NCBI GenBank assembly: GCA_007135805.1
Contig: SLID01000091.1
Coordinates: 1-52,775, forward strand
Direction: 5' to 3'
DNA: 52,775 nt
Source: Candidatus Omnitrophota bacterium
Lineage (GTDB): Bacteria > Omnitrophota > Gorgyraeia > Tantalellales > Tantalellaceae
The notes beneath the pieces were generated by a model. That model was not told the origin of the DNA, ran no database searches, and saw only the letters and a program-made list of their open reading frames with translations. Every line of letters begins with the position of its first letter. Positions within the stretch are counted from its first letter, which is position 1. Both the position numbers and the translations under genes were made by a program. This document shows positions 1 to 52,775 of this stretch, piece by piece.

Positions 1-96
1 CGTATACACAGATTATACCATTTTACCAAAAAGGTTTAACCCATAATCCGGGTTAACGCTGAAACGGGACATTTTCAGAACACGGCTATCTTACTG

Positions 97-1428
97 TCAA
101 AGGCCTTCTCGCCTTATTCTTCGCGACAGATAATAAACAGGGAAGCCTCCAGCCGTTATGGCCAGCCCCACAAGTGACGGATAAGGATGTGAAAAGAAAG
201 TTACAACCGCCAAAGCGGCGGATATTAAGGCGAACAAAACAGGTATAACAGGATAACCCCACGCGCTATAGGGCCTCACAAGGGCCGGATATTTCCGGCG
301 TAACACAAAAAGTCCCGCGGCCGCTAAAGCGAAAAATGACCATAGAAGAAACCCCGTGAAAAAGAGAAGCATGCCGAATGTGCCCCAGATAACAAGCGCT
401 ATTGACCATAAAGAAGTTACCATAACGGCAATATATGGCGCTCCCGAACTTTTTCCTATGCGGTTCATGCTCTTTAAAAGAGGGTTATCACACGCCACAG
501 CATATGTTATCCGGGACCCTGTCATTATCATGGCGTTTATCGCGGCCACTGAAGCGACCACAACCACCGCTTCCAGGGCTTTCCTGCCATACCTTCCGCA
601 AATTATCTGAAAAACCCGGGCCCCGATAAGCTCGGTCTTTTGTATCTCAGCAACCGGAAAAAGATACACATACAGTAAGTTCGCGGCCACATACAAAAAA
701 GTCACCGCCAATATCCCTGTAATGAGAGAAAAAGGCAGTGTTTTTCCGGCATTCTTCGTTTCCCCTGCCACGAAAACACTCTCATGCCACCCCCCGTAAG
801 TCCAGAGAACCGGGATCAAGGCAAGAAGGAACATAACGGGGCCGCCGCGCCCAGGAACCTCGCCGGAAGACCGTAAATGCGCGAAGTCTCCCGCTCCGGA
901 CATAAAACCCAGTATTATCATAGCTACGAGAGCGGCAACCGTGACCAGCACCAATACGCTCTGGACATTTTTACCGTACCTTAGTCCGGCCGCGTTAATG
1001 ATGCCAAAGGCGGCAATAAAGAAAACGGCCGTCCCCGTAACAAAAACGCTGCCGACGCCAAGAAAAGAAATAAGATGCTCTGAAAGTATATACGCGACCG
1101 CGGCTATTGAACCGGTCCGTATGACCAGTATCTCGGCCCAAGCGAAAAGGAACGCTGTCAACGAGCCGTAACTTTCCTTAAGATAAACGTATGTCCCCCC
1201 GGTTCTTGGAAATGACGCGGAAAGCTCGGCGTAGCACAATACCCCGGTAAGAGAAATAAATCCCCCCGCGGCCCATGCGAGAAGCATCATCCCGGGCGAC
1301 GACAAATATTGGGCCACTTCATAAGGGGTCCGGAAAATACCCACCCCTATAACTATGGCTATAACAATGGCGACAGAGTCCCATCGACCCAGAACTTTTT
1401 TCATGCCCGCTCTTTCCGCGTTATTCAC
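97..1428 (-). CDS. APC-family amino acid permease
   Basis: 443-aa strongly hydrophobic ORF with many TM-length segments. N-terminal helix IVIAIVIGVGIFRTP is typical of amino acid/polyamine/organocation permeases. Confidence 0.8.
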   Translation of the reverse strand: MNNAERAGMKKVLGRWDSVAIVIAIVIGVGIFRTPYEVAQYLSSPGMMLLAWAAGGFISLTGVLCYAELSASFPRTGGTYVYLKESYGSLTAFLFAWAEILVIRTGSIAAVAYILSEHLISFLGVGSVFVTGTAVFFIAAFGIINAAGLRYGKNVQSVLVLVTVAALVAMIILGFMSGAGDFAHLRSSGEVPGRGGPVMFLLALIPVLWTYGGWHESVFVAGETKNAGKTLPFSLITGILAVTFLYVAANLLYVYLFPVAEIQKTELIGARVFQIICGRYGRKALEAVVVVASVAAINAMIMTGSRITYAVACDNPLLKSMNRIGKSSGAPYIAVMVTSLWSIALVIWGTFGMLLFFTGFLLWSFFALAAAGLFVLRRKYPALVRPYSAWGYPVIPVLFALISAALAVVTFFSHPYPSLVGLAITAGGFPVYYLSRRIRREGL

Positions 1429-1481
1429 TTTCGCCTCTCCCCGCCTTTTTTGTCATATGCATTCCAATGTCATTCAGCTCA

Positions 1482-1838
1482 TCACGCCAAAAGAAGCATC
1501 ACACCCATAAGAAGGATAATAAACGCCCATATCCTGAAAAAACTGAGCGGCCTTTTTTCAAGCCATATCGATAACGTTTCAGAACTTTTTGTCGTTATCA
1601 GCATTATAACCTTTATCGTGATAATAAGGCCGGCGACTCCCGCTATCTTGGCGGGTATACCCTGCGCCCTAAAAGCGCTTCCCATAACAAGTACCGCGAA
1701 TACAAGGATAAACGCGTAAACGATAAATCTCATCCTGATATTTATCCGACGCCTCAGACGGTTCTTACACCCTTGCGGATTAATTATCCCCAGAACTCCG
1801 AATAATATGGCTATGACTCCCGCTATACTGGCAAGCAC
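1482..1838 (-). CDS. small integral membrane protein, function unknown
   Basis: 118-aa ORF with about 4 hydrophobic segments. GTG start is preceded by GGGAGG about 10 nt upstream. No recognisable motif. Confidence 0.5.
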   Translation of the reverse strand: MLASIAGVIAILFGVLGIINPQGCKNRLRRRINIRMRFIVYAFILVFAVLVMGSAFRAQGIPAKIAGVAGLIITIKVIMLITTKSSETLSIWLEKRPLSFFRIWAFIILLMGVMLLLA

Positions 1839-1927
1839 CGCTAATACACCTCCCTAAAGGGATCAATTTCGCCGCTACCGCGTCCCAAAACGCCAAACCG
1901 CGAAGACCTCTCAATTTCCTAAACCCG

Positions 1928-1936
1928 ATTATACCA
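1928..1936 (-). promoter_or_regulatory. extended -10 promoter element (TGGTATAAT on minus strand) upstream of the 118-aa membrane protein gene
   Basis: Minus strand reads ATGGTATAATC. A weak -35 (TTCATA) lies 17 nt upstream. The same 11-mer recurs at 11-21 and 18729-18739. Confidence 0.4.
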
Positions 1937-2047
1937 TTCTGGAACGTTTATATGAAGAGGATGTCCATTAAGATACGAAATAAACTCGAACTTTTTGGGA
2001 TTTAATTCGATGACATATTTCACCGCGATAAGAATAGACCGCGCTTA

Positions 2048-3322
2048 TCAATCATCAGTTCTTTCATCTATCGGAATATCCAGAAGCCTGGGAGCGGTAT
2101 ATCTTATACCGAGAAGACCTAATGGCGCGGTCAGGCATATAGATAGAACAGCTATCGACAGTATAACCGCTCCGTTATCCACCCCTGACAAAAGCGGGAT
2201 AGCTCCCAGGGCCGCTTGAACGGTCGCCTTCGGCACATAAGCAACGGCGCAGAAAACCCTTTCTTTTGAGCTGAATCTTGTCCCGAGTAAAGCGATAAAA
2301 ACACCGCAGGACCTGAAAATAATACCTGTCGCGATGATCAAAACTCCTATTAAGCCGGCTCTAATAGCGACATTTATATCGACCGCCATACCTATAAGTA
2401 CAAACAATATTATCTCGGCAAAGATCCATATTTTGGCCAGCTTTGAAGCCAGTTCATGGGCAACAATTTCACTTTTTTCAAGCAGCACAAATCCCATTGT
2501 CATTACCGCGAGGAGCGCCGCGATGTGTGTCCAATTGCCAAGTTGAACTAAAAACACGGAAAACCCCAGAAGAAGAATTATTTTTTCTGTAGCCCTTATC
2601 TTATTGAAATGTTTTTTAAAAAACCATGACAGAAAAAGACCCGCGCAAATACCGGTTATAACACCCAGTATAATAGCATAAGGGATCATAGCCGCCGACC
2701 TGAGGTAACTTACCTTGCCACCCAGGTAAATATTTAAAAACACCGTAAAAATTGATATTGCCGCTATATCGTCCAATGATGCCCCGGCTAATACCATTGT
2801 GGGAACTTCATTTCGTTTTCCATACCCCTGCTCCTTAAGGGTTAACATAGAGGGGACCACGACCGCGGGTGATACCGCCGCGAGAATAAAGCCCATCATA
2901 CCCGCCTCCGGCCATGAAAATGACAGCAAGTACCGGCTTGCGACCGCCACGATCACTCCCTCAAAAAGACACGGGATAAAAGCCATCTTGATCGCCGATC
3001 TTCCGACCCTTTGCAGAACATCTTTCTGTATGCCCAGTCCCGCCCTCAAAAGGATGGTAATAAGCGCCAATGATTTAAGAAAAGGGGCCATTTCCCAGAT
3101 AACCGGCGGGAAGTACTCCCTGAAGAAAAAAGCGAGTGTAATTCCCCATATCGTCATACCAAAAATAGACGGTAATTTAGCTTTTTGGGCAAGCCGCCCG
3201 CTAAACCATCCTCCGATCACTATTAAGACCACCAGTATGTTCAGTGACATAAAATACCCCTTCGCGCGGATATAAAAAAACCCAACAGAAAGAACTCCCA
3301 CCAAAATAACAGTAGGAGTCAT
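2048..3322 (-). CDS. cation:proton antiporter (Na+/H+ exchanger family)
   Basis: 424-aa polytopic membrane ORF. Overall layout and segments such as LAGASLDDIAAISIF and FVLIGMAVD resemble the sodium/hydrogen exchanger family. Confidence 0.75.
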   Translation of the reverse strand: MTPTVILVGVLSVGFFYIRAKGYFMSLNILVVLIVIGGWFSGRLAQKAKLPSIFGMTIWGITLAFFFREYFPPVIWEMAPFLKSLALITILLRAGLGIQKDVLQRVGRSAIKMAFIPCLFEGVIVAVASRYLLSFSWPEAGMMGFILAAVSPAVVVPSMLTLKEQGYGKRNEVPTMVLAGASLDDIAAISIFTVFLNIYLGGKVSYLRSAAMIPYAIILGVITGICAGLFLSWFFKKHFNKIRATEKIILLLGFSVFLVQLGNWTHIAALLAVMTMGFVLLEKSEIVAHELASKLAKIWIFAEIILFVLIGMAVDINVAIRAGLIGVLIIATGIIFRSCGVFIALLGTRFSSKERVFCAVAYVPKATVQAALGAIPLLSGVDNGAVILSIAVLSICLTAPLGLLGIRYTAPRLLDIPIDERTDD

Positions 3323-3420
3323 CAGCCTATTGGGCAGTTAAAGGCGAACTCCATCGCCTTATTGATAATATCACAAACTACCTGTCTCTTAAACAAAAAA
3401 TTCTAGTGGATCATGGGAAT

Positions 3421-3547
3421 AAATAATGGGGACGGTTCTTATTTTACGCTATTGAAACTACATTTGTTGCGTGAACACTCTTTTTTCTTTATGTGTGCAT
3501 TTACATCATATTTAGTTTCTTTATAAGGACTTGCCGAACACGTCTGA
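3421..3547 (+). repeat. 127-bp dispersed direct repeat, copy 1 (ends about 20 nt downstream of the giant gene stop)
   Basis: AAATAATGGGGACGGTTCTTATTTT...TTTATAAGGACTTGCCGAACACGTCTGA aligns over its full length, same orientation, with 12587-12713 and 16024-16150. Confidence 0.9.
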
Positions 3548-3568
3548 TTACATTTGTATAGGTCTTTG

Positions 3569-6500
3569 TTACGCCGCTTGCAACAGCCTTATGTATCCTA
3601 GATACCTTTCCCTTAACATCTCGTATAGTATTACCTCTACTACCGGCATGAAAACGATCATGTTATTTTCAATGTCAATTGTATCAACCAAAGATGACCC
3701 ACTTATGTCTACGCCTACCGACGCCTCTAAAGTAAGTGTTATCATCTCGATAATACTGATATATAATTGTTCATTCATGCACTCTTTATATTGCGCTCTC
3801 AATTGCGTAGCGTCTATTCCTGCAATAAACGGTCTTTCATAGCCCTTCCCATCTCTTATCACTGCAAAACTTTCAGCTTCAACCACACTCTTATCCGCAA
3901 GTATTATCACGTTGCCGAACGTTGTATCTTTCATGCCGGAACCTTGTTCTGATTTCATCGCGTCCAATACTTCCCCCGCCAAGGAATCTCCTTCGGACAG
4001 CACTACTTTTACATTTTTAAACCCAAGTTTTCTTAGAATATTTTCCAGCCCAGCCAATTCTCTTAAAAAAGGGGCCATAAGATTATGCTGCAAATCCCCT
4101 TTGCCCATTCCCGGTATCCAACTTGTATCAAGACCTATTACTATCCTCTGATCCATTCTTTTTGCCGAACGTGCTTTTACTATCGCCGAAGCCACTATGC
4201 TATCTATGTACAGTCTGCCTACGTTTGCTTTCATTATATCTATTTGACGTTTTATATCCTTTTCTTCACCTCGTTCTTCAATTAACCCCATCACCGCCAA
4301 AACTATTTTTTCAACTCCGTCTTCAGCTCGGATATATCCGCTTGTTGACACTTCATTATATGCTCTTATAACTTGGGCCTGTCGGTTATTAAGATAACTC
4401 TCATAAGATCTGTCGACGCCAACGGGAGTTAATCTGACCGCATAAAACATTTCTGAATATAATGGCCTTGTGAATTCTAAAGATCCAATGATTTCCCAAT
4501 CATAATCAACCACACCCCTTAGAGACTCCATAACATCTATTAGATTTTTTTCGTTATAATCATTTCTTGAAGAGTACCCTATTATTATCTCCCCACTACT
4601 GCTTAAATAGTGTGGTGCTTCTTGTAAAAAATAGCGCAGAAAACTCTGATCAGGATCGCTCAAGGCTTTTCCAAGCTCCCCCGACATAGTGCTTGCTCCC
4701 CAGGGCGGGTTCACTATAATTGTGTCAAATCTTTCCGATCCATCTAACGCCTCGAAAAACCTTCCCTCCATCCCATCGGTAACCTCTCTGATATCTACTT
4801 TATCCTCAACACCATATTTCCTGGTGTTTATCCGCGATAATTCGCAGGCATGTTTATTTATATCTACACCCACAACCTTATCAGCATTTCGTAATGCCGC
4901 AACTATACCCAAAACTCCCGTTCCTGAACCGATATCCAGAAATTTTTCCCCTTTCATCGATGGTATAATGCTTGCTAATAAACCTGTCATCTGATAATGA
5001 ATAACCGGATTAAACACCCTATTATCCAACATTAACCCGTCTATTTCCGGTATCCCGATATTCCGGCTTGTTAATTGCCCTCTCCTGTCAAAAATGGCCT
5101 CAAATGGTTCATTTTTTTCGTCCTCTAAAATCCTTGGTATTTCACTCAGACTAAATGAATTTGTTTGGACTGATAAAAGGACCTTCTTTACAGTTATCGA
5201 GCTTTTTTTATTGACATCAATTTCATTGAAACAAAATTTTGTGGCTTTCTGCAGATCATCGATGTTGGCATTATTGTGTGAGGGGTACTGATCGATAAAG
5301 ACCAGATCATCGTTCCCGGATTCTATGTCCCAGGAAAGCATCAATAAATATTTAATTGCTGCATCAAGGTCCATTTTTGACATCAATTCGTTATGCTCCG
5401 GGTCACTGATCTGTTCTAAACGTCTACTAAGGGCCCACAGCATTTTTGCTCCCTTCTCGCTGGTTCTCAATAAATCAATTTCCTGATTAACTGCCTCATA
5501 AGACGCACCTGTAAAACTTGCTATCTTTAAAACAACCTGATCAAAAACCTTTTCTCGTTGCTTATACATTGCATTTTGAGGGTCTGGGTACGTCTTCGAG
5601 ACCTTTTGCGCAGATGTTATATGCCGACACTCTGAGTGGCTCGGTTCGACTGCTCGCCACTTAATAAGTTCATTCCCCTTTGATTTCCAATATTCCTCAA
5701 TTTTAGGTTTGGGAATGCGTAATTTAGGGTTCCTGAACTTTATCTGTTCCTGTACTCGCATAAAAGTTCTATTCAATATATCTTTCCTGTCTTCCCCTGA
5801 AAGATCTGGTTCCAGATCAAGCCAATCCCTGTATTGATCCCAGTCTAAATACAATCCCTTTGCCGAATCCATCAGCACTTTTATCACTAATAGGTCGGAA
5901 TAGTAAAGCGCCATGGCTTCTCTGTATACATTATTGCTCGCCTTGCCATCTCCACGGCTATACTTAAGCAACTCGAATAATTCCTTGAGGTACCCCGCTC
6001 TTATTGTTAGGTGCTTGAAAAGAGCTGCTTCCAATTTGTGATTATCTTTCCCGCTGTATGCTGAAACCATGTCCCCTAAGAGATGATAGTACTGTCCCCT
6101 TAAGTTGCCCAACACATAATGCGCCTTGCTTTGGATCTCGCAACTTACTTCTCCTTCTCGTCGTATTTCTTGTATACCAAAAATTATAGGCTTGTTCCCG
6201 CTATGCCAGGCATCAAATATGCGCGACAACCTACCGACCCTTTGATCGATGAAGTCAGTCGCCCTAAAGGCCAATGCTTCTGTTCTTTCCTCTCCAAGTA
6301 TTCCTTCCTCCTTTGCAAGTGAAGTCAAAGGGCTTGTCTCATAAAAAGTCACTCTTGCAAAAGGAAAACGTATGTATTCTGACAGCCGTGCCGTTTCAAT
6401 AAATTTTATACCTTCTTCGAGCTCATCAAAAGACATGAAGGGATCAAAAAGAACCATTCCCAGTTTTATGTTCTCGATCCCCACTTCTTCCAAAACCCTT

Positions 6501-9500
6501 ATGGCTCCCTTAACTTCTTCTTTAGTTGTTCCCTTCCTGAACCTTGCGCTTTGTTTATCGCTACCGAAATCTCCTCCTATATTAACTACTTTTAAACCGG
6601 CTTCCTTCAGTAACTTCAGCGTTTCTATCTTAGCCTGTCTCACTTCCTCAGTATCTCCTTGTCGATAAACACTATGTACGCGTAGATAGGCAAAAAAGGT
6701 AAGGTTGTTTTTTGCCTCTATTTTCCTTCTTGCAAATTCTTTATATATGTCCAGATCGCTCGCTTTTTTTGCATTGGGTCCCATAAAATCAGAATCAGTA
6801 AATTCAAAATGCGTGGCCCCCATTTCTTGCAGAGCGTCTAACTCCACAAGCAGATCATCTAAAGATTTATGGCGCCATTCCCGTTTTTGACATGTCCACA
6901 TTGAACAAAATGTGCATTTCCCCCACGAACAGCCTCTGCTAAATTCGGCATACACAACACCTTTACGCTTTAATGTTTCTGTGGCACTCTGTCTGTCGGG
7001 TAACGGTAATCTTGCAAAATCTAATGTGTCACTCACAGGATTAAGGACAACTTGGCCACGGTCTTTATCCCAATATGCCGTGTTTGAAATTTCACCTATT
7101 TCCTTATCTCCTCTCACAAATGAAACAAGATCCCGGCTTGCTTCTTCTCCCTCTCCGACTACAACCATCACATCTTCATGTTTACGGACTATTTCCTCAT
7201 ATGCCGTGGCTCCGGTGACATTTCCCACGACGAACAATGTTCCTTCTTCTTTAAATGACTTGTATTTGTTCCGCTTTTCAAGTATCTCCATCATTTGCGC
7301 ATATGTCAGGACCTTAGCCGATAATCCAATTATCTCTGGCGGATCAACAGATAATCTTTGCAGCACCTCATCGACATTTCTTTCAAATTGCAGATCAACA
7401 AGATCTACCTCCACTTTGTCTTGAAATTGCTCTTTTAAGTAAGTCTTTATTACGCTTGGCCCCAGCGATTCTGCGTAAAAAATGTATCTATCGTGAAACA
7501 AACTTATAATCGTAAAGCGTATGGCCTGACTTTTGGATACCTGGGGTTGTTCCCTTACATCATGAACGCTGTCAGGTATTTCTATGTGGCTTCTGGGTTT
7601 TTGTGCCATTGTGCTTTTACCCTGCAGAGAAGACATCCTACTTATTGAAAGACCCAATATTAGAGCCAAATCGGCTGCCATTAACAATCGTCCAATAAGT
7701 AGCGGAAAACCCATTTCGACAAGCAGTATCCCCAATGCGAAGAGGACTCCGACCTGCATGAATTTGATCCCATCTCCTATTTTTCGGCCTATATTATCCA
7801 TAAACCGCCTTGACTCGATCTTAATCGCCTTCTTCACAGCTTCCCTATCTTCATCTGTTTGGAGCGCTTCTGCGATCGTTTCGAATGCTCGATTTTGCTC
7901 GGTTAGCATGCACATTGGAGGACACCGCTTTTCTAGACCTTCCTGCTTCATGAAATCGATCACATCACGCCTTCTCTGACTTTGCCATATCTCATCTAAG
8001 GTCTGTGATTTTAGATTACCGTACACAGCAGCCGGATCGAGTCCATGCTCAACGCAGTGATAAACATTCCCATCTGAGCCTATAAAAGTCAGCCAAGGGC
8101 AAGCCCGGCACTGGTTAAATCCCTTCTTTATTTCATCCATCGCTTCTATGCGTGTTTTTGGGTAGAAAATACTAAGGCCGTTTATCCTGTCTTCAATATA
8201 TGGCCTAATTCTAAACTCCAGATCATCCATTGCTGCCTGAAAAATATATGCCGGGAATTGCTCAGCATCGTATGTGAATCTATAATAATCATCGTAATAC
8301 CTATTAAGATCCGGATGTGTCCTTATGTATTCTAGACAATCTGCTGTTTTGGTGTTCTCTAACTGTACCCCTCTTAAATATCGAACCGCGGGTCTATACC
8401 AAATATGTTGTAAAGCCCCAGGATGCCTATCCGCAATAGCCTGTATGAGCCTTGCTATTTCCATAAGTTCTCTAAAATTTAACGGCGTTATTATCACCCC
8501 TACTCCAAGACCCAATTTTTTCCCAAACTTTTCTTTTGCCGCAGCTATCTTTTCTACGTTTTCCAATGCCCTGTAAAACATTGTCTCAGGAACACCAAAA
8601 AAGTGTTTATACGTTATGGGCCTTCCAGCATTAAAACTTATACGTATGAATTTAAGACCGACGTTGACCATACGTTCAGCTATTTGATCCGTGACCAAAT
8701 GAGCTTCAGTAAATAAGCCAGTGGCCAACCCTCTCCCACGCGAAGCATACTCAATGCCTTCGAACAAGTTTTTATTAAACAGGGGATCTCCTCCGCCCGT
8801 GAAAGTAATGCTTTGCACCCCGGCATCGGCCAATCTATCGATATAAAGTTTCATATCGTCAAAAGCCATCACATACCGGCTCTTATCTTTGCATCTCGAA
8901 ATTTCATCTTTGCTGCGCCCATAGGTGCAAGTAAGGCAATTGGAGGGGCATCTTTCTGAAGGCACGAACTGGGCATTTACCGGCATGATATCGTCAAATC
9001 TTCCCTGTGCTACCAATTCTGCTCTGTCTGGGAATGCCAACCATTTACCGGTTGACATGTTCCCGTAAGTAGAGGCATTGTGCAGCAACCCTCTGACTTG
9101 TTCCAGGGGATTTTCTTCGGGTTTTTGTTCTGTCTGAAGATCCCGAGTTTCTTGCCCCCTTACCCTCGTTTCATCCTCCCTGGGCGGCCTCCTATTGTCT
9201 TCGGGGTCATTTTGCCCTATCGTTTGGCCAATTAGCGTTTGCGTCAATCTGCAACCGTGAGCACATTCGGGCAGTGGATCGCTAAAAAAGTTAACCCTCT
9301 CTGATAGTAGCTCCTGAAGAGAGGTCTCTTCGATCCTGCCATATGAGTGTTCGGAGGCAGCTGCCTGTATTCTACACGGATAAATATTTCCATCAGCTCC
9401 GATCAAAGCGTGTCCTTTCGCCAAGGGACAACTATCTACTTTAGATACCTCCCTTAGGGGAAGCTTTGCTTCATATATTTCTTTCGGCAGAATAAATCCG

Positions 9501-12403
9501 GTGGTTTCTTCTCTATAATTTCCCAAAAATTCCCCAAAAGGTCTTCCGCTTTGTTTGATCGCGTTTATTCCTTCATGCCAATGCCTTTCGATTTCTTCAT
9601 CCGGATTCGACAAATGAAATGGATCTTCTGGAACAGCATCATCGGCTATATAAAGAAGCTTGAAACCAAATTTCTTTTTACGCAATGCGGGATCCTCCCT
9701 GCACATCCTATCCCAGTTCTTCCATAGCTCTTCCGCAATAACCAGAGCGTCCATAACATTGCTTTTATGGAACAAAAATGTTGTCCACTGTTCCTGAACA
9801 GTTCCTTCTTTGAAATATCGCCATATGTTAGTCCAAATTTGTTTAACGAATTCCGGCATATCCTCCCCATGATGCTGGAAATGCTCCCCCTTAAGACCGT
9901 GAGTGCTGACCCTTAAAATATCGATGTTGTCTTGAAGATCTTGCTCGAGATAGATTATGCCGTTAGTACATAGTGATATTTTTGCTAAGGGATTTTGCGT
10001 CCTAAGTTTTCTCATAAAATCATAAATGTCGTACCCCTCCCAGGAATACATGGAGGGTTCTCCTCCGCCTAAAACAAAAATGCTTTCCGGTTGCATTTCG
10101 GCGATCTTATCGATATTTTCGAAGAGCAGAGTCGCGCCCCCCTCATGGAGAGCTCCATACGGACATTTATAACAGCTTAGATTGCATTGATTGGTGGGAT
10201 GGACTTCGACAACTTTAACTTGTCTTGAAAAACCGGTAAGATCGCCGCTATGCGGTTTGGGCCCATACCCCTCGATTCTTTTCTTTATAACTTCACGATA
10301 GACATCATCAACCTTCCCATAAACAGACGTCCAGGAATATTCCTGCACGGTTTCGCTTATCCTCTTTCTCTCTTTATCGCTGACCTCTTCCGACAGCAAC
10401 GCTTTTATACCATTCTTAAAATCTTCGACATATCTTTTAGCTTGTTGTTCAGAAACTCCCTTTTCTGGTTTGCCTTGCGGGATCGGAGCCACTAAAACAG
10501 CATGCCCATCGGCAATAAGACCAGGCCTAACCAGCATTTGTGGCCCTCCGCGATCAGAGGCTATTACTCTTCGTCCACAAGCCAAGGCTTGCAACAATCC
10601 TAAACTAAATGGTTCGTTGTCTGAGGGCAATGCAAACACATCCGCAATATTCAGCAACTCTCCTACTTCTTCCATTGAAACCCATTTATTCAAAATTTTT
10701 ATATTTTCTTCCATCCCTTTGCTTGCGATGAAATCCCTGTATTCTGCTACTATCTCATCTGCCCCAGTACCTACAAATAAAGTTAGGACTTTTCCGGGAA
10801 TCTCGTTTGAATAATCCGCTGCAGCCTCCAGCAGATAGTCCAATTTTTTCCATCTAACATACCTCCCGACATAAAGCACTACCTTGTCATAATCTCCGTC
10901 TATGCCGTAACGATCTAGCAGCTGCTTTCTGTCAACATTTCGGGGATGGAATATTCGAGCATCTAACCCGTTCCCTATCATTTCTATCTGTTCATCTTTT
11001 AACCCATACATTTTTTGGGTTTCTTCACTGATGTCGTCAGATATGCTTAGCACCCTGTCAAGTCGTTTTATGGCAGGCCTAACCAAAGAGAGCATCTCCG
11101 GGGCTTCTTGCAGCATTTTCTGTTCTGTCCCGTGTGTCGTTGACACAATTGGTATCCACGGAGCGATCAGCTGTACCAGAGGGTTCAGCAAAAACAAATG
11201 ATTTGTATGAATTACATCTGGTTGATATTCCTCAATGAAGATCTTTAGACGGTGGTAGTATATTTCCAAAAACTCGACTAGATCTCTCTTTGACATGTCT
11301 TTGTAGCGGATAGGATTAAACGGCATGCCTGAAGAAAAAACAGGGATGGTCAGTTTTGTATCTGCTGTATCACTTTCAGAAAAGATTATCGTGTCGACAA
11401 GTGCTGTTTCTTCAAGTTTAAGATCTTTAGGCAAAAGTGGCTTCCTGTACGCAAGGGAGAGGGCCAAGCTTCCTCCCCGCCGCTGATGCTCCAATGCTAA
11501 AGATTCAACAACAACCCCGCTCCCGCAATTCATAGTGGGGCCGGCAATCATCATAAGCACTCGTGGAATAGGAGTTTGTGCAGCTCGTAAAGCCCATTCC
11601 TGGGCTTTCTCTGAGGCCCGTAAAAGAACATTGTCAACTGCCTGTCTGAAATTCTGGATCTGCCCCAGGACATTGTTTAAAATCCTTGTAGAAATGTTCC
11701 TGTCTGTAATTTTCAGCAAAAACGACGCTTTCTCTTCTTCCGTTCCTAACTCCTGATATCTTAAGATAAGTTCATATACGGCCGCGTCCCTTTCTTTTCC
11801 CTTTAGCTTTGGATCTGTGGCGATATTTAGCAGGGATTCAACTGTCTCATCTGTTCCGTCTTTTTCATGTGAATCTTGATCTTCAATCGCCGGTGTGTCT
11901 ATTTCAATTTTTTCTCTTTTGGGGGTTGTTTCCAATTCCTTTTGCGTAACATCCTCGTACCCTAAAACATTGCGTCCAACTTTAAAAGTCTTATCTCCAT
12001 CAGCACCTACGTAAGGAACATATGCTTCTCCTTTATCGAACCTTATTCCATCTATGTCTATGCCCTCTAAAACCTGGAATGTGCCTCGCCCAAGTTCTTT
12101 TCGTATAATTTGCGCAATATATTTTTCTCGTTCTTTGGCTACACTTTCAGGAACACTAAAAAAATAGTCTTGTATGTAGTTTAAAAAGAAAAAAAGTTCC
12201 GCTCTTTCCTGAAACGATAGTTCTGTTGTGAAATCCGGTGATAAGCTGAGATTGTTAATAAATATGCTTGGAACAGCAAGTGTGTCTGATCGGGGAGTTA
12301 GAGAAATAGTGGGATCGGCCCACGTTATATCCAACCAAAGAAGTAATATTGCCAGTAATGAGGCCGTTATTCGTAGAAAAGATTTTTTCACGGAAACATT
12401 CAT
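3569..12403 (-). CDS. giant multidomain protein (2,944 aa): N-terminal hydrophobic anchor, GT4 glycosyltransferase, 2x radical SAM with SPASM-like tails, TM hairpin, B12-type radical SAM, NPPW methyltransferase, unknown C-terminal module
   Basis: Single uninterrupted ORF in the six-frame track. Motifs read directly: EPFSLGLLQALACG (GT1/GT4 EX7E region), CNLSCYKC + GGGEP, CPSNCLTC + GGGDP, CSWGKCTFC, LDIGSGTG + NPPW. Confidence 0.85.
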   Translation of the reverse strand: MNVSVKKSFLRITASLLAILLLWLDITWADPTISLTPRSDTLAVPSIFINNLSLSPDFTTELSFQERAELFFFLNYIQDYFFSVPESVAKEREKYIAQIIRKELGRGTFQVLEGIDIDGIRFDKGEAYVPYVGADGDKTFKVGRNVLGYEDVTQKELETTPKREKIEIDTPAIEDQDSHEKDGTDETVESLLNIATDPKLKGKERDAAVYELILRYQELGTEEEKASFLLKITDRNISTRILNNVLGQIQNFRQAVDNVLLRASEKAQEWALRAAQTPIPRVLMMIAGPTMNCGSGVVVESLALEHQRRGGSLALSLAYRKPLLPKDLKLEETALVDTIIFSESDTADTKLTIPVFSSGMPFNPIRYKDMSKRDLVEFLEIYYHRLKIFIEEYQPDVIHTNHLFLLNPLVQLIAPWIPIVSTTHGTEQKMLQEAPEMLSLVRPAIKRLDRVLSISDDISEETQKMYGLKDEQIEMIGNGLDARIFHPRNVDRKQLLDRYGIDGDYDKVVLYVGRYVRWKKLDYLLEAAADYSNEIPGKVLTLFVGTGADEIVAEYRDFIASKGMEENIKILNKWVSMEEVGELLNIADVFALPSDNEPFSLGLLQALACGRRVIASDRGGPQMLVRPGLIADGHAVLVAPIPQGKPEKGVSEQQAKRYVEDFKNGIKALLSEEVSDKERKRISETVQEYSWTSVYGKVDDVYREVIKKRIEGYGPKPHSGDLTGFSRQVKVVEVHPTNQCNLSCYKCPYGALHEGGATLLFENIDKIAEMQPESIFVLGGGEPSMYSWEGYDIYDFMRKLRTQNPLAKISLCTNGIIYLEQDLQDNIDILRVSTHGLKGEHFQHHGEDMPEFVKQIWTNIWRYFKEGTVQEQWTTFLFHKSNVMDALVIAEELWKNWDRMCREDPALRKKKFGFKLLYIADDAVPEDPFHLSNPDEEIERHWHEGINAIKQSGRPFGEFLGNYREETTGFILPKEIYEAKLPLREVSKVDSCPLAKGHALIGADGNIYPCRIQAAASEHSYGRIEETSLQELLSERVNFFSDPLPECAHGCRLTQTLIGQTIGQNDPEDNRRPPREDETRVRGQETRDLQTEQKPEENPLEQVRGLLHNASTYGNMSTGKWLAFPDRAELVAQGRFDDIMPVNAQFVPSERCPSNCLTCTYGRSKDEISRCKDKSRYVMAFDDMKLYIDRLADAGVQSITFTGGGDPLFNKNLFEGIEYASRGRGLATGLFTEAHLVTDQIAERMVNVGLKFIRISFNAGRPITYKHFFGVPETMFYRALENVEKIAAAKEKFGKKLGLGVGVIITPLNFRELMEIARLIQAIADRHPGALQHIWYRPAVRYLRGVQLENTKTADCLEYIRTHPDLNRYYDDYYRFTYDAEQFPAYIFQAAMDDLEFRIRPYIEDRINGLSIFYPKTRIEAMDEIKKGFNQCRACPWLTFIGSDGNVYHCVEHGLDPAAVYGNLKSQTLDEIWQSQRRRDVIDFMKQEGLEKRCPPMCMLTEQNRAFETIAEALQTDEDREAVKKAIKIESRRFMDNIGRKIGDGIKFMQVGVLFALGILLVEMGFPLLIGRLLMAADLALILGLSISRMSSLQGKSTMAQKPRSHIEIPDSVHDVREQPQVSKSQAIRFTIISLFHDRYIFYAESLGPSVIKTYLKEQFQDKVEVDLVDLQFERNVDEVLQRLSVDPPEIIGLSAKVLTYAQMMEILEKRNKYKSFKEEGTLFVVGNVTGATAYEEIVRKHEDVMVVVGEGEEASRDLVSFVRGDKEIGEISNTAYWDKDRGQVVLNPVSDTLDFARLPLPDRQSATETLKRKGVVYAEFSRGCSWGKCTFCSMWTCQKREWRHKSLDDLLVELDALQEMGATHFEFTDSDFMGPNAKKASDLDIYKEFARRKIEAKNNLTFFAYLRVHSVYRQGDTEEVRQAKIETLKLLKEAGLKVVNIGGDFGSDKQSARFRKGTTKEEVKGAIRVLEEVGIENIKLGMVLFDPFMSFDELEEGIKFIETARLSEYIRFPFARVTFYETSPLTSLAKEEGILGEERTEALAFRATDFIDQRVGRLSRIFDAWHSGNKPIIFGIQEIRREGEVSCEIQSKAHYVLGNLRGQYYHLLGDMVSAYSGKDNHKLEAALFKHLTIRAGYLKELFELLKYSRGDGKASNNVYREAMALYYSDLLVIKVLMDSAKGLYLDWDQYRDWLDLEPDLSGEDRKDILNRTFMRVQEQIKFRNPKLRIPKPKIEEYWKSKGNELIKWRAVEPSHSECRHITSAQKVSKTYPDPQNAMYKQREKVFDQVVLKIASFTGASYEAVNQEIDLLRTSEKGAKMLWALSRRLEQISDPEHNELMSKMDLDAAIKYLLMLSWDIESGNDDLVFIDQYPSHNNANIDDLQKATKFCFNEIDVNKKSSITVKKVLLSVQTNSFSLSEIPRILEDEKNEPFEAIFDRRGQLTSRNIGIPEIDGLMLDNRVFNPVIHYQMTGLLASIIPSMKGEKFLDIGSGTGVLGIVAALRNADKVVGVDINKHACELSRINTRKYGVEDKVDIREVTDGMEGRFFEALDGSERFDTIIVNPPWGASTMSGELGKALSDPDQSFLRYFLQEAPHYLSSSGEIIIGYSSRNDYNEKNLIDVMESLRGVVDYDWEIIGSLEFTRPLYSEMFYAVRLTPVGVDRSYESYLNNRQAQVIRAYNEVSTSGYIRAEDGVEKIVLAVMGLIEERGEEKDIKRQIDIMKANVGRLYIDSIVASAIVKARSAKRMDQRIVIGLDTSWIPGMGKGDLQHNLMAPFLRELAGLENILRKLGFKNVKVVLSEGDSLAGEVLDAMKSEQGSGMKDTTFGNVIILADKSVVEAESFAVIRDGKGYERPFIAGIDATQLRAQYKECMNEQLYISIIEMITLTLEASVGVDISGSSLVDTIDIENNMIVFMPVVEVILYEMLRERYLGYIRLLQAA
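3572..4306 (-). other. giant protein C-terminal module (about aa 2700-2944), unknown function, apparently shared with the 852-aa protein
   Basis: Collinear by-eye matches to 47482-48210. Examples: NVIILADKSVVE/NTVTLLPAFGAE, RPFIAGIDA/TLIVPIAMG, YISIIEMITLTLEAS/SSSIFGFSMLNIARS, IVFMPVVEVILYEMLRE/IKLMPITPIDAEVLRS. Confidence 0.45.
4454..5056 (-). other. class I SAM-dependent methyltransferase domain (MTS/HemK-like, NPPW motif)
   Basis: Motif I FLDIGSGTGVLGIVAA (L2489 onward), VGVDIN, and motif IV IIVNPPWG (N2565; nt 4700-4711). Confidence 0.75.
6284..7522 (-). other. B12-binding-like Rossmann segment plus radical SAM core 3 (CX4CX2C)
   Basis: PEIIGLSAKV...LFVVGNVTGA precedes YAEFSRGCSWGKCTFCSMW (Cys 1825/1830/1833; nt 6905-6931). 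This layout is typical of class B (cobalamin-type) radical SAM enzymes. Confidence 0.6.
7640..7759 (-). other. internal hydrophobic hairpin (about 2 TM segments) splitting the giant protein into two halves
   Basis: MQVGVLFALGILLVEMGFPLLIGRLLMAADLALILGLSIS (about aa 1549-1588) sits between radical SAM module 2 and the B12-like segment. Confidence 0.6.
7889..8986 (-). other. radical SAM module 2 with SPASM/twitch-like C-terminal Cys motif
   Basis: CPSNCLTC (Cys 1152/1156/1159; nt 8927-8950), FTGGGDPLFN, then CRACPW..GSDGNVYHC..YGNL..LDEIW..CPPMC. Confidence 0.7.
9239..10222 (-). other. radical SAM module 1 with SPASM/twitch-like C-terminal Cys motif
   Basis: CNLSCYKC (Cys 740/744/747; nt 10163-10186), VLGGGEPSMY, then CPLAKG..GADGNIYPC..YGRIEE..LQELL..PECAHGC (Cys 1047/1051). 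Confidence 0.7.
10289..11560 (-). other. GT-B fold glycosyltransferase domain (GT4 / group 1-like)
   Basis: RVLMMIAGPTMNCGSGVVVESLA at about aa 281. C-terminal half has VGRYVRWKKLDYLLEA...FVGTG...FALPSDNEPFSLGLLQALACGRRVIASDRGGP. Confidence 0.7.
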
Positions 12404-12510
12404 GAAACCATTCTGCTTGTTTATTGATGCCTAAATAATACTATTTTATCATATAATACCCCATTTCTTAATCTTTATTTTCCTAACTTAGGGGTCGTCA
12501 TGGGGGATCT

Positions 12511-12713
12511 GGGAAACCAGCATTAAATGGCGGGCGTTAGTATGGGGGTTTTAGACATAAATTGGCGGGATTTTCGTTCTTTTACAAAATAATGGGGACG
12601 GTTCTTATTTTGTGACCTTGGACTTAAATTTGTTGCGTGAACACTCTCTCTTCTTTACGTGTGCATTTACATCATATTTCGTTTCTTTATAAGGACTTAC
12701 CCAACACGTCTGA
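12511..12713 (+). repeat. dispersed direct repeat, copy 2 (127-bp core 12587-12713 plus a left extension shared with copy 3)
   Basis: GGGAAACCAGCATTAAATGGCGGG...ATTTTCGTTCTTTT precedes the 127-bp core. Relative to copy 3 there is an extra segment of about 36 bp. A 15-nt unit CTGAACGCATTTTTT is tandemly repeated about 2.3x at 12710-12743. Confidence 0.9.
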
Positions 12714-12743
12714 ACGCATTTTTTCTGAACGCATTTTTTCTGA

Positions 12744-13421
12744 TTATGGCCAATGTTTCGGCACATCGATATCCACACCGGACTCGATCAAATGGCTTCT
12801 TTTCGCGGTATCAAGGATAACCTCGGCCACGTCCCGGGCGGGAATACCTTGAAAGCCCGACATACGTGTTTTGGTCAGCGGCGGGTTGATCGAGAAAATC
12901 TTTACAGCAGTTTCTTGGGCCAAGGCCTGGGTAAAGCCGCGCACACCGAATTTTGTGGCGCAATAAACGGTTAGGTTCTCATAGCCGGTCTTTCCTGAAC
13001 CGCTCGATATGTTGATTACAGTTTCTTTAGTGTGGGGCAAAGCCTCTTTGGTCATCTTAATAAGACCGGCCAAATTGACATTGATCTGCTGATCGATCTT
13101 TTTATGAGATTGGTTCTCAAGATGTTCCCATGTTATGCATCCGGCATTGTTTACCAGAACATCTATTGGTCCCATTTCACTAGCTGTTCGTTTTATAACC
13201 TCCTTAATGTTGGAAAGGTCCGCTATATTGAGCTTGAGCGTCATAACCCCGGGACTGCCCAGCTCTCTGCACTTCTCAGCTACTAGTTGAGCTGGTTTCT
13301 TATCCTGATAGTACGTTATTATTACTTTCGCCCCTTCTTTTGCAAATAAAAAAGCTGTTTCCCTCCCGATTCCTATGCTGGATCCGGTTATCAGAACAAT
13401 TTTACCTTTTAAACTCTCCAT
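12744..13421 (-). CDS. short-chain dehydrogenase/reductase (SDR) family oxidoreductase
   Basis: 225 aa. Cofactor motif ITGSSIGIGRE (TGxxxGxG), NNAG, and catalytic YCATK (YxxxK). Confidence 0.85.
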   Translation of the reverse strand: MESLKGKIVLITGSSIGIGRETAFLFAKEGAKVIITYYQDKKPAQLVAEKCRELGSPGVMTLKLNIADLSNIKEVIKRTASEMGPIDVLVNNAGCITWEHLENQSHKKIDQQINVNLAGLIKMTKEALPHTKETVINISSGSGKTGYENLTVYCATKFGVRGFTQALAQETAVKIFSINPPLTKTRMSGFQGIPARDVAEVILDTAKRSHLIESGVDIDVPKHWP

Positions 13422-13693
13422 TACGACCTTCCTTTTTTTCCTTTACGGCTCTTTCCACTTTAACGAGGGTTCTTTCGTTTTTGCCTTTTACCTCTTTGTC
13501 CTGTTCCAAACCCACGGTTATGATCTGATGCCCGTTTTTCTGCAGATATGTTTTGACCTTCCCCATTTTAGTGGACGTTATGGATACTTATGTTTTTCCC
13601 CGCCTTCGGCTTCAAAGCCAACTGCTGTTTACGTTCTCTCAGCAGTCGTGACACGTCCTTCTGTCGTCTGGTTATTGTGTGTTTGGTAATCAC

Positions 13694-13780
13694 CTATCTC
13701 CTACAACAAAGACATCCTTGGAGGGTAGTCATAAAAAAAAGTACCGCCAAAACAAAAAGTACTGAAACAGCTTTCTTCAT
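13694..13780 (-). CDS. 28-aa putative prelipoprotein/micropeptide (MKKAVSVLFVLAVLFFMTTLQGCLCCRR)
   Basis: ATG is preceded by GGAGGGGGAT. It has a hydrophobic signal-like segment and the lipobox-like LQGC. It falls below the 60-aa ORF cutoff. Confidence 0.3.
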   Translation of the reverse strand: MKKAVSVLFVLAVLFFMTTLQGCLCCRR

Positions 13781-13972
13781 ATCCCCCTCCCCGCTTCCAT
13801 AAACAAAAAGACAACCCCAGCCTAAACCAAGATTGCCTCCATATATTAAATCTTAATGTCCGCCACTATCCTGCTCCTCTGTGGCTAATCCTCCGTCTGC
13901 ATCATTGCAGATAACTCAATTGTACTACCCAGCTTACGCACTGGCAAGCTTTAACCTGCCGATGAAGAGCGT

Positions 13973-14030
13973 CAGGCACGAAACTGAAAGATCTTCAGAC
14001 TAGATCCCAAAAATAGGTGCGACCCCTTTT
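13973..14030 (+). repeat. 58-bp repeat, copy A (second repeat family)
   Basis: CAGGCACGAAACTGAAAGATCTTCAGACTAGATCCCAAAAATAGGTGCGACCCCTTTT matches 16513-16570 with 4 mismatches. A second short block, CGTTTTTAGAGAT, follows in both copies. Confidence 0.85.
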
Positions 14031-14158
14031 TCTTATTCGTTCTTATCTTTCGTTTTTAGAGATATGTTTCGTTTCTGCAAAAGAGCCGCCGGGATGGTCT
14101 CGGACTTTGCTAAGTCCAATTTGGAAAACTAATTTGTTACCAGGTTCTCCCTTGTAAA

Positions 14159-14184
14159 GCTTTCTTTACACATGTAAAGAAAGC
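14159..14184. promoter_or_regulatory. 26-bp palindrome GCTTTCTTTACA-CA-TGTAAAGAAAGC (core TTTACA-N2-TGTAAA)
   Basis: Perfect 12-bp arms. The same core palindrome recurs at 16733-16746 overlapping a promoter. It could also act as a hairpin 3' of the 14198 gene. Confidence 0.4.
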
Positions 14185-14197
14185 TGCCAGAACTCGT

Positions 14198-14794
14198 TTA
14201 TAACTCTTGAAGTTCATCAAAAAACCTTTCTGCCGAATCTATATTCTTCAAAGACTCATTCACTTCTTTTATGTCAAACTTCTCCGGATCAAATTCTTCA
14301 CCTATCCATTCTAACATAGATTCATACTCGGGATGTTTTGGGTTTGAAATCGCTTTTAAGAATTCTTCATAACCTGGAATTCCTCCGCAATCTTCCGGCG
14401 GACAACTACGTCTTCCATCAATACATACCGGATAGTATGCATTTTGGTCCGGCTCAATTATCTTTTCCAAAACCAATTCATGTTCCCACCCATCTCCCAT
14501 ATCATACTCATAGAGGAATTTTTTTATTTCTTTTTTTCCCAGATCTAATAGCCTTACTTCCCTTTCATCTATAGTTCTAGTGAAGCCTGGCTCCTCGTAC
14601 GGAACATTGTAAAACTTGTCTCCAACGTAAAATTGATGTAAATGCCCGCCTGCCCATCCCATTGTTTCCAAAATGATAGATGAGAGACGGTGCAGTGTGA
14701 TGCTGTTTTCAACCTGGATTCTACGCCAAATAGGAGGGCTACTGTCTTTTAGAATTATCTTGAACTGGCAAATGCTCTTTTCATTTTTCTTCAT
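14198..14794 (-). CDS. pRiA4b ORF-3-like (MM3350-like domain) protein
   Basis: 198 aa. The N-terminus FKIILKDSSPPIWRRIQVENSITLHRLSSIILETMGWAGGHLHQF is the hallmark opening of the plasmid pRiA4b ORF-3 family. Confidence 0.7.
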   Translation of the reverse strand: MKKNEKSICQFKIILKDSSPPIWRRIQVENSITLHRLSSIILETMGWAGGHLHQFYVGDKFYNVPYEEPGFTRTIDEREVRLLDLGKKEIKKFLYEYDMGDGWEHELVLEKIIEPDQNAYYPVCIDGRRSCPPEDCGGIPGYEEFLKAISNPKHPEYESMLEWIGEEFDPEKFDIKEVNESLKNIDSAERFFDELQEL

Positions 14795-14839
14795 ATCAAT
14801 TCCCTCCCCGAAAGATAACTGTCCCCCTCTTTATATTTG

Positions 14840-15307
14840 TTAAAACTTGAATTTTTTTTGCGGATCGATCTTCTTTATCTCTTTTTTGATTATATCAATG
14901 AATTTTCGTGCCGATTGCAGAGCTTTTTGAGCGTCTGTCTTTGAAAGGTGTAGTTTCCATGGTTCATATATGAACTTATTCCTATTCTTCCGCATATAAT
15001 CGAACTTAGACGTTAAAGCCTTGTATTCCTCTCCAAGAAAATGTTCGGCAAAAGAAACAACCGTTTTATGCTGAAAATTAGTGGTGGGCCGAAAACCTTT
15101 CATAAAAACAAATGCTCTTGCCGAATGAAGCATCGCGTTATAAGCCATTTCGTATGAACACGCCTCGTCTATTTCAAGTGTTCTTTCGCTGGCTTTAATT
15201 TTTTTCTCCGCTGCCTGTATTAATTTATCTATTTGGATTACGCTTATTTTTTCTTTCTTGATAAGTTTCTTTTCCAAAAGATCATTTAAAAACTTATCAG
15301 AGTTCAT
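14840..15307 (-). CDS. HEPN domain protein (putative toxin of an MNT-HEPN pair)
   Basis: 155-aa all-helical ORF with an R-x-x-R-N-x-x-x-Y segment (MRKNRNKFIY). It overlaps the upstream nucleotidyltransferase gene by 11 nt. Confidence 0.65.
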   Translation of the reverse strand: MNSDKFLNDLLEKKLIKKEKISVIQIDKLIQAAEKKIKASERTLEIDEACSYEMAYNAMLHSARAFVFMKGFRPTTNFQHKTVVSFAEHFLGEEYKALTSKFDYMRKNRNKFIYEPWKLHLSKTDAQKALQSARKFIDIIKKEIKKIDPQKKFKF

Positions 15308-15869
15308 CCTCTCCCCCTTTTATAAACACCTTCTTGCCTTTTATAACCTCGGCGACAAAGGAACCTTTTTTACTTTTTTCTTTTTTATATTCATTTTCAG
15401 TGTACGACGTATAATTGATCTCTTTGAACAACTCTCTCTCAAGTTCGCTTATAGCGCATATTAACCCATCGTCGTCAATATCATCTCCGATTAAAAACAA
15501 GTCTATATCACTATCTTTCCTTTCATCGCCTTTAGCGAAAGATCCGTACACAAAAGCTGTTTTAATGCCATTAATTTTCGCCACCGAAGCCTGGACATAT
15601 TTGATCACACCTTCTGTCTTATAGTAGATATTTTTCAATTCCTCGTATATGGGACTTTCCTTATTCAAAGAAAAAAGCTTAATATTGCCTACATTCCGGA
15701 CATTAAGTATTTCCATGGAAACAAGTTTTTTCAATTCCCGATGCAATGTGCCGACAGACATTTTATACGCTGACGCCAGCTGTCTTGTATAAAACTCCTC
15801 ATCAGGACTATCAAAAAACGCCTTGAATATGGTCTGGCGGGTTTTTGACCCCATTATCTCTTTAAACAT
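15297..15869 (-). CDS. winged-HTH plus minimal nucleotidyltransferase (MNT) protein
   Basis: wHTH-like FYTRQLASAYKMSVGTLHRELKKL, then NTase motif VYGSFAKGDERKDSDIDLFLI. Start moved to the internal ATG at 15869 (AAAGGGA SD); the track ORF extends to 15935. Confidence 0.7.
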   Translation of the reverse strand: MFKEIMGSKTRQTIFKAFFDSPDEEFYTRQLASAYKMSVGTLHRELKKLVSMEILNVRNVGNIKLFSLNKESPIYEELKNIYYKTEGVIKYVQASVAKINGIKTAFVYGSFAKGDERKDSDIDLFLIGDDIDDDGLICAISELERELFKEINYTSYTENEYKKEKSKKGSFVAEVIKGKKVFIKGGEDEL

Positions 15870-15890
15870 ATTGTTCCCTTTTTGAGAACA

Positions 15891-15919
15891 ATTGTACTCG
15901 TTTTGAGAACATATGTCAA
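15891..15919 (-). promoter_or_regulatory. sigma70-type promoter of the MNT-HEPN operon, flanked by direct repeats
   Basis: Minus strand reads TTGACA-17 nt-TACAAT. The 11-mer TGTTCTCAAAA occurs twice, within the spacer and just downstream of the -10 (candidate operator). Confidence 0.55.
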
Positions 15920-15982
15920 GTTGAAAGTCCGTCAAAACGGAGATGCCGTGAGATAATTACCTATAGGGTTTCTCGGTGTCCC

Positions 15983-16150
15983 GGGAAACCAGCATTAAAT
16001 GGCGGGATTTTCGTTCTTTTTCAAAATAATGGGGACGGTTCTTATTTTGCGCTATTGAGACTACATTTGTTGCGTAAGCACTCTCTCTTCTTTATATGTG
16101 CATTTACATCATATTTCGTTTCTTTATAAGGACTTGACCAACACGTCTGA
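15983..16150 (+). repeat. dispersed direct repeat, copy 3 (127-bp core 16024-16150 plus left extension)
   Basis: Full-length alignment with copies 1 and 2 in the same orientation. Confidence 0.9.
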
Positions 16151-16296
16151 ACGCATCCGCCATAGCGAACACCGGAGATTTAGGATACTCCTCTCCCCGA
16201 TAGGGAGAAATCTAAACTATAAGAGTAATTTTTAGGTTCAATTTCAGTCCCCGCGCCTAACACATGTGCTTTTCAGCTACAACATGGGTCTTATTC

Positions 16297-16389
16297 CTAT
16301 TTGTTCTTTTTTGAATCTATCTTTTTGTTTTTGGCGCTCTTTGCCTGCTTTTTGAGTTTATCCTTATCCTTCTGACCTTTGTCACCCAT
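16297..16389 (-). CDS. 30-aa lysine-rich micropeptide (MGDKGQKDKDKLKKQAKSAKNKKIDSKKNK)
   Basis: ATG lies 5 nt after a strong GGAGGAG. It falls below the 60-aa ORF cutoff and has no homology I can recognise. Confidence 0.3.
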   Translation of the reverse strand: MGDKGQKDKDKLKKQAKSAKNKKIDSKKNK

Positions 16390-16512
16390 GATACTCCTCC
16401 TCGTTAGTTTTTATCTCCGCCGGTGATAGTATTTAATACACGTCGGAGACTAATCACATCTACCATTGTACCGCCTTAAACTTTTAAGTCAACCTGCCCC
16501 TCTGTAAACGGT

Positions 16513-16570
16513 CGGGCACGAAAATGAAAGATCTTCAGACTAGAACCCAAAAATAGGTGTGACCCCTTTT
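16513..16570 (+). repeat. 58-bp repeat, copy B (second repeat family)
   Basis: Matches 13973-14030 (4 mismatches). Confidence 0.85.
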
Positions 16571-16704
16571 TTTCCTGGTGTAAGTTGTTTTTGATAAACA
16601 GGATATGCCTTATTTATAACGTTTTTAGAGATGTTTTTCTTGTTTAATTGTCCCCCTCCATTATGGCCTCGAACTTTTCGAAATTCAAAGTACACGATAA
16701 GTTG

Positions 16705-16746
16705 TTGACAAAACCTTCATCGTAAAGTATACTTTACATGTGTAAA
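16705..16746 (+). promoter_or_regulatory. sigma70-type promoter with overlapping palindromic operator
   Basis: TTGACA (16705-16710), 17-nt spacer, TATACT (16728-16733). The palindrome TTTACA-TG-TGTAAA (16733-16746) lies immediately downstream, 32 nt before the 16778 ATG. Confidence 0.6.
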
Positions 16747-16777
16747 TAAAGTTTTACATAAAAGCGCCGGAGTCTTT

Positions 16778-17437
16778 ATGGAAGATTTGCTTACTGACGT
16801 TCTCAACAGCGAAATTAAAGTCAAAGTTTTGCGCCTATTCGCGTCGCGACTGGAGGGTTATCATGCTACGGGGCGGGAGGTGGCCCGTATAGTGGGTACA
16901 ACCGCGCCGACGGCCCATGCTGCGCTAAAAGACCTTTACTCCTTTCATATCCTTAATTACGAAGTCAGCGGAAAAAACCATCTCTACAGCCTTAACCGAA
17001 AGACCAGAATAGTTCAAGAAATACTTCTTCCCATGTTCCAAAAAGAAAATGCCTTTAAACAAGACGTCTTCGAATTTCTAAAGACCTTGCTCTCAAAAAA
17101 ACATAAGCTGAAGGACGTAGTCTCCATCCTTCTTTACGGAAGCCAGCAAACCGGAAGCTCTGGTTCCTCTAGCGATGTTGATATTGCTGTCATTGTTAAA
17201 AATGAAAATGACGTCAAAGTCATGGAAGCCCTGTTTGTCGAAGAAATATCTTCTTCTTTTTATGATTATTTTGGCGTATCATTGGATGCGTATATAAAAA
17301 CGCAAAAAGATTTCACTGATCGGCTAAACAACAATTTGCCCCCGGTTTCAACATTAATCAAATCGTACAGTGTTATTTACGGAGAAGACCCTATCAACTT
17401 TAGAAAACTCTCTAAAACAGCTGGGGACACACCTTAA
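16778..17437 (+). CDS. winged-HTH plus nucleotidyltransferase protein (paralogous architecture to 15297-15869, no HEPN partner)
   Basis: wHTH-like ATGREVARIVGTTAPTAHAALKDL, then NTase motif LLYGSQQTGSSGSSSDVDIAVIV. Confidence 0.65.
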   Translation: MEDLLTDVLNSEIKVKVLRLFASRLEGYHATGREVARIVGTTAPTAHAALKDLYSFHILNYEVSGKNHLYSLNRKTRIVQEILLPMFQKENAFKQDVFEFLKTLLSKKHKLKDVVSILLYGSQQTGSSGSSSDVDIAVIVKNENDVKVMEALFVEEISSSFYDYFGVSLDAYIKTQKDFTDRLNNNLPPVSTLIKSYSVIYGEDPINFRKLSKTAGDTP

Positions 17438-17595
17438 TGTTGATACTGAGGAGGCATCTATGAATAGATATTATGCCGACGAACGTATAAATTGGAGAAA
17501 ACCATGACCGCTAAAAAAAGACAAACAAAGCAAGAAGACAGGTGTTACACTTGCAACATAGTTGTTACATTTTTAGATATTCCTTACTTTCGGAT

Positions 17596-17624
17596 TTGAC
17601 GATTTCCTTACAATATGGTATACT
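17596..17624 (+). promoter_or_regulatory. sigma70-type promoter of the AbrB/RelE-like pair
   Basis: TTGACG, 17-nt spacer, TATACT with TGG immediately upstream (extended -10). GGAGGTG SD lies before the 17643 ATG. Confidence 0.55.
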
Positions 17625-17642
17625 TGTAGTGGAGGTGAAATC

Positions 17643-17897
17643 ATGACAATTACTTTAACCGCTAAAAACCAGATAACGATACCCAGTAAGATAGCAAAGA
17701 CTCTTGGACTAAAAAAGGGGGCTTTATTTACCATTCAAGTCCACAAAAATAAGATCGAGCTGGTTCCGGTGGAAATACGAGAAAAAGTGTTCAGCCCTGA
17801 GGTCTATAGTAAATTAGAGGCTTTGACTGCCCAGGAAAAAGGTAAGGAGAAAAAAATAACAAAATCTTTTATCAATGGTCTTAAAGCCGGGAAATAG
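17643..17897 (+). CDS. AbrB/MazE/SpoVT-family antitoxin
   Basis: 84 aa. N-terminal LTAKNQITIPSKIAKTLGLKKG is a swapped-hairpin (SpoVT/AbrB) signature. The stop lies 3 nt before the next ORF. Confidence 0.7.
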   Translation: MTITLTAKNQITIPSKIAKTLGLKKGALFTIQVHKNKIELVPVEIREKVFSPEVYSKLEALTAQEKGKEKKITKSFINGLKAGK

Positions 17898-17900
17898 TCG

Positions 17901-18203
17901 ATGTCCTTATACCTTTACTATCGGCCATCTTTTAATCGCAGCGTTAAACGCCTTGGGTCAAGTCAGAAAAAAATTGTAGGAACAATCCTTGAGGCCTTGG
18001 ATATCTATTATTCCTCTAATTGTTCTTTGTCGGAAGCTCGTCAAATAGCCCCGAGGTTCTTTTATAAGCAATTGCGAAAACCTTACTATGAGGCCGGAAT
18101 CAAAGGAAACATGAGGGTTGTACTTCGTAGAGAGGGTAGTAATTGTATAGCGATCCTCGCGGGCAACCATGATCAGATCGAACAATTCCTGTCCCAAGTT
18201 TAA
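17901..18203 (+). CDS. RelE/ParE-superfamily-like toxin
   Basis: 100 aa, tightly coupled to the antitoxin gene. F-x-x-S-V-K-R-L near the N-terminus and a RVVLRREGSNCIAILAGNHDQ strand-turn-strand tail resemble RelE/ParE folds. Confidence 0.5.
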   Translation: MSLYLYYRPSFNRSVKRLGSSQKKIVGTILEALDIYYSSNCSLSEARQIAPRFFYKQLRKPYYEAGIKGNMRVVLRREGSNCIAILAGNHDQIEQFLSQV

Positions 18204-18442
18204 ATTTTCCCATGCTCTACCATTGAACGAAGATAAACCGGAGATGAACGGGCCTCTTATCTACCAGATTTTTAGTCAATATCGACTTTCGCCTCTATTC
18301 TTCCCGACTATCTCTATCCGCATATGGCCATTATAGCGAAAACACGGGGTTGACTACGGGAAGTTGACTAAAGGCGGTTTTAGAGATCCTCTCGACGCGG
18401 CCTGAGCAAGTGAAACTCATCGAGGCCTTGCTCGGGATTTCA

Positions 18443-18724
18443 TTAGTCTCTTGATTTGGTGGAAAGTTCTATTAATTTGGCTTTGTTACCTTCGATCAAA
18501 GCCAGCTTTTTCTGGCGGGACCAGCGTTTTAGTTCGTGTTCACGTTTTAGTGCTGAATTTTTTGTTTCGTGGGATTCGGAGAAGACTATTTTTACGGGGC
18601 GGCGGGATCGGGTGTATTTGCTGGCTTTGCCTCTGTTGTGGTAATTTAGCCTTTCTGTAAGGCTTTTGGTGACGCCGGTATAGAGAGACTTGTCTTTGCA
18701 TTCGAGGATGTAGACGTGCCACAT
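18443..18724 (-). CDS. GIY-YIG nuclease family protein (YhbQ/UPF0213-like)
   Basis: WHVYILECKDKSLYTGVTKSLTERLNYHNRG...ALKREHELKRWSRQKK. Start placed at the internal ATG (18724). The track ORF's 15-codon extension to 18769 overlaps a repeat hairpin and the putative promoter. Confidence 0.75.
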   Translation of the reverse strand: MWHVYILECKDKSLYTGVTKSLTERLNYHNRGKASKYTRSRRPVKIVFSESHETKNSALKREHELKRWSRQKKLALIEGNKAKLIELSTKSRD

Positions 18725-18744
18725 GATTGGATTATACCATCTTT

Positions 18745-18952
18745 TTGTCGGAACTGGCCCTTCGGACAATATTTTTCCCCTGTAAAAATCTTGCCCTCAG
18801 GACCAAAAATAAAAATCCCGGGGATTGTTCCCCCGGCTACACTCTTTTTATAGGTGTTGGCCCTTCGGGGAAAATTTTCTTCTTGTGAAAATTTTTCCCT
18901 CAGGACCAGTTATAAAAAAAGGCAGGGTTGTTCCCCTGCCTTTTTTTATAAC
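18745..18952. repeat. tandem duplication (about 100-bp unit x2) of a two-hairpin module 3' of tRNA-Lys
   Basis: Each unit is TGGCCCTTCGG..AT-rich palindrome..CCCTCAGGACCA followed by a GC stem with a shared TTGTT centre. Unit 1 stem: CCGGGG/CCCCGG. Unit 2 stem: GGCAGGG/CCCTGCC. Confidence 0.7.
18914..18947. terminator. bidirectional intrinsic terminator
   Basis: A7-GGCAGGG-TTGTTC-CCCTGCC-T7, located 5 nt downstream of the tRNA-Lys 3' end. Confidence 0.7.
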
Positions 18953-19028
18953 TGGTGAGCCGCCTTGGACTCGAACCAAGCACCCACGCCTTAAAAGGGC
19001 GTTGCTCTACCGGATGAGCTAGCGGCCC
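18953..19028 (-). tRNA. tRNA-Lys (anticodon UUU), CCA encoded
   Basis: Minus strand GGGCCGCTAGCTCATCCGGTAGAGCAACGCCCTTTTAAGGCGTGGGTGCTTGGTTCGAGTCCAAGGCGGCTCACCA folds as a cloverleaf. The anticodon loop is CTTTTAA. Confidence 0.9.
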
Positions 19029-19047
19029 GGAATGTGTTTTGGGAAGT

Positions 19048-19614
19048 TTATCCCTTTATCTCGTTCTCTTTTTCGGTAAGGGCTTCGTCGATCTTCTTTA
19101 TGTACTCGTCCGTGATCTTCTGCACCTTTTCCTTCGCCAGGAATTTGTCGTCCTCGGTGAAGAGCTTGTCTTTTTCAAGCTTTATGCCTTCTTCGTTGGC
19201 ATGATGGCGCGTGTTACGTATTGATATCCTGCCTTCTTCAGCCATCTTGTGAAGGACTTTTACCAGTTCGTCTCTCCTCTCCTGCGTGAGCTGAGGCATG
19301 GAAAGGCGGATGAACTTGCCGTCATTGGTCGGCGTTATGCCTATATCCGAGGCCATTATGGCTTTTTCGATCTCGGATACGGAACCCTTGTCCCATGGCT
19401 GTATTACCAGAAGACGGGGTTCGGGGGCCGAAACGGTTGCCAGCTGTTTTAACGGGGTTTTGGTCCCGTAATAGTCCACCTTGACGGTTTCTACCAGGCT
19501 GGGATGAGCCCTGCCCGTGCGGATCGTGGCAAACTGTTTTTTGACCGCCTCAAAGGCGGCTTCCATCTTGCGTTCGCTTTCTTTTGTGATCCTGTCGATA
19601 TCGGTCTGATACAT
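19048..19614 (-). CDS. frr: ribosome recycling factor
   Basis: 188 aa. Matches RRF throughout (FATIRTGRAHPSLVE, LSMPQLTQERRDELVK). Confidence 0.95.
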   Translation of the reverse strand: MYQTDIDRITKESERKMEAAFEAVKKQFATIRTGRAHPSLVETVKVDYYGTKTPLKQLATVSAPEPRLLVIQPWDKGSVSEIEKAIMASDIGITPTNDGKFIRLSMPQLTQERRDELVKVLHKMAEEGRISIRNTRHHANEEGIKLEKDKLFTEDDKFLAKEKVQKITDEYIKKIDEALTEKENEIKG

Positions 19615-19635
19615 AGGCCACCTCTCTGATTGCGT

Positions 19636-20355
19636 TTACCTTATAACAGTGCCGATCTTGTCGCCGTTTACGGCTTTTTTAATGTTGCCCGTTTTATTTA
19701 TGTCAAAGACCACTATCGGCAGACGGTTTTCCATGCATAAACTGACAGCGGTAGCGTCCATTACACGTAAATTCTTTTTCAGTACCTGCAGGTAAGTCAG
19801 TTCTTTGAACTTTTTAGCGTCTTTGTGCTTTACAGGGTCTTTGGAGTAAACACCGTCAACTTTAGTGGCTTTGAGTATCAGATCCGCGTTAATCTCGACG
19901 GCTCTCAGCGCCGCGGCGGTATCGGTGGTGAAATAGGGGTTACCCGTACCGCATACAAAGATCACCACTCTTCCCTTTTCCAGATGACGGACTGCCCTGC
20001 GCCTTATGTAAAGCTCGGCGAGTTCCCTTATCTCGATCGCCGTAAGTACCCGCGTATCAACGTCTATTTTTTCCAGGGCGTCCTGAAGGGCCAGGCCGTT
20101 AAGCATCGTAGCGAGCATGCCCATGTAATCGGCTGTCGACCTGTCCATTCCCGAAGCCGCCGCGGTAAGGCCCCTGAAAATGTTGCCTCCGCCTATTACA
20201 ACCGCTACCTCTGTGCCACCGCTCCGGGCTGATTTTATCTGCCTGGCGATCGACTCGTTGACATCCGGGTCTATGCCGAAACTCATGCCGCCCATCAGCG
20301 CTTCCCCGCTTATCTTAAGGACTACCCGTTTAGGTTTCCCGAGCCTGGCTGGCAT
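19636..20355 (-). CDS. pyrH: UMP kinase
   Basis: 239 aa. [21 protein letters not shown], and the pyrH-frr synteny. Confidence 0.95.
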
Positions 20356-20389
20356 TGGCGGCCTCCCCGCGGTCGTTTTAGCGTAAGTT

Positions 20390-20980
20390 TTATTCTGATT
20401 CCCCTATCTCGAACCTGGAGAACCTCTTAACAACTATGTTCTCCCCTATCTTGGAGATGGCCTCAGTGACAAGGTCCCGCACCTTAACATCGGGATCTTT
20501 GATGTACGGCTGTTCGAGAAGACATGCCTCGGAATAATATTTTTCGAGTTTACCCTCGATGATCTTGTTCTGAACATCTTCGGGTTTGTCTTTTATCTGC
20601 GCTCTGAAAATCTCTTTTTCTTTGTCGATAGCTTCCTGAGGCACCTGGCTTCTTTCAACATAAAGAGGGTGAGACGCGGCTACCTGCATGGCTATATTCC
20701 TGGTAAGTTCACGGAAATCATCTGTCCTTGCCACAAAATCGGTTTCACAATTGACTTCCAGGAGGACGCCTATACGGTCTCCCTTATGCACATAGCTCTC
20801 TATCACGCCCTGCCCAGCCACACGATCTGTCTTTTTGGCGGCTTTGGCTATGCCTTTTTTCCTGAGTATCTCTATGGCCTTGGCTACATCTCCGCCAGCC
20901 TCTTTTAACGCCTCTTTACACTCCATCATTCCGGCGGACGTTTTGAACCTCAAGTCTTTTACAGCGTCAAGTATGCTCAT
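20390..20980 (-). CDS. tsf: elongation factor Ts (short form)
   Basis: [31 protein letters not shown] is the UBA-like EF-Ts N-terminus. Start set at the internal ATG 20980 with an AGGAG SD; the track ORF extends to 21049 and overlaps rpsB. Confidence 0.9.
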
Positions 20981-21045
20981 TGTTTTTCTCCTGTGCTTAT
21001 TGGATCGTATTCTTTTCGCCGTCAGCCCGGTCCGGGTGACGGATA

Positions 21046-22002
21046 TCAACTATCCAGCTTTATATCTCCCGCCGGAGCGTCCTCGGTATCTTTTTCCTCG
21101 TCCTTACGAGATTCCGGAAGAGGCGCGTCTTCAGCGGCAACTTTTTCTTCTTCGACAGGTTCGGCAATGTCTTCGGTAGTTTCCTGCCCGGGAGAACTTT
21201 CCTCGGAAGGCGCCTCCGGCTCATCGGCCGGTGTTTCGGCGGCGGGCTCTTCTTTCTCTTTCCCGGCCTCGCTTGCTACGGTTCTCATGTCTTTAACCTG
21301 TTTGCCTTCGGCCGACTCTTTTACGCCCCGCTCTACCGCGCTGGCGATCTGGGACACGATATACTCGATGGACCTTATGGCATCGTCATTCCCGGGTATG
21401 GGATGATCAACGACGTTAGGATCGCAGTTAGTATCAATAAGAGCTATTACGGGAAGTCCCAGTTTCCGGGCCTCTTTTATGGCTATATCCTCAAGCTCCG
21501 CGTCGACCACGAATACGGCATCCGGAATTCTCTGCATGTCCCTTATCCCGGCGAGGTTCTTCAGAAGCTTGTTCTCCTCACGGTCAATACGGGCCTTTTC
21601 CTTTTTGGCGTACTCATTGTACATTTCACTGGCTTTGACTTCCTGGAGATGGTTCAGCCGGTCGACACTTTTCCGTACGGTGTTGAAATTAGTTAGGCAT
21701 CCCCCAAGCCACCTTTCGTCGACATAAAACATCCCGCATCTCTGGGCTTCACGTTTTATTATCGTTTTTGCCTGTTTTTTTGTACCCACGAACAGTATTG
21801 TTTTTCCGGAAGCGGACAGTTCGTGAGCGAATTCCATAGCTTTTGTCAGCGCTTCTTCGGTCTTTCTGAGGTCGATTATGTATATCCCGTTCTTTTCCCC
21901 AAAAATGTACTTTTCCATTTTTGGATGCCACTTGTTGGTCTGATGGCCAAAATGGACCCCATTGGCCAAGAGGTCTTTTATCATCTGCGTAGCTACTGTC
22001 AC
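21046..22002 (-). CDS. rpsB: 30S ribosomal protein S2 with an acidic C-terminal extension of about 80 aa
   Basis: [22 protein letters not shown] start with a GGAG SD. The tail is rich in E/D/P/A. Confidence 0.95.
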
Positions 22003-22201
22003 GGTCTTCTCCTTTGTTTCCGGCCTCTCCTACGGGTAACGTACGGGATTACAACCCACCCTCGCAAAGCGGTGGGCATCCCGAACCCGCAAGCGGCACT
22101 TTGAATTTACATGAAAAATGAACCTGCTCGAACGACTATTATATAGAAAAAGCGGTTAATTGCAAGGATTTTTGTGCCGTATCCGGATCGGGGAACGACC
22201 T

Positions 22202-24037
22202 TTATGCCTGTTGGGGACTTACATCCCTGAACTGCATATTATATAGTTTTTTATATAGGGGGCTTGTGGTTAAAAGTTCGTCATGTTTTCCAGCGTCGAC
22301 TATACGCCCTTCGTTTATGACCACTATCTTGTCGGCATGTTTTACGGTACTCAACCTGTGGGCGATAACGATAACGGTACGCCCCTCCAAGAGATTATTT
22401 ATGGCCTCCTGGACAAGCTGTTCGCTCTCGGTATCAAGCTGAGAAGTGGCCTCATCAAAAATAAGTATCGGGGGGTTCTTATATATAGCCCTGGCAATAG
22501 CTATCCTTTGTCTCTGTCCCCCGGATATTTTGAGACCTCTCTCACCTATTACTGTATCGTATCCCTTGGGAAACTCTTTTATGAACATATGGGCATTGGC
22601 GGCCTTCGCGACAGAGGTAAGCTGGCGCTCATCCACGTCCAGATGCCCGTAACTGATATTTGTCTTTACGGTGTCGTTGAATAGAAGCGTTTCCTGGGTC
22701 ACAAGCCCTATCTTGTCGCGCAGAGATCTCACGTTCAGTTCGCGTATATCTTTTCCGTCTATGTTGACCGTCCCTGTATCCGGGTCGTAAAACCTGGGTA
22801 TGAGGTTTACCAAAGTGCTTTTCCCCCCGCCGGAAGGGCCAACAAGAGCCACTATCTCGCCCTTTTTCACCGTAAGGTCTACATCCTTGAGAACAAATTC
22901 TTTGTCGTATTTAAAAGATATCCCCTTAAGTGATATTTCTTTCTCGAAAGTTTCAAGAGGCGGGGCGTTGGGGTCTTCTTTTATGCTTACCGGCGTATCG
23001 TACAGCTGAAAAATACGTTCCGCGGCGGCTAAAGCTCTCTGGTTTATACCATATACGTTGCCGAGTTTTTTAAAAGGTTTCATCAAAGAAAAAATAGCCG
23101 CCAGAAACGCCGCGAAAACGCCGAATGAAAGTTCACCCGTTATCATACTGCGACCGGCTATCCAGAGTATGACAGCGACGCATGCCACCATCATGCTCTC
23201 AGTGAGGGGGCTTACTGTTTTCATCCTTTTTATGGATTTCATGCTGAGCTTGTAATATTCCTGGTTGCGGCGCCTGAATTCGGCGCACTCGTAATCTTCC
23301 ATCCCGAAAGATTTAACGAGTTTTATACCGGAAATGGTCTCGAGAAGCATGTTGTTTATGCCTCCCGCCTGTTCCTGCGAGCTGTGGCTTATTTTTCTCA
23401 GCTTTTTCCCTATCCGGATAACGGGGTATAATATGAGCGGAAAAACCACAAGGCTGACCAAAATAAAGCTCCAGGGAACCCCTCCGTATATCTTGAGCCC
23501 GACAAGAAGTACCACGTAAAACACGATCTCAATGGGTTGTGAAAAGGTATCCGCCACACCGCTGCCGATAGAATCCCTTATGACCGCCGCGTCATGGGTT
23601 ATCCGTGACATCAGCTTCCCTGTAGGATTATGGCTGAAGAAATCCATGGACAAGTTCTGGAGTTTTCTGTAAATATCGTTCTTTACATCCCTAATGACCC
23701 TTTCGCTTACATCTCCCATAAGGTAGTTCTTCAGATATTCGAATACGCCTTTCAAAAGAAATATTACCACTACCATACCGGTCATTATGTTAAGAAGCTG
23801 TATACGGGGCAGGGCGTTGACCTTGTCTATCATTACCTGTATCATCTGGGGAATGGCTACGCCTTCAGGGGGTATTATGTCTTTTCCGCTTATTACTTTG
23901 TCTATGAGAGGTATTATCAGAGCTATGGGTGAGGCGCTGAAAGCCGAAGACATGACCATGCACGCCACGGCCGCCAGGAAGACCCAGCCGTGGGGCAGTA
24001 AAAGCTTTATGAATCTCGCGTATGTTTTCATCGGCAA
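22202..24037 (-). CDS. msbA: ABC transporter permease/ATPase, MsbA-like lipid A exporter
   Basis: 611 aa. It has a 6-TM N-terminal half, Walker A GPSGGGKST, signature LSGGQRQR and Walker B ILIFDEATS. It neighbours lpx genes. The MsbA assignment is an inference from context. Confidence 0.7.
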   Translation of the reverse strand: MPMKTYARFIKLLLPHGWVFLAAVACMVMSSAFSASPIALIIPLIDKVISGKDIIPPEGVAIPQMIQVMIDKVNALPRIQLLNIMTGMVVVIFLLKGVFEYLKNYLMGDVSERVIRDVKNDIYRKLQNLSMDFFSHNPTGKLMSRITHDAAVIRDSIGSGVADTFSQPIEIVFYVVLLVGLKIYGGVPWSFILVSLVVFPLILYPVIRIGKKLRKISHSSQEQAGGINNMLLETISGIKLVKSFGMEDYECAEFRRRNQEYYKLSMKSIKRMKTVSPLTESMMVACVAVILWIAGRSMITGELSFGVFAAFLAAIFSLMKPFKKLGNVYGINQRALAAAERIFQLYDTPVSIKEDPNAPPLETFEKEISLKGISFKYDKEFVLKDVDLTVKKGEIVALVGPSGGGKSTLVNLIPRFYDPDTGTVNIDGKDIRELNVRSLRDKIGLVTQETLLFNDTVKTNISYGHLDVDERQLTSVAKAANAHMFIKEFPKGYDTVIGERGLKISGGQRQRIAIARAIYKNPPILIFDEATSQLDTESEQLVQEAINNLLEGRTVIVIAHRLSTVKHADKIVVINEGRIVDAGKHDELLTTSPLYKKLYNMQFRDVSPQQA

Positions 24038-24297
24038 AATCGGTACTTAAGATGGGGCTTCTTCCCCGGATCACATTAAAACAGAGTCGATTCTACCACA
24101 TCGCCCCGCCCTTGTCGATGTCTTTCCCCGGGCTTGTCAATAAACCCCTTTCGGGTAATCCGCGCCTTACAAACGTCCCGGAACAACAATTACGAGCCGG
24201 GGCCCTTCCGTAACGTTTCTCGGATATCCTTGCCTGGGACTTTCAATGGTGTTATAATCTCATGGAATAATCTCGCTGAAAAAGGGAGCTCGGCTAA

Positions 24298-25245
24298 ATG
24301 GCTAAAATACGTGTAGGGGTAGTGGGTACCGGCCACCTTGGGAAATTCCACGCGAAAGTGTATTCCGCTCTTAAGAGCAGGACAGGAATAGAATTCGCGG
24401 GAGTGTGCGATATCGATACCTCCTCCGGGAAAGAAATAGCGCGGAAATATAACGCCGATTTTTTCCCGCGGCATACCGACCTTATTGACAAAGTGGACGC
24501 TGTAAGTATAGTCGTTCCTACCGTCGCCCATTACGAAGTGGCGAAAGACTTTATAGTGGCGGGAAAACACGTGCTTATAGAAAAACCGCTCACAAAAACA
24601 GTCGAGGAAGCTGAAGAGCTTATTTCACTAGCCAAACAGAAAGGCGTTATAATCCAGGTGGGGCATATCGAAAGGTTTAACTCGGCTGTAAGGGCGATAG
24701 AACCTTTTCTGGAAAAACCCAGATTTATCGAATGTCAGAGACTCGGATCAGCGACAAAAAAAGGCCGTATAAAGGACGTTGGCGTAGTGCTCGACCTCAT
24801 GATACATGACATAGACATAATACTCGCCCTTGTCAGATCCAAGGTCCGAAGCATTGAAGCCGTGGGCATGAGTACTGTCTCCGACCATGAGGATATGGCC
24901 AATGTCCGGCTGACTTTCCAGAACAACATCATCGCCGACATAACCGCCAGCCGCGTGACAAAGGAAGAAACAAGAAAAATACGCATCTTCCAGGAAAATT
25001 CATACATCCTGCTGGATTATCTTCACCAGGAGGCTTTCCTGTTCCAGAGGTCGGGTAAAAAACTGCTGAAAAAGAAGATACCCATACGCAAAAAAGAACC
25101 TCTTAAAGCGGAACTGAAATCTTTTATCGATTGTGTCAGGAATAACCGTCGGCCTCTGGTGTCGGGACAGGAAGGTAAGCAGGCACTTCTTGTGGCGCTT
25201 GACATACTTGAAAAGATAAACCATAACCACGCTTCCCTGCTCTGA
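24298..25245 (+). CDS. Gfo/Idh/MocA family NAD(P)-dependent oxidoreductase
   Basis: The N-terminal Rossmann segment IRVGVVGTGHLGKFHAKVY and EKPL motif are family hallmarks. It lies directly upstream of lpxB. A role in sugar-nucleotide oxidation for lipid A is possible but unproven. Confidence 0.8.
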   Translation: MAKIRVGVVGTGHLGKFHAKVYSALKSRTGIEFAGVCDIDTSSGKEIARKYNADFFPRHTDLIDKVDAVSIVVPTVAHYEVAKDFIVAGKHVLIEKPLTKTVEEAEELISLAKQKGVIIQVGHIERFNSAVRAIEPFLEKPRFIECQRLGSATKKGRIKDVGVVLDLMIHDIDIILALVRSKVRSIEAVGMSTVSDHEDMANVRLTFQNNIIADITASRVTKEETRKIRIFQENSYILLDYLHQEAFLFQRSGKKLLKKKIPIRKKEPLKAELKSFIDCVRNNRRPLVSGQEGKQALLVALDILEKINHNHASLL

Positions 25246-25276
25246 TCAACTTAAGGGTAAAGACCCGGGACCGGCC

Positions 25277-26431
25277 ATGGGACCAAACATACTGATAATC
25301 GCGGGAGAACCCTCAGGAGACATTCGCGGAGCCGAACTTGTCCGGGAACTTAAACCTCTTTTAAACGACGTTTCGTTCTGGGGTTTCGGCGGGGATGCCA
25401 TGTCGGCCGAAGGGGTGGAAATAGTCCGGCATATAAGGGACCTTTCCATGGTCGGGGCCGTTGAGATAATCCACAAACTTCCGGATGTATGGCGCCATTA
25501 CCTCCAGATAAAACGCCTTTGCCGTGAAAGAAAACCCCGCATGGCCATACTTATAGACTATCCCGGTTTCAACCTCAGAGTTGCCGGGCTTTTAAGCTCG
25601 CTTTCTGTGCCTGTAGTTTATTTCATAATACCTCAAGTATGGGCATGGGGCCGGGGCCGTTTGAAAAAGATCAAGAAATACGTCAGGAAGGCTCTCGTTC
25701 TTTTCCCGTTCGAGAAAACCCTGCTTCAGGATAACGGCATAGACTGCGAATTTGTGGGGCACCCGATAGTGGACGCTTTTCAGGATAGCCCCGCGGAAGA
25801 CAGGGCGGAAACTGGCCTTGCCGGGTCCGGGGAAACGCTCAATATCGCGCTTCTCCCGGGATCAAGAAAACATGAGATAAACTATATGCTTCCCGTAATG
25901 CTCGAGGCGGCGGCGATGGTCCGGGGCGAAATTCCTCAAACACGTTTTTTTCTCGCTGAAAGCCCCAATATCGACAAGTCCGTATATGACAGTTTCCTGT
26001 CATCTTTTGAGAATTTGGTTGAACGCCGGTGGCGAGGCGACACGGCGGGGACTCTGGCGAATTGTGACATGGCTATAATAACTTCCGGCACCGCTACTCT
26101 TGAGGGCGCGATGATGGTTAAACCCATGGTGATAGTTTACAAGGCCTCGCCCATAACATACCTTTTCTATCTTCTTCTTTCCCGGACGCCTTTTCTGGGA
26201 CTTGTTAATATAGTGGCCGGAAAAGAAATAGCTCCCGAACTTCTGCAGCACGATCTCACCGCCCGGAACCTTGCCCGGACCGTGCTTGAGATCTCTGAAG
26301 ATCCTGAACGGCTTAACGAAATGCGGACGGAACTTAGAAAAGTAAAAGACGCTCTTGGAGAAAGTGGCGCCGCGGGAAAAGCGGCCGGGGCGGTCTCTTC
26401 GTTATACGAGACCCTTTATGGCCAGGGCTGA
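25277..26431 (+). CDS. lpxB: lipid-A-disaccharide synthase
   Basis: 384 aa. ILIIAGEPSGDIRGAELVREL and LPGSRKHEI are LpxB signatures. Confidence 0.9.
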   Translation: MGPNILIIAGEPSGDIRGAELVRELKPLLNDVSFWGFGGDAMSAEGVEIVRHIRDLSMVGAVEIIHKLPDVWRHYLQIKRLCRERKPRMAILIDYPGFNLRVAGLLSSLSVPVVYFIIPQVWAWGRGRLKKIKKYVRKALVLFPFEKTLLQDNGIDCEFVGHPIVDAFQDSPAEDRAETGLAGSGETLNIALLPGSRKHEINYMLPVMLEAAAMVRGEIPQTRFFLAESPNIDKSVYDSFLSSFENLVERRWRGDTAGTLANCDMAIITSGTATLEGAMMVKPMVIVYKASPITYLFYLLLSRTPFLGLVNIVAGKEIAPELLQHDLTARNLARTVLEISEDPERLNEMRTELRKVKDALGESGAAGKAAGAVSSLYETLYGQG

Positions 26432-27205
26432 GGCATCCGCGATCTTGACCGTTTCCTGCCTGTTAATGATAAACATTTTACCGCTTTGAATGGCCAGGGC
26501 GCTGAATTTGCCCTCGGTAAGTTTTTTGACCGTATCGGGGCCTACCACCGGCACATCCCACCTCATATCCTGTCCCGGGCGGGAAACCTTTACCATAACA
26601 CATCCCTCCCCGGCTATGGCGGCGGCCCTTTCAATAACCTTATCAGTACCTTCCATGGCCTCTACCGCCACTACTGTCTTGTTCTTCACCACCACTGTCT
26701 GGCCGATATCCATATCGGCCAGGGTCTTTGCCACAGAATATCCGTAAGAGATGTCCTTTTCCGCGGTTTCGGAGGGCACAGTCGATGTGAGAACTCCCCG
26801 GGGGACCAGAAGGTGGCCAAGATGGTCGAGTCCGTCGGTCACTTTCACTCCTATAAGCGCGAGACGCCGGGTTATTTCACCGAGTATGGAATAATCTTTG
26901 CCGTCTTTCAGTCTGGTGAGTTGGCGTGAGTGCTGGGCGCGGGGCCGCCCCTTTTCATAGATGATCTTTTTCTCGAACTTGCCAAGAAGTACCAGGCGCC
27001 TGATACCGTTCGTAACGAGCAGAACAAATAATTTTCTGTACTGGGTGAGCCGGAGCCAGTATATCTTTTCGGCTATTTCTTCGAGACGCTTGTCGGAAAT
27101 TCCTTCCACAGCGAAAACTATCACTTTGTCGCCGCTTCGCTTCGCGGAGGAAGCGAACTCTACAGGCATATCTCCGGCACCCGCTACAAGACCTATCTTA
27201 GCCAT
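26402..27205 (-). CDS. lpxI: UDP-2,3-diacylglucosamine hydrolase LpxI (DUF1009 family)
   Basis: IGLVAGAGDMP N-terminus, DIGQTVVVKNKTVVAVEAMEGTD, and SRPGQDMRWDVPVVG. The fabZ-lpxI order is also known from LpxI-type organisms. Confidence 0.8.
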   Translation of the reverse strand: MAKIGLVAGAGDMPVEFASSAKRSGDKVIVFAVEGISDKRLEEIAEKIYWLRLTQYRKLFVLLVTNGIRRLVLLGKFEKKIIYEKGRPRAQHSRQLTRLKDGKDYSILGEITRRLALIGVKVTDGLDHLGHLLVPRGVLTSTVPSETAEKDISYGYSVAKTLADMDIGQTVVVKNKTVVAVEAMEGTDKVIERAAAIAGEGCVMVKVSRPGQDMRWDVPVVGPDTVKKLTEGKFSALAIQSGKMFIINRQETVKIADASALAIKGLV

Positions 27206-27662
27206 TTTGTTTTTCTTTGTCTACCAGGGCGAACATAAGGTCGGCCTCACAGACCTTTGTCCCATCCACGGAAGCTTCCCCGTGACATTGGACTATACTG
27301 CCCTTTTTTACTTTAAGTAAAGTGACTTCAAAAATAAGCTGATCGCCCGGCACTACCGGACGGCGGAACTTGACATTGTCCACCGTCATAAAAAAGGCCA
27401 GTTTGTCCTTATATTCCCCGCTTAGGAGCGCGAGCATTCCGCCGGCCTGGGCAAGCGCTTCTACCTGCAAGACTCCCGGCATTATGGGTTCTCCGGGAAA
27501 ATGTCCCTGAAAAAAAGGCTCATTGATAGTAACGTTCTTAAGGGCCTTTATCCATTTCTCCTCTTCGTAATCCAGTATCCTGTCAAGCATCAGAAAAGGA
27601 TACCTATGAGGTATACGAGACATTATCTCTTTTATATCCACTTTTTTTGAGTTTTCTTTCAT
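27198..27662 (-). CDS. fabZ: 3-hydroxyacyl-ACP dehydratase
   Basis: IPHRYPFLMLDRI and FFQGHFPGEPIMPGVL. Confidence 0.95.
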   Translation of the reverse strand: MKENSKKVDIKEIMSRIPHRYPFLMLDRILDYEEEKWIKALKNVTINEPFFQGHFPGEPIMPGVLQVEALAQAGGMLALLSGEYKDKLAFFMTVDNVKFRRPVVPGDQLIFEVTLLKVKKGSIVQCHGEASVDGTKVCEADLMFALVDKEKQNG

Positions 27663-27707
27663 AATGATCTCCTCCGTTCTTTCAGGTCATCCATTCGCCG
27701 ATAGCGG

Positions 27708-28562
27708 TCATATCTGCCTGATATATTTTTCATGTATTTTTCTTAAAAGCCGGGAATTGAGCTCGTGCCCGGACTTATCACATTCAAACTTTCCCAGTAT
27801 CGGTACTCCCAGCATATACATATCTCCAACAAGGTCAAGTATTTTGTGCCTTACCGGCTCGTTGGGGAACCTGAACGCCGTCTTTAAAGGGCCCTTCCTG
27901 CCCAGGATGAGGGTATTTTGAAATGTCGCCCCCCTTCCCATACCGCTGATCAGTAAAAAGACCGCTTCTTTAAATAAACAAAACGTCCTGGCCGGAGCGA
28001 TCTCTTTTGCGAACGACATATCGTCAAGATCTATACTGAACTTTTCTTTTTTTATACATTCCAGCGGATAGTCTATGTGATAAGTGACCGAAAACTTTTC
28101 CGCGGGAAAAACCGTTAAACTTGCCTTTTCGTTCTCGACCTTTAAGGGCTCGGTGATCTTTATGTATCTTCTCGGTCTGTCTTGTTCTTCTCTGCCCGCC
28201 TGGCTGAGGCGCGCGAAAAACACCGCGGCGCTTCCGTCCATGGCGGGAAATTCAGGACCTTCAACCTCGACCTTAAGGTTATCTATGCCCGCCGCCCACA
28301 GCGCGCTCATGAAGTGCTCCACGGTCTGGACCTTGACCCCCGAAGAAATTATGGAGCTTCTTCTTTTCCGGCCGCCCGAAAAAAAACCGTCTATGAGCTT
28401 TATCTCAGTCCAGGCCGCGCCGCTTTTCCCGCAAAAACTTATTCCCGCTCCGGGGGGCGACGGATAACATTTTACAGTAACCTTACGTCCGGTTTGAAGC
28501 CCCTTTCCGGCGAAAAAAACGGTCTCTTTTATCGTACCCTGCTTTTCCCACATAACTAACAA
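27708..28562 (-). CDS. lpxC: UDP-3-O-acyl-N-acetylglucosamine deacetylase
   Basis: TVEHFMSALWAAGIDN, EFPAMDGSA, and HKILDLVGDMYMLG. Confidence 0.9.
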   Translation of the reverse strand: MLVMWEKQGTIKETVFFAGKGLQTGRKVTVKCYPSPPGAGISFCGKSGAAWTEIKLIDGFFSGGRKRRSSIISSGVKVQTVEHFMSALWAAGIDNLKVEVEGPEFPAMDGSAAVFFARLSQAGREEQDRPRRYIKITEPLKVENEKASLTVFPAEKFSVTYHIDYPLECIKKEKFSIDLDDMSFAKEIAPARTFCLFKEAVFLLISGMGRGATFQNTLILGRKGPLKTAFRFPNEPVRHKILDLVGDMYMLGVPILGKFECDKSGHELNSRLLRKIHEKYIRQI

Positions 28563-28656
28563 AACCGGGACAACAACAAAAAAGTCGCGATCCCGGCATA
28601 AGAGGTTTGTAAACCCTTGTTATCCGGCCTCACAGAAGGACCGGTCGGTGTCTCCC

Positions 28657-29157
28657 CTATCTATTGAGTTCTTGTATAACTTCCTGGGTCAGGTCATACT
28701 CTTCATTAGCGTACATGATGTTGCGCGAATCCAGTATATAGTCATAGCCCCCGGCATCGCCCTTGGATACAACTACGGCCTGTATGTCATCCATCACTTC
28801 CCGGAAAAAATTGTCTTTTCTTTCAAGAATTACCTCCCGGCTTTGCATATCAAATTGCTGAAGTTCCCTGACCATTTCATCCAGTTCCAGCTGTCTTGCG
28901 CGGCGGGCTTCCTCGCTCATAATTTCCAGCTCATCCCTCATCCGCGTTATTTCCCTTATCATAGTATCTCTTTTATCCTGATTCGCCTCGGCAAACTCAG
29001 TGATCTCAGCGTCAAGTTGCTGGGCTTTTTCATATTCGAAAAAAGCGCGCCTGAGATCGACATATCCCACCTTGAGATCCCCGGCGTCAGCCACTGGACC
29101 GCCCCAGACCATAGCGACACATACCAGAGCGCATACCGACACAATAATATTTTTCAT
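28657..29157 (-). CDS. skp: OmpH/Skp-family periplasmic chaperone
   Basis: 166 aa with a signal peptide and a charged coiled-coil body. It lies immediately downstream of bamA. Confidence 0.8.
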   Translation of the reverse strand: MKNIIVSVCALVCVAMVWGGPVADAGDLKVGYVDLRRAFFEYEKAQQLDAEITEFAEANQDKRDTMIREITRMRDELEIMSEEARRARQLELDEMVRELQQFDMQSREVILERKDNFFREVMDDIQAVVVSKGDAGGYDYILDSRNIMYANEEYDLTQEVIQELNR

Positions 29158-29172
29158 GACATCCGCCTCCTG

Positions 29173-31503
29173 TTAAAATCCGTGTGTAACACTGAAGTAG
29201 AACTGACCTTCCCTTTTATCGTCATAGTTGTCTGAAAGAGGGTACCCCCAATCAAGCCGAACAGGACCGATGGGCGTCCTTACCCTTACTCCTACCCCGG
29301 CGCCCGACTTGAAACCCGAATCGTCCTTGGAACCCGTAAGATGTTTAATATGCGCTTCTTCCCAGACATTTCCTATATCGAAAAATACGGCTCCCCTGAC
29401 GATATTCCTGAATACCGGAAATGAGACCTCGGCGTTGCCGATAAGCATGGCTTCTCCTCCAAGCGCCGTATTCGTCCCCCTGTCGCGCGGCCCGACACCT
29501 CTTTCCTTGTAACCTCTTATGGTCCTGGCGCCGCCGGCAAAGAACCTCTCATATATAGGCACCTCGTCGGACTGGCCGTAGCTTTGCACAATACCTCCGG
29601 ATCCCTTCAGCTCTAGTATGATGCCTTCTATTATGCTGTAGTAATAGTTTCCGTAGGCATAGAACTTGTAAAAATCCTTGTCTCCCCCAAGAAAACCCCC
29701 GGCATTCTCCAGAGATGTTCCCGTCACAAACCCTTTTGAGGGGGAAAACCGGTTGTCCCTGGTATCGTACTGAACGTTCCAGGTAAGACGGCTTAAATAG
29801 TTGGAACCCACTTCACGCCGCAAAGCGTCGGTAGCGTTGTCGGCAATATCCGATATTTTTACTTCCTCAAGGTTATAAACAAGACCGGTATTAAGATTAT
29901 CTGTTATCTCTTTTCCCAGACGCAGAGAACCACCCATGCGCATCTCATCGTAACCGTATCCTGTGTGCCCCGAACGCTGGTGTTCGGTGCGGTAAAGATC
30001 AAACCCGAAAAGATACGGGAAGTCGAATATCCAGGGATCCGTCCAGCTGATCAGATAATTCGTCCTGTGGCTTCCAAGTTCCGCCCTTATGGTCAGGTCC
30101 TGACCAGCGCCCGTAAAGCTCGGGAAGTTGAGCGCGTCGAAATTGCGCTGGCGCAGCTGGACAAACCCTATGAAAGCGTCCACGGAACTGTAACCGCCTC
30201 CAAGAGCAAACTCTCCGGTCTTGGTCTCCTTGACGGACACAGTGAGATCCATTACATCTTTGCGATGTGTCGGAGAGGTATCGAAATACACGTCCTCAAA
30301 GTATCCCAGGTTGTATATCCTTTCCTTACTTCTCTTGAGCTTTTCGCCTTCGTACTGTTCCCCGGGATACAGCCTGAGCTCCCGGCGTATGACCTTGTCT
30401 TTTGTCCTGGTGTTACCGACAATATTCACCATTCCCACATACACCACGTCATGCGCCGTGATATTGTACGCGAGATCCATCCTGTCAGTGGCGGCATTGT
30501 ACCTTTGAGTGAGATCTATCTCGGCGTTCATGTACCCTCGATCGTAATACAAAGTCCTTATGGCCTCGACATCTTCCCTGATCTTTTCCATGTCAAAGGG
30601 GTCGCCCGGCCTTGTATTGGTCTTGAAATAAAGTTTTTCATCGGGAAAAGCAAGCTGGCCGCTTATGGTCACTTCCCCTACCAGGTACATCGGACCCTCA
30701 TCGATAATAACAGTCAAGTGCATTTCCGTCTTATCATCAGAATACTCTATCCGGCTCGTTACACGCGCGTCCAGAAACCCCTTACTGCGGTAAAAATTCC
30801 TTATACGCGTTATGTCAGCTCGGAACTTCTGCTCGTCAAACGCCCCTTTTCTTATGAACCACCAGGCAGTTTGCGTGGACATGAATTTTTTCAGTTCCGC
30901 CTCTGGGATATTGGCGTTTCCCTCAAAATCGATCCTGGTTATCCTGCGGGCGAGACCCTCGCTGATATCATAAACAAGAACGGCTTTTCCGGTAGCAGGA
31001 TCTGTCTCAACTTCATAGTTCACTTCCACGGCGCTGTATCCCTGCTCGATATACATCTCTTTAATGGAGGCCACATCCCTTGATACCAGACTGAAATCCA
31101 GGATATCCCCTTCCTTAACATCTATTCTCCGCTCAATACGTCCGGTCCTGATCTTTGTGTTCCCCCGTATCTTTATCTGCCGTATAACAGGTTTTTCAAC
31201 AACAGTAAAAAGTACCACCACCCCTGCCGGAGTATCCTCAACGTGCACAAAAACATCGGCAAAATAGCCCGTCGCGTACAGCCTCTTGATCTCGTTGTTG
31301 AGCGCGGCTTCCTGCACCACATCCCCGGGCTTCATCTTAATGCGGTTCAGTATGGTCGCCGTGCTTATAGCATAATTACCCCTGACCCGTATGTCGTGTA
31401 TCTCCCTGCCATAAGTAGAAGTGTCCCAGGCCCCGACATGGAACGAGGGAACAAGCATTGAGAGGATCAACAGCGGTATGATGAACGACTTTTTTCTTCT
31501 CAT
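29173..31503 (-). CDS. bamA: outer membrane protein assembly factor BamA
   Basis: 776 aa. Signal peptide, POTRA-like repeats (I..I.I.GN), and a C-terminal beta-barrel ending FYFSVTHGF. Confidence 0.9.
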   Translation of the reverse strand: MRRKKSFIIPLLILSMLVPSFHVGAWDTSTYGREIHDIRVRGNYAISTATILNRIKMKPGDVVQEAALNNEIKRLYATGYFADVFVHVEDTPAGVVVLFTVVEKPVIRQIKIRGNTKIRTGRIERRIDVKEGDILDFSLVSRDVASIKEMYIEQGYSAVEVNYEVETDPATGKAVLVYDISEGLARRITRIDFEGNANIPEAELKKFMSTQTAWWFIRKGAFDEQKFRADITRIRNFYRSKGFLDARVTSRIEYSDDKTEMHLTVIIDEGPMYLVGEVTISGQLAFPDEKLYFKTNTRPGDPFDMEKIREDVEAIRTLYYDRGYMNAEIDLTQRYNAATDRMDLAYNITAHDVVYVGMVNIVGNTRTKDKVIRRELRLYPGEQYEGEKLKRSKERIYNLGYFEDVYFDTSPTHRKDVMDLTVSVKETKTGEFALGGGYSSVDAFIGFVQLRQRNFDALNFPSFTGAGQDLTIRAELGSHRTNYLISWTDPWIFDFPYLFGFDLYRTEHQRSGHTGYGYDEMRMGGSLRLGKEITDNLNTGLVYNLEEVKISDIADNATDALRREVGSNYLSRLTWNVQYDTRDNRFSPSKGFVTGTSLENAGGFLGGDKDFYKFYAYGNYYYSIIEGIILELKGSGGIVQSYGQSDEVPIYERFFAGGARTIRGYKERGVGPRDRGTNTALGGEAMLIGNAEVSFPVFRNIVRGAVFFDIGNVWEEAHIKHLTGSKDDSGFKSGAGVGVRVRTPIGPVRLDWGYPLSDNYDDKREGQFYFSVTHGF

Positions 31504-32858
31504 CAGAATCCTTCTTCCTCCTCGTGACGGGCCAGATTGGCGAACCTTGTGTATTCGGGCAAAAACGCCAGTTTTACCACACCGATCGGACCGTGCCGCT
31601 GTTTGGCTATGTTGACTTCCGCTATCCCCTTGTTCTCTTCCGTGGGGTTATAATATTCTTCTCTCATTATGAGCATAACTACATCAGCATCCTGCTCTAT
31701 GGCCCCGGACTCCCTCAGGTCGGAAAGCATGGGCCGATGGTCGGACCTTTGTTCAACTGCCCTGGAGAGCTGGCTTATGGCTATGACGGGAACATTGATT
31801 TCCCGCGCCAGAGCCTTCATAGAACGTGAGATCTCAGATATTTCCTGCTGGCGATTTTCACTTCTGGCCGCGCCTCTCATAAGCTGGAGGTAATCTATAA
31901 TGACAAGCCGTATATCGTGTTTTGACTTGAGCCGCCGGGCTTTCGCTCTGAGCTCCAGGGCGGATATACCCGGCGTGTCATCGATGTATATAGGGGCTTC
32001 GGAAAGCTTGCTCGCCGCCGATATCAGCTTGGGCCAGTCTGTCTGTGAAAAAAATCCGGTCCTGACCTTGTGAGCGTCCACCCCTGCTATGGAACACAGC
32101 ATCCTCTGGGCCAGCTGGTCTTTTGACATCTCAAGACTGAAATACGCGCACGGCACTTTCTCAACAACCGCGGCATATTCCATCATGGATATGGCCAGGG
32201 CGCTTTTCCCCATAGACGGACGTCCGGCGAGAATTATGAGATCGGATTCCTGGAGACCCGCGGTCTTTATGTCCATGTCATGAAAACCCGTGGGGATGCC
32301 GGTAACATTTTCTTTTCTCTGATAGAGCCGGTCTATCATTTCGATACTTTCTTTTACGACCTCTTTCATCTCGCAGACCCGGTCCCCGCTTTTATGTCCC
32401 GAGGTTATATTGAAAATAAGCTTTTCCGCCCGGTCAATAAGCTCGCTGACCTCTGTAGAAGGATCATAACTCTCAGAGGCGATCTTCGTGGCGGTATTGA
32501 TAAGAGAGCGCAGGAGGGCTTTTTCCTTGACTATTCTGGCATAATGTTCAACATTCGCCGATGTAGGAACGATGCCGGCTATCTCGCTGACCCTCGCGGG
32601 TCCGCCTACTTCATCGAGGATATCGCTTTTTTTCAACTCCTCGATCAAGGTCACTATGTCGACGGCTTTCCCGGTATCGTACAGCTTGAGGATGGAACCG
32701 AATATCTTACGGTTACCTTCGGTATAGAAAGAATTTTCATCCAGGTGATCTATGGTGAGAGCTATCGCCTCTCTGTCCAGAAGCATGGACCCGAGGACCG
32801 CTGCCTCGGCTTCAAGATTCTGCGGCGGCATTTTCTCGACAAGCGTTTTTGGGATCAT
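31503..32858 (-). CDS. dnaB: replicative DNA helicase
   Basis: 451 aa. PPQNLEAEAAVLGSML, Walker A GRPSMGKSA, and IIDYLQLM. Confidence 0.95.
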   Translation of the reverse strand: MIPKTLVEKMPPQNLEAEAAVLGSMLLDREAIALTIDHLDENSFYTEGNRKIFGSILKLYDTGKAVDIVTLIEELKKSDILDEVGGPARVSEIAGIVPTSANVEHYARIVKEKALLRSLINTATKIASESYDPSTEVSELIDRAEKLIFNITSGHKSGDRVCEMKEVVKESIEMIDRLYQRKENVTGIPTGFHDMDIKTAGLQESDLIILAGRPSMGKSALAISMMEYAAVVEKVPCAYFSLEMSKDQLAQRMLCSIAGVDAHKVRTGFFSQTDWPKLISAASKLSEAPIYIDDTPGISALELRAKARRLKSKHDIRLVIIDYLQLMRGAARSENRQQEISEISRSMKALAREINVPVIAISQLSRAVEQRSDHRPMLSDLRESGAIEQDADVVMLIMREEYYNPTEENKGIAEVNIAKQRHGPIGVVKLAFLPEYTRFANLARHEEEEGF

Positions 32859-32879
32859 TTTAATATTCCCGGAAAGGTA

Positions 32880-33323
32880 TTACTTTTTAACGACCCAGAC
32901 CTTTACTTCGGCTTTTACCTCAGGGTGAAGCCGTATCTCAACGTTGTAAACGCCTATGGCCTTTATAGGTTCGTCGAGAACGATCTTTCTCTTATCTGTC
33001 TCTATGCCTTCGGATGCCATGGCGTCGGCTATCATTTCAGAGGTAACGGCTCCGAAAAGCTTATCCTCTTCACCGGCTTCCATCGGAATGGTAACTGACA
33101 TACCGGCTATTTTCTCGGCAATGCCTTCGCATTCCTGTTTTATTTTATTTTCCCTTCTCCGCGCTTGGCCCTTTTTCTGTTCCAGCACCTTGATCGCGCC
33201 GGAAGTGGCTTTTATAGCGGCTTTCCGGGGAATGAGGTAATTGCGCGCGTACCCATCCTTTACTTCCACCTCATCGCCCATCTTGCCCAGCCTGTCGACG
33301 TCTTTAATAAGTATCAGCTTCAT
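32880..33323 (-). CDS. rplI: 50S ribosomal protein L9
   Basis: MKLILIKDVDRLGKMGDEVEVKDGYARNYLIP. Confidence 0.95.
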   Translation of the reverse strand: MKLILIKDVDRLGKMGDEVEVKDGYARNYLIPRKAAIKATSGAIKVLEQKKGQARRRENKIKQECEGIAEKIAGMSVTIPMEAGEEDKLFGAVTSEMIADAMASEGIETDKRKIVLDEPIKAIGVYNVEIRLHPEVKAEVKVWVVKK

Positions 33324-33601
33324 CTGGGTCTCCTTCTCTTCCGCTGCAAACCTTCGGTGACACGAACAAAAGGAATAACCGCCGCCAGACGCGCCCGCTT
33401 GACCGCGTTGGCGACCATTCTCTGATGTTTAGCGCAATTTCCCGAAAGACGGGAAGAAATTATCTTGCCTCTGTCAGATATGAAATGGCTCACATATTCC
33501 CCGTCCCTGTAGTCAATTGAAGTCACTTTGCTCTTACAAAGCCGGCAGGGTTTCTTTTTCAACTCCCTGCGCGGTTTTTTTTCTATTTTCTTTTTTGCCA
33601 T
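33320..33601 (-). CDS. rpsR: 30S ribosomal protein S18
   Basis: CRLCKSKVTSIDYRD...GKIISSRLSGNCAKHQR. ATGA overlap with rplI. Confidence 0.95.
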   Translation of the reverse strand: MAKKKIEKKPRRELKKKPCRLCKSKVTSIDYRDGEYVSHFISDRGKIISSRLSGNCAKHQRMVANAVKRARLAAVIPFVRVTEGLQRKRRRPR

Positions 33602-33631
33602 CAGCTGTTCTCTCCTCTTCCTTTTTTACTT

Positions 33632-34084
33632 TTAGAACGGTACATCATCACCCATTCCCGGGTCTTCATCGAGATTTATGGATTCAACTCCTCTATCACC
33701 GTTCCGTGTCCGGCTTTCCTGGCTTTCCGGGGAACCCTGCGGCCTTTCCCCTCTAGAACCCAGAAACTGGACATTTGTGGCCACTACATCGAGCGCGCTT
33801 CTTTTCTGGCCGTCCGGCCCTTCCCAACTGCTGGATTTCAGTCTACCCTCGACCAGTACGGGCCGTCCTTTAGTCAGATATTCCCCGCACACTTCCGCCA
33901 TTTTTCCCCACACGACCACCCGTACGAATGAAACTTCTTCTTTTCTCTCCCCGGACGCGTCTTTGTAGGGCCGATTTATCGCTACTGAAAAGTTGGCCAC
34001 CGCCGTGCCGCTGGGAACATATCTTAACTCAGGATCCCTGGTAAGGTTTCCCGCGAGGAAAACCTTGTTCATGTTGGCTGCCAT
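33632..34084 (-). CDS. ssb: single-stranded DNA-binding protein
   Basis: MNKVFLAGNLTRDPELRY OB-fold opening and an acidic DDVPF C-terminal tip. Confidence 0.95.
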   Translation of the reverse strand: MAANMNKVFLAGNLTRDPELRYVPSGTAVANFSVAINRPYKDASGERKEEVSFVRVVVWGKMAEVCGEYLTKGRPVLVEGRLKSSSWEGPDGQKRSALDVVATNVQFLGSRGERPQGSPESQESRTRNGDRGVESINLDEDPGMGDDVPF

Positions 34085-34163
34085 ACTTTACCTCCCCGGA
34101 TGTGTTGTTCCCCGCTATCTCCCGTCGGCGATGGAGCGCATGCCCACGGCGTATTTCGCCAAA

Positions 34164-34454
34164 CTACTCCCTGGCGTCTACAATAGCCCTTAAAATATCG
34201 GTATTTATGCGGAACCTGTTCATCATGCGGGGAACGTCTGTGGGTACCGCCTTGAATATAACCTCGTAGTACACACCCTCGTTCCGTTTTTTTACAGGAT
34301 ACGCCAAAGCCTTTTTACCGATCACATTTTCAGTGACGATAGCACCCGATTTCTCACCTATAGAGGAACCGATACTCTGCTTCACCTCGTCAAGCTGATC
34401 CAGCTTTTCCGGCGCTATTATGAACAGTCCCGAATATTCCTTAGTGTTTTCCAT
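34164..34454 (-). CDS. rpsF: 30S ribosomal protein S6
   Basis: Position in the rpsF-ssb-rpsR-rplI cluster. Start set at the internal ATG 34454 after a GAGGGG SD; the track ORF extends to 34487. Confidence 0.85.
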   Translation of the reverse strand: MENTKEYSGLFIIAPEKLDQLDEVKQSIGSSIGEKSGAIVTENVIGKKALAYPVKKRNEGVYYEVIFKAVPTDVPRMMNRFRINTDILRAIVDARE

Positions 34455-34511
34455 AATCCCCTCTGATTTGTTTGTAGATGATAACACACATTAGACCCTC
34501 ACGCAAGACAA

Positions 34512-35141
34512 TTAGAGGGGCCTTTCCGGGTCATCCCGGCCGGTTTTCCCGCTATCAGCGCTTGAAGTCTCTTGTTTCACTTTCCCTTTGTTACACCCTC
34601 TCATCGCCTCTTCTATTCCCCCGGAAAGCCATTTTTCCAGACAAAATACCGCTTTTTGGAAAGTTTCCCCGGCCATCTCCCTCTCTTCCGGCAGGAAATC
34701 CGAAAGAACGTAACTTTTCATATCAAAAACGGGGGTCTCACCTCTCACGCCTACTCTGAGCCTGGCAAATTCGGTGCCGAAATGCTCTATTATGGACCTG
34801 AGGCCGTTATGTCCCCCGCTGGATCCTCGCTTCCTGAGGCGCACCATACCCAGCGGCAAAACAACATCATCGCATATAATAAGCAAACCTTCGATGCTAT
34901 CAAGGTAGCGGGAACATACAGCGTTCACCGCGTCTCCGGAAAGGTTCATATAAGTTTGGGGCTTGAAAAGCACCAGTTCCTCGCCGGCGGCTTTTCCTAC
35001 CCCATATACCCCCCCGAACCCCCTTCTTTTGAGACTTATGCCGTATTTTTCCGCAAGAGCGTCTACCACTTTAAACCCGGCATTGTGCCGCGTCCCGGAA
35101 TATTTCGAACCGGGATTGCCTAATCCTGCTATAACCTTCAT
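34512..35141 (-). CDS. pth: peptidyl-tRNA hydrolase
   Basis: MKVIAGLGNPGSKYSGTRHNAGF and GHNGLRSI. Confidence 0.95.
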   Translation of the reverse strand: MKVIAGLGNPGSKYSGTRHNAGFKVVDALAEKYGISLKRRGFGGVYGVGKAAGEELVLFKPQTYMNLSGDAVNAVCSRYLDSIEGLLIICDDVVLPLGMVRLRKRGSSGGHNGLRSIIEHFGTEFARLRVGVRGETPVFDMKSYVLSDFLPEEREMAGETFQKAVFCLEKWLSGGIEEAMRGCNKGKVKQETSSADSGKTGRDDPERPL

Positions 35142-35225
35142 TATCTGTGTAGGTGAGCCTTCTGCCGGTTTCCTGGTCAGCCGGTTTTTCGAATACCGGA
35201 CCAGCGGACATTCATGTGCCTGCCT

Positions 35226-35900
35226 TTACTCTTCTTCGGGTTTCTCGGACTCTTCTTCTTCCTCTTTTCCTTTCTTTATGACCTCGGGTTCCTCTCCCTC
35301 GCCTTCCTCTATCTCTTCCGGCTCTTCCTCCGCTTCCTGGACATGGACCGAAGCCACTACCTGATCATCATCGGAAAGAACGGTAACCCCTTCCGGGACC
35401 GTAAGATCCTTGACATGTATGGCATCACCGATGCGCAGCTCTTCTACATTGACATCGATATGCTCCGGGATGTCGGTGGGCAAACATTCCACTTCAAGCT
35501 CCCACATAGCCTGGGTAAATACCCCGTCTTCTTCGGCAACCCCTATAGCCTCGCCTTTGACCGTTATAGGCACATCAACTGTTATTTTTTCCAACAGCGA
35601 GATCTCGTGAAAATCCGCGTGTATCAAAGCGTCTGTCAGGGGGTCTACCTGAGTCTCTTTGACTATCACGGTCCTCGAATCAACCTTTGTTCCATCGGAA
35701 ATATCCAGGGTTATTATGGCGTTAGCCCCCGCTTCCGTATGGAGCGCTCTCATAAGGTCCTTGAGCCCGACCCGCACGCTTAAACCCACTTCCCCGTCTT
35801 TGTAAACAACTGCCGGCACCTGGCCTTGTTGACGGACATGCCTGGCCGCGCTTTTCCCGGTACCTTCCCTCAAGGACGCTTCAAGATTTATCTTTTCCAT
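35226..35900 (-). CDS. rplY: 50S ribosomal protein L25/general stress protein Ctc, acidic tail
   Basis: 224 aa. RQQGQVPAVVY and a two-domain Ctc layout, followed by a Glu-rich C-terminus. Confidence 0.9.
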   Translation of the reverse strand: MEKINLEASLREGTGKSAARHVRQQGQVPAVVYKDGEVGLSVRVGLKDLMRALHTEAGANAIITLDISDGTKVDSRTVIVKETQVDPLTDALIHADFHEISLLEKITVDVPITVKGEAIGVAEEDGVFTQAMWELEVECLPTDIPEHIDVNVEELRIGDAIHVKDLTVPEGVTVLSDDDQVVASVHVQEAEEEPEEIEEGEGEEPEVIKKGKEEEEESEKPEEE

Positions 35901-35952
35901 GTCTTATACACCTCTCTTTTTTTATGCCCATTCGCCCGGAAACCTCATCCTG

Positions 35953-36888
35953 TTATTCGAAAAGGGCACTTACAGATTCTTCATTGTGAATACGTTTTAT
36001 GGCTTCAGCGAACAGCGGCGCTACCGAAAGCCTTTTTATTTTATCGATATTCCTATCCTCGGACAGAAGGATCGTGTCCGCTACCACAAGCTCTTTCAGC
36101 TCAGACCCTTTGAGGCGTTTTATGGCGGGGCCGCATAGGACCGCGTGAGTTATGGCCCCGTAAACTTCTTTCGCGCCATTCCTCTTGAGAGCGCTTACCG
36201 CTTCCACCAGACTCCCGGCGGTGGCCACTATATCGTCCACTATTATAACGTTCTTGCCTTCGACTTCACCCATTATATGCATAACTTCGGCACTCTCATC
36301 ATCTATCCGTCTTTTGTCGACGATAGCCAGGCCCGCTCCCATCCTCTTGGCATAAGCCCTGGCCATCTTTATTCCACCGACGTCCGGAGACACGACAACA
36401 ATGTCTTCGATACCTTTATCCCTAAAATATTCATGGAACACCCTTACCGCGTAAAGATGGTCCATGGGAATGTCGAAAAACCCCTGGAGCTGTCCCGCGT
36501 GAAGATCAACGGTCAATATCCTGTCGGCCCCGGCCCTTCCCAGTAAATTCGCCACCAGCTTAGCTGTTATGGGTACCCTGGGCTGGTCTTTTCTGTCCTG
36601 CCTGGCGTATCCAAAATACGGCAGGACCGCGGTGATCCTTCTGGCCGAAGCTCTTTTTACGGCGTCCACCATGATCAGCAATTCCATTAAATGCTCGTTA
36701 GCCGGGAATGATGTTGCCTGAATGATAAAAACATCTTTTCCTCTAACATTTTGCTGTATCTTGACCTTGGTTTCTCCGTCCTTGAAACGGTCCACCGAGC
36801 ACTGCCCCATTGTCACACCCAGGTTTTCACAGATCTTTTCAGCAAGTCTGGGGTTCGCGTTCCCTGAAAAAATGGTGAGATGATTCAT
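35953..36888 (-). CDS. prs: ribose-phosphate pyrophosphokinase
   Basis: 311 aa. RQDRK and a VIIVDDIVATAGSL PRPP-binding loop. Confidence 0.95.
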   Translation of the reverse strand: MNHLTIFSGNANPRLAEKICENLGVTMGQCSVDRFKDGETKVKIQQNVRGKDVFIIQATSFPANEHLMELLIMVDAVKRASARRITAVLPYFGYARQDRKDQPRVPITAKLVANLLGRAGADRILTVDLHAGQLQGFFDIPMDHLYAVRVFHEYFRDKGIEDIVVVSPDVGGIKMARAYAKRMGAGLAIVDKRRIDDESAEVMHIMGEVEGKNVIIVDDIVATAGSLVEAVSALKRNGAKEVYGAITHAVLCGPAIKRLKGSELKELVVADTILLSEDRNIDKIKRLSVAPLFAEAIKRIHNEESVSALFE

Positions 36889-38147
36889 GTCGTTTTCCTT
36901 TTTTCGGTTATGTCTACCGCCGGAACCCCGGCCACTGTTCGTCCTTTGCCAACATCCCTGTTCTTTGTAACCACGCTGCCCGCCCCCACTACCGCCTTAG
37001 GGCCGATCACAACGGGAGCGATGAGCACCGATCCTACACCGAGAAAAGCTCCATCACCTATGAGCGTACGATATTTATTCTTTCCATCATAGTTAGCGGT
37101 CATGGTACCCGCGCCTATATTGACATCTCTTCCTGCCACAGTATCTCCCAGGTAGGAGTGATGCTTGACCCTTGTGTTATTACCCAGTTCGGACCTGCAT
37201 ATCTCAACAAAATTACCTACTTCAACGTTGTTCTTCAGCCGGGTTCCGGGCCTCAAGCGGGCGAAAGGCCCTATTCGGCACCCTTTACCTATCTTGACCT
37301 CTCCTTCTATGACCGTACCCGGGAAAATGATACTGTCCTTACCGACGCTGGCGGAATCATCTATGTACACAGAATCCGGATCAACTATGGTCACACCCGC
37401 TTCCATGAGTTCTTTCGCTTTCTTCCTGTAAACCATGGTATTTACCCTGGCCAGGTCTTCCCGTGAATTTACACCGATATGTTCACTGCTGTCACAACTT
37501 ACCGAGATCACTTTTTTGCCGTTCTTTTTCAGTATATCGACTATATCCGTGAGATAAAATTCTTTTTTCTTCTCATTCATCTCTATTTCTCTGATATACC
37601 GGGCAAGTTCGCCCTTTTTAAAACAATATGTCCCCACATTGATCTCTTTTATTTTTTTCTCTTCCGCCGAGAGATCCTTCTCTTCGGTTATACGGGCGAT
37701 CTCGCCTGCCTCACCTCTGACAATACGCCCGTACGAGGAAGGGTCATCCACGACAGAGGTCAACAGCACGCATGAAGCGTCTTCTTCCGCTTGGGCCTTT
37801 ATGATCTTCCGGTATGTAGCTTTAGTTATAAGAGGAGTGTCCCCGCAAGTAACCAGAACAGCGTTTTCCCTGTCTGTCATAAAATCAACGGCATGGGCCA
37901 GGGCATCTCCGCTACCCAGAAGTTCGGGCTGGCGTATAAATCTCATTTGCTCTCTGAAAAGACTTTCTATCATCTCGGCCTTGTAGCCTATTACAGCGAA
38001 TATGTCCTCGATTCCGGCGGATTTAAGGGAAGAGGTTATCCTCTCAAGCAGAGTCCGTGAAGCCACCATGTGCAGGACTTTCGGGATATCAGTTTTCATC
38101 CTTGTCCCCATGCCAGCCGCGAGTATGACTGCCGTTACGTCTTTCAT
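36885..38147 (-). CDS. glmU: bifunctional UDP-GlcNAc pyrophosphorylase/GlcN-1-P acetyltransferase
   Basis: AVILAAGMGTRMKTDIPKVLH N-terminus and left-handed beta-helix hexapeptide repeats in the C-terminal half. Confidence 0.9.
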   Translation of the reverse strand: MKDVTAVILAAGMGTRMKTDIPKVLHMVASRTLLERITSSLKSAGIEDIFAVIGYKAEMIESLFREQMRFIRQPELLGSGDALAHAVDFMTDRENAVLVTCGDTPLITKATYRKIIKAQAEEDASCVLLTSVVDDPSSYGRIVRGEAGEIARITEEKDLSAEEKKIKEINVGTYCFKKGELARYIREIEMNEKKKEFYLTDIVDILKKNGKKVISVSCDSSEHIGVNSREDLARVNTMVYRKKAKELMEAGVTIVDPDSVYIDDSASVGKDSIIFPGTVIEGEVKIGKGCRIGPFARLRPGTRLKNNVEVGNFVEICRSELGNNTRVKHHSYLGDTVAGRDVNIGAGTMTANYDGKNKYRTLIGDGAFLGVGSVLIAPVVIGPKAVVGAGSVVTKNRDVGKGRTVAGVPAVDITEKRKTT

Positions 38148-38219
38148 ATTTCTCCCTCGTTATCCTAAACGCTTTTTCAGGTCCCGCGGCTCCGCCGCGA
38201 AACAGGTATTCCTCTGAAG

Positions 38220-38293
38220 TGGCTGGCGGGCAAGGATTCGAACCTTGACAAGCAGCTCCAAAAGCTGCGGTGCTACCATTACACTACCCGCCA
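38220..38293 (-). tRNA. tRNA-Gln (anticodon UUG), CCA encoded
   Basis: Minus strand TGGCGGGTAGTGTAATGGTAGCACCGCAGCTTTTGGAGCTGCTTGTCAAGGTTCGAATCCTTGCCCGCCAGCCA. The anticodon loop is TTTTGGA. Confidence 0.85.
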
Positions 38294-38298
38294 CCCTT

Positions 38299-38850
38299 CT
38301 ACAGCTCAATATCTTTTTCCTTATCCAACACAAGTTTCTCTTCGGCGCTACCCGTTGAAGCGCCAAGAGGCATATCCGCTCCGCCGGGCTCGCGCGCGGA
38401 TACCTCTTCCCGCTCGGTCTCGGGACTGGACCCTTCCCCGGCACCCCTCGCCTCATCAGCTCCGCCACCGGATAAACCCTTTTCATACGCGTCTAATATT
38501 TCTTTCTGCATATAAACCCGGCATTCAGATGTTACAGGATGGGCAATGTCCATATAACCCGCCTGTCTTTCCGAACTGTCATACTCTTCCTGTTGATTAA
38601 AAGACTTCTCGGGCTGCGCGCTCCCGCACTGGTTGCAATATTTACTTCCCCGGGCGTTTTTGAACCCGCATTTGGAGCAGGGATCCATTACTTTTCGGGA
38701 CGGCATCGCGACAAAAAGGCCGCTCGTCCCCTGTATTATTTTTATGTTCCGCACCACAAACCAGTCATCGAATGTCACTGTGGCAAACGCCTTTAATTTG
38801 CCATCTCTGCTTCCCGAAGGGAATATCCTGACTTCCGTTATTTTCATCAA
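38299..38850 (-). CDS. spoVG: SpoVG-domain protein with C-terminal zinc-ribbon and acidic extension
   Basis: MKITEVRIFP...KLKAFATVTFDDWFVVRNIKIIQG...FVAMPSRK is a SpoVG core. It is followed by CSKCGFKNARGSKYCNQCG (CxxC-x10-CxxC) and an E/G/A-rich tail. Confidence 0.85.
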   Translation of the reverse strand: MMKITEVRIFPSGSRDGKLKAFATVTFDDWFVVRNIKIIQGTSGLFVAMPSRKVMDPCSKCGFKNARGSKYCNQCGSAQPEKSFNQQEEYDSSERQAGYMDIAHPVTSECRVYMQKEILDAYEKGLSGGGADEARGAGEGSSPETEREEVSAREPGGADMPLGASTGSAEEKLVLDKEKDIEL

Positions 38851-38887
38851 GCCGCTCCTTCACCTTTAGCTTACCCGGTCCTTAGGA

Positions 38888-39757
38888 TCAGACAGTGTAA
38901 GCAGCAAAAACTTTCCACCCTTCTTTCTCAGGAAAACGCTTTCTGGCTTCGCTCTCCGCCTCATCAATAAATTCAGCGTCAAAAATCCCGAATATCGTGG
39001 GGCCGCTTCCCGTCATAAGCGCTTTTTGCGCCCCAAGGCGTGTAAGAAAAGAAATGACATCTCCGAGAAAACGGTATTCTTGTAATGCTATCTGCTGTAA
39101 ATCGTTACGTAAATATCCCGTCAGAAATCCGGGATCTTTTTTTCCCAAAAATAAGGCCAGTATTCTATCCCAAGCATCATCCTTTGTCAAGGTGAAACCG
39201 GGGACCCTGTCATATATCATCTTTGTAGATACCTGTAAAGGCGGGTTGACTATCACATGGCCTAATTTGGGGCCCGTTTCTACTGTCCTTACGATGTCCC
39301 CTCTCCCTGTACCCAGTCCGAAACTAGCGCCAGTAAGAAAAAACGGCACATCGGCCCCCAGAGAACCACCTATCTCAAGAAGAGTGTCGCTGGAAAGCCG
39401 GTTTCCGGTGATCCGGTTAAGGCTGATGAGCAGAGAGGCCACGTCACTTGACCCTCCTCCCATTCCCGCTCCTATGGGAATGTTTTTCTCTATCCGTACA
39501 CTGAAATCGGCATTTATGCCCGAGGCGACCTTGAAAGATGATATAGTATCGAAAAGAAGACTTCCGGGTCCCGTGGGAATACCAGGGTCCGAGGTCTCTA
39601 TCGTGGTCCCGGCGGGCGATAATTCAACGGACATACGGTCATAAACCGAAACTCTTTCAAACAGTGTCTTTATTTCGTGATAACCGTCTTCCCTCTGGCC
39701 TTCAACCTCAAGATAAAGGTTGAGCTTGGCGGGCGCCATTATATCCATGTTGTCCAA
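38888..39757 (-). CDS. ispE: 4-diphosphocytidyl-2-C-methyl-D-erythritol kinase
   Basis: APAKLNLYLEV and IPIGAGMGGGSSDVAS (GHMP kinase motif). Confidence 0.9.
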   Translation of the reverse strand: MDNMDIMAPAKLNLYLEVEGQREDGYHEIKTLFERVSVYDRMSVELSPAGTTIETSDPGIPTGPGSLLFDTISSFKVASGINADFSVRIEKNIPIGAGMGGGSSDVASLLISLNRITGNRLSSDTLLEIGGSLGADVPFFLTGASFGLGTGRGDIVRTVETGPKLGHVIVNPPLQVSTKMIYDRVPGFTLTKDDAWDRILALFLGKKDPGFLTGYLRNDLQQIALQEYRFLGDVISFLTRLGAQKALMTGSGPTIFGIFDAEFIDEAESEARKRFPEKEGWKVFAAYTV

Positions 39758-39777
39758 CCCTGATAGAGTATCTGACG

Positions 39778-40728
39778 TTACTTTTTGCGTTTAACCAATA
39801 TTTCGGCTTGTTCAGCTATACATTCTTCGGTAAGACAAAAATGGGCATAAAGCTGTTCCGGGGAGCCGCTGATGCCGAACTTGTCATCTATTCCCATTAT
39901 CTTCATCGGTACGGGGCATTCCTGGACAAGCACCTCGGCCACGGCACTTCCGATACCACCGCATACGGTATGCTCTTCAACTGTCAAGACGGCCCCGGTT
40001 TTCGCGGCCGCGGAGACAAGTGTTTCCCTGTCTATGGGTTTCGGGGTATGGAGATTTATGATCTCAGCGCTGATACCTTTTTTTTCAAGATGTTGGGCCG
40101 CTTGTAAAGCGGTGTAAACCAGGTGTCCACAAGCCACAATTGTCAGATCTTTACCTTTTCTCTTAATAGAGGCTTTCCCTATCTTGAAATCATCACTTCC
40201 CTCAAGAAAATGAGCAGCCGCCCTGCCCAGGCGTAAGTAAACCGGGCCGGGGATGTCTACCGCCTGTTTTGTCGCCAGAAACGCTTCTGTGGCATCGGCC
40301 GGGACAACAACTGTCATATTCGGGATTATCCGCATTAGGGCTATTTCCTCAATTGCCTGATGCGTGGCCCCGTCCTCTCCCACAGATATCCCTCCGTGAG
40401 TACCGGCAATGTTAACATTGAGGTTCATGTACGCCACCGACACCCTTACCTGATCCCAGGCCCTTCCCGAAGCGAATGCCCCGAAAGTACAGGCGAACGG
40501 TATTTTACCCGTAAGGGCAAGTCCTGCCGCCGCGCTCATCATATCCTGCTCCGCTACCCCATGACTGACAAACCTGTCCGGATATTTTTCCTTGAACCAG
40601 TGTATCCGTACCGATTCAGTAAGGTCGGCCGATAACGCCACTACATCCTTGTTTTCCGCCCCGAGTTCCAAAAGCGCTTTCCCGAAACCGTCACGCGTAG
40701 ATTCCTTTTTAACCTTTGCCGCCTCCAT
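39778..40728 (-). CDS. transketolase, C-terminal (pyrimidine-binding) subunit
   Basis: 316 aa. RDGFGKALLELG, GVAEQDM, and GEDGATHQAIEEIA. Confidence 0.9.
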   Translation of the reverse strand: MEAAKVKKESTRDGFGKALLELGAENKDVVALSADLTESVRIHWFKEKYPDRFVSHGVAEQDMMSAAAGLALTGKIPFACTFGAFASGRAWDQVRVSVAYMNLNVNIAGTHGGISVGEDGATHQAIEEIALMRIIPNMTVVVPADATEAFLATKQAVDIPGPVYLRLGRAAAHFLEGSDDFKIGKASIKRKGKDLTIVACGHLVYTALQAAQHLEKKGISAEIINLHTPKPIDRETLVSAAAKTGAVLTVEEHTVCGGIGSAVAEVLVQECPVPMKIMGIDDKFGISGSPEQLYAHFCLTEECIAEQAEILVKRKK

Positions 40729-40769
40729 TTACCTTTCTCCTCTCTGCCCGCCGGGAAAGTCTCGGAACT

Positions 40770-41786
40770 TCAGAATCCGAAATATCCTCTGGGAGCCTGT
40801 ACTATTTCCTGCAGCGCTGTCCGTCTCGGATCGAACCCGTAAACATCGCTTCGGTCCACCCTGAGACGCACATCAGCTACCTGGTCGTTCATTACAATGA
40901 AGTCGAAATCCTCAAACCTGTACCCCTCGACAACCGTACTGGCTATCTCCAGGATCTTCCGTATTTTCTTTTCGCGGAGCTTCTCCGCGTCATCACCCAC
41001 TCCTCCTATCTGAAAATTTATAAGAAAATAGTTAGCGTCAAGTCCTTCGGTATAAGTTCCCTCCGACGAAGTATATGTAAAATCTCCCGCGAACGGTTCC
41101 TCGGACCGGAACTCTATCTTTATCCTGTTGGATATCTGTTCCGCAAGGAATTCCGGCATACCAACATCTTTAAGATAGAACCTGCCGCGCCAGTACCCGA
41201 TATCACTTATTCTGGTCGGGGGGCTTCTGAAAAATTCATCAAGCACTCTTTCTCTTGTCTCCGGGGCCAGGCCCATCCTTCCGAATATCTGTTCGACAGA
41301 CCTTTCTTTCTGAGCCTGTGGAGTAAGGTTCATGCTGAAAAGTGTGCGCTTGAACGCCTCGCCCCTCGATATATTCCTGTACATTGCCAGCTTGACATCA
41401 TTAACATGCTTAATTATTACTACCTGGACTTCGGGCATTTTCGCGTCCTGGGTTATCACACAATAAAACTGGATATCCGCGTCCGTACTCAGGACGACCC
41501 TTGAGGCGATCAGAATAAGACTGCTTATACTGTCCCAGGCCGCCTGGTTTATTCCCATATTGGCGTCCAGGAGACCCTGCATGGAATGGTAGATCCCCAT
41601 CGTTCCGCCTTCTATGATAACGTCAACTTCCTTACCATATTCGGCCCTGCAGACGGATTTGACGGCTTCAGGTAATTTTTCTTTCGGATAGGTGGGACCA
41701 CAGGAAATAGACATAAAAGCGAAAACCCCGGACAATACCACCGCCGGCACTATTCTTACCCAATCTGTCAGTAAGCTGCTTTTCAT
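40770..41786 (-). CDS. hypothetical lipoprotein
   Basis: 338 aa. The signal peptide ends in the lipobox-like FMSISCG. No recognisable domain. Confidence 0.55.
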   Translation of the reverse strand: MKSSLLTDWVRIVPAVVLSGVFAFMSISCGPTYPKEKLPEAVKSVCRAEYGKEVDVIIEGGTMGIYHSMQGLLDANMGINQAAWDSISSLILIASRVVLSTDADIQFYCVITQDAKMPEVQVVIIKHVNDVKLAMYRNISRGEAFKRTLFSMNLTPQAQKERSVEQIFGRMGLAPETRERVLDEFFRSPPTRISDIGYWRGRFYLKDVGMPEFLAEQISNRIKIEFRSEEPFAGDFTYTSSEGTYTEGLDANYFLINFQIGGVGDDAEKLREKKIRKILEIASTVVEGYRFEDFDFIVMNDQVADVRLRVDRSDVYGFDPRRTALQEIVQAPRGYFGF

Positions 41787-41797
41787 AGCGGTCTCCG

Positions 41798-43423
41798 TTA
41801 TGCCGTGTGTTCTTCTATTCCATATTCCCTGAATATAGCGATTATCTCATCGTACTCCAGTTCCTCTCGCTTGAGAAGTTCCCGAGCAAATCTGTGCAGT
41901 ATTTCCTCGTTCTCCTTGAGACTTTGATCAACCTTTTTCATGCAGGAGACCATGAGGTCGTTAGTATCCTTGTTAAGAGCCAGTTTTATATCTTCGGACA
42001 GCTCTTCTTTGGGTATGGCCGTAAAGTCTCCGATGTATCCGGTACTTCCCATGCCGAACATCCATACCATGGCATGCGCGAGGCGGGTAGCCTGTGAAAA
42101 ATCACTTTTGCCGCCACCCCCGACCCCTGTGGATGTGGTGCCGAACTTCAGCTTTTCGGCAACGTAACCTCCAAGGCATATCATGATCTCCGACAGTAGC
42201 TGCTCCCGGCTTTTCGAGTGCAGCTCTTCCCGCTCCGGGGACCAGACAACCCCCAGTGTGCCCCTTCTTGGGATGATACTGGCTTTGAACACCGTTTTGG
42301 AAGGCGCGTTCAAAAATGTCGTTATAAGATGTCCCGACTCGTGGTACGCCGTCATCTCTTTTTCTTTCGGGGTTACCGTCAACTTATACTTTATACCGAG
42401 ATCGACACGCTCGAACGCTTCACTTATTTCCTTAAGCCCCACCATCGGTTTTTTGACCCGGGTGGCTATAAGAGCAGACTCTTTAACTATATTGGCTATA
42501 TCGGCGGGAGTCTTACCTACCGCCCTTCTGGCCAGACGGCCAAGATCAAGATCGGGCTCTGTCTTGACCCTGTCGAGATAGAATTTGAACAGCTTTTCGC
42601 GGTCTTCCTGTGAAGGAGCTGTCACCATAAGCTTTCTGTCAAATCTTCCAGGACGCAGGAGAGCCTGATCCAAATGCTGTTCGTGCGCGTTGCTGGCTCC
42701 TATGACCACTATGTTCTCTTCTTTTCCTTTGAGACCGTCCATTTCAGCGAGAACCTGGTTTAGCGTACTGTTGGTTTCCTGCCCGCCCATAAAACTGAAG
42801 CTCCTGGATCTTCCTATGGCGTCTATCTCGTCTATGAACAGGATGCAACCCCCGAAGCCATAAGCCAGGAACCGGGCTTTTTTGAAGAGTTTCCTTACCC
42901 TTGAAGCTCCCACACCAACAAAGACTTCCACAAACTCACTTCCGGACATCGATATGAAAGGCATATCGGCCTCCGTGGCTATTGCCTTGGCCATATATGT
43001 CTTCCCGCATCCCGGGGGGCCTAACATAAGAAGCCCTTTTACGACACTGCCGCCCATCTTGGTTACATTAGCCCGGTCCCGGATGAGACTGACAACCTCC
43101 TTGGCTTCCTGTTTAGCGTCATCCATACCAACGACATCATCCCACGTTATTGAAACATCCCTGCCCTTTATAGGAGCTTTATCAAGTTTAGCGAAACCAC
43201 CCCTCATGAAAGTGAGGTACATAAAAACAAAAATACCGGCGTGAATACCCGCCATTATGAACTGTACCGGCATTGTGGCCAATGTCATCCGCCTGTAAAA
43301 AGATTCCAGTGACATAAGCCCTATCACGGCAAGCACAAGAAGCATGAACACCACAAAAGCGACGATCACCATCACTTTGTACTGTTTGAGATACATCAAG
43401 AATTTTCTTTTAGAAAGCGCCAT
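41798..43423 (-). CDS. FtsH-family AAA+ zinc metalloprotease lacking the usual periplasmic domain
   Basis: Two closely spaced N-terminal TM helices, Walker [10 protein letters not shown], Walker [23 protein letters not shown], and zinc site HESGH. Confidence 0.8.
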
Positions 43424-43449
43424 ATGCGAGTCTCCCCTGCTATTTGTTT

Positions 43450-44289
43450 TTAACTTATCTTTTTTTCAATAGCTGTGAGTTCTTCCAATGCTTTCTCCAG
43501 CTCTTCTTTCTTGGGAGCTATGCCATGCCATTCGGCCTTATTCTCAATGAACGACACTCCCTTTCCCTTGACCGTATGGGCTATTATTATCTGAGGCCTG
43601 TCTTTAACCTCGAGTGCCCTGTCAAACGCCCTGTCAAGGTCGGTTATATCATGTCCGTCCGCCTCCTCAACGTGCCAGCCGAAAGATTCCCATTTCTTCT
43701 TTATCTCTCCGGGATCTTTTACCTCACAAACAAAACCATCTATCTGCAGTTTGTTATAATCTATAATAGCACATAAATCGCGGAGTTTGTAGTGCGACGC
43801 GGTCATGGCGGCTTCCCATACCTGACCCTCGTTTGTCTCACCATCACCCATAAGGCAATATACCCGGGAACATCTTTTTTCCATCCTGTTGCCGATAGCG
43901 ATCCCTACGCTTATCGAAAGCCCCTGGCCAAGAGACCCACTGGATATTTCAAGCCCCGGCAGACCCCTTTGGGGATGCCCCTGCAGACGGCTTCCCATTT
44001 TACGCAAGGTCATAAGTTCTTCTTCCGGGAAAAAGCCGAGATCCGCAAGGACCGCATAGAGCGCGGGGCATCCATGACCTTTTGACAAAACAAACCAATC
44101 TCTGTCGGGGCATACGGACCGGGCAGGATCCAGGTTGATCCTGCCGTAATAAACCGAAAGCAATATTTCGACCATGGACAGGGATCCGCCCGTATGGCCG
44201 CTTCCGGCCTGTTGAAGCATACAAAGAACCTGTTTTCTTATTTTCACAGCCTTTTTTTTCAGCTCGATTATTTCCTGTCCATTCCTCAT
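43450..44289 (-). CDS. transketolase, N-terminal (TPP-binding) subunit
   Basis: 279 aa. GSGHTGGSLS, SKGH, GSLGQGLS, and GDGETNEG. Confidence 0.9.
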   Translation of the reverse strand: MRNGQEIIELKKKAVKIRKQVLCMLQQAGSGHTGGSLSMVEILLSVYYGRINLDPARSVCPDRDWFVLSKGHGCPALYAVLADLGFFPEEELMTLRKMGSRLQGHPQRGLPGLEISSGSLGQGLSISVGIAIGNRMEKRCSRVYCLMGDGETNEGQVWEAAMTASHYKLRDLCAIIDYNKLQIDGFVCEVKDPGEIKKKWESFGWHVEEADGHDITDLDRAFDRALEVKDRPQIIIAHTVKGKGVSFIENKAEWHGIAPKKEELEKALEELTAIEKKIS

Positions 44290-44326
44290 CTGACCCGCCC
44301 CACCCTTTCTCCGCGTATTGAAACTT

Positions 44327-45847
44327 TTAATTTTTTACACTTTCTATTTTTTCCGCGATCTCTTGATCGTCAGGGTCTATCTCCAGGGCCCTTTTCCATT
44401 CCACCAGAGCCTTTTCCTTTTCCCCCAGGGCATAGTATACATCTCCGAGATGATCCCGGACAGTCGCGTCGTCCGGCAAACGTTCCACGGCCCGCAAAAG
44501 CTGTTCCAGCGCCTCTTCCAGGCGCCCCTGCTTATAGTATGCCCATCCCAGACTGTCTATGTACGCCGCGTTCTCAGGATCGATAGCGAGAGCTTTCTTT
44601 ACAAGCTCTACAGCCCGGTCAAGCTCAATTCCTTCCTCGGCATAGGTATATCCGAGATAGTTGAATATTTCGGGATGTTTTGTCCCTTCCTCGACCACTT
44701 CTTCCAGCACCTCTATGGCCTCTTCTCTTCTTCCCACAGAGTCGAGGCTTACAGCCATGTAGAACCGGTAAATATCGTTACCCGGACTCTGTCTTATGGC
44801 GTTCTGGTAGTGGTCCAGGGCGCTCTCGTGATCCCCCCTCCGGGAAGCCATCTGCCCTAGACCGGCATGGACCACCCCAAGGTCAAACCCTCTCTCCAGA
44901 GCCTCGATGAGTATCTCTTCCGCTTCTTCGTATCTTCCTGTGCCAACATATATGCTGTAACTGACCAGGTAAGGTTCGAGGGCGAATGGCCTGAGTTCGA
45001 TCACCTTACGGTTCGCTTCGAGGGCTTTGTCGTAAAGCCCTTTTTTGCGGTAGACCTGAACCAGCCTTATGTGCGCCTCAAAATTCTCCTCGTCGATCGC
45101 CGTAACACTTTCATAGAGCTCTATCGCCTCCGGAGTCCTGTCATCCACTTCGTACAAAAACCCCAGAAGCAGCCGCGCTTCGACGTACTCGTCATCCAGA
45201 TCTATGGCGGTCTTCAATACCCTTTCCGCGTCGGCAAAACGCCCCGCCTTGCCGTAAAGTATTCCCAGATTGAAATGCGCGAAAGGTTCCCTGCTATCCA
45301 GCTCCACTATTCGCTCGTACACACTGAGCGCTTCCTCCACCTTGTTTTCCTGCACAAGCAGATCGGCAAGGAAAGTAAGAGCCCGCATATTGGAAGGGTC
45401 CACTTGCAGGACATGTTGATAGTTTTCGCGCGCCTCGGGAAATTCTTTTTTCGCGGTATGAACAAACGCCCTGAGCATGTAAGCGGCCACATTCTCAGGA
45501 TCGTCCACTATGGCCTCGTCTATTACCTTGCCCGCCTCTGATAACTCTCCCGCGAGAAGCAGGCTGGAACCTAAGCGTAATTTTGTCTCGGGACTGTCTG
45601 GATATAGCGCTAGAGCTTTTCGGTATTCCCCTATGGCTTCTCCGGTCTGCCCGGCGTTGTCATAGAGACTGCCCATAAGATAGTGAGCCAGGGCTTCCGA
45701 AACCGGTGTGCCCGTCTTTTTCTCTTCAGCCGCGGGTCTTCGCAGGATACGAGCTTCAGACGGGTTATTCCACCCGAATAAGCTGATGCAAGTTATGATA
45801 GTAACGGTGACCGTAAAGACAAAAACTCCCCGACGAGGGAACGTCAT
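44327..45847 (-). CDS. tetratricopeptide-repeat protein with N-terminal signal/anchor
   Basis: 506 aa. Repeated 34-aa A..Y..AL..DP patterns run throughout. Confidence 0.8.
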   Translation of the reverse strand: MTFPRRGVFVFTVTVTIITCISLFGWNNPSEARILRRPAAEEKKTGTPVSEALAHYLMGSLYDNAGQTGEAIGEYRKALALYPDSPETKLRLGSSLLLAGELSEAGKVIDEAIVDDPENVAAYMLRAFVHTAKKEFPEARENYQHVLQVDPSNMRALTFLADLLVQENKVEEALSVYERIVELDSREPFAHFNLGILYGKAGRFADAERVLKTAIDLDDEYVEARLLLGFLYEVDDRTPEAIELYESVTAIDEENFEAHIRLVQVYRKKGLYDKALEANRKVIELRPFALEPYLVSYSIYVGTGRYEEAEEILIEALERGFDLGVVHAGLGQMASRRGDHESALDHYQNAIRQSPGNDIYRFYMAVSLDSVGRREEAIEVLEEVVEEGTKHPEIFNYLGYTYAEEGIELDRAVELVKKALAIDPENAAYIDSLGWAYYKQGRLEEALEQLLRAVERLPDDATVRDHLGDVYYALGEKEKALVEWKRALEIDPDDQEIAEKIESVKN

Positions 45848-45939
45848 ACCTTCCTCTTCTTGTGTCGGTCTCTTCTCATTCTTTTTTTTCTTTTATGTCT
45901 TTTTACTTTTTTGACTTTCTTTTTTCGCCCGCATGGCAT
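45844..45939 (-). CDS. 31-aa polybasic micropeptide, candidate bS22-like small ribosomal protein (MPCGRKKKVKKVKRHKRKKRMRRDRHKKRKV)
   Basis: ATG at 45939, with AAGGAG 10 nt upstream. The stop overlaps the TPR gene start (ATGA). Size and Lys/Arg/His composition resemble bS22-type proteins. It falls below the ORF-track cutoff. Confidence 0.45.
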   Translation of the reverse strand: MPCGRKKKVKKVKRHKRKKRMRRDRHKKRKV

Positions 45940-45981
45940 AGAACCATCGCTCCTTATCTTAGATCCGTCCCTCGACGAACA

Positions 45982-46860
45982 TCACTCTATGACTTTGTTT
46001 AAAGGATACTCTATAAAACCCTGTGCCCCGGCTTTTCTGAGCTCCGGGATCAGTTTTTTTACATCTTCCTCATCTATGACCGTATCTATGTCAACCCATT
46101 CTTTATCGTATAGCATCGATATTGTGGGAGCTTTCATCGAAGGCAGAATACTGATTATCCGATCAAGGTCCTCTTCCCGGGCATTCATCTTAAGCCCCAC
46201 TTTTCCCTCGGCCAGTATCGCGCCCTTCAAAAGAAGCACTATATGCTCTACCTTATTCCTTTTGTTCTTATCCTGCCAGGCGCCGCGGTTGACAATGAAC
46301 TGAGTTGTGGAACTTGTGACCGTATCAACTATCCTCAGCCCGTTCGCCTCCAAACTGGCACCCGTCTCAGTGACCTCCACTATGGCGTCTATTCCCATAC
46401 GGGGTTTTACTTCCGTAGCCCCCCAGCTGAACTCAACCTCAGCTTTCACGCCATGTTCGGCAAGATATTTTTCCGTGACTTTTACAAGTTCCGTGGCTAT
46501 TTTTTTACCCTCAAGGTCTTTAACACTTTGTATCGGGGACTTTTCCGGAACGGCAAGCACCCACCTTACGGGCCTCATGCTCCTTTTAGCGTAAACCAGT
46601 TCGGCAACGCGTTCCACATCGGCGCCATTCTCTTCTATCCAGTCGTTACCCGTTATGCCGCAATCTATTATGCCGTCCTCGACGTAACGCGCCATTTCCT
46701 GAGCGCGGAACAAAACCACGCTTATTTCCTCGTCATCTATATGCGGAAAATATGAGCGGTCTGTCGAACTTATCTTGAAACCGGCTTTGTCAAAAAGTCT
46801 TATGGTCGTTTCCTGCAAGCTGCCCTTAGGAAGACCCATTTTCAATTTTGACTTATTCAT
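45982..46860 (-). CDS. hisG: ATP phosphoribosyltransferase (long form)
   Basis: [23 protein letters not shown]. Start set at the internal ATG 46860 after an AAGGGGA SD; the track ORF extends to 46887. Confidence 0.9.
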
Positions 46861-47033
46861 AACTGTCCCCTTTGCCCAAAAAAACACCCCACCTCATGCT
46901 TTACGGCCGAGCTTCGAAAGAAAATATCCTTCAGCGGAGCCTTCTCATGGCTTCGCTGAAGACATTTTGGATAATTCGCCGTTAATTGTATACCATCGTC
47001 CTTATGTAGTCAACACATTTAGAAAGGTGTTCA

Positions 47034-47061
47034 TTGACAAAAAAAGAACTCTGTGATAATA
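47034..47061 (+). promoter_or_regulatory. candidate promoter for tRNA-Glu
   Basis: TTGACA at 47034-47039 and a TG-extended GATAAT/ATAATA -10 about 15-16 nt downstream, roughly 30 nt before the tRNA 5' end. Confidence 0.45.
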
Positions 47062-47090
47062 TCCTGGTCGAGAGTTTTACTGTTTGTCAT

Positions 47091-47168
<78 letters not shown>

Positions 47169-47173
47169 AACAT

Positions 47174-47207
47174 AAAAAAACCCAGGACTACAATCCTGGG
47201 TTTTTTT
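47174..47207. terminator. bidirectional intrinsic terminator (first unit of the tandem array)
   Basis: A7-CCCAGGA-CTACAA-TCCTGGG-T7. Confidence 0.75.
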
Positions 47208-47400
47208 ATGTTTGATCCCGAGCTGGGTGTTTTCAAAGGATGAAAATACCCGGCGAGGGGCCAATGTCCTCAACATATACCCAGGACTACAATCCTGGGT
47301 TTTTTTATGTTTGATCCCGAGCTGGGTGTTTTCAAAGGATGAAAATACCCGGCGAGGGGCCAATATCCTCAACATATACCCAGGACTACAATCCTGGGTT
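47181..47400 (+). repeat. 99-bp tandem repeat, about 2.2 copies, each unit starting with the CCCAGGACTACAATCCTGGG hairpin
   Basis: Hairpins start at 47181, 47280 and 47379 (period 99). Units are near-identical; one visible G/A difference (CCAATGTCC vs CCAATATCC). Confidence 0.9.
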
Positions 47401-47478
47401 TTGGTGCCAGAGTATAATTTGCCAAGATTTTCCGGGGATACTTTGACAGGGAAGCCCGTACCCGGGACAAAACATTGA

Positions 47479-50037
47479 TCAAACGGAAAGAAGGACCTGC
47501 CGGGCATTTTCAAAAATACTTCTAAGAACTTCCGCGTCTATCGGCGTTATCGGCATAAGCTTTATCAATCTGTTCAGAGCCCGTATCAGACAATTCCTAT
47601 CGCCGGAAATAAGCCCCAGGACTTCTTCCACTTCTCTATCGGTAAACACGAACGGTTCGGACAGATCGCTGACGGACCGGTACCGTTCAAGGGCTTTTTG
47701 AGTTCTATCCATCAAGTCCCTGTGTTTAGCGGGATTTCGGACCTTTATCCTCCCTATCGGCTCTTCCACCGAACGCGCTATGTTCAGCATACTGAAGCCA
47801 AATATGCTTGAACTGACCAGATTCGCTCCTTCGAACCCCATTGCTATGGGTACGATCAATGTATCTCCGGGATCCATCTGGCTATCGCCGAGCCTCTCGT
47901 GTATATCAACCGCGCTTATTTTCTCTGCCCCGAATGCCGGCAAAAGTGTAACAGTATTGTTTCTTGTCCTGTTCTTAACGTTACGCAGCCTTTCTGGCAG
48001 GGGTTTTAGCTTGTCAGCGAACAGTTCATGTTCCCTGCTGGCCGGGAACATATCGAAAAATTCTACAAACCCGTTGGGAGCCTGCTGGAAAGCATCGAGG
48101 AAACCGAACAAAGCAGGCCTGTTCTCAGGTCTCACCGCCAAAACCGCGTGGACAGGCACCCGCAAAAGTACATCCTCTTTGCCCTCTCCGAGCATCTCTC
48201 TCAGTAATGTTTCGCTGCCGTCGACGTATTCCATCATCCCTCGGGCGATCTTCGCCTGGGAAGGGACATTCCTTTCGGACTTAGCGGATATTTCTACGGC
48301 AGGAAATCGTCGGGAGAGAAAAGGCCAGTGGAGACTGTCAACACTGTACTCTTTCAGGCTGTCGAAACCGATACGTTCCAGATAACTGGATTCCGAAACA
48401 TCGATCATCCGGAATGTTTCGGCCCCGCTTAGTGACGCGTAAAACAAAGCGAGTTGCACCATCGTAGTTCCGATACCCTTGTAAGAAGCCCTGTAACGCT
48501 CTTTTACGCTGATAGCAACTGGCTTGGCATCGCGCTGTAAAGGATCAATAGCGCACAAAAACGTCTTCTCATCGTGGCGATAAAATATCATGTGCCCGAC
48601 ATCAAGAACAGGTCTGTCACCCGCCATCTCCATTACCTCTATGTCATGGTATGTAATATCCCTGAATCCCAGGGCTCCGCGAATCGTGACATTTTTAATC
48701 CTGAATTTAAACTGCGCTCCGTCGCTTGCGGTAACAATGGTCTCACCATCTGCCAAAAAGTTTTTCACGATCTCGCGGTCAGTTTCCTCGAAGATATGGG
48801 TTTCGATAAAATGTTCTATCCTGTCGAGCTCCCGCGCAAGTAACGAGAAGTCATGAGGGAGCATTTCCTCAAAAACGCGCCTGTGCTGATCTTCGGTCCT
48901 TTCAAAAGTTTCCGCCAAACCCGGCACTTTTTGCGCCATACCCTCGATATTCGAAGGCTCGGTGTCCCGCAACCATCCCCTCACAAGGTGCCAATTATTC
49001 GTTGTGAAATAAAGCTCGGGGCGCATTTTTTTCCCGCCCATATCCGGAAAAATAGAATGCCTGTCGTGGTCTATGTCGTCATATTCGGCATCCCAGTCAA
49101 ATAAAGCCGCTGTATATACCTCGCGGGCCTCGAATTCGTTCACAAAAATATTTTTGGTCTTTTCCAACGTGTTTCCCGTCCAGAACATGTCATCTAAAAG
49201 AAGTATCGGCTGAGCTACCGCTTCATCCAGCCCCGCAGTAGCCGATATCTCTTCCTTCACTTCACTTTCGCGATAACCGTGCTGGCTCGCAGTTTCCAGA
49301 AAAAGTATGTGAGGAACATCCTCGTCAGGGAAAAAGCGCTCCCAGCATAATCTGAAAAGAAGTACCGCGGGTTTCGCGCTGAAACCTACCGCGTAAACCG
49401 TTTTTACGTTCCTTCGCCTGGCCTCTTCCACAATAGACATTATGCTTTTTTTAAGCAGTTCCCTGTATTCGGGGTTGGTGAGAAATTGATATTCCGCCAT
49501 CCCAGAGTCTGTGGCCGCGTCTTCCGGTCCGCTGTCAGCACTCCGGTCGCTCCTATCCTCCAAAGCGGGGACCCTGCGGATGATCTGCCTGTGTAATCTG
49601 CCGGGACATATTACCGTGGTCTTAAGTTCGGCGATATCCGCGTATGGTGTTATTGCGTTAGACACGGAAGGGTCAATATAACGGACGGCAAATTTTTCCG
49701 CGGGAACATCTATAATGACTTCACCGGGCAGGATACTGAAACGGATATTGGTAAAGCTTCCCTTAAGGTCCTCGAGACGGTCCAGGACATCTTTCACACC
49801 GTGTGCCGCATCTGTGCTTCCGCTTTTTTCAATGGCCCGGCATATAGCCGCGGCTTTCCAGATTTCCTGAAACGCGGGACACGCTATCCGCGATTCAGCT
49901 GCCAGATTTCCTCGCGGGGGAGAGACTTCGGCATGACAATCCGTGTGAAGAAAAAGAAAGTTTGCCACCAAGAACACGGCTAATATTTTTTTTACGAACC
50001 GCTTCTTTCTTTTTGATTTTTTCCCGTTAATTTTCAT
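47479..50037 (-). CDS. 852-aa protein: N-terminal hydrophobic anchor, PRT-like segment, GNAT-like segment, C-terminal module shared with the giant protein
   Basis: GAGGA SD. KKILAVFLVANFLFL anchor. PILLLDDMFWTGNTLEKTK (D282-D283) resembles a type I phosphoribosyltransferase PRPP loop. RASYKGIGTTMVQLAL (K520) resembles GNAT motif A. See findings for the shared terminal modules. Confidence 0.7.
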   Translation of the reverse strand: MKINGKKSKRKKRFVKKILAVFLVANFLFLHTDCHAEVSPPRGNLAAESRIACPAFQEIWKAAAICRAIEKSGSTDAAHGVKDVLDRLEDLKGSFTNIRFSILPGEVIIDVPAEKFAVRYIDPSVSNAITPYADIAELKTTVICPGRLHRQIIRRVPALEDRSDRSADSGPEDAATDSGMAEYQFLTNPEYRELLKKSIMSIVEEARRRNVKTVYAVGFSAKPAVLLFRLCWERFFPDEDVPHILFLETASQHGYRESEVKEEISATAGLDEAVAQPILLLDDMFWTGNTLEKTKNIFVNEFEAREVYTAALFDWDAEYDDIDHDRHSIFPDMGGKKMRPELYFTTNNWHLVRGWLRDTEPSNIEGMAQKVPGLAETFERTEDQHRRVFEEMLPHDFSLLARELDRIEHFIETHIFEETDREIVKNFLADGETIVTASDGAQFKFRIKNVTIRGALGFRDITYHDIEVMEMAGDRPVLDVGHMIFYRHDEKTFLCAIDPLQRDAKPVAISVKERYRASYKGIGTTMVQLALFYASLSGAETFRMIDVSESSYLERIGFDSLKEYSVDSLHWPFLSRRFPAVEISAKSERNVPSQAKIARGMMEYVDGSETLLREMLGEGKEDVLLRVPVHAVLAVRPENRPALFGFLDAFQQAPNGFVEFFDMFPASREHELFADKLKPLPERLRNVKNRTRNNTVTLLPAFGAEKISAVDIHERLGDSQMDPGDTLIVPIAMGFEGANLVSSSIFGFSMLNIARSVEEPIGRIKVRNPAKHRDLMDRTQKALERYRSVSDLSEPFVFTDREVEEVLGLISGDRNCLIRALNRLIKLMPITPIDAEVLRSIFENARQVLLSV

Positions 50038-50614
50038 AATTTCCTCTACAAATATCTCTGCTGCCCTTCACACGGGCCAGCAAAGTCCCACAGATATAAG
50101 ATCCGAGGTTATTTTAACCTCAGAGTCCGTATAACTATTTTAACATAACAGTTTTGTTAGCACAACAAAAACTGAGATAGCTTTTTCCAGCTTAACTCCT
50201 TTAATTTTTGCCGCTGCGTAACATCAAAGGTATTCGCCGGAAACGCCAGCGGTGTCATTACGAGGAGTACCCGAAGGGAGTGATCGAGCAATCGATATAA
50301 GACGGTAACTTAAGACCTGCCGGTAAACATTGACACCCCGGATCCTGTAAGAAAAAACTCGCTCTATCAAGTCAATTGATCCAGAGCTTAAAGATTTTTA
50401 ACCTATTATGATGTGAGAGGTTACTTCGTAGGGGGACCCCTTCCAGTAATGACGACTATTTTGAATTAGCAGCTATTGCCCTGGGTCTTTTGTCGGTCCG
50501 GACAATTTAACGTTAACGAGGTTAATACCCGCTATGCATTGCTGGCCTATTACGCCAAGGGTGGATTTGCGCGTTCAGGAAAATATATGGGTTTTTCTCT
50601 GAGCCGAATACGCC

Positions 50615-51415
50615 TTACTGTCTTAATTCGTCAACAAAAGCGCGTATCCCTCTCTCGTACTCGCCTCTTGAGTCCATAAAAGCGGTATTATGCCCGCCTC
50701 TCAGCTTGAGAAATGTTTTCGGCTCACTTGCCGCCTGAAAAAGTTTTTCCCCCTGAGAGAATGGTACTATTTCATCATCTATGCTGTGTATGATCAGTTT
50801 CGGGGCTTCGACATCGCCTATCTTGGACAAACTGTCGAACCTGGAGGCAAGAAGAACATGCGGGACAAAAGGGAACACCAGGCGCGCCATTTCTTTTACG
50901 GAAGTAAAATTTGACTCGGTTATAAGGCCCCCCACTAGTCTGGTCGAGGCCAGTTCCACCGAAACCGCGCCTCCCAAAGACTCCCCGTAAAGAATTATGT
51001 TTTCTGGAGCTACATTCATTTCATCAATAAGATGGTGATATGACGCATACGCGTCCCTGTAAAGGCCCTGCTCTGAAGGAAACCCGCCGCTTTTCCCGTA
51101 ACCCCGGTAATCAAAGATGAAAACGTTAAGCCCGATATCATTGAAAGACGAGATCTTATCAAGTCTATGGCTTATGTTACCAGCGTTCCCGTGGCTAAAA
51201 AGAACCGTATATTCCGCCTCCCGGGCCGGGATATGCCAGGCGTGTATCTTGACATCATCCTCCGCGCGCAAATACACTTCCTCATAATCTAAATTCACAT
51301 CCATGGGAGTGAACATCATCTGTCTAACCGGGTAATATAAACTGGCTCTTTCCAAATACCTTACCGCGGCCACGAACACTAATAGCCCTACCGCCGTCCA
51401 AAGGATCACCTTCAT
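50615..51415 (-). CDS. alpha/beta hydrolase with N-terminal membrane anchor
   Basis: 266 aa. HGNAGN oxyanion region, nucleophile elbow GESLGG, and late D/H residues (IHSIDDEIVP, RGGHN). Confidence 0.8.
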   Translation of the reverse strand: MKVILWTAVGLLVFVAAVRYLERASLYYPVRQMMFTPMDVNLDYEEVYLRAEDDVKIHAWHIPAREAEYTVLFSHGNAGNISHRLDKISSFNDIGLNVFIFDYRGYGKSGGFPSEQGLYRDAYASYHHLIDEMNVAPENIILYGESLGGAVSVELASTRLVGGLITESNFTSVKEMARLVFPFVPHVLLASRFDSLSKIGDVEAPKLIIHSIDDEIVPFSQGEKLFQAASEPKTFLKLRGGHNTAFMDSRGEYERGIRAFVDELRQ

Positions 51416-52775
51416 TCCTTAACCTCCTTAAGCTTCTCCAGAGCTTCCCTCGCTCCGTCGCAAATCACGGAATAATTATCTTCGTCTTTCCCAGGGTCTT
51501 TCTCAAGGTCTTTCACGTCCAGAGGCTTACCGAATCTCACTTTTATGGGATGTAGTCTCGGGAATCTGGATGTCCTGGGCCATGCTTCATAAGCGCCTTC
51601 TATAGCTACCGGTACAAGTTTGGCGCCGGACTCTTTCGCGAGAATACCAAATCCCTTCTTGAACTCTTTTATCTCACCGTCCATAGTCCTCAACCCTTCG
51701 GGAAATATACACAGATTCTTTCCATTTTTCAGAACATAATAGCTGCTTCTAAGCGCTTCGGTTAAGTGGGAAGACATATCTATGGGGATTATCCGCCCCA
51801 CCCTTATTAACCGCCGGATGATGGGAACGTCGAAAAATATCCTGAACCCCATAAAGAACATGTCCAGACGGGGAGCTCCGGGCAAAGAAACTCCCAGAAC
51901 CAGTCCGTCAAAATAACTGGTATGATTGGCATAGAGAATGTGTCCCTTGATGTCTTTCACGTGCTCTTTACCTTCTACTTTGAGACGGTAAAACAGCTTG
52001 AAGAATATATATATAGGAACAAAAAACAATATTCCTACCACCAGCTCAAACAACCCCGGAGAAAGATCTATTTTTTCCAGGTTTTCTTTCTGCGGAGGAA
52101 CGCTGAAAAGGTCTTTCCAGTAGTTCTCACCTTGCTTCTGTTCCACATCTTGCGCGGCGGTAGAAGCTTCGGGACTTTTTAGAAAATTCTCCACCCTGCT
52201 TACAAGATCCTTAACGGAAAATGCTTCGCCTACCACCTCGTCCCTTAACCTCACACTGAAAGCCTTCTCAAGGCACGAAATAAGCTCGATCCTGCCGAGA
52301 GAGTCCACTCCAAGGTCCAGCTCCAAAGAATCCCCGGGATGAATGTCTTTCTTTATGTCGAAGTGTTTTTTCAGTTGGGCTATTATTTTTTGGGCGTTTT
52401 CCGACCCCATTAGTTCCCGGTCTTCTTCGGTAGCTTCCGGCCTTTCGCGAAGCCTCGCGTCCTCACCTTCTTTGTCCGGCCCATACCTGTCCTTTATCTC
52501 GAACCTTTTCAATTTCCCGAGCGTTGTCCGGGGAAGTTCTTCCATGGTAAGGCTAAACCCCATTATACGGCTCGACGCGGGCAACGTCCTCGAGACATCG
52601 TTCAGTCGTTCCCTTAACACCTCTTTAATATTTACTTCCCCATGATTCTTGAACACTTCAAGATCGGGCCTTACAACAGCCCAGAGAACAAAATCCGCTT
52701 TTACCCCTTTGGGGGAAGGCGCTTCAAAAACGCAGATCTCTTTTATCGGGGCTCCTTTCTCATAAGCTTCCTCGA
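51412..52775 (-). CDS. Aas-like fusion, 5'-truncated by the window edge: acyl-AMP ligase C-terminus, carrier-protein domain, PlsC-type acyltransferase
   Basis: The frame stays open from 52656 to the window end. LPRTTLGKLKRF (adenylate-forming enzyme C-terminal motif), LGVDSLGRIEL (phosphopantetheine Ser), NHTSYFD (HX4D) and FPEGLRT acyltransferase motifs. Confidence 0.8.
   Translation of the reverse strand, partial: EEAYEKGAPIKEICVFEAPSPKGVKADFVLWAVVRPDLEVFKNHGEVNIKEVLRERLNDVSRTLPASSRIMGFSLTMEELPRTTLGKLKRFEIKDRYGPDKEGEDARLRERPEATEEDRELMGSENAQKIIAQLKKHFDIKKDIHPGDSLELDLGVDSLGRIELISCLEKAFSVRLRDEVVGEAFSVKDLVSRVENFLKSPEASTAAQDVEQKQGENYWKDLFSVPPQKENLEKIDLSPGLFELVVGILFFVPIYIFFKLFYRLKVEGKEHVKDIKGHILYANHTSYFDGLVLGVSLPGAPRLDMFFMGFRIFFDVPIIRRLIRVGRIIPIDMSSHLTEALRSSYYVLKNGKNLCIFPEGLRTMDGEIKEFKKGFGILAKESGAKLVPVAIEGAYEAWPRTSRFPRLHPIKVRFGKPLDVKDLEKDPGKDEDNYSVICDGAREALEKLKEVKE

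Follow-up and report, generated by a model that had tools for sequence, protein, structure and literature searches.

A three-copy, non-coding direct repeat between the gene blocks of a strain-variable accessory region of a probable Omnitrophota bacterium

Organization of the locus

The window, a DNA stretch of 52,775 nucleotides, comes from a soda-lake bacterium that probably belongs to the phylum Omnitrophota, whose members are uncultured and noted for giant genes. A strain-variable accessory region spans approximately 3.4–18.9 kb of the window and adjoins a tRNA-Lys gene, with a GC content of 37–45% in comparison to 47–51% in the flanks. In addition to the giant gene (Table 1), this region encodes HEPN/MNT, a second MNT, MazE-like, PRiA4_ORF3 and GIY-YIG proteins, the two MNT genes being only 26% identical. 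Pfam scans of the open reading frames in 1–19 kb identified no integrase (no Phage_integrase domain), other recombinase or transposase, and no reverse transcriptase (RT) domain was found in the reading frames of the region.

Self-comparison of the window showed that a 127-nt sequence occurs three times, always in direct orientation, at the positions listed in Table 1, which bears out the three direct copies claimed in an earlier note on this DNA. BLASTN aligned 16024–16150 to 3421–3547 at 92.1%, 12587–12713 to 3421–3547 at 87.7% and 15996–16156 to 12558–12719 at 90.8% identity, and ungapped pairwise identities of the core were 88.2, 92.1 and 88.2%. The copies have diverged by 8–12%, and their longest identical runs measure only 25–39 nt. 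The three-copy core alignment contains 107 invariant columns out of 127; the 20 variable sites are clustered, with a patch at core positions 25–40 (P = 0.0006), and the right 55 nt are nearly invariant. A 25-nt block, AAATAATGGGGACGGTTCTTATTTT, is invariant in all three copies, a run length that was reached in 17% of permutations and is not significant (P = 0.17). Two core 20–21-mers each matched the window exactly three times with up to three mismatches, where shuffled sequences predicted 0.00 matches.

Table 1. Coordinates of the repeat copies, their sub-modules and adjoining features in the window.
Feature	Position	Strand	Remarks
Fluoride riboswitch	3306–3367	-	64.6 bits
Repeat copy 1, core only	3421–3547		21 nt downstream of the giant gene stop; followed after about 50 nt by the fluoride riboswitch and NhaP-type antiporter; every gene is on the minus strand
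TTACAT, right of copy 1	3548–3553		6 nt common to a sediment-metagenome contig, which then diverges
Giant gene, 2944 aa	3569–12403	-	GT4 glycosyltransferase, three radical-SAM domains with B12-binding and SPASM, methyltransferase; the cargo that copies 1 and 2 enclose
Left extension of copy 2	12511–12586		Common to copy 3; contains an extra segment of about 35 nt (12535–12569)
Repeat copy 2, core	12587–12713		Separates the SDR stop from the predicted giant gene promoter; begins 183 nt upstream of the giant gene start
Right-hand module, about 50 nt within core	12662–12714		The sole core part to recur elsewhere: two further contexts in related lake populations, at 82–88% identity
15-nt tandem TCTGAACGCATTTTT, about 2.3 units	12709–12743		Its start overlaps the final 5 nt of the core and its end touches the SDR stop codon (12744–12746)
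Left extension of copy 3	15950–16023		Breakpoints recur at its left edge (15950); in other metagenomes this edge adjoins two further sequences
Repeat copy 3, core	16024–16150		Flanked by a 30-aa small ORF and the MNT-HEPN toxin-antitoxin operon
tRNA-Lys	18953–19028		End of the accessory region

Each copy separates a gene's stop codon from the predicted promoter of the gene that follows; these promoters are all minus-strand (3392–3365, 12471–12443 and 15919–15891), and copies 1 and 2 start 21–30 nt after a stop codon. The measured distances from the giant gene agree with the approximately 20 nt past its stop and 180 nt upstream of its start given previously. The left extension reported for copies 2 and 3 was likewise recovered, with 12511–12534 corresponding to 15983–16006 and 12563–12583 to 16000–16020, as were the internal extra segment of copy 2, framed by the direct repeat AA(A/T)TGGCGGG, and the tandem (12709–12728 = 12724–12743). 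The extra segment resembles what follows the extension module in related strains, so that copy 2 is a mosaic of the extension, a piece homologous to the follower of the extension in relatives and a 10-nt duplicated junction. Copy 3 sits inside a segment of approximately 354 nt (about 15921–16274) that is missing from related strains. A sediment-metagenome contig matches 3498–3553 with two mismatches before continuing into unlike sequence, and the unit of the copy 1 type may extend to 3553 on the strength of this match. The order extension-repeat, gene and D4 module occurs twice, at 12511–14185 and 15950–16746; D4a is the relic of a copied promoter/operator region, that of the second MNT gene, and no gene follows it.

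Assembly soundness and copy number

The window is matched by two other assemblies of its sample. The three-copy arrangement was identical in an independent MEGAHIT contig (k = 141; 100% over all three copies). Logan contigs of the same run spanned copy 1, and their breaks were confined to 30–39-nt stretches common to copies 2 and 3. Depth was even, at approximately 8x, across the giant gene and its flanks. An assembly artefact from collapsed or duplicated contig ends, which the earlier note had named as grounds for dismissing the repeat, could appeal to the Logan breaks within copies 2 and 3, but is scarcely credible given the independent contig, the even depth, the divergence of the copies and their unique flanks.

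Comparison of all contigs of the source metagenome with copy 3, at an identity of at least 80%, returned only the three known copies. The repeat is therefore a local feature and not a genome-wide family, and the many copies that were expected to be available for collection reduce to three members in this metagenome. Exact scans of 185,579 GTDB species genomes with a core 21-mer and 33-mer gave no matches; none were found in viral contigs, and none in plasmids and phages at blastn sensitivity. A literature search on the motif string returned irrelevant primer matches only. A scan of JGI metagenomes gave one match, on an unrelated high-GC contig (L003), where a hairpin unit that exactly matches the left 21 nt of the core is present five times, in both orientations; one inverted pair of these units falls within an open reading frame.

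Coding potential, symmetry and regulatory signals

As previously claimed, a minus-strand frame (...SPYKETKYDVNAH...K, then stop) is open in all three copies without a start codon, and it had been suggested that the repeat could be a gene-3'-end relic. One plus-strand frame is just as open across the copies. No third-position bias was seen in any frame. In the minus-strand frame, codon positions 1/2/3 contain 5/9/6 of the variable sites, and 25 of the 33 differing codons are non-synonymous against 8 synonymous. A profile of the three minus-strand peptides found no true match among 1.84 billion representative proteins; the sole match was a repetitive protein, aligned in eight short stretches of its own tandem repeat, which we take as spurious. 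The repeat is non-coding, and an origin as a gene 3'-end, which had only the open frame in its favour, was rejected as very improbable. Two related guesses were also discarded: a relic of a TnpB C-terminus with omega-RNA, from a DVNAH likeness, showed no protein family and no codon bias, and a type I toxin in the plus-strand frame (MGINNGDGSYF...VSL) has a start codon in copy 1 only and 24 non-synonymous changes compared to 2 synonymous ones.

The repeat has no terminal inverted repeats, as self reverse-complement local alignment scored 8–10 per copy in comparison to shuffle means of 11.5–12.1, and near the copy ends only a weak 8-nt GACG(T)GTTC match was seen. No target-site duplication was apparent in the directly read flanks of the three copies, where only TCAGA recurs, in the tandem of copy 2. 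No dyad symmetry was found beyond an 8-bp A/T stem, which rules out readings as an attC site, an ERIC element or a palindrome. A template/variable repeat pair of a diversity-generating retroelement was rejected as well, as all four bases are affected in each copy at the 20 variable sites and the reading frames of the region contain no RT.

Rfam 15 gave nothing over the repeat, either at the gathering threshold for the window or at E values up to 10 for copies 2 and 3. Fold-energy z-scores ranged from -1.9 to +0.6, copies 2 and 3 being no better than shuffles, and no compensatory pairs were found on either strand, with some pairs broken, although three sequences are too few to decide. The interior of the repeat holds no terminator-like hairpin with a T-run and no promoter that passes the scan. 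A candidate outward promoter on the plus strand (TTTACA-16 nt-TATAAG) has both hexamers in invariant blocks and a -10 element without the conserved final T. No RNA run contained the locus.

Structural variation in related populations

The 31-mers of the giant gene occurred in no run other than the source run and one from a second sample, in comparison to 6 to 9 runs each for words from the SDR and toxin-antitoxin regions. Related populations lack the giant gene and are empty or different at each of the three repeat sites, and fragments of the repeat adjoin other sequences there with sharp, recurring boundaries. Structural-variant breakpoints fall at module edges, namely 15950 (five runs, two contexts), 16005/16006, 12713/12714 (four runs, two contexts) and 3553; homology of the right-hand module stops sharply at 12713/12714. 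A joint of 14035 to 15950 in related populations removes PRiA4-HEPN-MNT. Divergence from related genomes starts at approximately 12737 and 3415, outside copies 2 and 1 respectively, and relatives with the SDR gene at approximately 97% nucleotide identity carry unrelated sequence from 7 nt past the SDR stop.

Relatives without the giant gene retain no repeat downstream of SDR and carry none at the copy 3 site, and more distant relatives have none upstream of the riboswitch. Contigs of all runs contained no hybrid copy 1/copy 2 or copy 2/copy 3 junctions and no circle junctions. The closest assembled relatives of the SDR, antiporter and giant proteins are too distant, with 61–88% amino acid identity, their neighbours are not conserved and none has the repeat; no repeat flanks the sole architectural homologue of the giant gene, at 61% identity. 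Exact protein matches for HEPN, the small ORF and SDR came from the source sample only. The earlier proposal that the giant gene is a repeat-flanked unit of gain and loss therefore holds in part: the gene is bracketed by the repeat and strain-variable, but the repeats as the means of its gain or loss are not supported, given the lack of hybrid contig junctions, the SDR-side empty site without a copy and the homologue without a repeat.

Origin of the repeat

The seams of the region follow the order antiporter / giant gene / SDR...PRiA4-HEPN-MNT / small ORF..., and the blocks between them vary independently. Our tentative interpretation, which we hold at somewhat below an even chance, is that the repeat is junction DNA that was distributed by the recombination which shuffles gene modules and that can itself serve such recombination. 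The copies would have been spread by the recombination events that brought the blocks in, with every arriving segment either bringing a copy along or recombining at one in a Campbell-type or cassette-like accretion, which would leave direct repeats around each insert, and the copies and sub-modules may remain substrates for further shuffling. In favour of this interpretation are the position of the three direct copies at block boundaries with sharp homology edges, their confinement to this locus, the low-GC, toxin-antitoxin-rich character of the region beside tRNA-Lys, the narrower distribution of the giant gene 31-mers, the breakpoints on module edges and the mosaic make-up of copy 2. A second pair of relic modules in the region, at 13971–14185 and 16511–16746, shows that intergenic DNA was copied there earlier. 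The recombination mechanism and any activity at the present day are inferred. It is important to note that nothing shows that the repeats mediate movement of the giant gene; the copies look like recombination seams. Several observations count against this interpretation: simple repeat-by-repeat deletion or insertion should leave one copy and the empty sites, where readable beside the SDR gene, have none, the copies are poor substrates for homologous recombination because of their short identical runs, the region encodes no integrase or recombinase, the contigs show no hybrid or circle junction, and the one homologue of the giant gene lacks an adjacent repeat.

Alternatively, the repeat may be a small non-autonomous mobile or mosaic intergenic element of the MITE, BIME, BOX or ERIC kind that is moved in trans by an enzyme encoded elsewhere, with two copies able to mobilize the DNA between them as in a composite transposon. 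The different contexts and sharp ends of the repeat pieces among closely related populations, variable DNA that seems to include the flanking copies and the fivefold hairpin unit of L003 in the left 21 nt of the core are consistent with such an element. We nevertheless consider it doubtful, as terminal inverted repeats and target-site duplications are missing at every copy, no transposase lies nearby and the sequence is limited to three copies in the source metagenome, without an exact match in the GTDB species genomes. A cis-acting regulatory element or small RNA between co-directional genes, either as a 3'-UTR or insulator after the upstream gene or as an outward plus-strand promoter, has a similarly small though real chance of being correct. 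The placement of every copy between a stop codon and the next predicted promoter and the confinement of variation to one patch would fit this role, as would the right-hand 50 nt being the part conserved in relatives, but the Rfam searches, fold energies, lack of compensatory pairs, absence of a terminator or promoter passing the scan, imperfect -10 candidate and lack of RNA runs do not.

Functionless relics of old local segmental duplications, in which the intervening genes were later replaced, appear unlikely. The twice-repeated order of extension-repeat, gene and D4 module, the geneless D4a and the divergence of the copies point in this direction; however, the gene content between the copies is entirely different, the MNT genes share little identity, and simple in-place decay does not explain the presence of repeat modules in other contexts in relatives. 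A further interpretation, to which we give quite a low likelihood, would make the repeat the recognition or crossover site used by recombination machinery whose genes lie elsewhere in the genome. Such machinery would stack integrase-less modules, up to the 8.8-kb giant gene, in tandem in Omnitrophota, and the invariant hairpin block of the repeat, CAAAATAA-TGGGGACGGTTC-TTATTTTG, would be the functional core. The 13-nt loop of the repeat hairpin, AAGAACCGTCCCC, is found with a different stem as the unit of a REP-like element present five times on L003, and this common loop would, if the crossover-site reading were true, point to a widely distributed and undescribed hairpin-recognizing enzyme.

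The main value of this analysis is that it excludes readings of the repeat as a coding relic, a known RNA or an artefact and counts against a MITE. The multi-enzyme giant gene is strain-specific and lies in an accessory region subject to shuffling, whose seams are marked by repeat modules; were the repeats shown to be active recombination sites, they would offer a way into how large genes move in Omnitrophota.

Comparison with known repeat systems

On present evidence, the repeats belong to a familiar general kind of DNA, namely local junction sequence of low copy number. Direct att-type repeats surround tandemly accreted integrative elements, among them the integrase-less cis-mobilizable elements (CIMEs) described in Streptococcus thermophilus. 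Here too, three direct repeats delimit two adjacent low-GC accessory blocks without an integrase beside a tRNA gene. In contrast to att sites, the repeat is unrelated to the tRNA-Lys 3' end (self-BLAST of the window showed no similarity to the tRNA gene or its flank), no integrase lies in the window, the copies are only 88–92% identical with an invariant block that is not significant, and no single-copy empty site was found. Integron attC sites, such as the 123–126-bp repeats of Vibrio cholerae, separate cassettes, many of which encode toxin-antitoxin systems. Our repeat is of similar length, direct, positioned just after the stop codons of co-oriented genes and associated with toxin-antitoxin cargo, but it has no properly placed RYYYAAC/GTTRRRY pair, no overall imperfect palindrome and no intI; a GTTGGGT/ACCCAAC box fits copy 2 only, at the wrong end and with no partner box at the other. 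Moreover, the "cassettes" measure 3.3 and 8.9 kb and have their own promoters.

ERIC/IRU, BIME and BOX elements of enterobacteria and pneumococci are palindromic and number tens to hundreds of copies genome-wide. The repeat resembles them as a non-coding sequence of approximately 127 nt between co-transcribed or co-oriented genes with variously combined sub-modules, yet it differs in its three copies within 13 kb and its lack of dyad symmetry. MITE-flanked composites such as integron mobilization units are similar in that two short non-coding repeats bracket presence/absence cargo and both repeats appear to be variable DNA, unlike the present copies in terminal inverted repeats, target-site duplication and orientation, our copies being direct; we know of no matching transposase.

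The repeat and its gene setting

The repeat finder returned a single three-copy direct family in the window (3390-3553, 12556-12719 and 15993-16156), and the repeat that had been noticed earlier by reading was borne out in every detail by the finder, by alignment and by self-BLAST. Its distances to the giant gene were also right, with copy 1 lying 21 nt past the giant-gene stop and copy 2 lying 183 nt ahead of its start. Ungapped identity of the 127-nt core was 88.2% for copies 1 and 2, 92.1% for copies 1 and 3 and 88.2% for copies 2 and 3, with 107/127 columns invariant across the three copies and longest identical runs of 25, 25 and 39 nt. Two core 20-21-mers had exactly three matches each at up to 3 mismatches and 0 in shuffles. 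Copies 2 and 3 have a left extension in common (12511-12534 = 15983-16006; 12563-12583 = 16000-16020) as well as 6 right-hand nt, ACGCAT. The extension of copy 2 includes about 35 additional nt edged by the direct repeat AA(A/T)TGGCGGG, and this copy also carries a 15-nt tandem that reuses the final 5 nt of the core and reaches the SDR stop codon.

Features of the repeat-bearing region
Feature	Position	Strand or orientation	Remark
Amino-acid permease	within 97-15869	minus	
NhaP-type Na+/H+ exchanger	within 97-15869	minus	behind fluoride riboswitch
Fluoride riboswitch	3306-3367	minus	64.6 bits
Promoter-like sites next to copies	3392-3365, 12471-12443, 15919-15891		predicted
Common core, copy 1	3421-3547	direct	reading, alignment, self-BLAST of window
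Giant gene, 2944 aa	3569-12403	minus	
Common core, copy 2	12587-12713	direct	reading, alignment, self-BLAST of window
SDR	within 97-15869	minus	
D4, left copy	13971-14185		
PRiA4_ORF3	within 97-15869	minus	
HEPN and MNT	within 97-15869	minus	
Common core, copy 3	16024-16150	direct	reading, alignment, self-BLAST of window
30-aa lysine-rich ORF (MGDKGQKDKDKLKKQAKSAKNKKIDSKKNK)	16297-16389	minus	called as gene in the MEGAHIT contig L001
D4, right copy	16511-16746		
Second MNT	16778-17437	plus	
MazE-like gene, 100-aa ORF, GIY-YIG gene	right of 30-aa ORF, before tRNA-Lys		
tRNA-Lys	18953-19028		

All genes between 97 and 15869 are on the minus strand and every copy of the repeat, in gene orientation, stands after the stop of one gene and before the predicted promoter of the next. 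GC content is 37-45% over 3-19 kb in comparison to 47-51% on each side, and chromosomal sequence makes up the remainder of the window (DnaB, BamA, GlmU, LpxB, MsbA). Among named homologues, the best matches to the SDR (62 and 61% identity) and to the antiporter (67-69%) come from Candidatus Omnitrophota MAGs. Neither an integrase, a transposase nor a reverse transcriptase turned up among the ORFs of the region. The riboswitch precedes an exchanger and not crcB or eriC-F, and this pair is kept in relatives (84-88% amino acid identity) with different genes on both sides. The 30-aa ORF has a strong Shine-Dalgarno sequence, and a further contig of this metagenome repeats the first 32 nt of the ORF.

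In the giant protein a GT4 glycosyltransferase is combined with a class I methyltransferase and with three radical-SAM domains, of which one has B12-binding and another SPASM. Its architecture recurs in a single further protein among 5.8 billion clustered ones, P0122 (61% identity, 2884 aa), and the next match covers the GT4 part alone; no repeat lies next to the P0122 gene on its 11.8-kb contig.

A second repeat pair, D4, consists of a 61-nt module (93% identity) followed by CGTTTTTAGAGAT and then by the palindrome TTTACACATGTAAAG. The right copy forms the promoter/operator region of the second MNT gene, and the left copy is therefore a relic, as it has no gene behind it.

Assembly integrity and copy number

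The source of the locus is a soda-lake metagenome. An assembly artefact, a doubt raised in the earlier note, was ruled out by an independent 27.5-kb MEGAHIT contig of the same sample (100% identical across all three copies and flanks), by Logan contigs of the source run, by even depth and by unique flanks. The Logan contigs span copy 1 and break only within stretches common to copies 2 and 3, where their ends overlap consistently, and word depth in this run is about 8 all along 2.5-17.5 kb. Since the copies differ at intervals of at most 39 nt and have unique flanks, they can be placed by reads.

A dispersed repeat family was also rejected, as comparison of all source-metagenome contigs with copy 3 at at least 80% identity recovered the known three copies only. 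Exact 21- and 33-mers had 0 matches in 185,579 GTDB species genomes and 0 in viral contigs, and blastn gave no match to the repeat in plasmids and phages.

Variation within the core

Variable sites are clustered, with 10 of the 20 falling within core positions 25-40 (P = 0.0006), mostly due to differences in copy 2. The 25-nt invariant left block, which alone is not significant (P = 0.17), folds as a small A/T hairpin, CAAAATAA-TGGGGACGGTTC-TTATTTTG in copy 2.

The earlier suggestion of a gene 3'-end relic was not sustained. Variable sites in the proposed minus-strand frame fell 5/9/6 on codon positions 1/2/3 (n=20), differing codons were non-synonymous in 25 cases and synonymous in 8, and a plus-strand frame is equally open. 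A profile built from the 39-aa peptides of the three copies gave one match among 1.84 billion representative proteins, to 8 short stretches of a repetitive protein's own tandem repeat, which was taken as spurious. The codon-position counts, the non-synonymous excess and this single spurious match rule out a coding relic.

The hairpin-block 21-mer has a single metagenome match, an exact one on an unrelated high-GC contig (L003). A 21-nt unit, AACAYAAWAAGAACCGTCCCC, is present there in five copies and both orientations (731-791 and 2063-2260), with one inverted AACAYAAWAAGAACCGTCCCC pair in frame within a MobA-like NTP-transferase ORF. The loop is identical to that of the repeat hairpin and the stem is different and shifted by one base, a likeness that may stem from common ancestry or from chance. 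This unit looks like a REP/RPE-type palindromic element.

Related populations

The most informative evidence came from 31-mer indexing and from contigs aligned to the window. Words of the giant gene were confined to two runs, the source run (0.97) and one from a second salt-lake sample (0.06), in comparison to six runs for the SDR region and nine for the toxin-antitoxin region. Lake-water runs (X2-X6) carried the flanking genes at 85-97% nucleotide identity and no giant-gene pieces. In these relatives the sequence is unrelated from 7 nt past the SDR stop, so copy 2 is absent there, and almost nothing separates the small ORF from the MNT promoter, about 354 nt with copy 3 being absent as well. 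Homology to an antiporter relative (88% amino acid identity) stops where copy 1 starts, which is of little information as neighbouring genes are not conserved on either side. Five Logan contigs of this relative from five runs (L005-L009) share exactly one start position, 371 nt ahead of the gene, which suggests a repeat or strain breakpoint in that population too.

Parts of the repeat were found in other settings. The right-hand 50 nt (12662-12714) occur at 82-88% identity in two other contexts in lake-water populations, with a sharp end at 12713/12714, and for the left extension (15950-16005) one other context was found, in which sequence resembling the additional segment of copy 2 follows. 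In the sediment metagenome X9, a right end like that of copy 1 (3498-3553, 96% identity) stands in a further context, and the toxin-antitoxin region has several structural variants. One of these, a joint (14035->15950), lacks PRiA4-HEPN-MNT, precisely the stretch from the D4 module to the extension. Further joints co-exist there over 13.5-17.5 kb (14793->15295, 15695->15871, and 17049 back to 14844), and the HEPN/MNT/PRiA4 variants have a summed depth of 10-25. The toxin-antitoxin patch at 13.5-17.5 kb is a rearrangement hotspot.

Origin of the repeats

The region fits best as modular accessory DNA, with intergenic parts built of a few short modules that were repeatedly re-joined. Of these modules, the core with its extension is the largest, and D4 is a second example. 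The repeat represents a new sequence family whose general kind, the low-copy junction repeats of genomic islands, is known. Direct repeats around the blocks and the copy 2 scar favour recombination seams, a reading that we hold tentatively as a possible one. A circular segment would integrate through sequence in common, giving direct repeats around each block, and the scar would reflect recombination between two different extension-bearing junctions. Against this reading, the region has no recombinase, identical tracts are short, and genomes without the giant gene keep no repeat copy at readable sites. A simple repeat-by-repeat event should leave one copy, so these empty sites speak against its simple form. 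The proposal in the earlier note that the giant gene is variable DNA bracketed by repeats holds, given its words in two runs only, but gain or loss through the repeats is unproven, and its simple form has against it the empty sites and the contigs of the runs, in which no hybrid or circle junctions were seen.

A trans-mobilised mosaic element is an unlikely explanation; no target-site duplication flanks any of the three copies, and self reverse-complement alignment, scoring below shuffles, gave no palindrome or terminal inverted repeats. It is also improbable that the repeat is a cis-regulatory or small-RNA element, for which the invariant plus-strand TTTACA-16-TATAAG or a role as 3'-UTR or insulator would be an example. 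Fold z-scores ranged from -1.9 to +0.6, no Rfam family matched the repeat, either at the gathering threshold or with E allowed up to 10, and consensus folds of both strands, built from three sequences only, had no compensatory pairs. Inert relics of old duplications are quite unlikely, and a system that stacks modules without an integrase and takes the hairpin block as its site is very doubtful. Two tandem duplications, each including the terminator hairpin of its tRNA, were observed directly after tRNA 3' ends, at 18735-18940 after tRNA-Lys (103 nt, 72% identity) and at 47180-47377 after tRNA-Glu (99 nt, 99% identity).

What the first reader, a model, noticed from the sequence alone, without database searches (positions are those of the whole stretch)
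3569..12403. One 2,944-aa polypeptide that looks like a whole biosynthetic gene cluster fused end to end
The uninterrupted ORF carries the following modules in order. (1) An N-terminal hydrophobic anchor. (2) A GT-B/GT4-like glycosyltransferase. (3) A radical SAM module, CNLSCYKC + GGGEP, with a SPASM-like tail (GADGNIYPC...PECAHGC). (4) A charged low-complexity linker of about 65 aa. (5) A second radical SAM module, CPSNCLTC + GGGDP, with another SPASM-like tail (CRACPW..GSDGNVYHC..CPPMC). (6) A two-helix hydrophobic hairpin. (7) A B12-binding-like segment plus a third radical SAM core (CSWGKCTFC). (8) A helical region of about 400 aa with no motif I recognise. (9) A class I methyltransferase (LDIGSGTG ... 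NPPW). (10) An unknown C-terminal module. Glycosyltransferase, SPASM-type rSAM, B12-rSAM and methyltransferase genes normally occur as separate neighbours in peptide (RiPP), lipid or glycan modification clusters. Three rSAM cores in one chain together with a GT and an MTase is an architecture I do not recognise from any described family. The gene also sits in an AT-rich, repeat-flanked accessory context.
Basis: partly seen in the sequence, partly recalled or inferred. Interest (0 to 1): 0.9.

Follow-up and report, generated by a model that had tools for sequence, protein, structure and literature searches.

The report
Five-enzyme fusion protein with conserved ends
This is a real 2,944-residue gene that fuses a sugar transferase, three radical SAM enzymes and a methyltransferase, and it is one member of a large, uncatalogued family in Omnitrophota-type bacteria whose proteins share their two ends but carry very different enzymes in between.

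Summary

It is not an assembly artefact. An independent sample holds a 2,884-aa homolog that is collinear over all modules. Synonymous sites are saturated while pN is 0.12-0.37 in every module, and all cluster cysteines are kept.

The new point is what defines the protein. It is defined by its ends, not its enzymes.
- The N-terminus is a signal-peptide-like leader with an LDI(S/T)WA(Y/D)P motif, followed by a ~150-aa domain.
- The C-terminus is a ~280-aa domain that ends at the last residue, usually "...AL-x-AA".
- An exhaustive HMM search finds 599 clusters with the C-domain. Protein lengths run up to 5,572 aa and the cargo varies widely.
- Where taxonomy is known, members are almost all from Omnitrophota MAGs.
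- The C-domain folds confidently (pLDDT 92.9) but matches nothing in Pfam, NCBIfam or PDB.

Multi-enzyme long proteins are already reported for Omnitrophota, so this is a new variant of a known kind.

The nearest solved relatives of the cargo (OxsB, BlsE, DesII, BshA, GenN) act on sugars or nucleosides, not peptides. Substrate and membrane topology remain unresolved.

The parts
3569..12403 (-). Complete gene, 2,944 aa plus stop
   Evidence: Single ATG ORF. Collinear 61%-identical homolog P0002 in an independent sample. pN 0.12-0.37 against pS 0.63-0.96 in all 12 segments.
12317..12403 (-). aa 1-29: signal-peptide-like leader. It has a positive n-region (K6, K7, R11), a 13-aa hydrophobic core and the motif LDITWA|DP at residues 24-31.
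   Evidence: Hydropathy. The motif starts at residue 24 in 45 of 59 full-length family members. Mean flank charges are +2.7 and -1.8. It resembles the BamA and Skp leaders encoded in the same window.
11894..12403 (-). aa 1-170: family N-domain (leader, helical hairpin and small beta-sheet)
   Evidence: An HMM built from 60 family N-termini hits the window ORF at 1.4e-30, residues 10-169. Alignments. AF2 model pLDDT 66.9 overall, 75-85 for residues 60-150. No Pfam, NCBIfam or PDB match.
10259..11863 (-). aa 181-715: about 100-aa helical pre-domain plus GT4 (GT-B) glycosyltransferase
   Evidence: Pfam Glyco_transf_4 and Glycos_transf_1. PDB neighbours BshA 5d00 and 2jjm at about 1e-19, and MshA 3c4q. 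The same cassette is 38% identical in P0003 at residues 888-1440. The second Glu of EX7E is Gln here, in 'EPFSLGLLQA'.
9218..10258 (-). aa 716-1062: radical SAM 1 (CX3CX2C, GGGEP) with a 4-Cys auxiliary region (C992, C1010, C1047, C1051)
   Evidence: NCBIfam MoaA-type hit at 725-844. Cysteines conserved in P0002. 43% identical to P0003 residues 2326-2667. No PDB sequence relative.
9089..9217 (-). aa 1063-1105: charged low-complexity linker
   Evidence: Sequence. 65% identical in P0002.
7874..9088 (-). aa 1106-1510: radical SAM 2 (CX3CX2C, GGGDP) with a SPASM-like tail (C1432, C1435, C1450, C1494, C1498)
   Evidence: Pfam SPASM 1439-1495. Most conserved module, 79% identical to P0002. PDB neighbours: BlsE 7vob 5.5e-6, NifB, DesII 5e-4, MoaA. 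Standalone homologs at 33-37% identity.
7634..7771 (-). aa 1545-1590: two-helix hydrophobic hairpin with positively charged flanks on both sides
   Evidence: Hydropathy. Sequence.
7109..7483 (-). aa 1641-1765: B12-binding domain
   Evidence: Pfam PF02310 39.2 bits against cut-off 32.1. Part of the OxsB match.
6284..7108 (-). aa 1766-2040: radical SAM 3 core with CX4CX2C (C1825, C1830, C1833)
   Evidence: Pfam best stretch 1820-1987. OxsB 5ul2 at E 4.1e-37 over query 1647-2004. The motif is conserved in P0002, and a CX4CX2C spacing can be read in P0027's B12/radical SAM segment.
5024..6283 (-). aa 2041-2460: helical region of unknown function. Its first part may correspond to the C-terminal helical domain of class B radical SAM enzymes.
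   Evidence: No Pfam or NCBIfam hit. 59% identical to P0002 with 42 unaligned residues. The link to a class B helical domain is inference only.
4454..5023 (-). aa 2461-2650: class I SAM methyltransferase with LDIGSGTG and NPPW
   Evidence: Pfam MTS, Methyltransf_31, Cons_hypoth95 and PrmA. PDB GenN 5u4t at 2.5e-7.
3572..4411 (-). aa 2665-2944: family C-domain, ending ...RLLQAA-COOH
   Evidence: Profile search finds 599 clusters at E<=1e-3 and 182 at E<=1e-30. The domain ends within 3 residues of the protein end in 150 of 151 members. AF2 pLDDT 92.9, pTM 0.91. No PDB or BFVD fold match at E<=1e-3. No Pfam or NCBIfam hit.
12443..12471 (-). Promoter-like site (TTAAGA-N17-TG-TAAAAT) about 40 nt upstream of the ATG
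   Evidence: Consensus scan only; the number of sites found is not above the shuffled expectation.
12556..12719 (.). Upstream copy of a 135-165-nt direct repeat that brackets the gene
3390..3553 (.). Downstream copy of the same repeat (87% identical over 135 nt)

Best explanation
The ORF is a genuine single gene under selection. It is one member of an Omnitrophota-type family of modular proteins built as [signal-peptide-like leader + N-domain] - [variable enzyme cargo] - [about 280-aa C-domain ending at the C-terminus].

In this member the cargo is GT4 glycosyltransferase, twitch-like radical SAM, SPASM-like radical SAM, B12-dependent radical SAM and an NPPW-type methyltransferase.

Shown:
- Gene integrity.
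- Presence and conservation of each catalytic motif.
- Family membership through both end domains.
- Shuffling of cargo cassettes between family members and standalone genes.

Inferred:
- The five enzymes work as a one-polypeptide tailoring pathway. Fusion keeps stoichiometry and passes intermediates between neighbouring active sites.
- The polypeptide is held at the inner membrane by the N-terminal helix and the central hairpin, with the SAM-, Fe-S-, B12- and NDP-sugar-dependent modules facing the cytoplasm.
- The substrate is most likely a sugar, nucleoside or envelope glycoconjugate small molecule rather than a peptide. In outline: glycosyl transfer, two radical-mediated rearrangements or redox steps, a B12-dependent radical methylation or rearrangement, and an N-methylation.
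- The conserved end domains supply a function common to all cargoes, such as localisation, assembly or regulation. That function is not identified.
For: Integrity:
- Collinear homolog P0002 from run SRR16235686, identical in module order.
- pS is saturated (0.63-0.96) against pN 0.12-0.37 in every segment, linkers included.
- 25 of 30 Cys are conserved, including all cluster ligands.

Domains.

Family:
- C-domain profile finds 599 clusters, always C-terminal.
- N-domain is conserved in about 60 full-length members, with the motif at residue 24.
- 25 GTDB loci are almost all labelled Omnitrophota, with several copies per genome.

Cargo variability (17 members scanned): HEAT repeats, DUF218, Radical_SAM (4/17), B12-binding (2/17), Epimerase, GDP_Man_Dehyd, Polysacc_synt_2, UDPGP, PIG-L, LpxC, APH, NDK, PPDK. 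This is mostly sugar-nucleotide and envelope chemistry.

Cassette shuffling:
- GT4 and radical SAM 1 recur in P0003 at other positions.
- Radical SAM 2 recurs in family member L041 and in 77 standalone genes.

Substrate class:
- Nearest solved relatives are OxsB (deoxyadenosine phosphates), BlsE, DesII and MoaA (nucleoside or NDP-sugar), BshA and MshA (UDP-GlcNAc) and GenN (aminoglycoside N-methylation).
- Some standalone radical SAM 2 homologs sit beside Glycoamylase or CBM_4_9 genes.

Cytoplasmic face: both flanks of the 1545-1590 hairpin are rich in K and R.

Literature: a Pfam co-occurrence module in Omnitrophota long proteins lists glycosyltransferase group 1 and radical SAM together (10.64898/2026.06.07.730766).
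Against: - The N-terminal segment looks like a cleavable Sec signal peptide. It has a 13-residue h-region, small residues at -3 and -1, and a positive n-region. There is no transmembrane helix between it and residue 1545. Read literally, that would put GT4 and two radical SAM modules outside the cytoplasm.
- No module reaches any NCBIfam equivalog cut-off, so no specific reaction can be assigned.
- Substrate class rests on distant similarity (E 1e-4 to 1e-7 for radical SAM 2 and the methyltransferase).
- Radical SAM 1 has no solved relative.
- No unfused pathway was found to confirm that the five enzymes act in one route.
- The window's taxonomy is inferred from the family, not from a marker gene.
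- There is no expression or protein-level evidence.
Confidence: 0.5

Rival explanations
1. Exported or delivered effector. The conserved leader is a true Sec signal, cleaved after (S/T)-W-A. The protein leaves the cytoplasm, and its cytoplasm-type enzymes act on or inside a host or prey cell. The conserved N- and C-domains would be the address or recognition modules of a dedicated delivery route.
For: - Leader anatomy is the same across about 60 members and resembles the window's own BamA and Skp signal peptides.
- The motif position is nearly invariant.
- Some members have no other hydrophobic segment yet carry kinases, phosphorylase or NDK.
- Omnitrophota are described as epibiotic or predatory. 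Their giant proteins are predicted to be largely extracellular and are often flanked by secretion and pilus genes.
- The strictly terminal '...AL-x-AA' tail would suit a C-terminal recognition signal.
Against: - Three Fe-S/SAM enzymes plus a B12 enzyme need a reducing compartment, reductant and cofactor loading.
- The hairpin flanks favour a cytoplasmic location.
- No conserved secretion or partner gene lies next to family genes in general. Only 6 of about 20 loci share a downstream neighbour, and it is absent from the window.
- The C-domain looks like a ligand-binding alpha/beta fold, with conserved residues around its predicted beta-strands, rather than a short signal.
Confidence: 0.2
2. Polyprotein. 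The chain is translated as one unit and then cut at the low-complexity linkers into separate enzymes. Fusion would then serve only co-expression and stoichiometry.
For: - Charged linker at 1063-1105 and poorly conserved inter-module stretches.
- Processing of Omnitrophota giants by C39 or S8 peptidase domains has been proposed.
Against: - No peptidase domain in this protein.
- The linker is as conserved (65%) as the catalytic modules.
- No recurring cleavage motif was seen.
Confidence: 0.1
3. RiPP maturase mega-enzyme. The SPASM and B12 radical SAM modules, the glycosyltransferase and the methyltransferase would modify a ribosomal precursor peptide encoded nearby.
For: - SPASM/twitch and B12 radical SAM enzymes, glycosyltransferases and methyltransferases all occur in RiPP clusters (general knowledge).
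- A mechanical 28-aa ORF with a Cys-rich tail lies at 13694-13780.
Against: - No PqqD/RRE domain among the Pfam hits.
- The neighbours are SDR, PRiA4_ORF3 and HEPN/NTase genes, with no transporter, peptidase or precursor.
- The homolog's contig has different neighbours.
- The nearest solved relatives are not peptide-modifying enzymes.
- Family cargo is dominated by sugar-nucleotide enzymes.
Confidence: 0.05
4. Artefact. The ORF would be a chimeric assembly, or a run of separate genes joined by missed stops or frameshifts.
For: - Metagenome-derived contig.
- The giant protein's 90%-identity cluster holds one member on one contig, and four other window proteins that were looked up are also singletons seen only on the 52,775-nt contig.
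Against: - An independent run (SRR16235686) yields the same module order over 2,884 aa with no stops.
- Purifying selection is seen in all segments.
- Both family end-domains sit at the expected ends.
- By my own estimate from a ~5% per-codon stop frequency, an 8.8-kb open frame at 42% GC has a chance probability near e^-150.
Confidence: 0.02

Closest known systems
Omnitrophota long or giant proteins, 'multi-enzyme metabolic cluster' class (West-Roberts et al. 2023, bioRxiv 10.1101/2023.11.21.568195; Nielsen & Lui 2026, bioRxiv 10.64898/2026.06.07.730766; Seymour et al. 2023, PMC10066038)
   Same: - Same phylum-level distribution.
- Many unrelated metabolic Pfam domains in one chain.
- Signal peptide and/or transmembrane segments.
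- Glycosyltransferase group 1, radical SAM, PPDK_N, methyltransferase, HAD and HEAT domains among the recurrent content.
- The same paradox of cytoplasm-type enzymes behind an export-type leader.
   Different: - Those studies concern proteins of at least 10,000 aa, or ORFs over 20 kb. This one is 2,944 aa, and the listed family members span about 0.7-5.6 kaa.
- I found no mention there of a conserved N-terminal motif or domain, or of a conserved C-terminal domain.
- Whether the giants carry these end domains was not tested.
OxsB and other class B (B12-dependent) radical SAM enzymes
   Same: B12-binding Rossmann domain followed by a radical SAM core. OxsB 5ul2 matches at E 4.1e-37 over 358 residues.
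   Different: - CX4CX2C spacing.
- Embedded in a 2,944-aa chain.
- Scores are far below every NCBIfam equivalog cut-off (TIGR04072: 72 bits against 360; HpnR: 62 against 650).
FbiC (fusion of CofG and CofH), a known protein with two radical SAM domains
   Same: More than one radical SAM core in a single polypeptide, acting in one pathway. One paper in the held library (PMC11917521, on production of an F420 precursor) contains the phrase 'two radical SAM domains'; the paper itself was not read, and the FbiC/CofG-CofH identification is my own knowledge.
   Different: - Three cores of three different subtypes, plus a glycosyltransferase and a methyltransferase.
- No sequence relation to FbiC was tested.
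Aminoglycoside or nucleoside-antibiotic tailoring sets (GT4, B12 radical SAM C-methylase, twitch radical SAM, N-methyltransferase such as GenN), encoded as separate genes
   Same: The same kinds of enzymes occur together. GenN, BlsE, DesII and OxsB are the nearest solved relatives of three modules.
   Different: - The similarities are distant (E 1e-4 to 1e-7, except OxsB).
- No aminocyclitol or nucleoside core-synthesis enzyme is present.
- This resemblance comes from general knowledge and is a lead, not a test.
Polymorphic toxin or effector proteins (conserved trafficking end, variable payload)
   Same: Conserved terminal modules with swappable enzymatic payload, and several paralogs per genome.
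   Different: - Both ends are conserved and the variable part is in the middle.
- The payloads are biosynthetic or metabolic enzymes, not toxins.
- No immunity gene and no known secretion-system domain was detected.

Membership tests
Radical SAM superfamily (PF04055) | Three-Cys motif binding the [4Fe-4S] cluster (canonical CX3CX2C) in a partial TIM barrel | tested here: met
   Pfam 122.2 bits in 3 stretches. C740/744/747 and C1152/1156/1159 are canonical. C1825/1830/1833 has CX4CX2C spacing. All are conserved in P0002.
Radical SAM superfamily (PF04055) | SAM-binding GGE-type motif | tested here: met
   GGGEP (about 779-783) and GGGDP (about 1203-1207) are read in the sequence and conserved. 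The motif was not checked for the third core.
SPASM / twitch subfamily | C-terminal auxiliary Fe-S domain; canonical SPASM has 7 Cys | tested here: inconclusive
   Pfam SPASM 51.8 bits in 2 stretches. However, only 4 Cys follow core 1 (C992, C1010, C1047, C1051) and 5-6 follow core 2. These are twitch-like or truncated SPASM.
Class B (B12-dependent) radical SAM | N-terminal cobalamin-binding Rossmann domain directly before the radical SAM core | tested here: met
   PF02310 at 1646-1759, 39.2 bits against cut-off 32.1. OxsB at E 4.1e-37.
Specific B12 radical SAM equivalogs (TIGR04072 ladderane-type, HpnR, ArsL, MCR Gln methylase, BchE) | Score above the curated NCBIfam cut-off | tested here: not met
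   54-72 bits against cut-offs of 360-650.
GT4 glycosyltransferase (GT-B fold) | Glyco_transf_4 N-domain plus Glycos_transf_1 C-domain | tested here: met
   51.4 and 73.7 bits, both above cut-off. BshA and MshA structures match at 1e-19 to 1e-11.
GT4 glycosyltransferase (GT-B fold) | EX7E motif in the C-domain | tested here: inconclusive
   The query and P0002 read E-PFSLGLL-Q, so the second Glu is Gln. P0003 keeps E...E.
Class I SAM methyltransferase, (D/N)PP(Y/F/W) N-methylase type | Motif I GxGxG and motif IV NPPW | tested here: met
   LDIGSGTG and NPPW are conserved in P0002. MTS 51.6 bits.
RiPP radical SAM maturase | RiPP recognition element (PqqD-like) and a nearby precursor peptide gene | tested here: not met
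   No PqqD/RRE among Pfam hits at E<=0.1. No credible precursor in 12404-14197. The neighbours are unrelated.
NRPS/PKS-type megasynthase | Carrier-protein (PP-binding) domains with KS/AT or C/A domains | tested here: not met
   None of these appears among the 25 best of 31 Pfam families at E<=0.1.
Omnitrophota giant proteins as published | Length of at least 10,000 aa (or ORF over 20 kb) | tested here: not met
   2,944 aa from an 8.8-kb ORF. Thresholds are given.
Omnitrophota giant proteins as published | Many unrelated enzyme Pfams in one chain with a signal peptide and/or transmembrane segments, encoded in an Omnitrophota genome | tested here: met
   Domains; leader and hairpin. The phylum is inferred from the distribution of the C-domain, not from a marker gene in the window.
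End-conserved family defined here (N-leader/N-domain plus C-domain) | C-domain (about 280 aa) ending at the last residue | tested here: met
   hmmsearch 434.7 bits, with the domain envelope ending at the last residue before the stop. 150 of 151 members end within 3 residues of the C-terminus.
End-conserved family defined here (N-leader/N-domain plus C-domain) | Leader with the LD(I/V)(S/T)WA(Y/H/D)P motif at about residue 24, plus the N-domain | tested here: met
   LDITWADP at residues 24-31. N-domain HMM at 1.4e-30. The distal 'IQIALK...GYEW.SDKY.VK' part is degenerate in the query.
Prokaryotic viperin / MADS defence proteins (PADLOC) | Full-length match to the defence-system models | tested here: not met
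   pVip matches only profile positions 8-161 of 257 (the radical SAM core). mad2 matches only the methyltransferase part, 210-416 of 492.

The most novel reading that the evidence does not exclude
The conserved leader/N-domain and the strictly C-terminal 280-aa domain (ending '...AL-x-AA') are the two address labels of an undescribed Omnitrophota cargo system. This system would export, display or inject arbitrary cytoplasm-type enzymes, including Fe-S, B12 and SAM enzymes, into a host or prey cell or into a special compartment. This gene would then be a delivered five-enzyme pathway that rewrites a host metabolite or surface glycan.
Probability: 0.15. Interest if true: 0.9.

Novelty: new variant of a known kind. 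Interest (0 to 1): 0.62.

Why it matters
The roles of Omnitrophota long proteins are described as poorly understood. Published work covers the extreme giants and lists their domains, but gives no shared handle for studying them.

Here a mid-sized, tractable protein leads to a family of at least 599 sequence clusters defined by two conserved end modules. Neither module is in Pfam, NCBIfam or PDB, and one of them folds very confidently.

That gives concrete objects to test:
- Is the leader cleaved?
- Which side of the membrane does the cargo face?
- What does the C-domain bind?

It also gives a simple search rule for finding all members of the family.

This particular member holds three different radical SAM subtypes plus a glycosyltransferase and a methyltransferase in one chain. 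That makes it a natural example of an entire tailoring pathway in one polypeptide, and a possible source of new sugar or nucleoside chemistry.

Tried and rejected
- **Whole-protein and C-domain word-index searches** found only 5 and 2 proteins. The exhaustive HMM search was needed to see the family.
- **First genome scan** failed because the alignment had no sufficiently conserved stretch. It was repeated with consensus-like members.
- **Fold searches** of the C-domain against PDB and BFVD, and of the N-domain against PDB, gave no match at E<=1e-3. The best TM-score was about 0.26.
- **Pfam and NCBIfam** on the N-domain, helical region and C-domain gave only noise.
- **Transmembrane parity across the family** could not be counted. 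Simple hydropathy is too noisy, because buried strands of soluble domains score as transmembrane. Topology therefore stays open.
- **Direct taxonomy of the window** failed:
  - the S2 protein was not on record with my start codon;
  - cluster look-ups returned singletons with no names.
- **Unfused cluster.** Radical SAM 2 homologs have non-homologous neighbours, and none is a GT4, B12 radical SAM or methyltransferase.
- **Defence-system reading.** TIR genes lie beside one standalone homolog, and there are PADLOC pVip and mad2 hits. I judged these to be generic domain similarity.
- **A second C-domain in the window.** Only the last ~30 residues of ORF 47479-50037, and of P0003, align to the C-domain, and weakly.


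Full report
**1. The observation**

The window holds one ATG-started ORF of 2,944 codons on the minus strand at 3569..12403. Only nine further codons are open upstream.

- Glyco_transf_4 (382-482) and Glycos_transf_1 (506-629).
- Radical_SAM in three stretches.
- SPASM in two stretches.
- B12-binding (1646-1759).
- MTS-type methyltransferase (2473-2624).

NCBIfam places the other two radical SAM cores at 725-844 and 1150-1339. No curated equivalog cut-off is reached by any module.

The motifs are in the sequence as described, with three corrections:
- The third core is CX4CX2C (C1825, C1830, C1833), not CX3CX2C.
- The auxiliary regions carry 4 and 5-6 cysteines rather than the seven of a full SPASM domain.
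- The low-complexity linker is about 45 aa (1063-1105), because the second radical SAM module already starts near residue 1106.

The context claims also hold:
- GC is 0.40-0.44 over the gene, against about 0.50 in most of the window.
- A 135-165-nt direct repeat brackets the gene at 3390-3553 and 12556-12719, with a third copy at 15993-16156.

**2. Is the gene real?**

A search of 5.8 billion proteins returned one full-length relative, P0002 (2,884 aa, 61% identity). It comes from a different sequencing run.

A codon-level comparison shows the same twelve segments in the same order.
- Amino-acid identity ranges from 0.40 (transmembrane hairpin) to 0.79 (radical SAM 2).
- Synonymous differences are saturated (pS 0.63-0.96), while pN is 0.12-0.37 in every segment, linkers included.
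- 25 of 30 cysteines are conserved, including every presumed cluster ligand.

A chimeric assembly, or a string of genes joined by missed stops, is therefore very unlikely.

**3. What it really is: a family defined by its ends**

Three other long proteins from the first search match the query only at the extreme N-terminus and/or in the last ~280 residues:
- P0003, 3,077 aa.
- P0004, 4,345 aa.
- P0005, 4,983 aa.

Their middles are unrelated to the query's: LpxC, epimerase and APH in one, ILEI and Metallophos in another, and GT4 with PPDK in the third.

A profile of the C-terminal region was searched exhaustively against 1.84 billion representatives.
- It found 599 clusters at E<=1e-3, 403 at E<=1e-10 and 182 at E<=1e-30.
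- The listed members are up to 5,572 aa long. Many of the short ones are contig-truncated fragments that lack the N-terminus.
- In 150 of 151 retrieved members the domain ends within three residues of the C-terminus.
- The final dipeptide is AA in 90 members and SA in 32.

Full-length members also share the N-terminus. It has a basic stretch, a 13-residue hydrophobic core and the motif LD(I/V)(S/T)WA(Y/H/D)P. The motif begins at residue 24 in 45 of 59 cases. A domain of about 150 aa follows. The query matches an HMM of this region at 1.4e-30.

Cargo between the ends is highly variable. In 17 members scanned, the hits include:
- HEAT repeats and DUF218.
- Radical_SAM (4 of 17) and B12-binding (2 of 17).
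- NAD-epimerases, GDP-mannose dehydratase, Polysacc_synt_2, UDPGP, PIG-L and LpxC.
- APH, NDK, PPDK, HAD and Metallophos.

A scan of one genome per GTDB species found 25 loci. Almost all are labelled Omnitrophota or Omnitrophica, a few carry other PVC labels, and several genomes hold two or three copies. The window contains one clear member.

The rest of the window is ordinary diderm chromosome:
- rpsB-tsf-pyrH-frr.
- BamA.
- LpxB, LpxC and LpxI.
- DnaB.

I could not place the window taxonomically by a marker gene. Its Omnitrophota origin is inferred from the family.

**4. The end domains**

The C-domain gives a very confident AlphaFold model (pLDDT 92.9, pTM 0.91). It has:
- a four-helix N-terminal part;
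- a five-stranded Rossmann-like alpha/beta core;
- a small beta-meander;
- a terminal helix.

Foldseek finds nothing at E<=1e-3 in PDB or BFVD. The best hits are periplasmic-binding-protein, LacI or SIS-like folds at TM about 0.26. Pfam and NCBIfam are silent.

The invariant or near-invariant positions include T95-x-W97-x-P99 just after the first core strand (E89-94), N132-V133 at the start of the second (E133-138) and N166 just before the third (E167-172). I read this clustering around the sheet as a hint of a ligand-binding crevice. This is inference, because I could not inspect coordinates.

The N-domain model is mediocre (pLDDT 66.9 overall, 75-85 for residues 60-150) and has no fold match.

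**5. The cargo of this member**

The closest solved structures by sequence are:
- B12/radical SAM module: OxsB, E 4.1e-37.
- GT4: BshA, MshA and related enzymes, 1e-19 to 1e-11.
- Radical SAM 2: BlsE 5.5e-6, NifB, DesII 5e-4 and MoaA.
- Methyltransferase: GenN, 2.5e-7. Its NPPW motif is typical of N-methylases.
- Radical SAM 1: no solved relative.

All the relatives act on nucleosides, NDP-sugars or aminoglycosides, not on peptides.

The RiPP reading finds no support:
- No PqqD/RRE domain.
- No credible precursor ORF.
- The neighbours are an SDR, PRiA4_ORF3 and HEPN/nucleotidyltransferase pairs.
- The homolog's contig has different neighbours.

The modules behave as mobile cassettes.
- The GT4 with its helical pre-domain (38% identity) and radical SAM 1 (43% identity) recur in P0003, separated there by a PPDK module.
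- Radical SAM 2 has standalone homologs at 33-37% identity.
- Of 80 metagenomic relatives kept, 77 are standalone genes, two are ORFs of about 1,160 aa, and one lies inside another C-domain family member, L041.
- The standalone genes have varied neighbours: LuxR-type regulators, Glycoamylase or CBM_4_9 proteins, and in one case two TIR genes.

No unfused GT4, B12 radical SAM and methyltransferase cluster was found. PADLOC hits (pVip, mad2) cover only the generic cores.

**6. How it most likely works, and what stays open**

I commit to the following reading. The protein is a self-contained, membrane-tethered tailoring pathway, and fusion enforces stoichiometry and proximity. It acts on a sugar, nucleoside or envelope glycoconjugate substrate.

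The step order is not shown to follow the domain order. In outline it would be:
- glycosyl transfer;
- two radical steps;
- a B12-dependent radical methylation or rearrangement;
- an N-methylation.

The end domains would supply a function common to all cargoes.

The main difficulty is topology.
- The leader looks like a cleavable Sec signal. It has a 13-residue h-region, (S/T)-W-A at -3 to -1, a mean n-region charge of +2.7, and a mean charge of -1.8 after the core.
- It resembles the BamA and Skp leaders encoded in the same window.
- No transmembrane helix follows it until the hairpin at 1545-1590.
- Yet both flanks of that hairpin are K/R-rich, which argues that the flanking radical SAM modules are cytoplasmic.
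- Fe-S, SAM and B12 chemistry is also hard to place outside the cytoplasm.

The same paradox is noted in the literature on Omnitrophota giants. The rival reading of an exported or host-delivered effector therefore keeps real weight. My simple hydropathy counts were too noisy to settle transmembrane parity across the family.

**7. Comparison with what is known**

Giant and long multi-enzyme proteins are documented for Omnitrophota. Radical SAM, PPDK_N, methyltransferase and HAD are among their frequent domains. Glycosyltransferase group 1 and radical SAM are listed together in one Pfam co-occurrence module.

Those studies address proteins of at least 10 kaa, or ORFs over 20 kb. In the text I searched, they do not describe conserved terminal modules.

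A text search for multi-radical-SAM proteins returned two papers containing 'two radical SAM domains' and none with three. One is on an F420 precursor; from my own knowledge, the example there is FbiC.

I therefore rate the finding as a new variant of a known kind. The phenomenon is known. The triple radical SAM cargo, and especially the end-domain-defined family, are to my knowledge undescribed.

**8. Verdict**

- It is a genuine gene.
- The substrate is unknown and the topology is unresolved.

Interest is 0.62. The protein itself is an unusual member of a reported class. The family handle it exposes, with two uncatalogued and well-conserved end domains, makes the open question of what Omnitrophota long proteins do, and where, directly testable.

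Noticed in passing
window 3306-3367 (-): Fluoride riboswitch (RF01734, 64.6 bits, E 3.8e-16). It lies directly upstream of the Na_H_Exchanger-family gene at 2048-3322 (-). A terminator-like hairpin at 3320-3293 overlaps its 3' end.
   Followed up: partly
window 3390-3553, 12556-12719, 15993-16156: Three copies of a 135-165-nt direct repeat (74-100% identity), found only inside the low-GC stretch. On the - strand each copy sits upstream of a gene or operon, and two are followed by a similar TTAAGA-N16/17-TG-TAxxAT promoter-like site. No Rfam match, and no copy in any fetched locus.
   Followed up: partly
window ~3300-18950: A low-GC (0.38-0.44) accessory stretch. Besides the giant gene it holds an SDR, PRiA4_ORF3, a HEPN plus nucleotidyltransferase pair and a second nucleotidyltransferase. 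It ends at tRNA-Lys(ttt) 18953-19028, next to a 103-nt tandem duplication (18735-18940) and a perfect 23-nt inverted repeat (18905-18956). It looks like an island inserted beside a tRNA.
   Followed up: no
window 47479-50037 (-): An 852-aa ORF with no Pfam hit. It has a similar leader (basic stretch, then ILAVFLVANFLFL), an 'NLAAES..AFQE' stretch like the family's 'TLA.PS.FQ', and a C-terminal tail 'LMPITPIDAEVLRSIFENARQVLLSV'. The tail aligns only with the last ~30 residues of the family C-domain (hhalign E 0.11; P0003's tail gives E 0.0066). It may be a distant relative, or may share only a terminal tail motif.
   Followed up: partly
family proteins P0008, P0020, P0053, P0062, P0063 and others (internal): A recurrent internal motif, 'SDGYRHPAF...(I/L)HE(G/A)F(E/K)SH(F/Y)WGM', next to pairs of hydrophobic helices. 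It is often repeated several times per protein and interleaved with HEAT repeats. It is absent from the window's protein.
   Followed up: no
L007, L008, L009, L016, L017, L018 (downstream of the family gene): In 6 of about 20 Omnitrophota loci, the family gene is followed on the same strand by a conserved ORF of 455-612 aligned residues, 25-78% identical between loci. It has its own hydrophobic leader ('FLLSNISFAA') and the motif 'IIHIQDAHCNYEAQ...VSVEGA.G.IDTSWFRAFPD'. There is no homolog in the window.
   Followed up: partly
window 13694-13780 (-): A mechanical 28-aa ORF, MKKAVSVLFVLAVLFFMTTLQGCLCCRR. It has a lipobox-like LQGC followed by a Cys-rich tail. It may be chance.
   Followed up: no
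family C-termini (151 proteins): The chains end in '...AL-x-AA' (AA in 90 of 151, SA in 32 of 151). From general knowledge, a nonpolar Ala-Ala C-terminus resembles the end of the ssrA tag recognised by ClpX and tail-specific protease.
   Followed up: no
L035 (NCBI GCA_040364335.1 contig): A standalone homolog of the second radical SAM module (P0157, 36% identity, 35% by BLASTP). It sits directly after two TIR-domain genes (ThsB_TIR, TIR_2), which suggests a defence-type context for that relative.
   Followed up: partly
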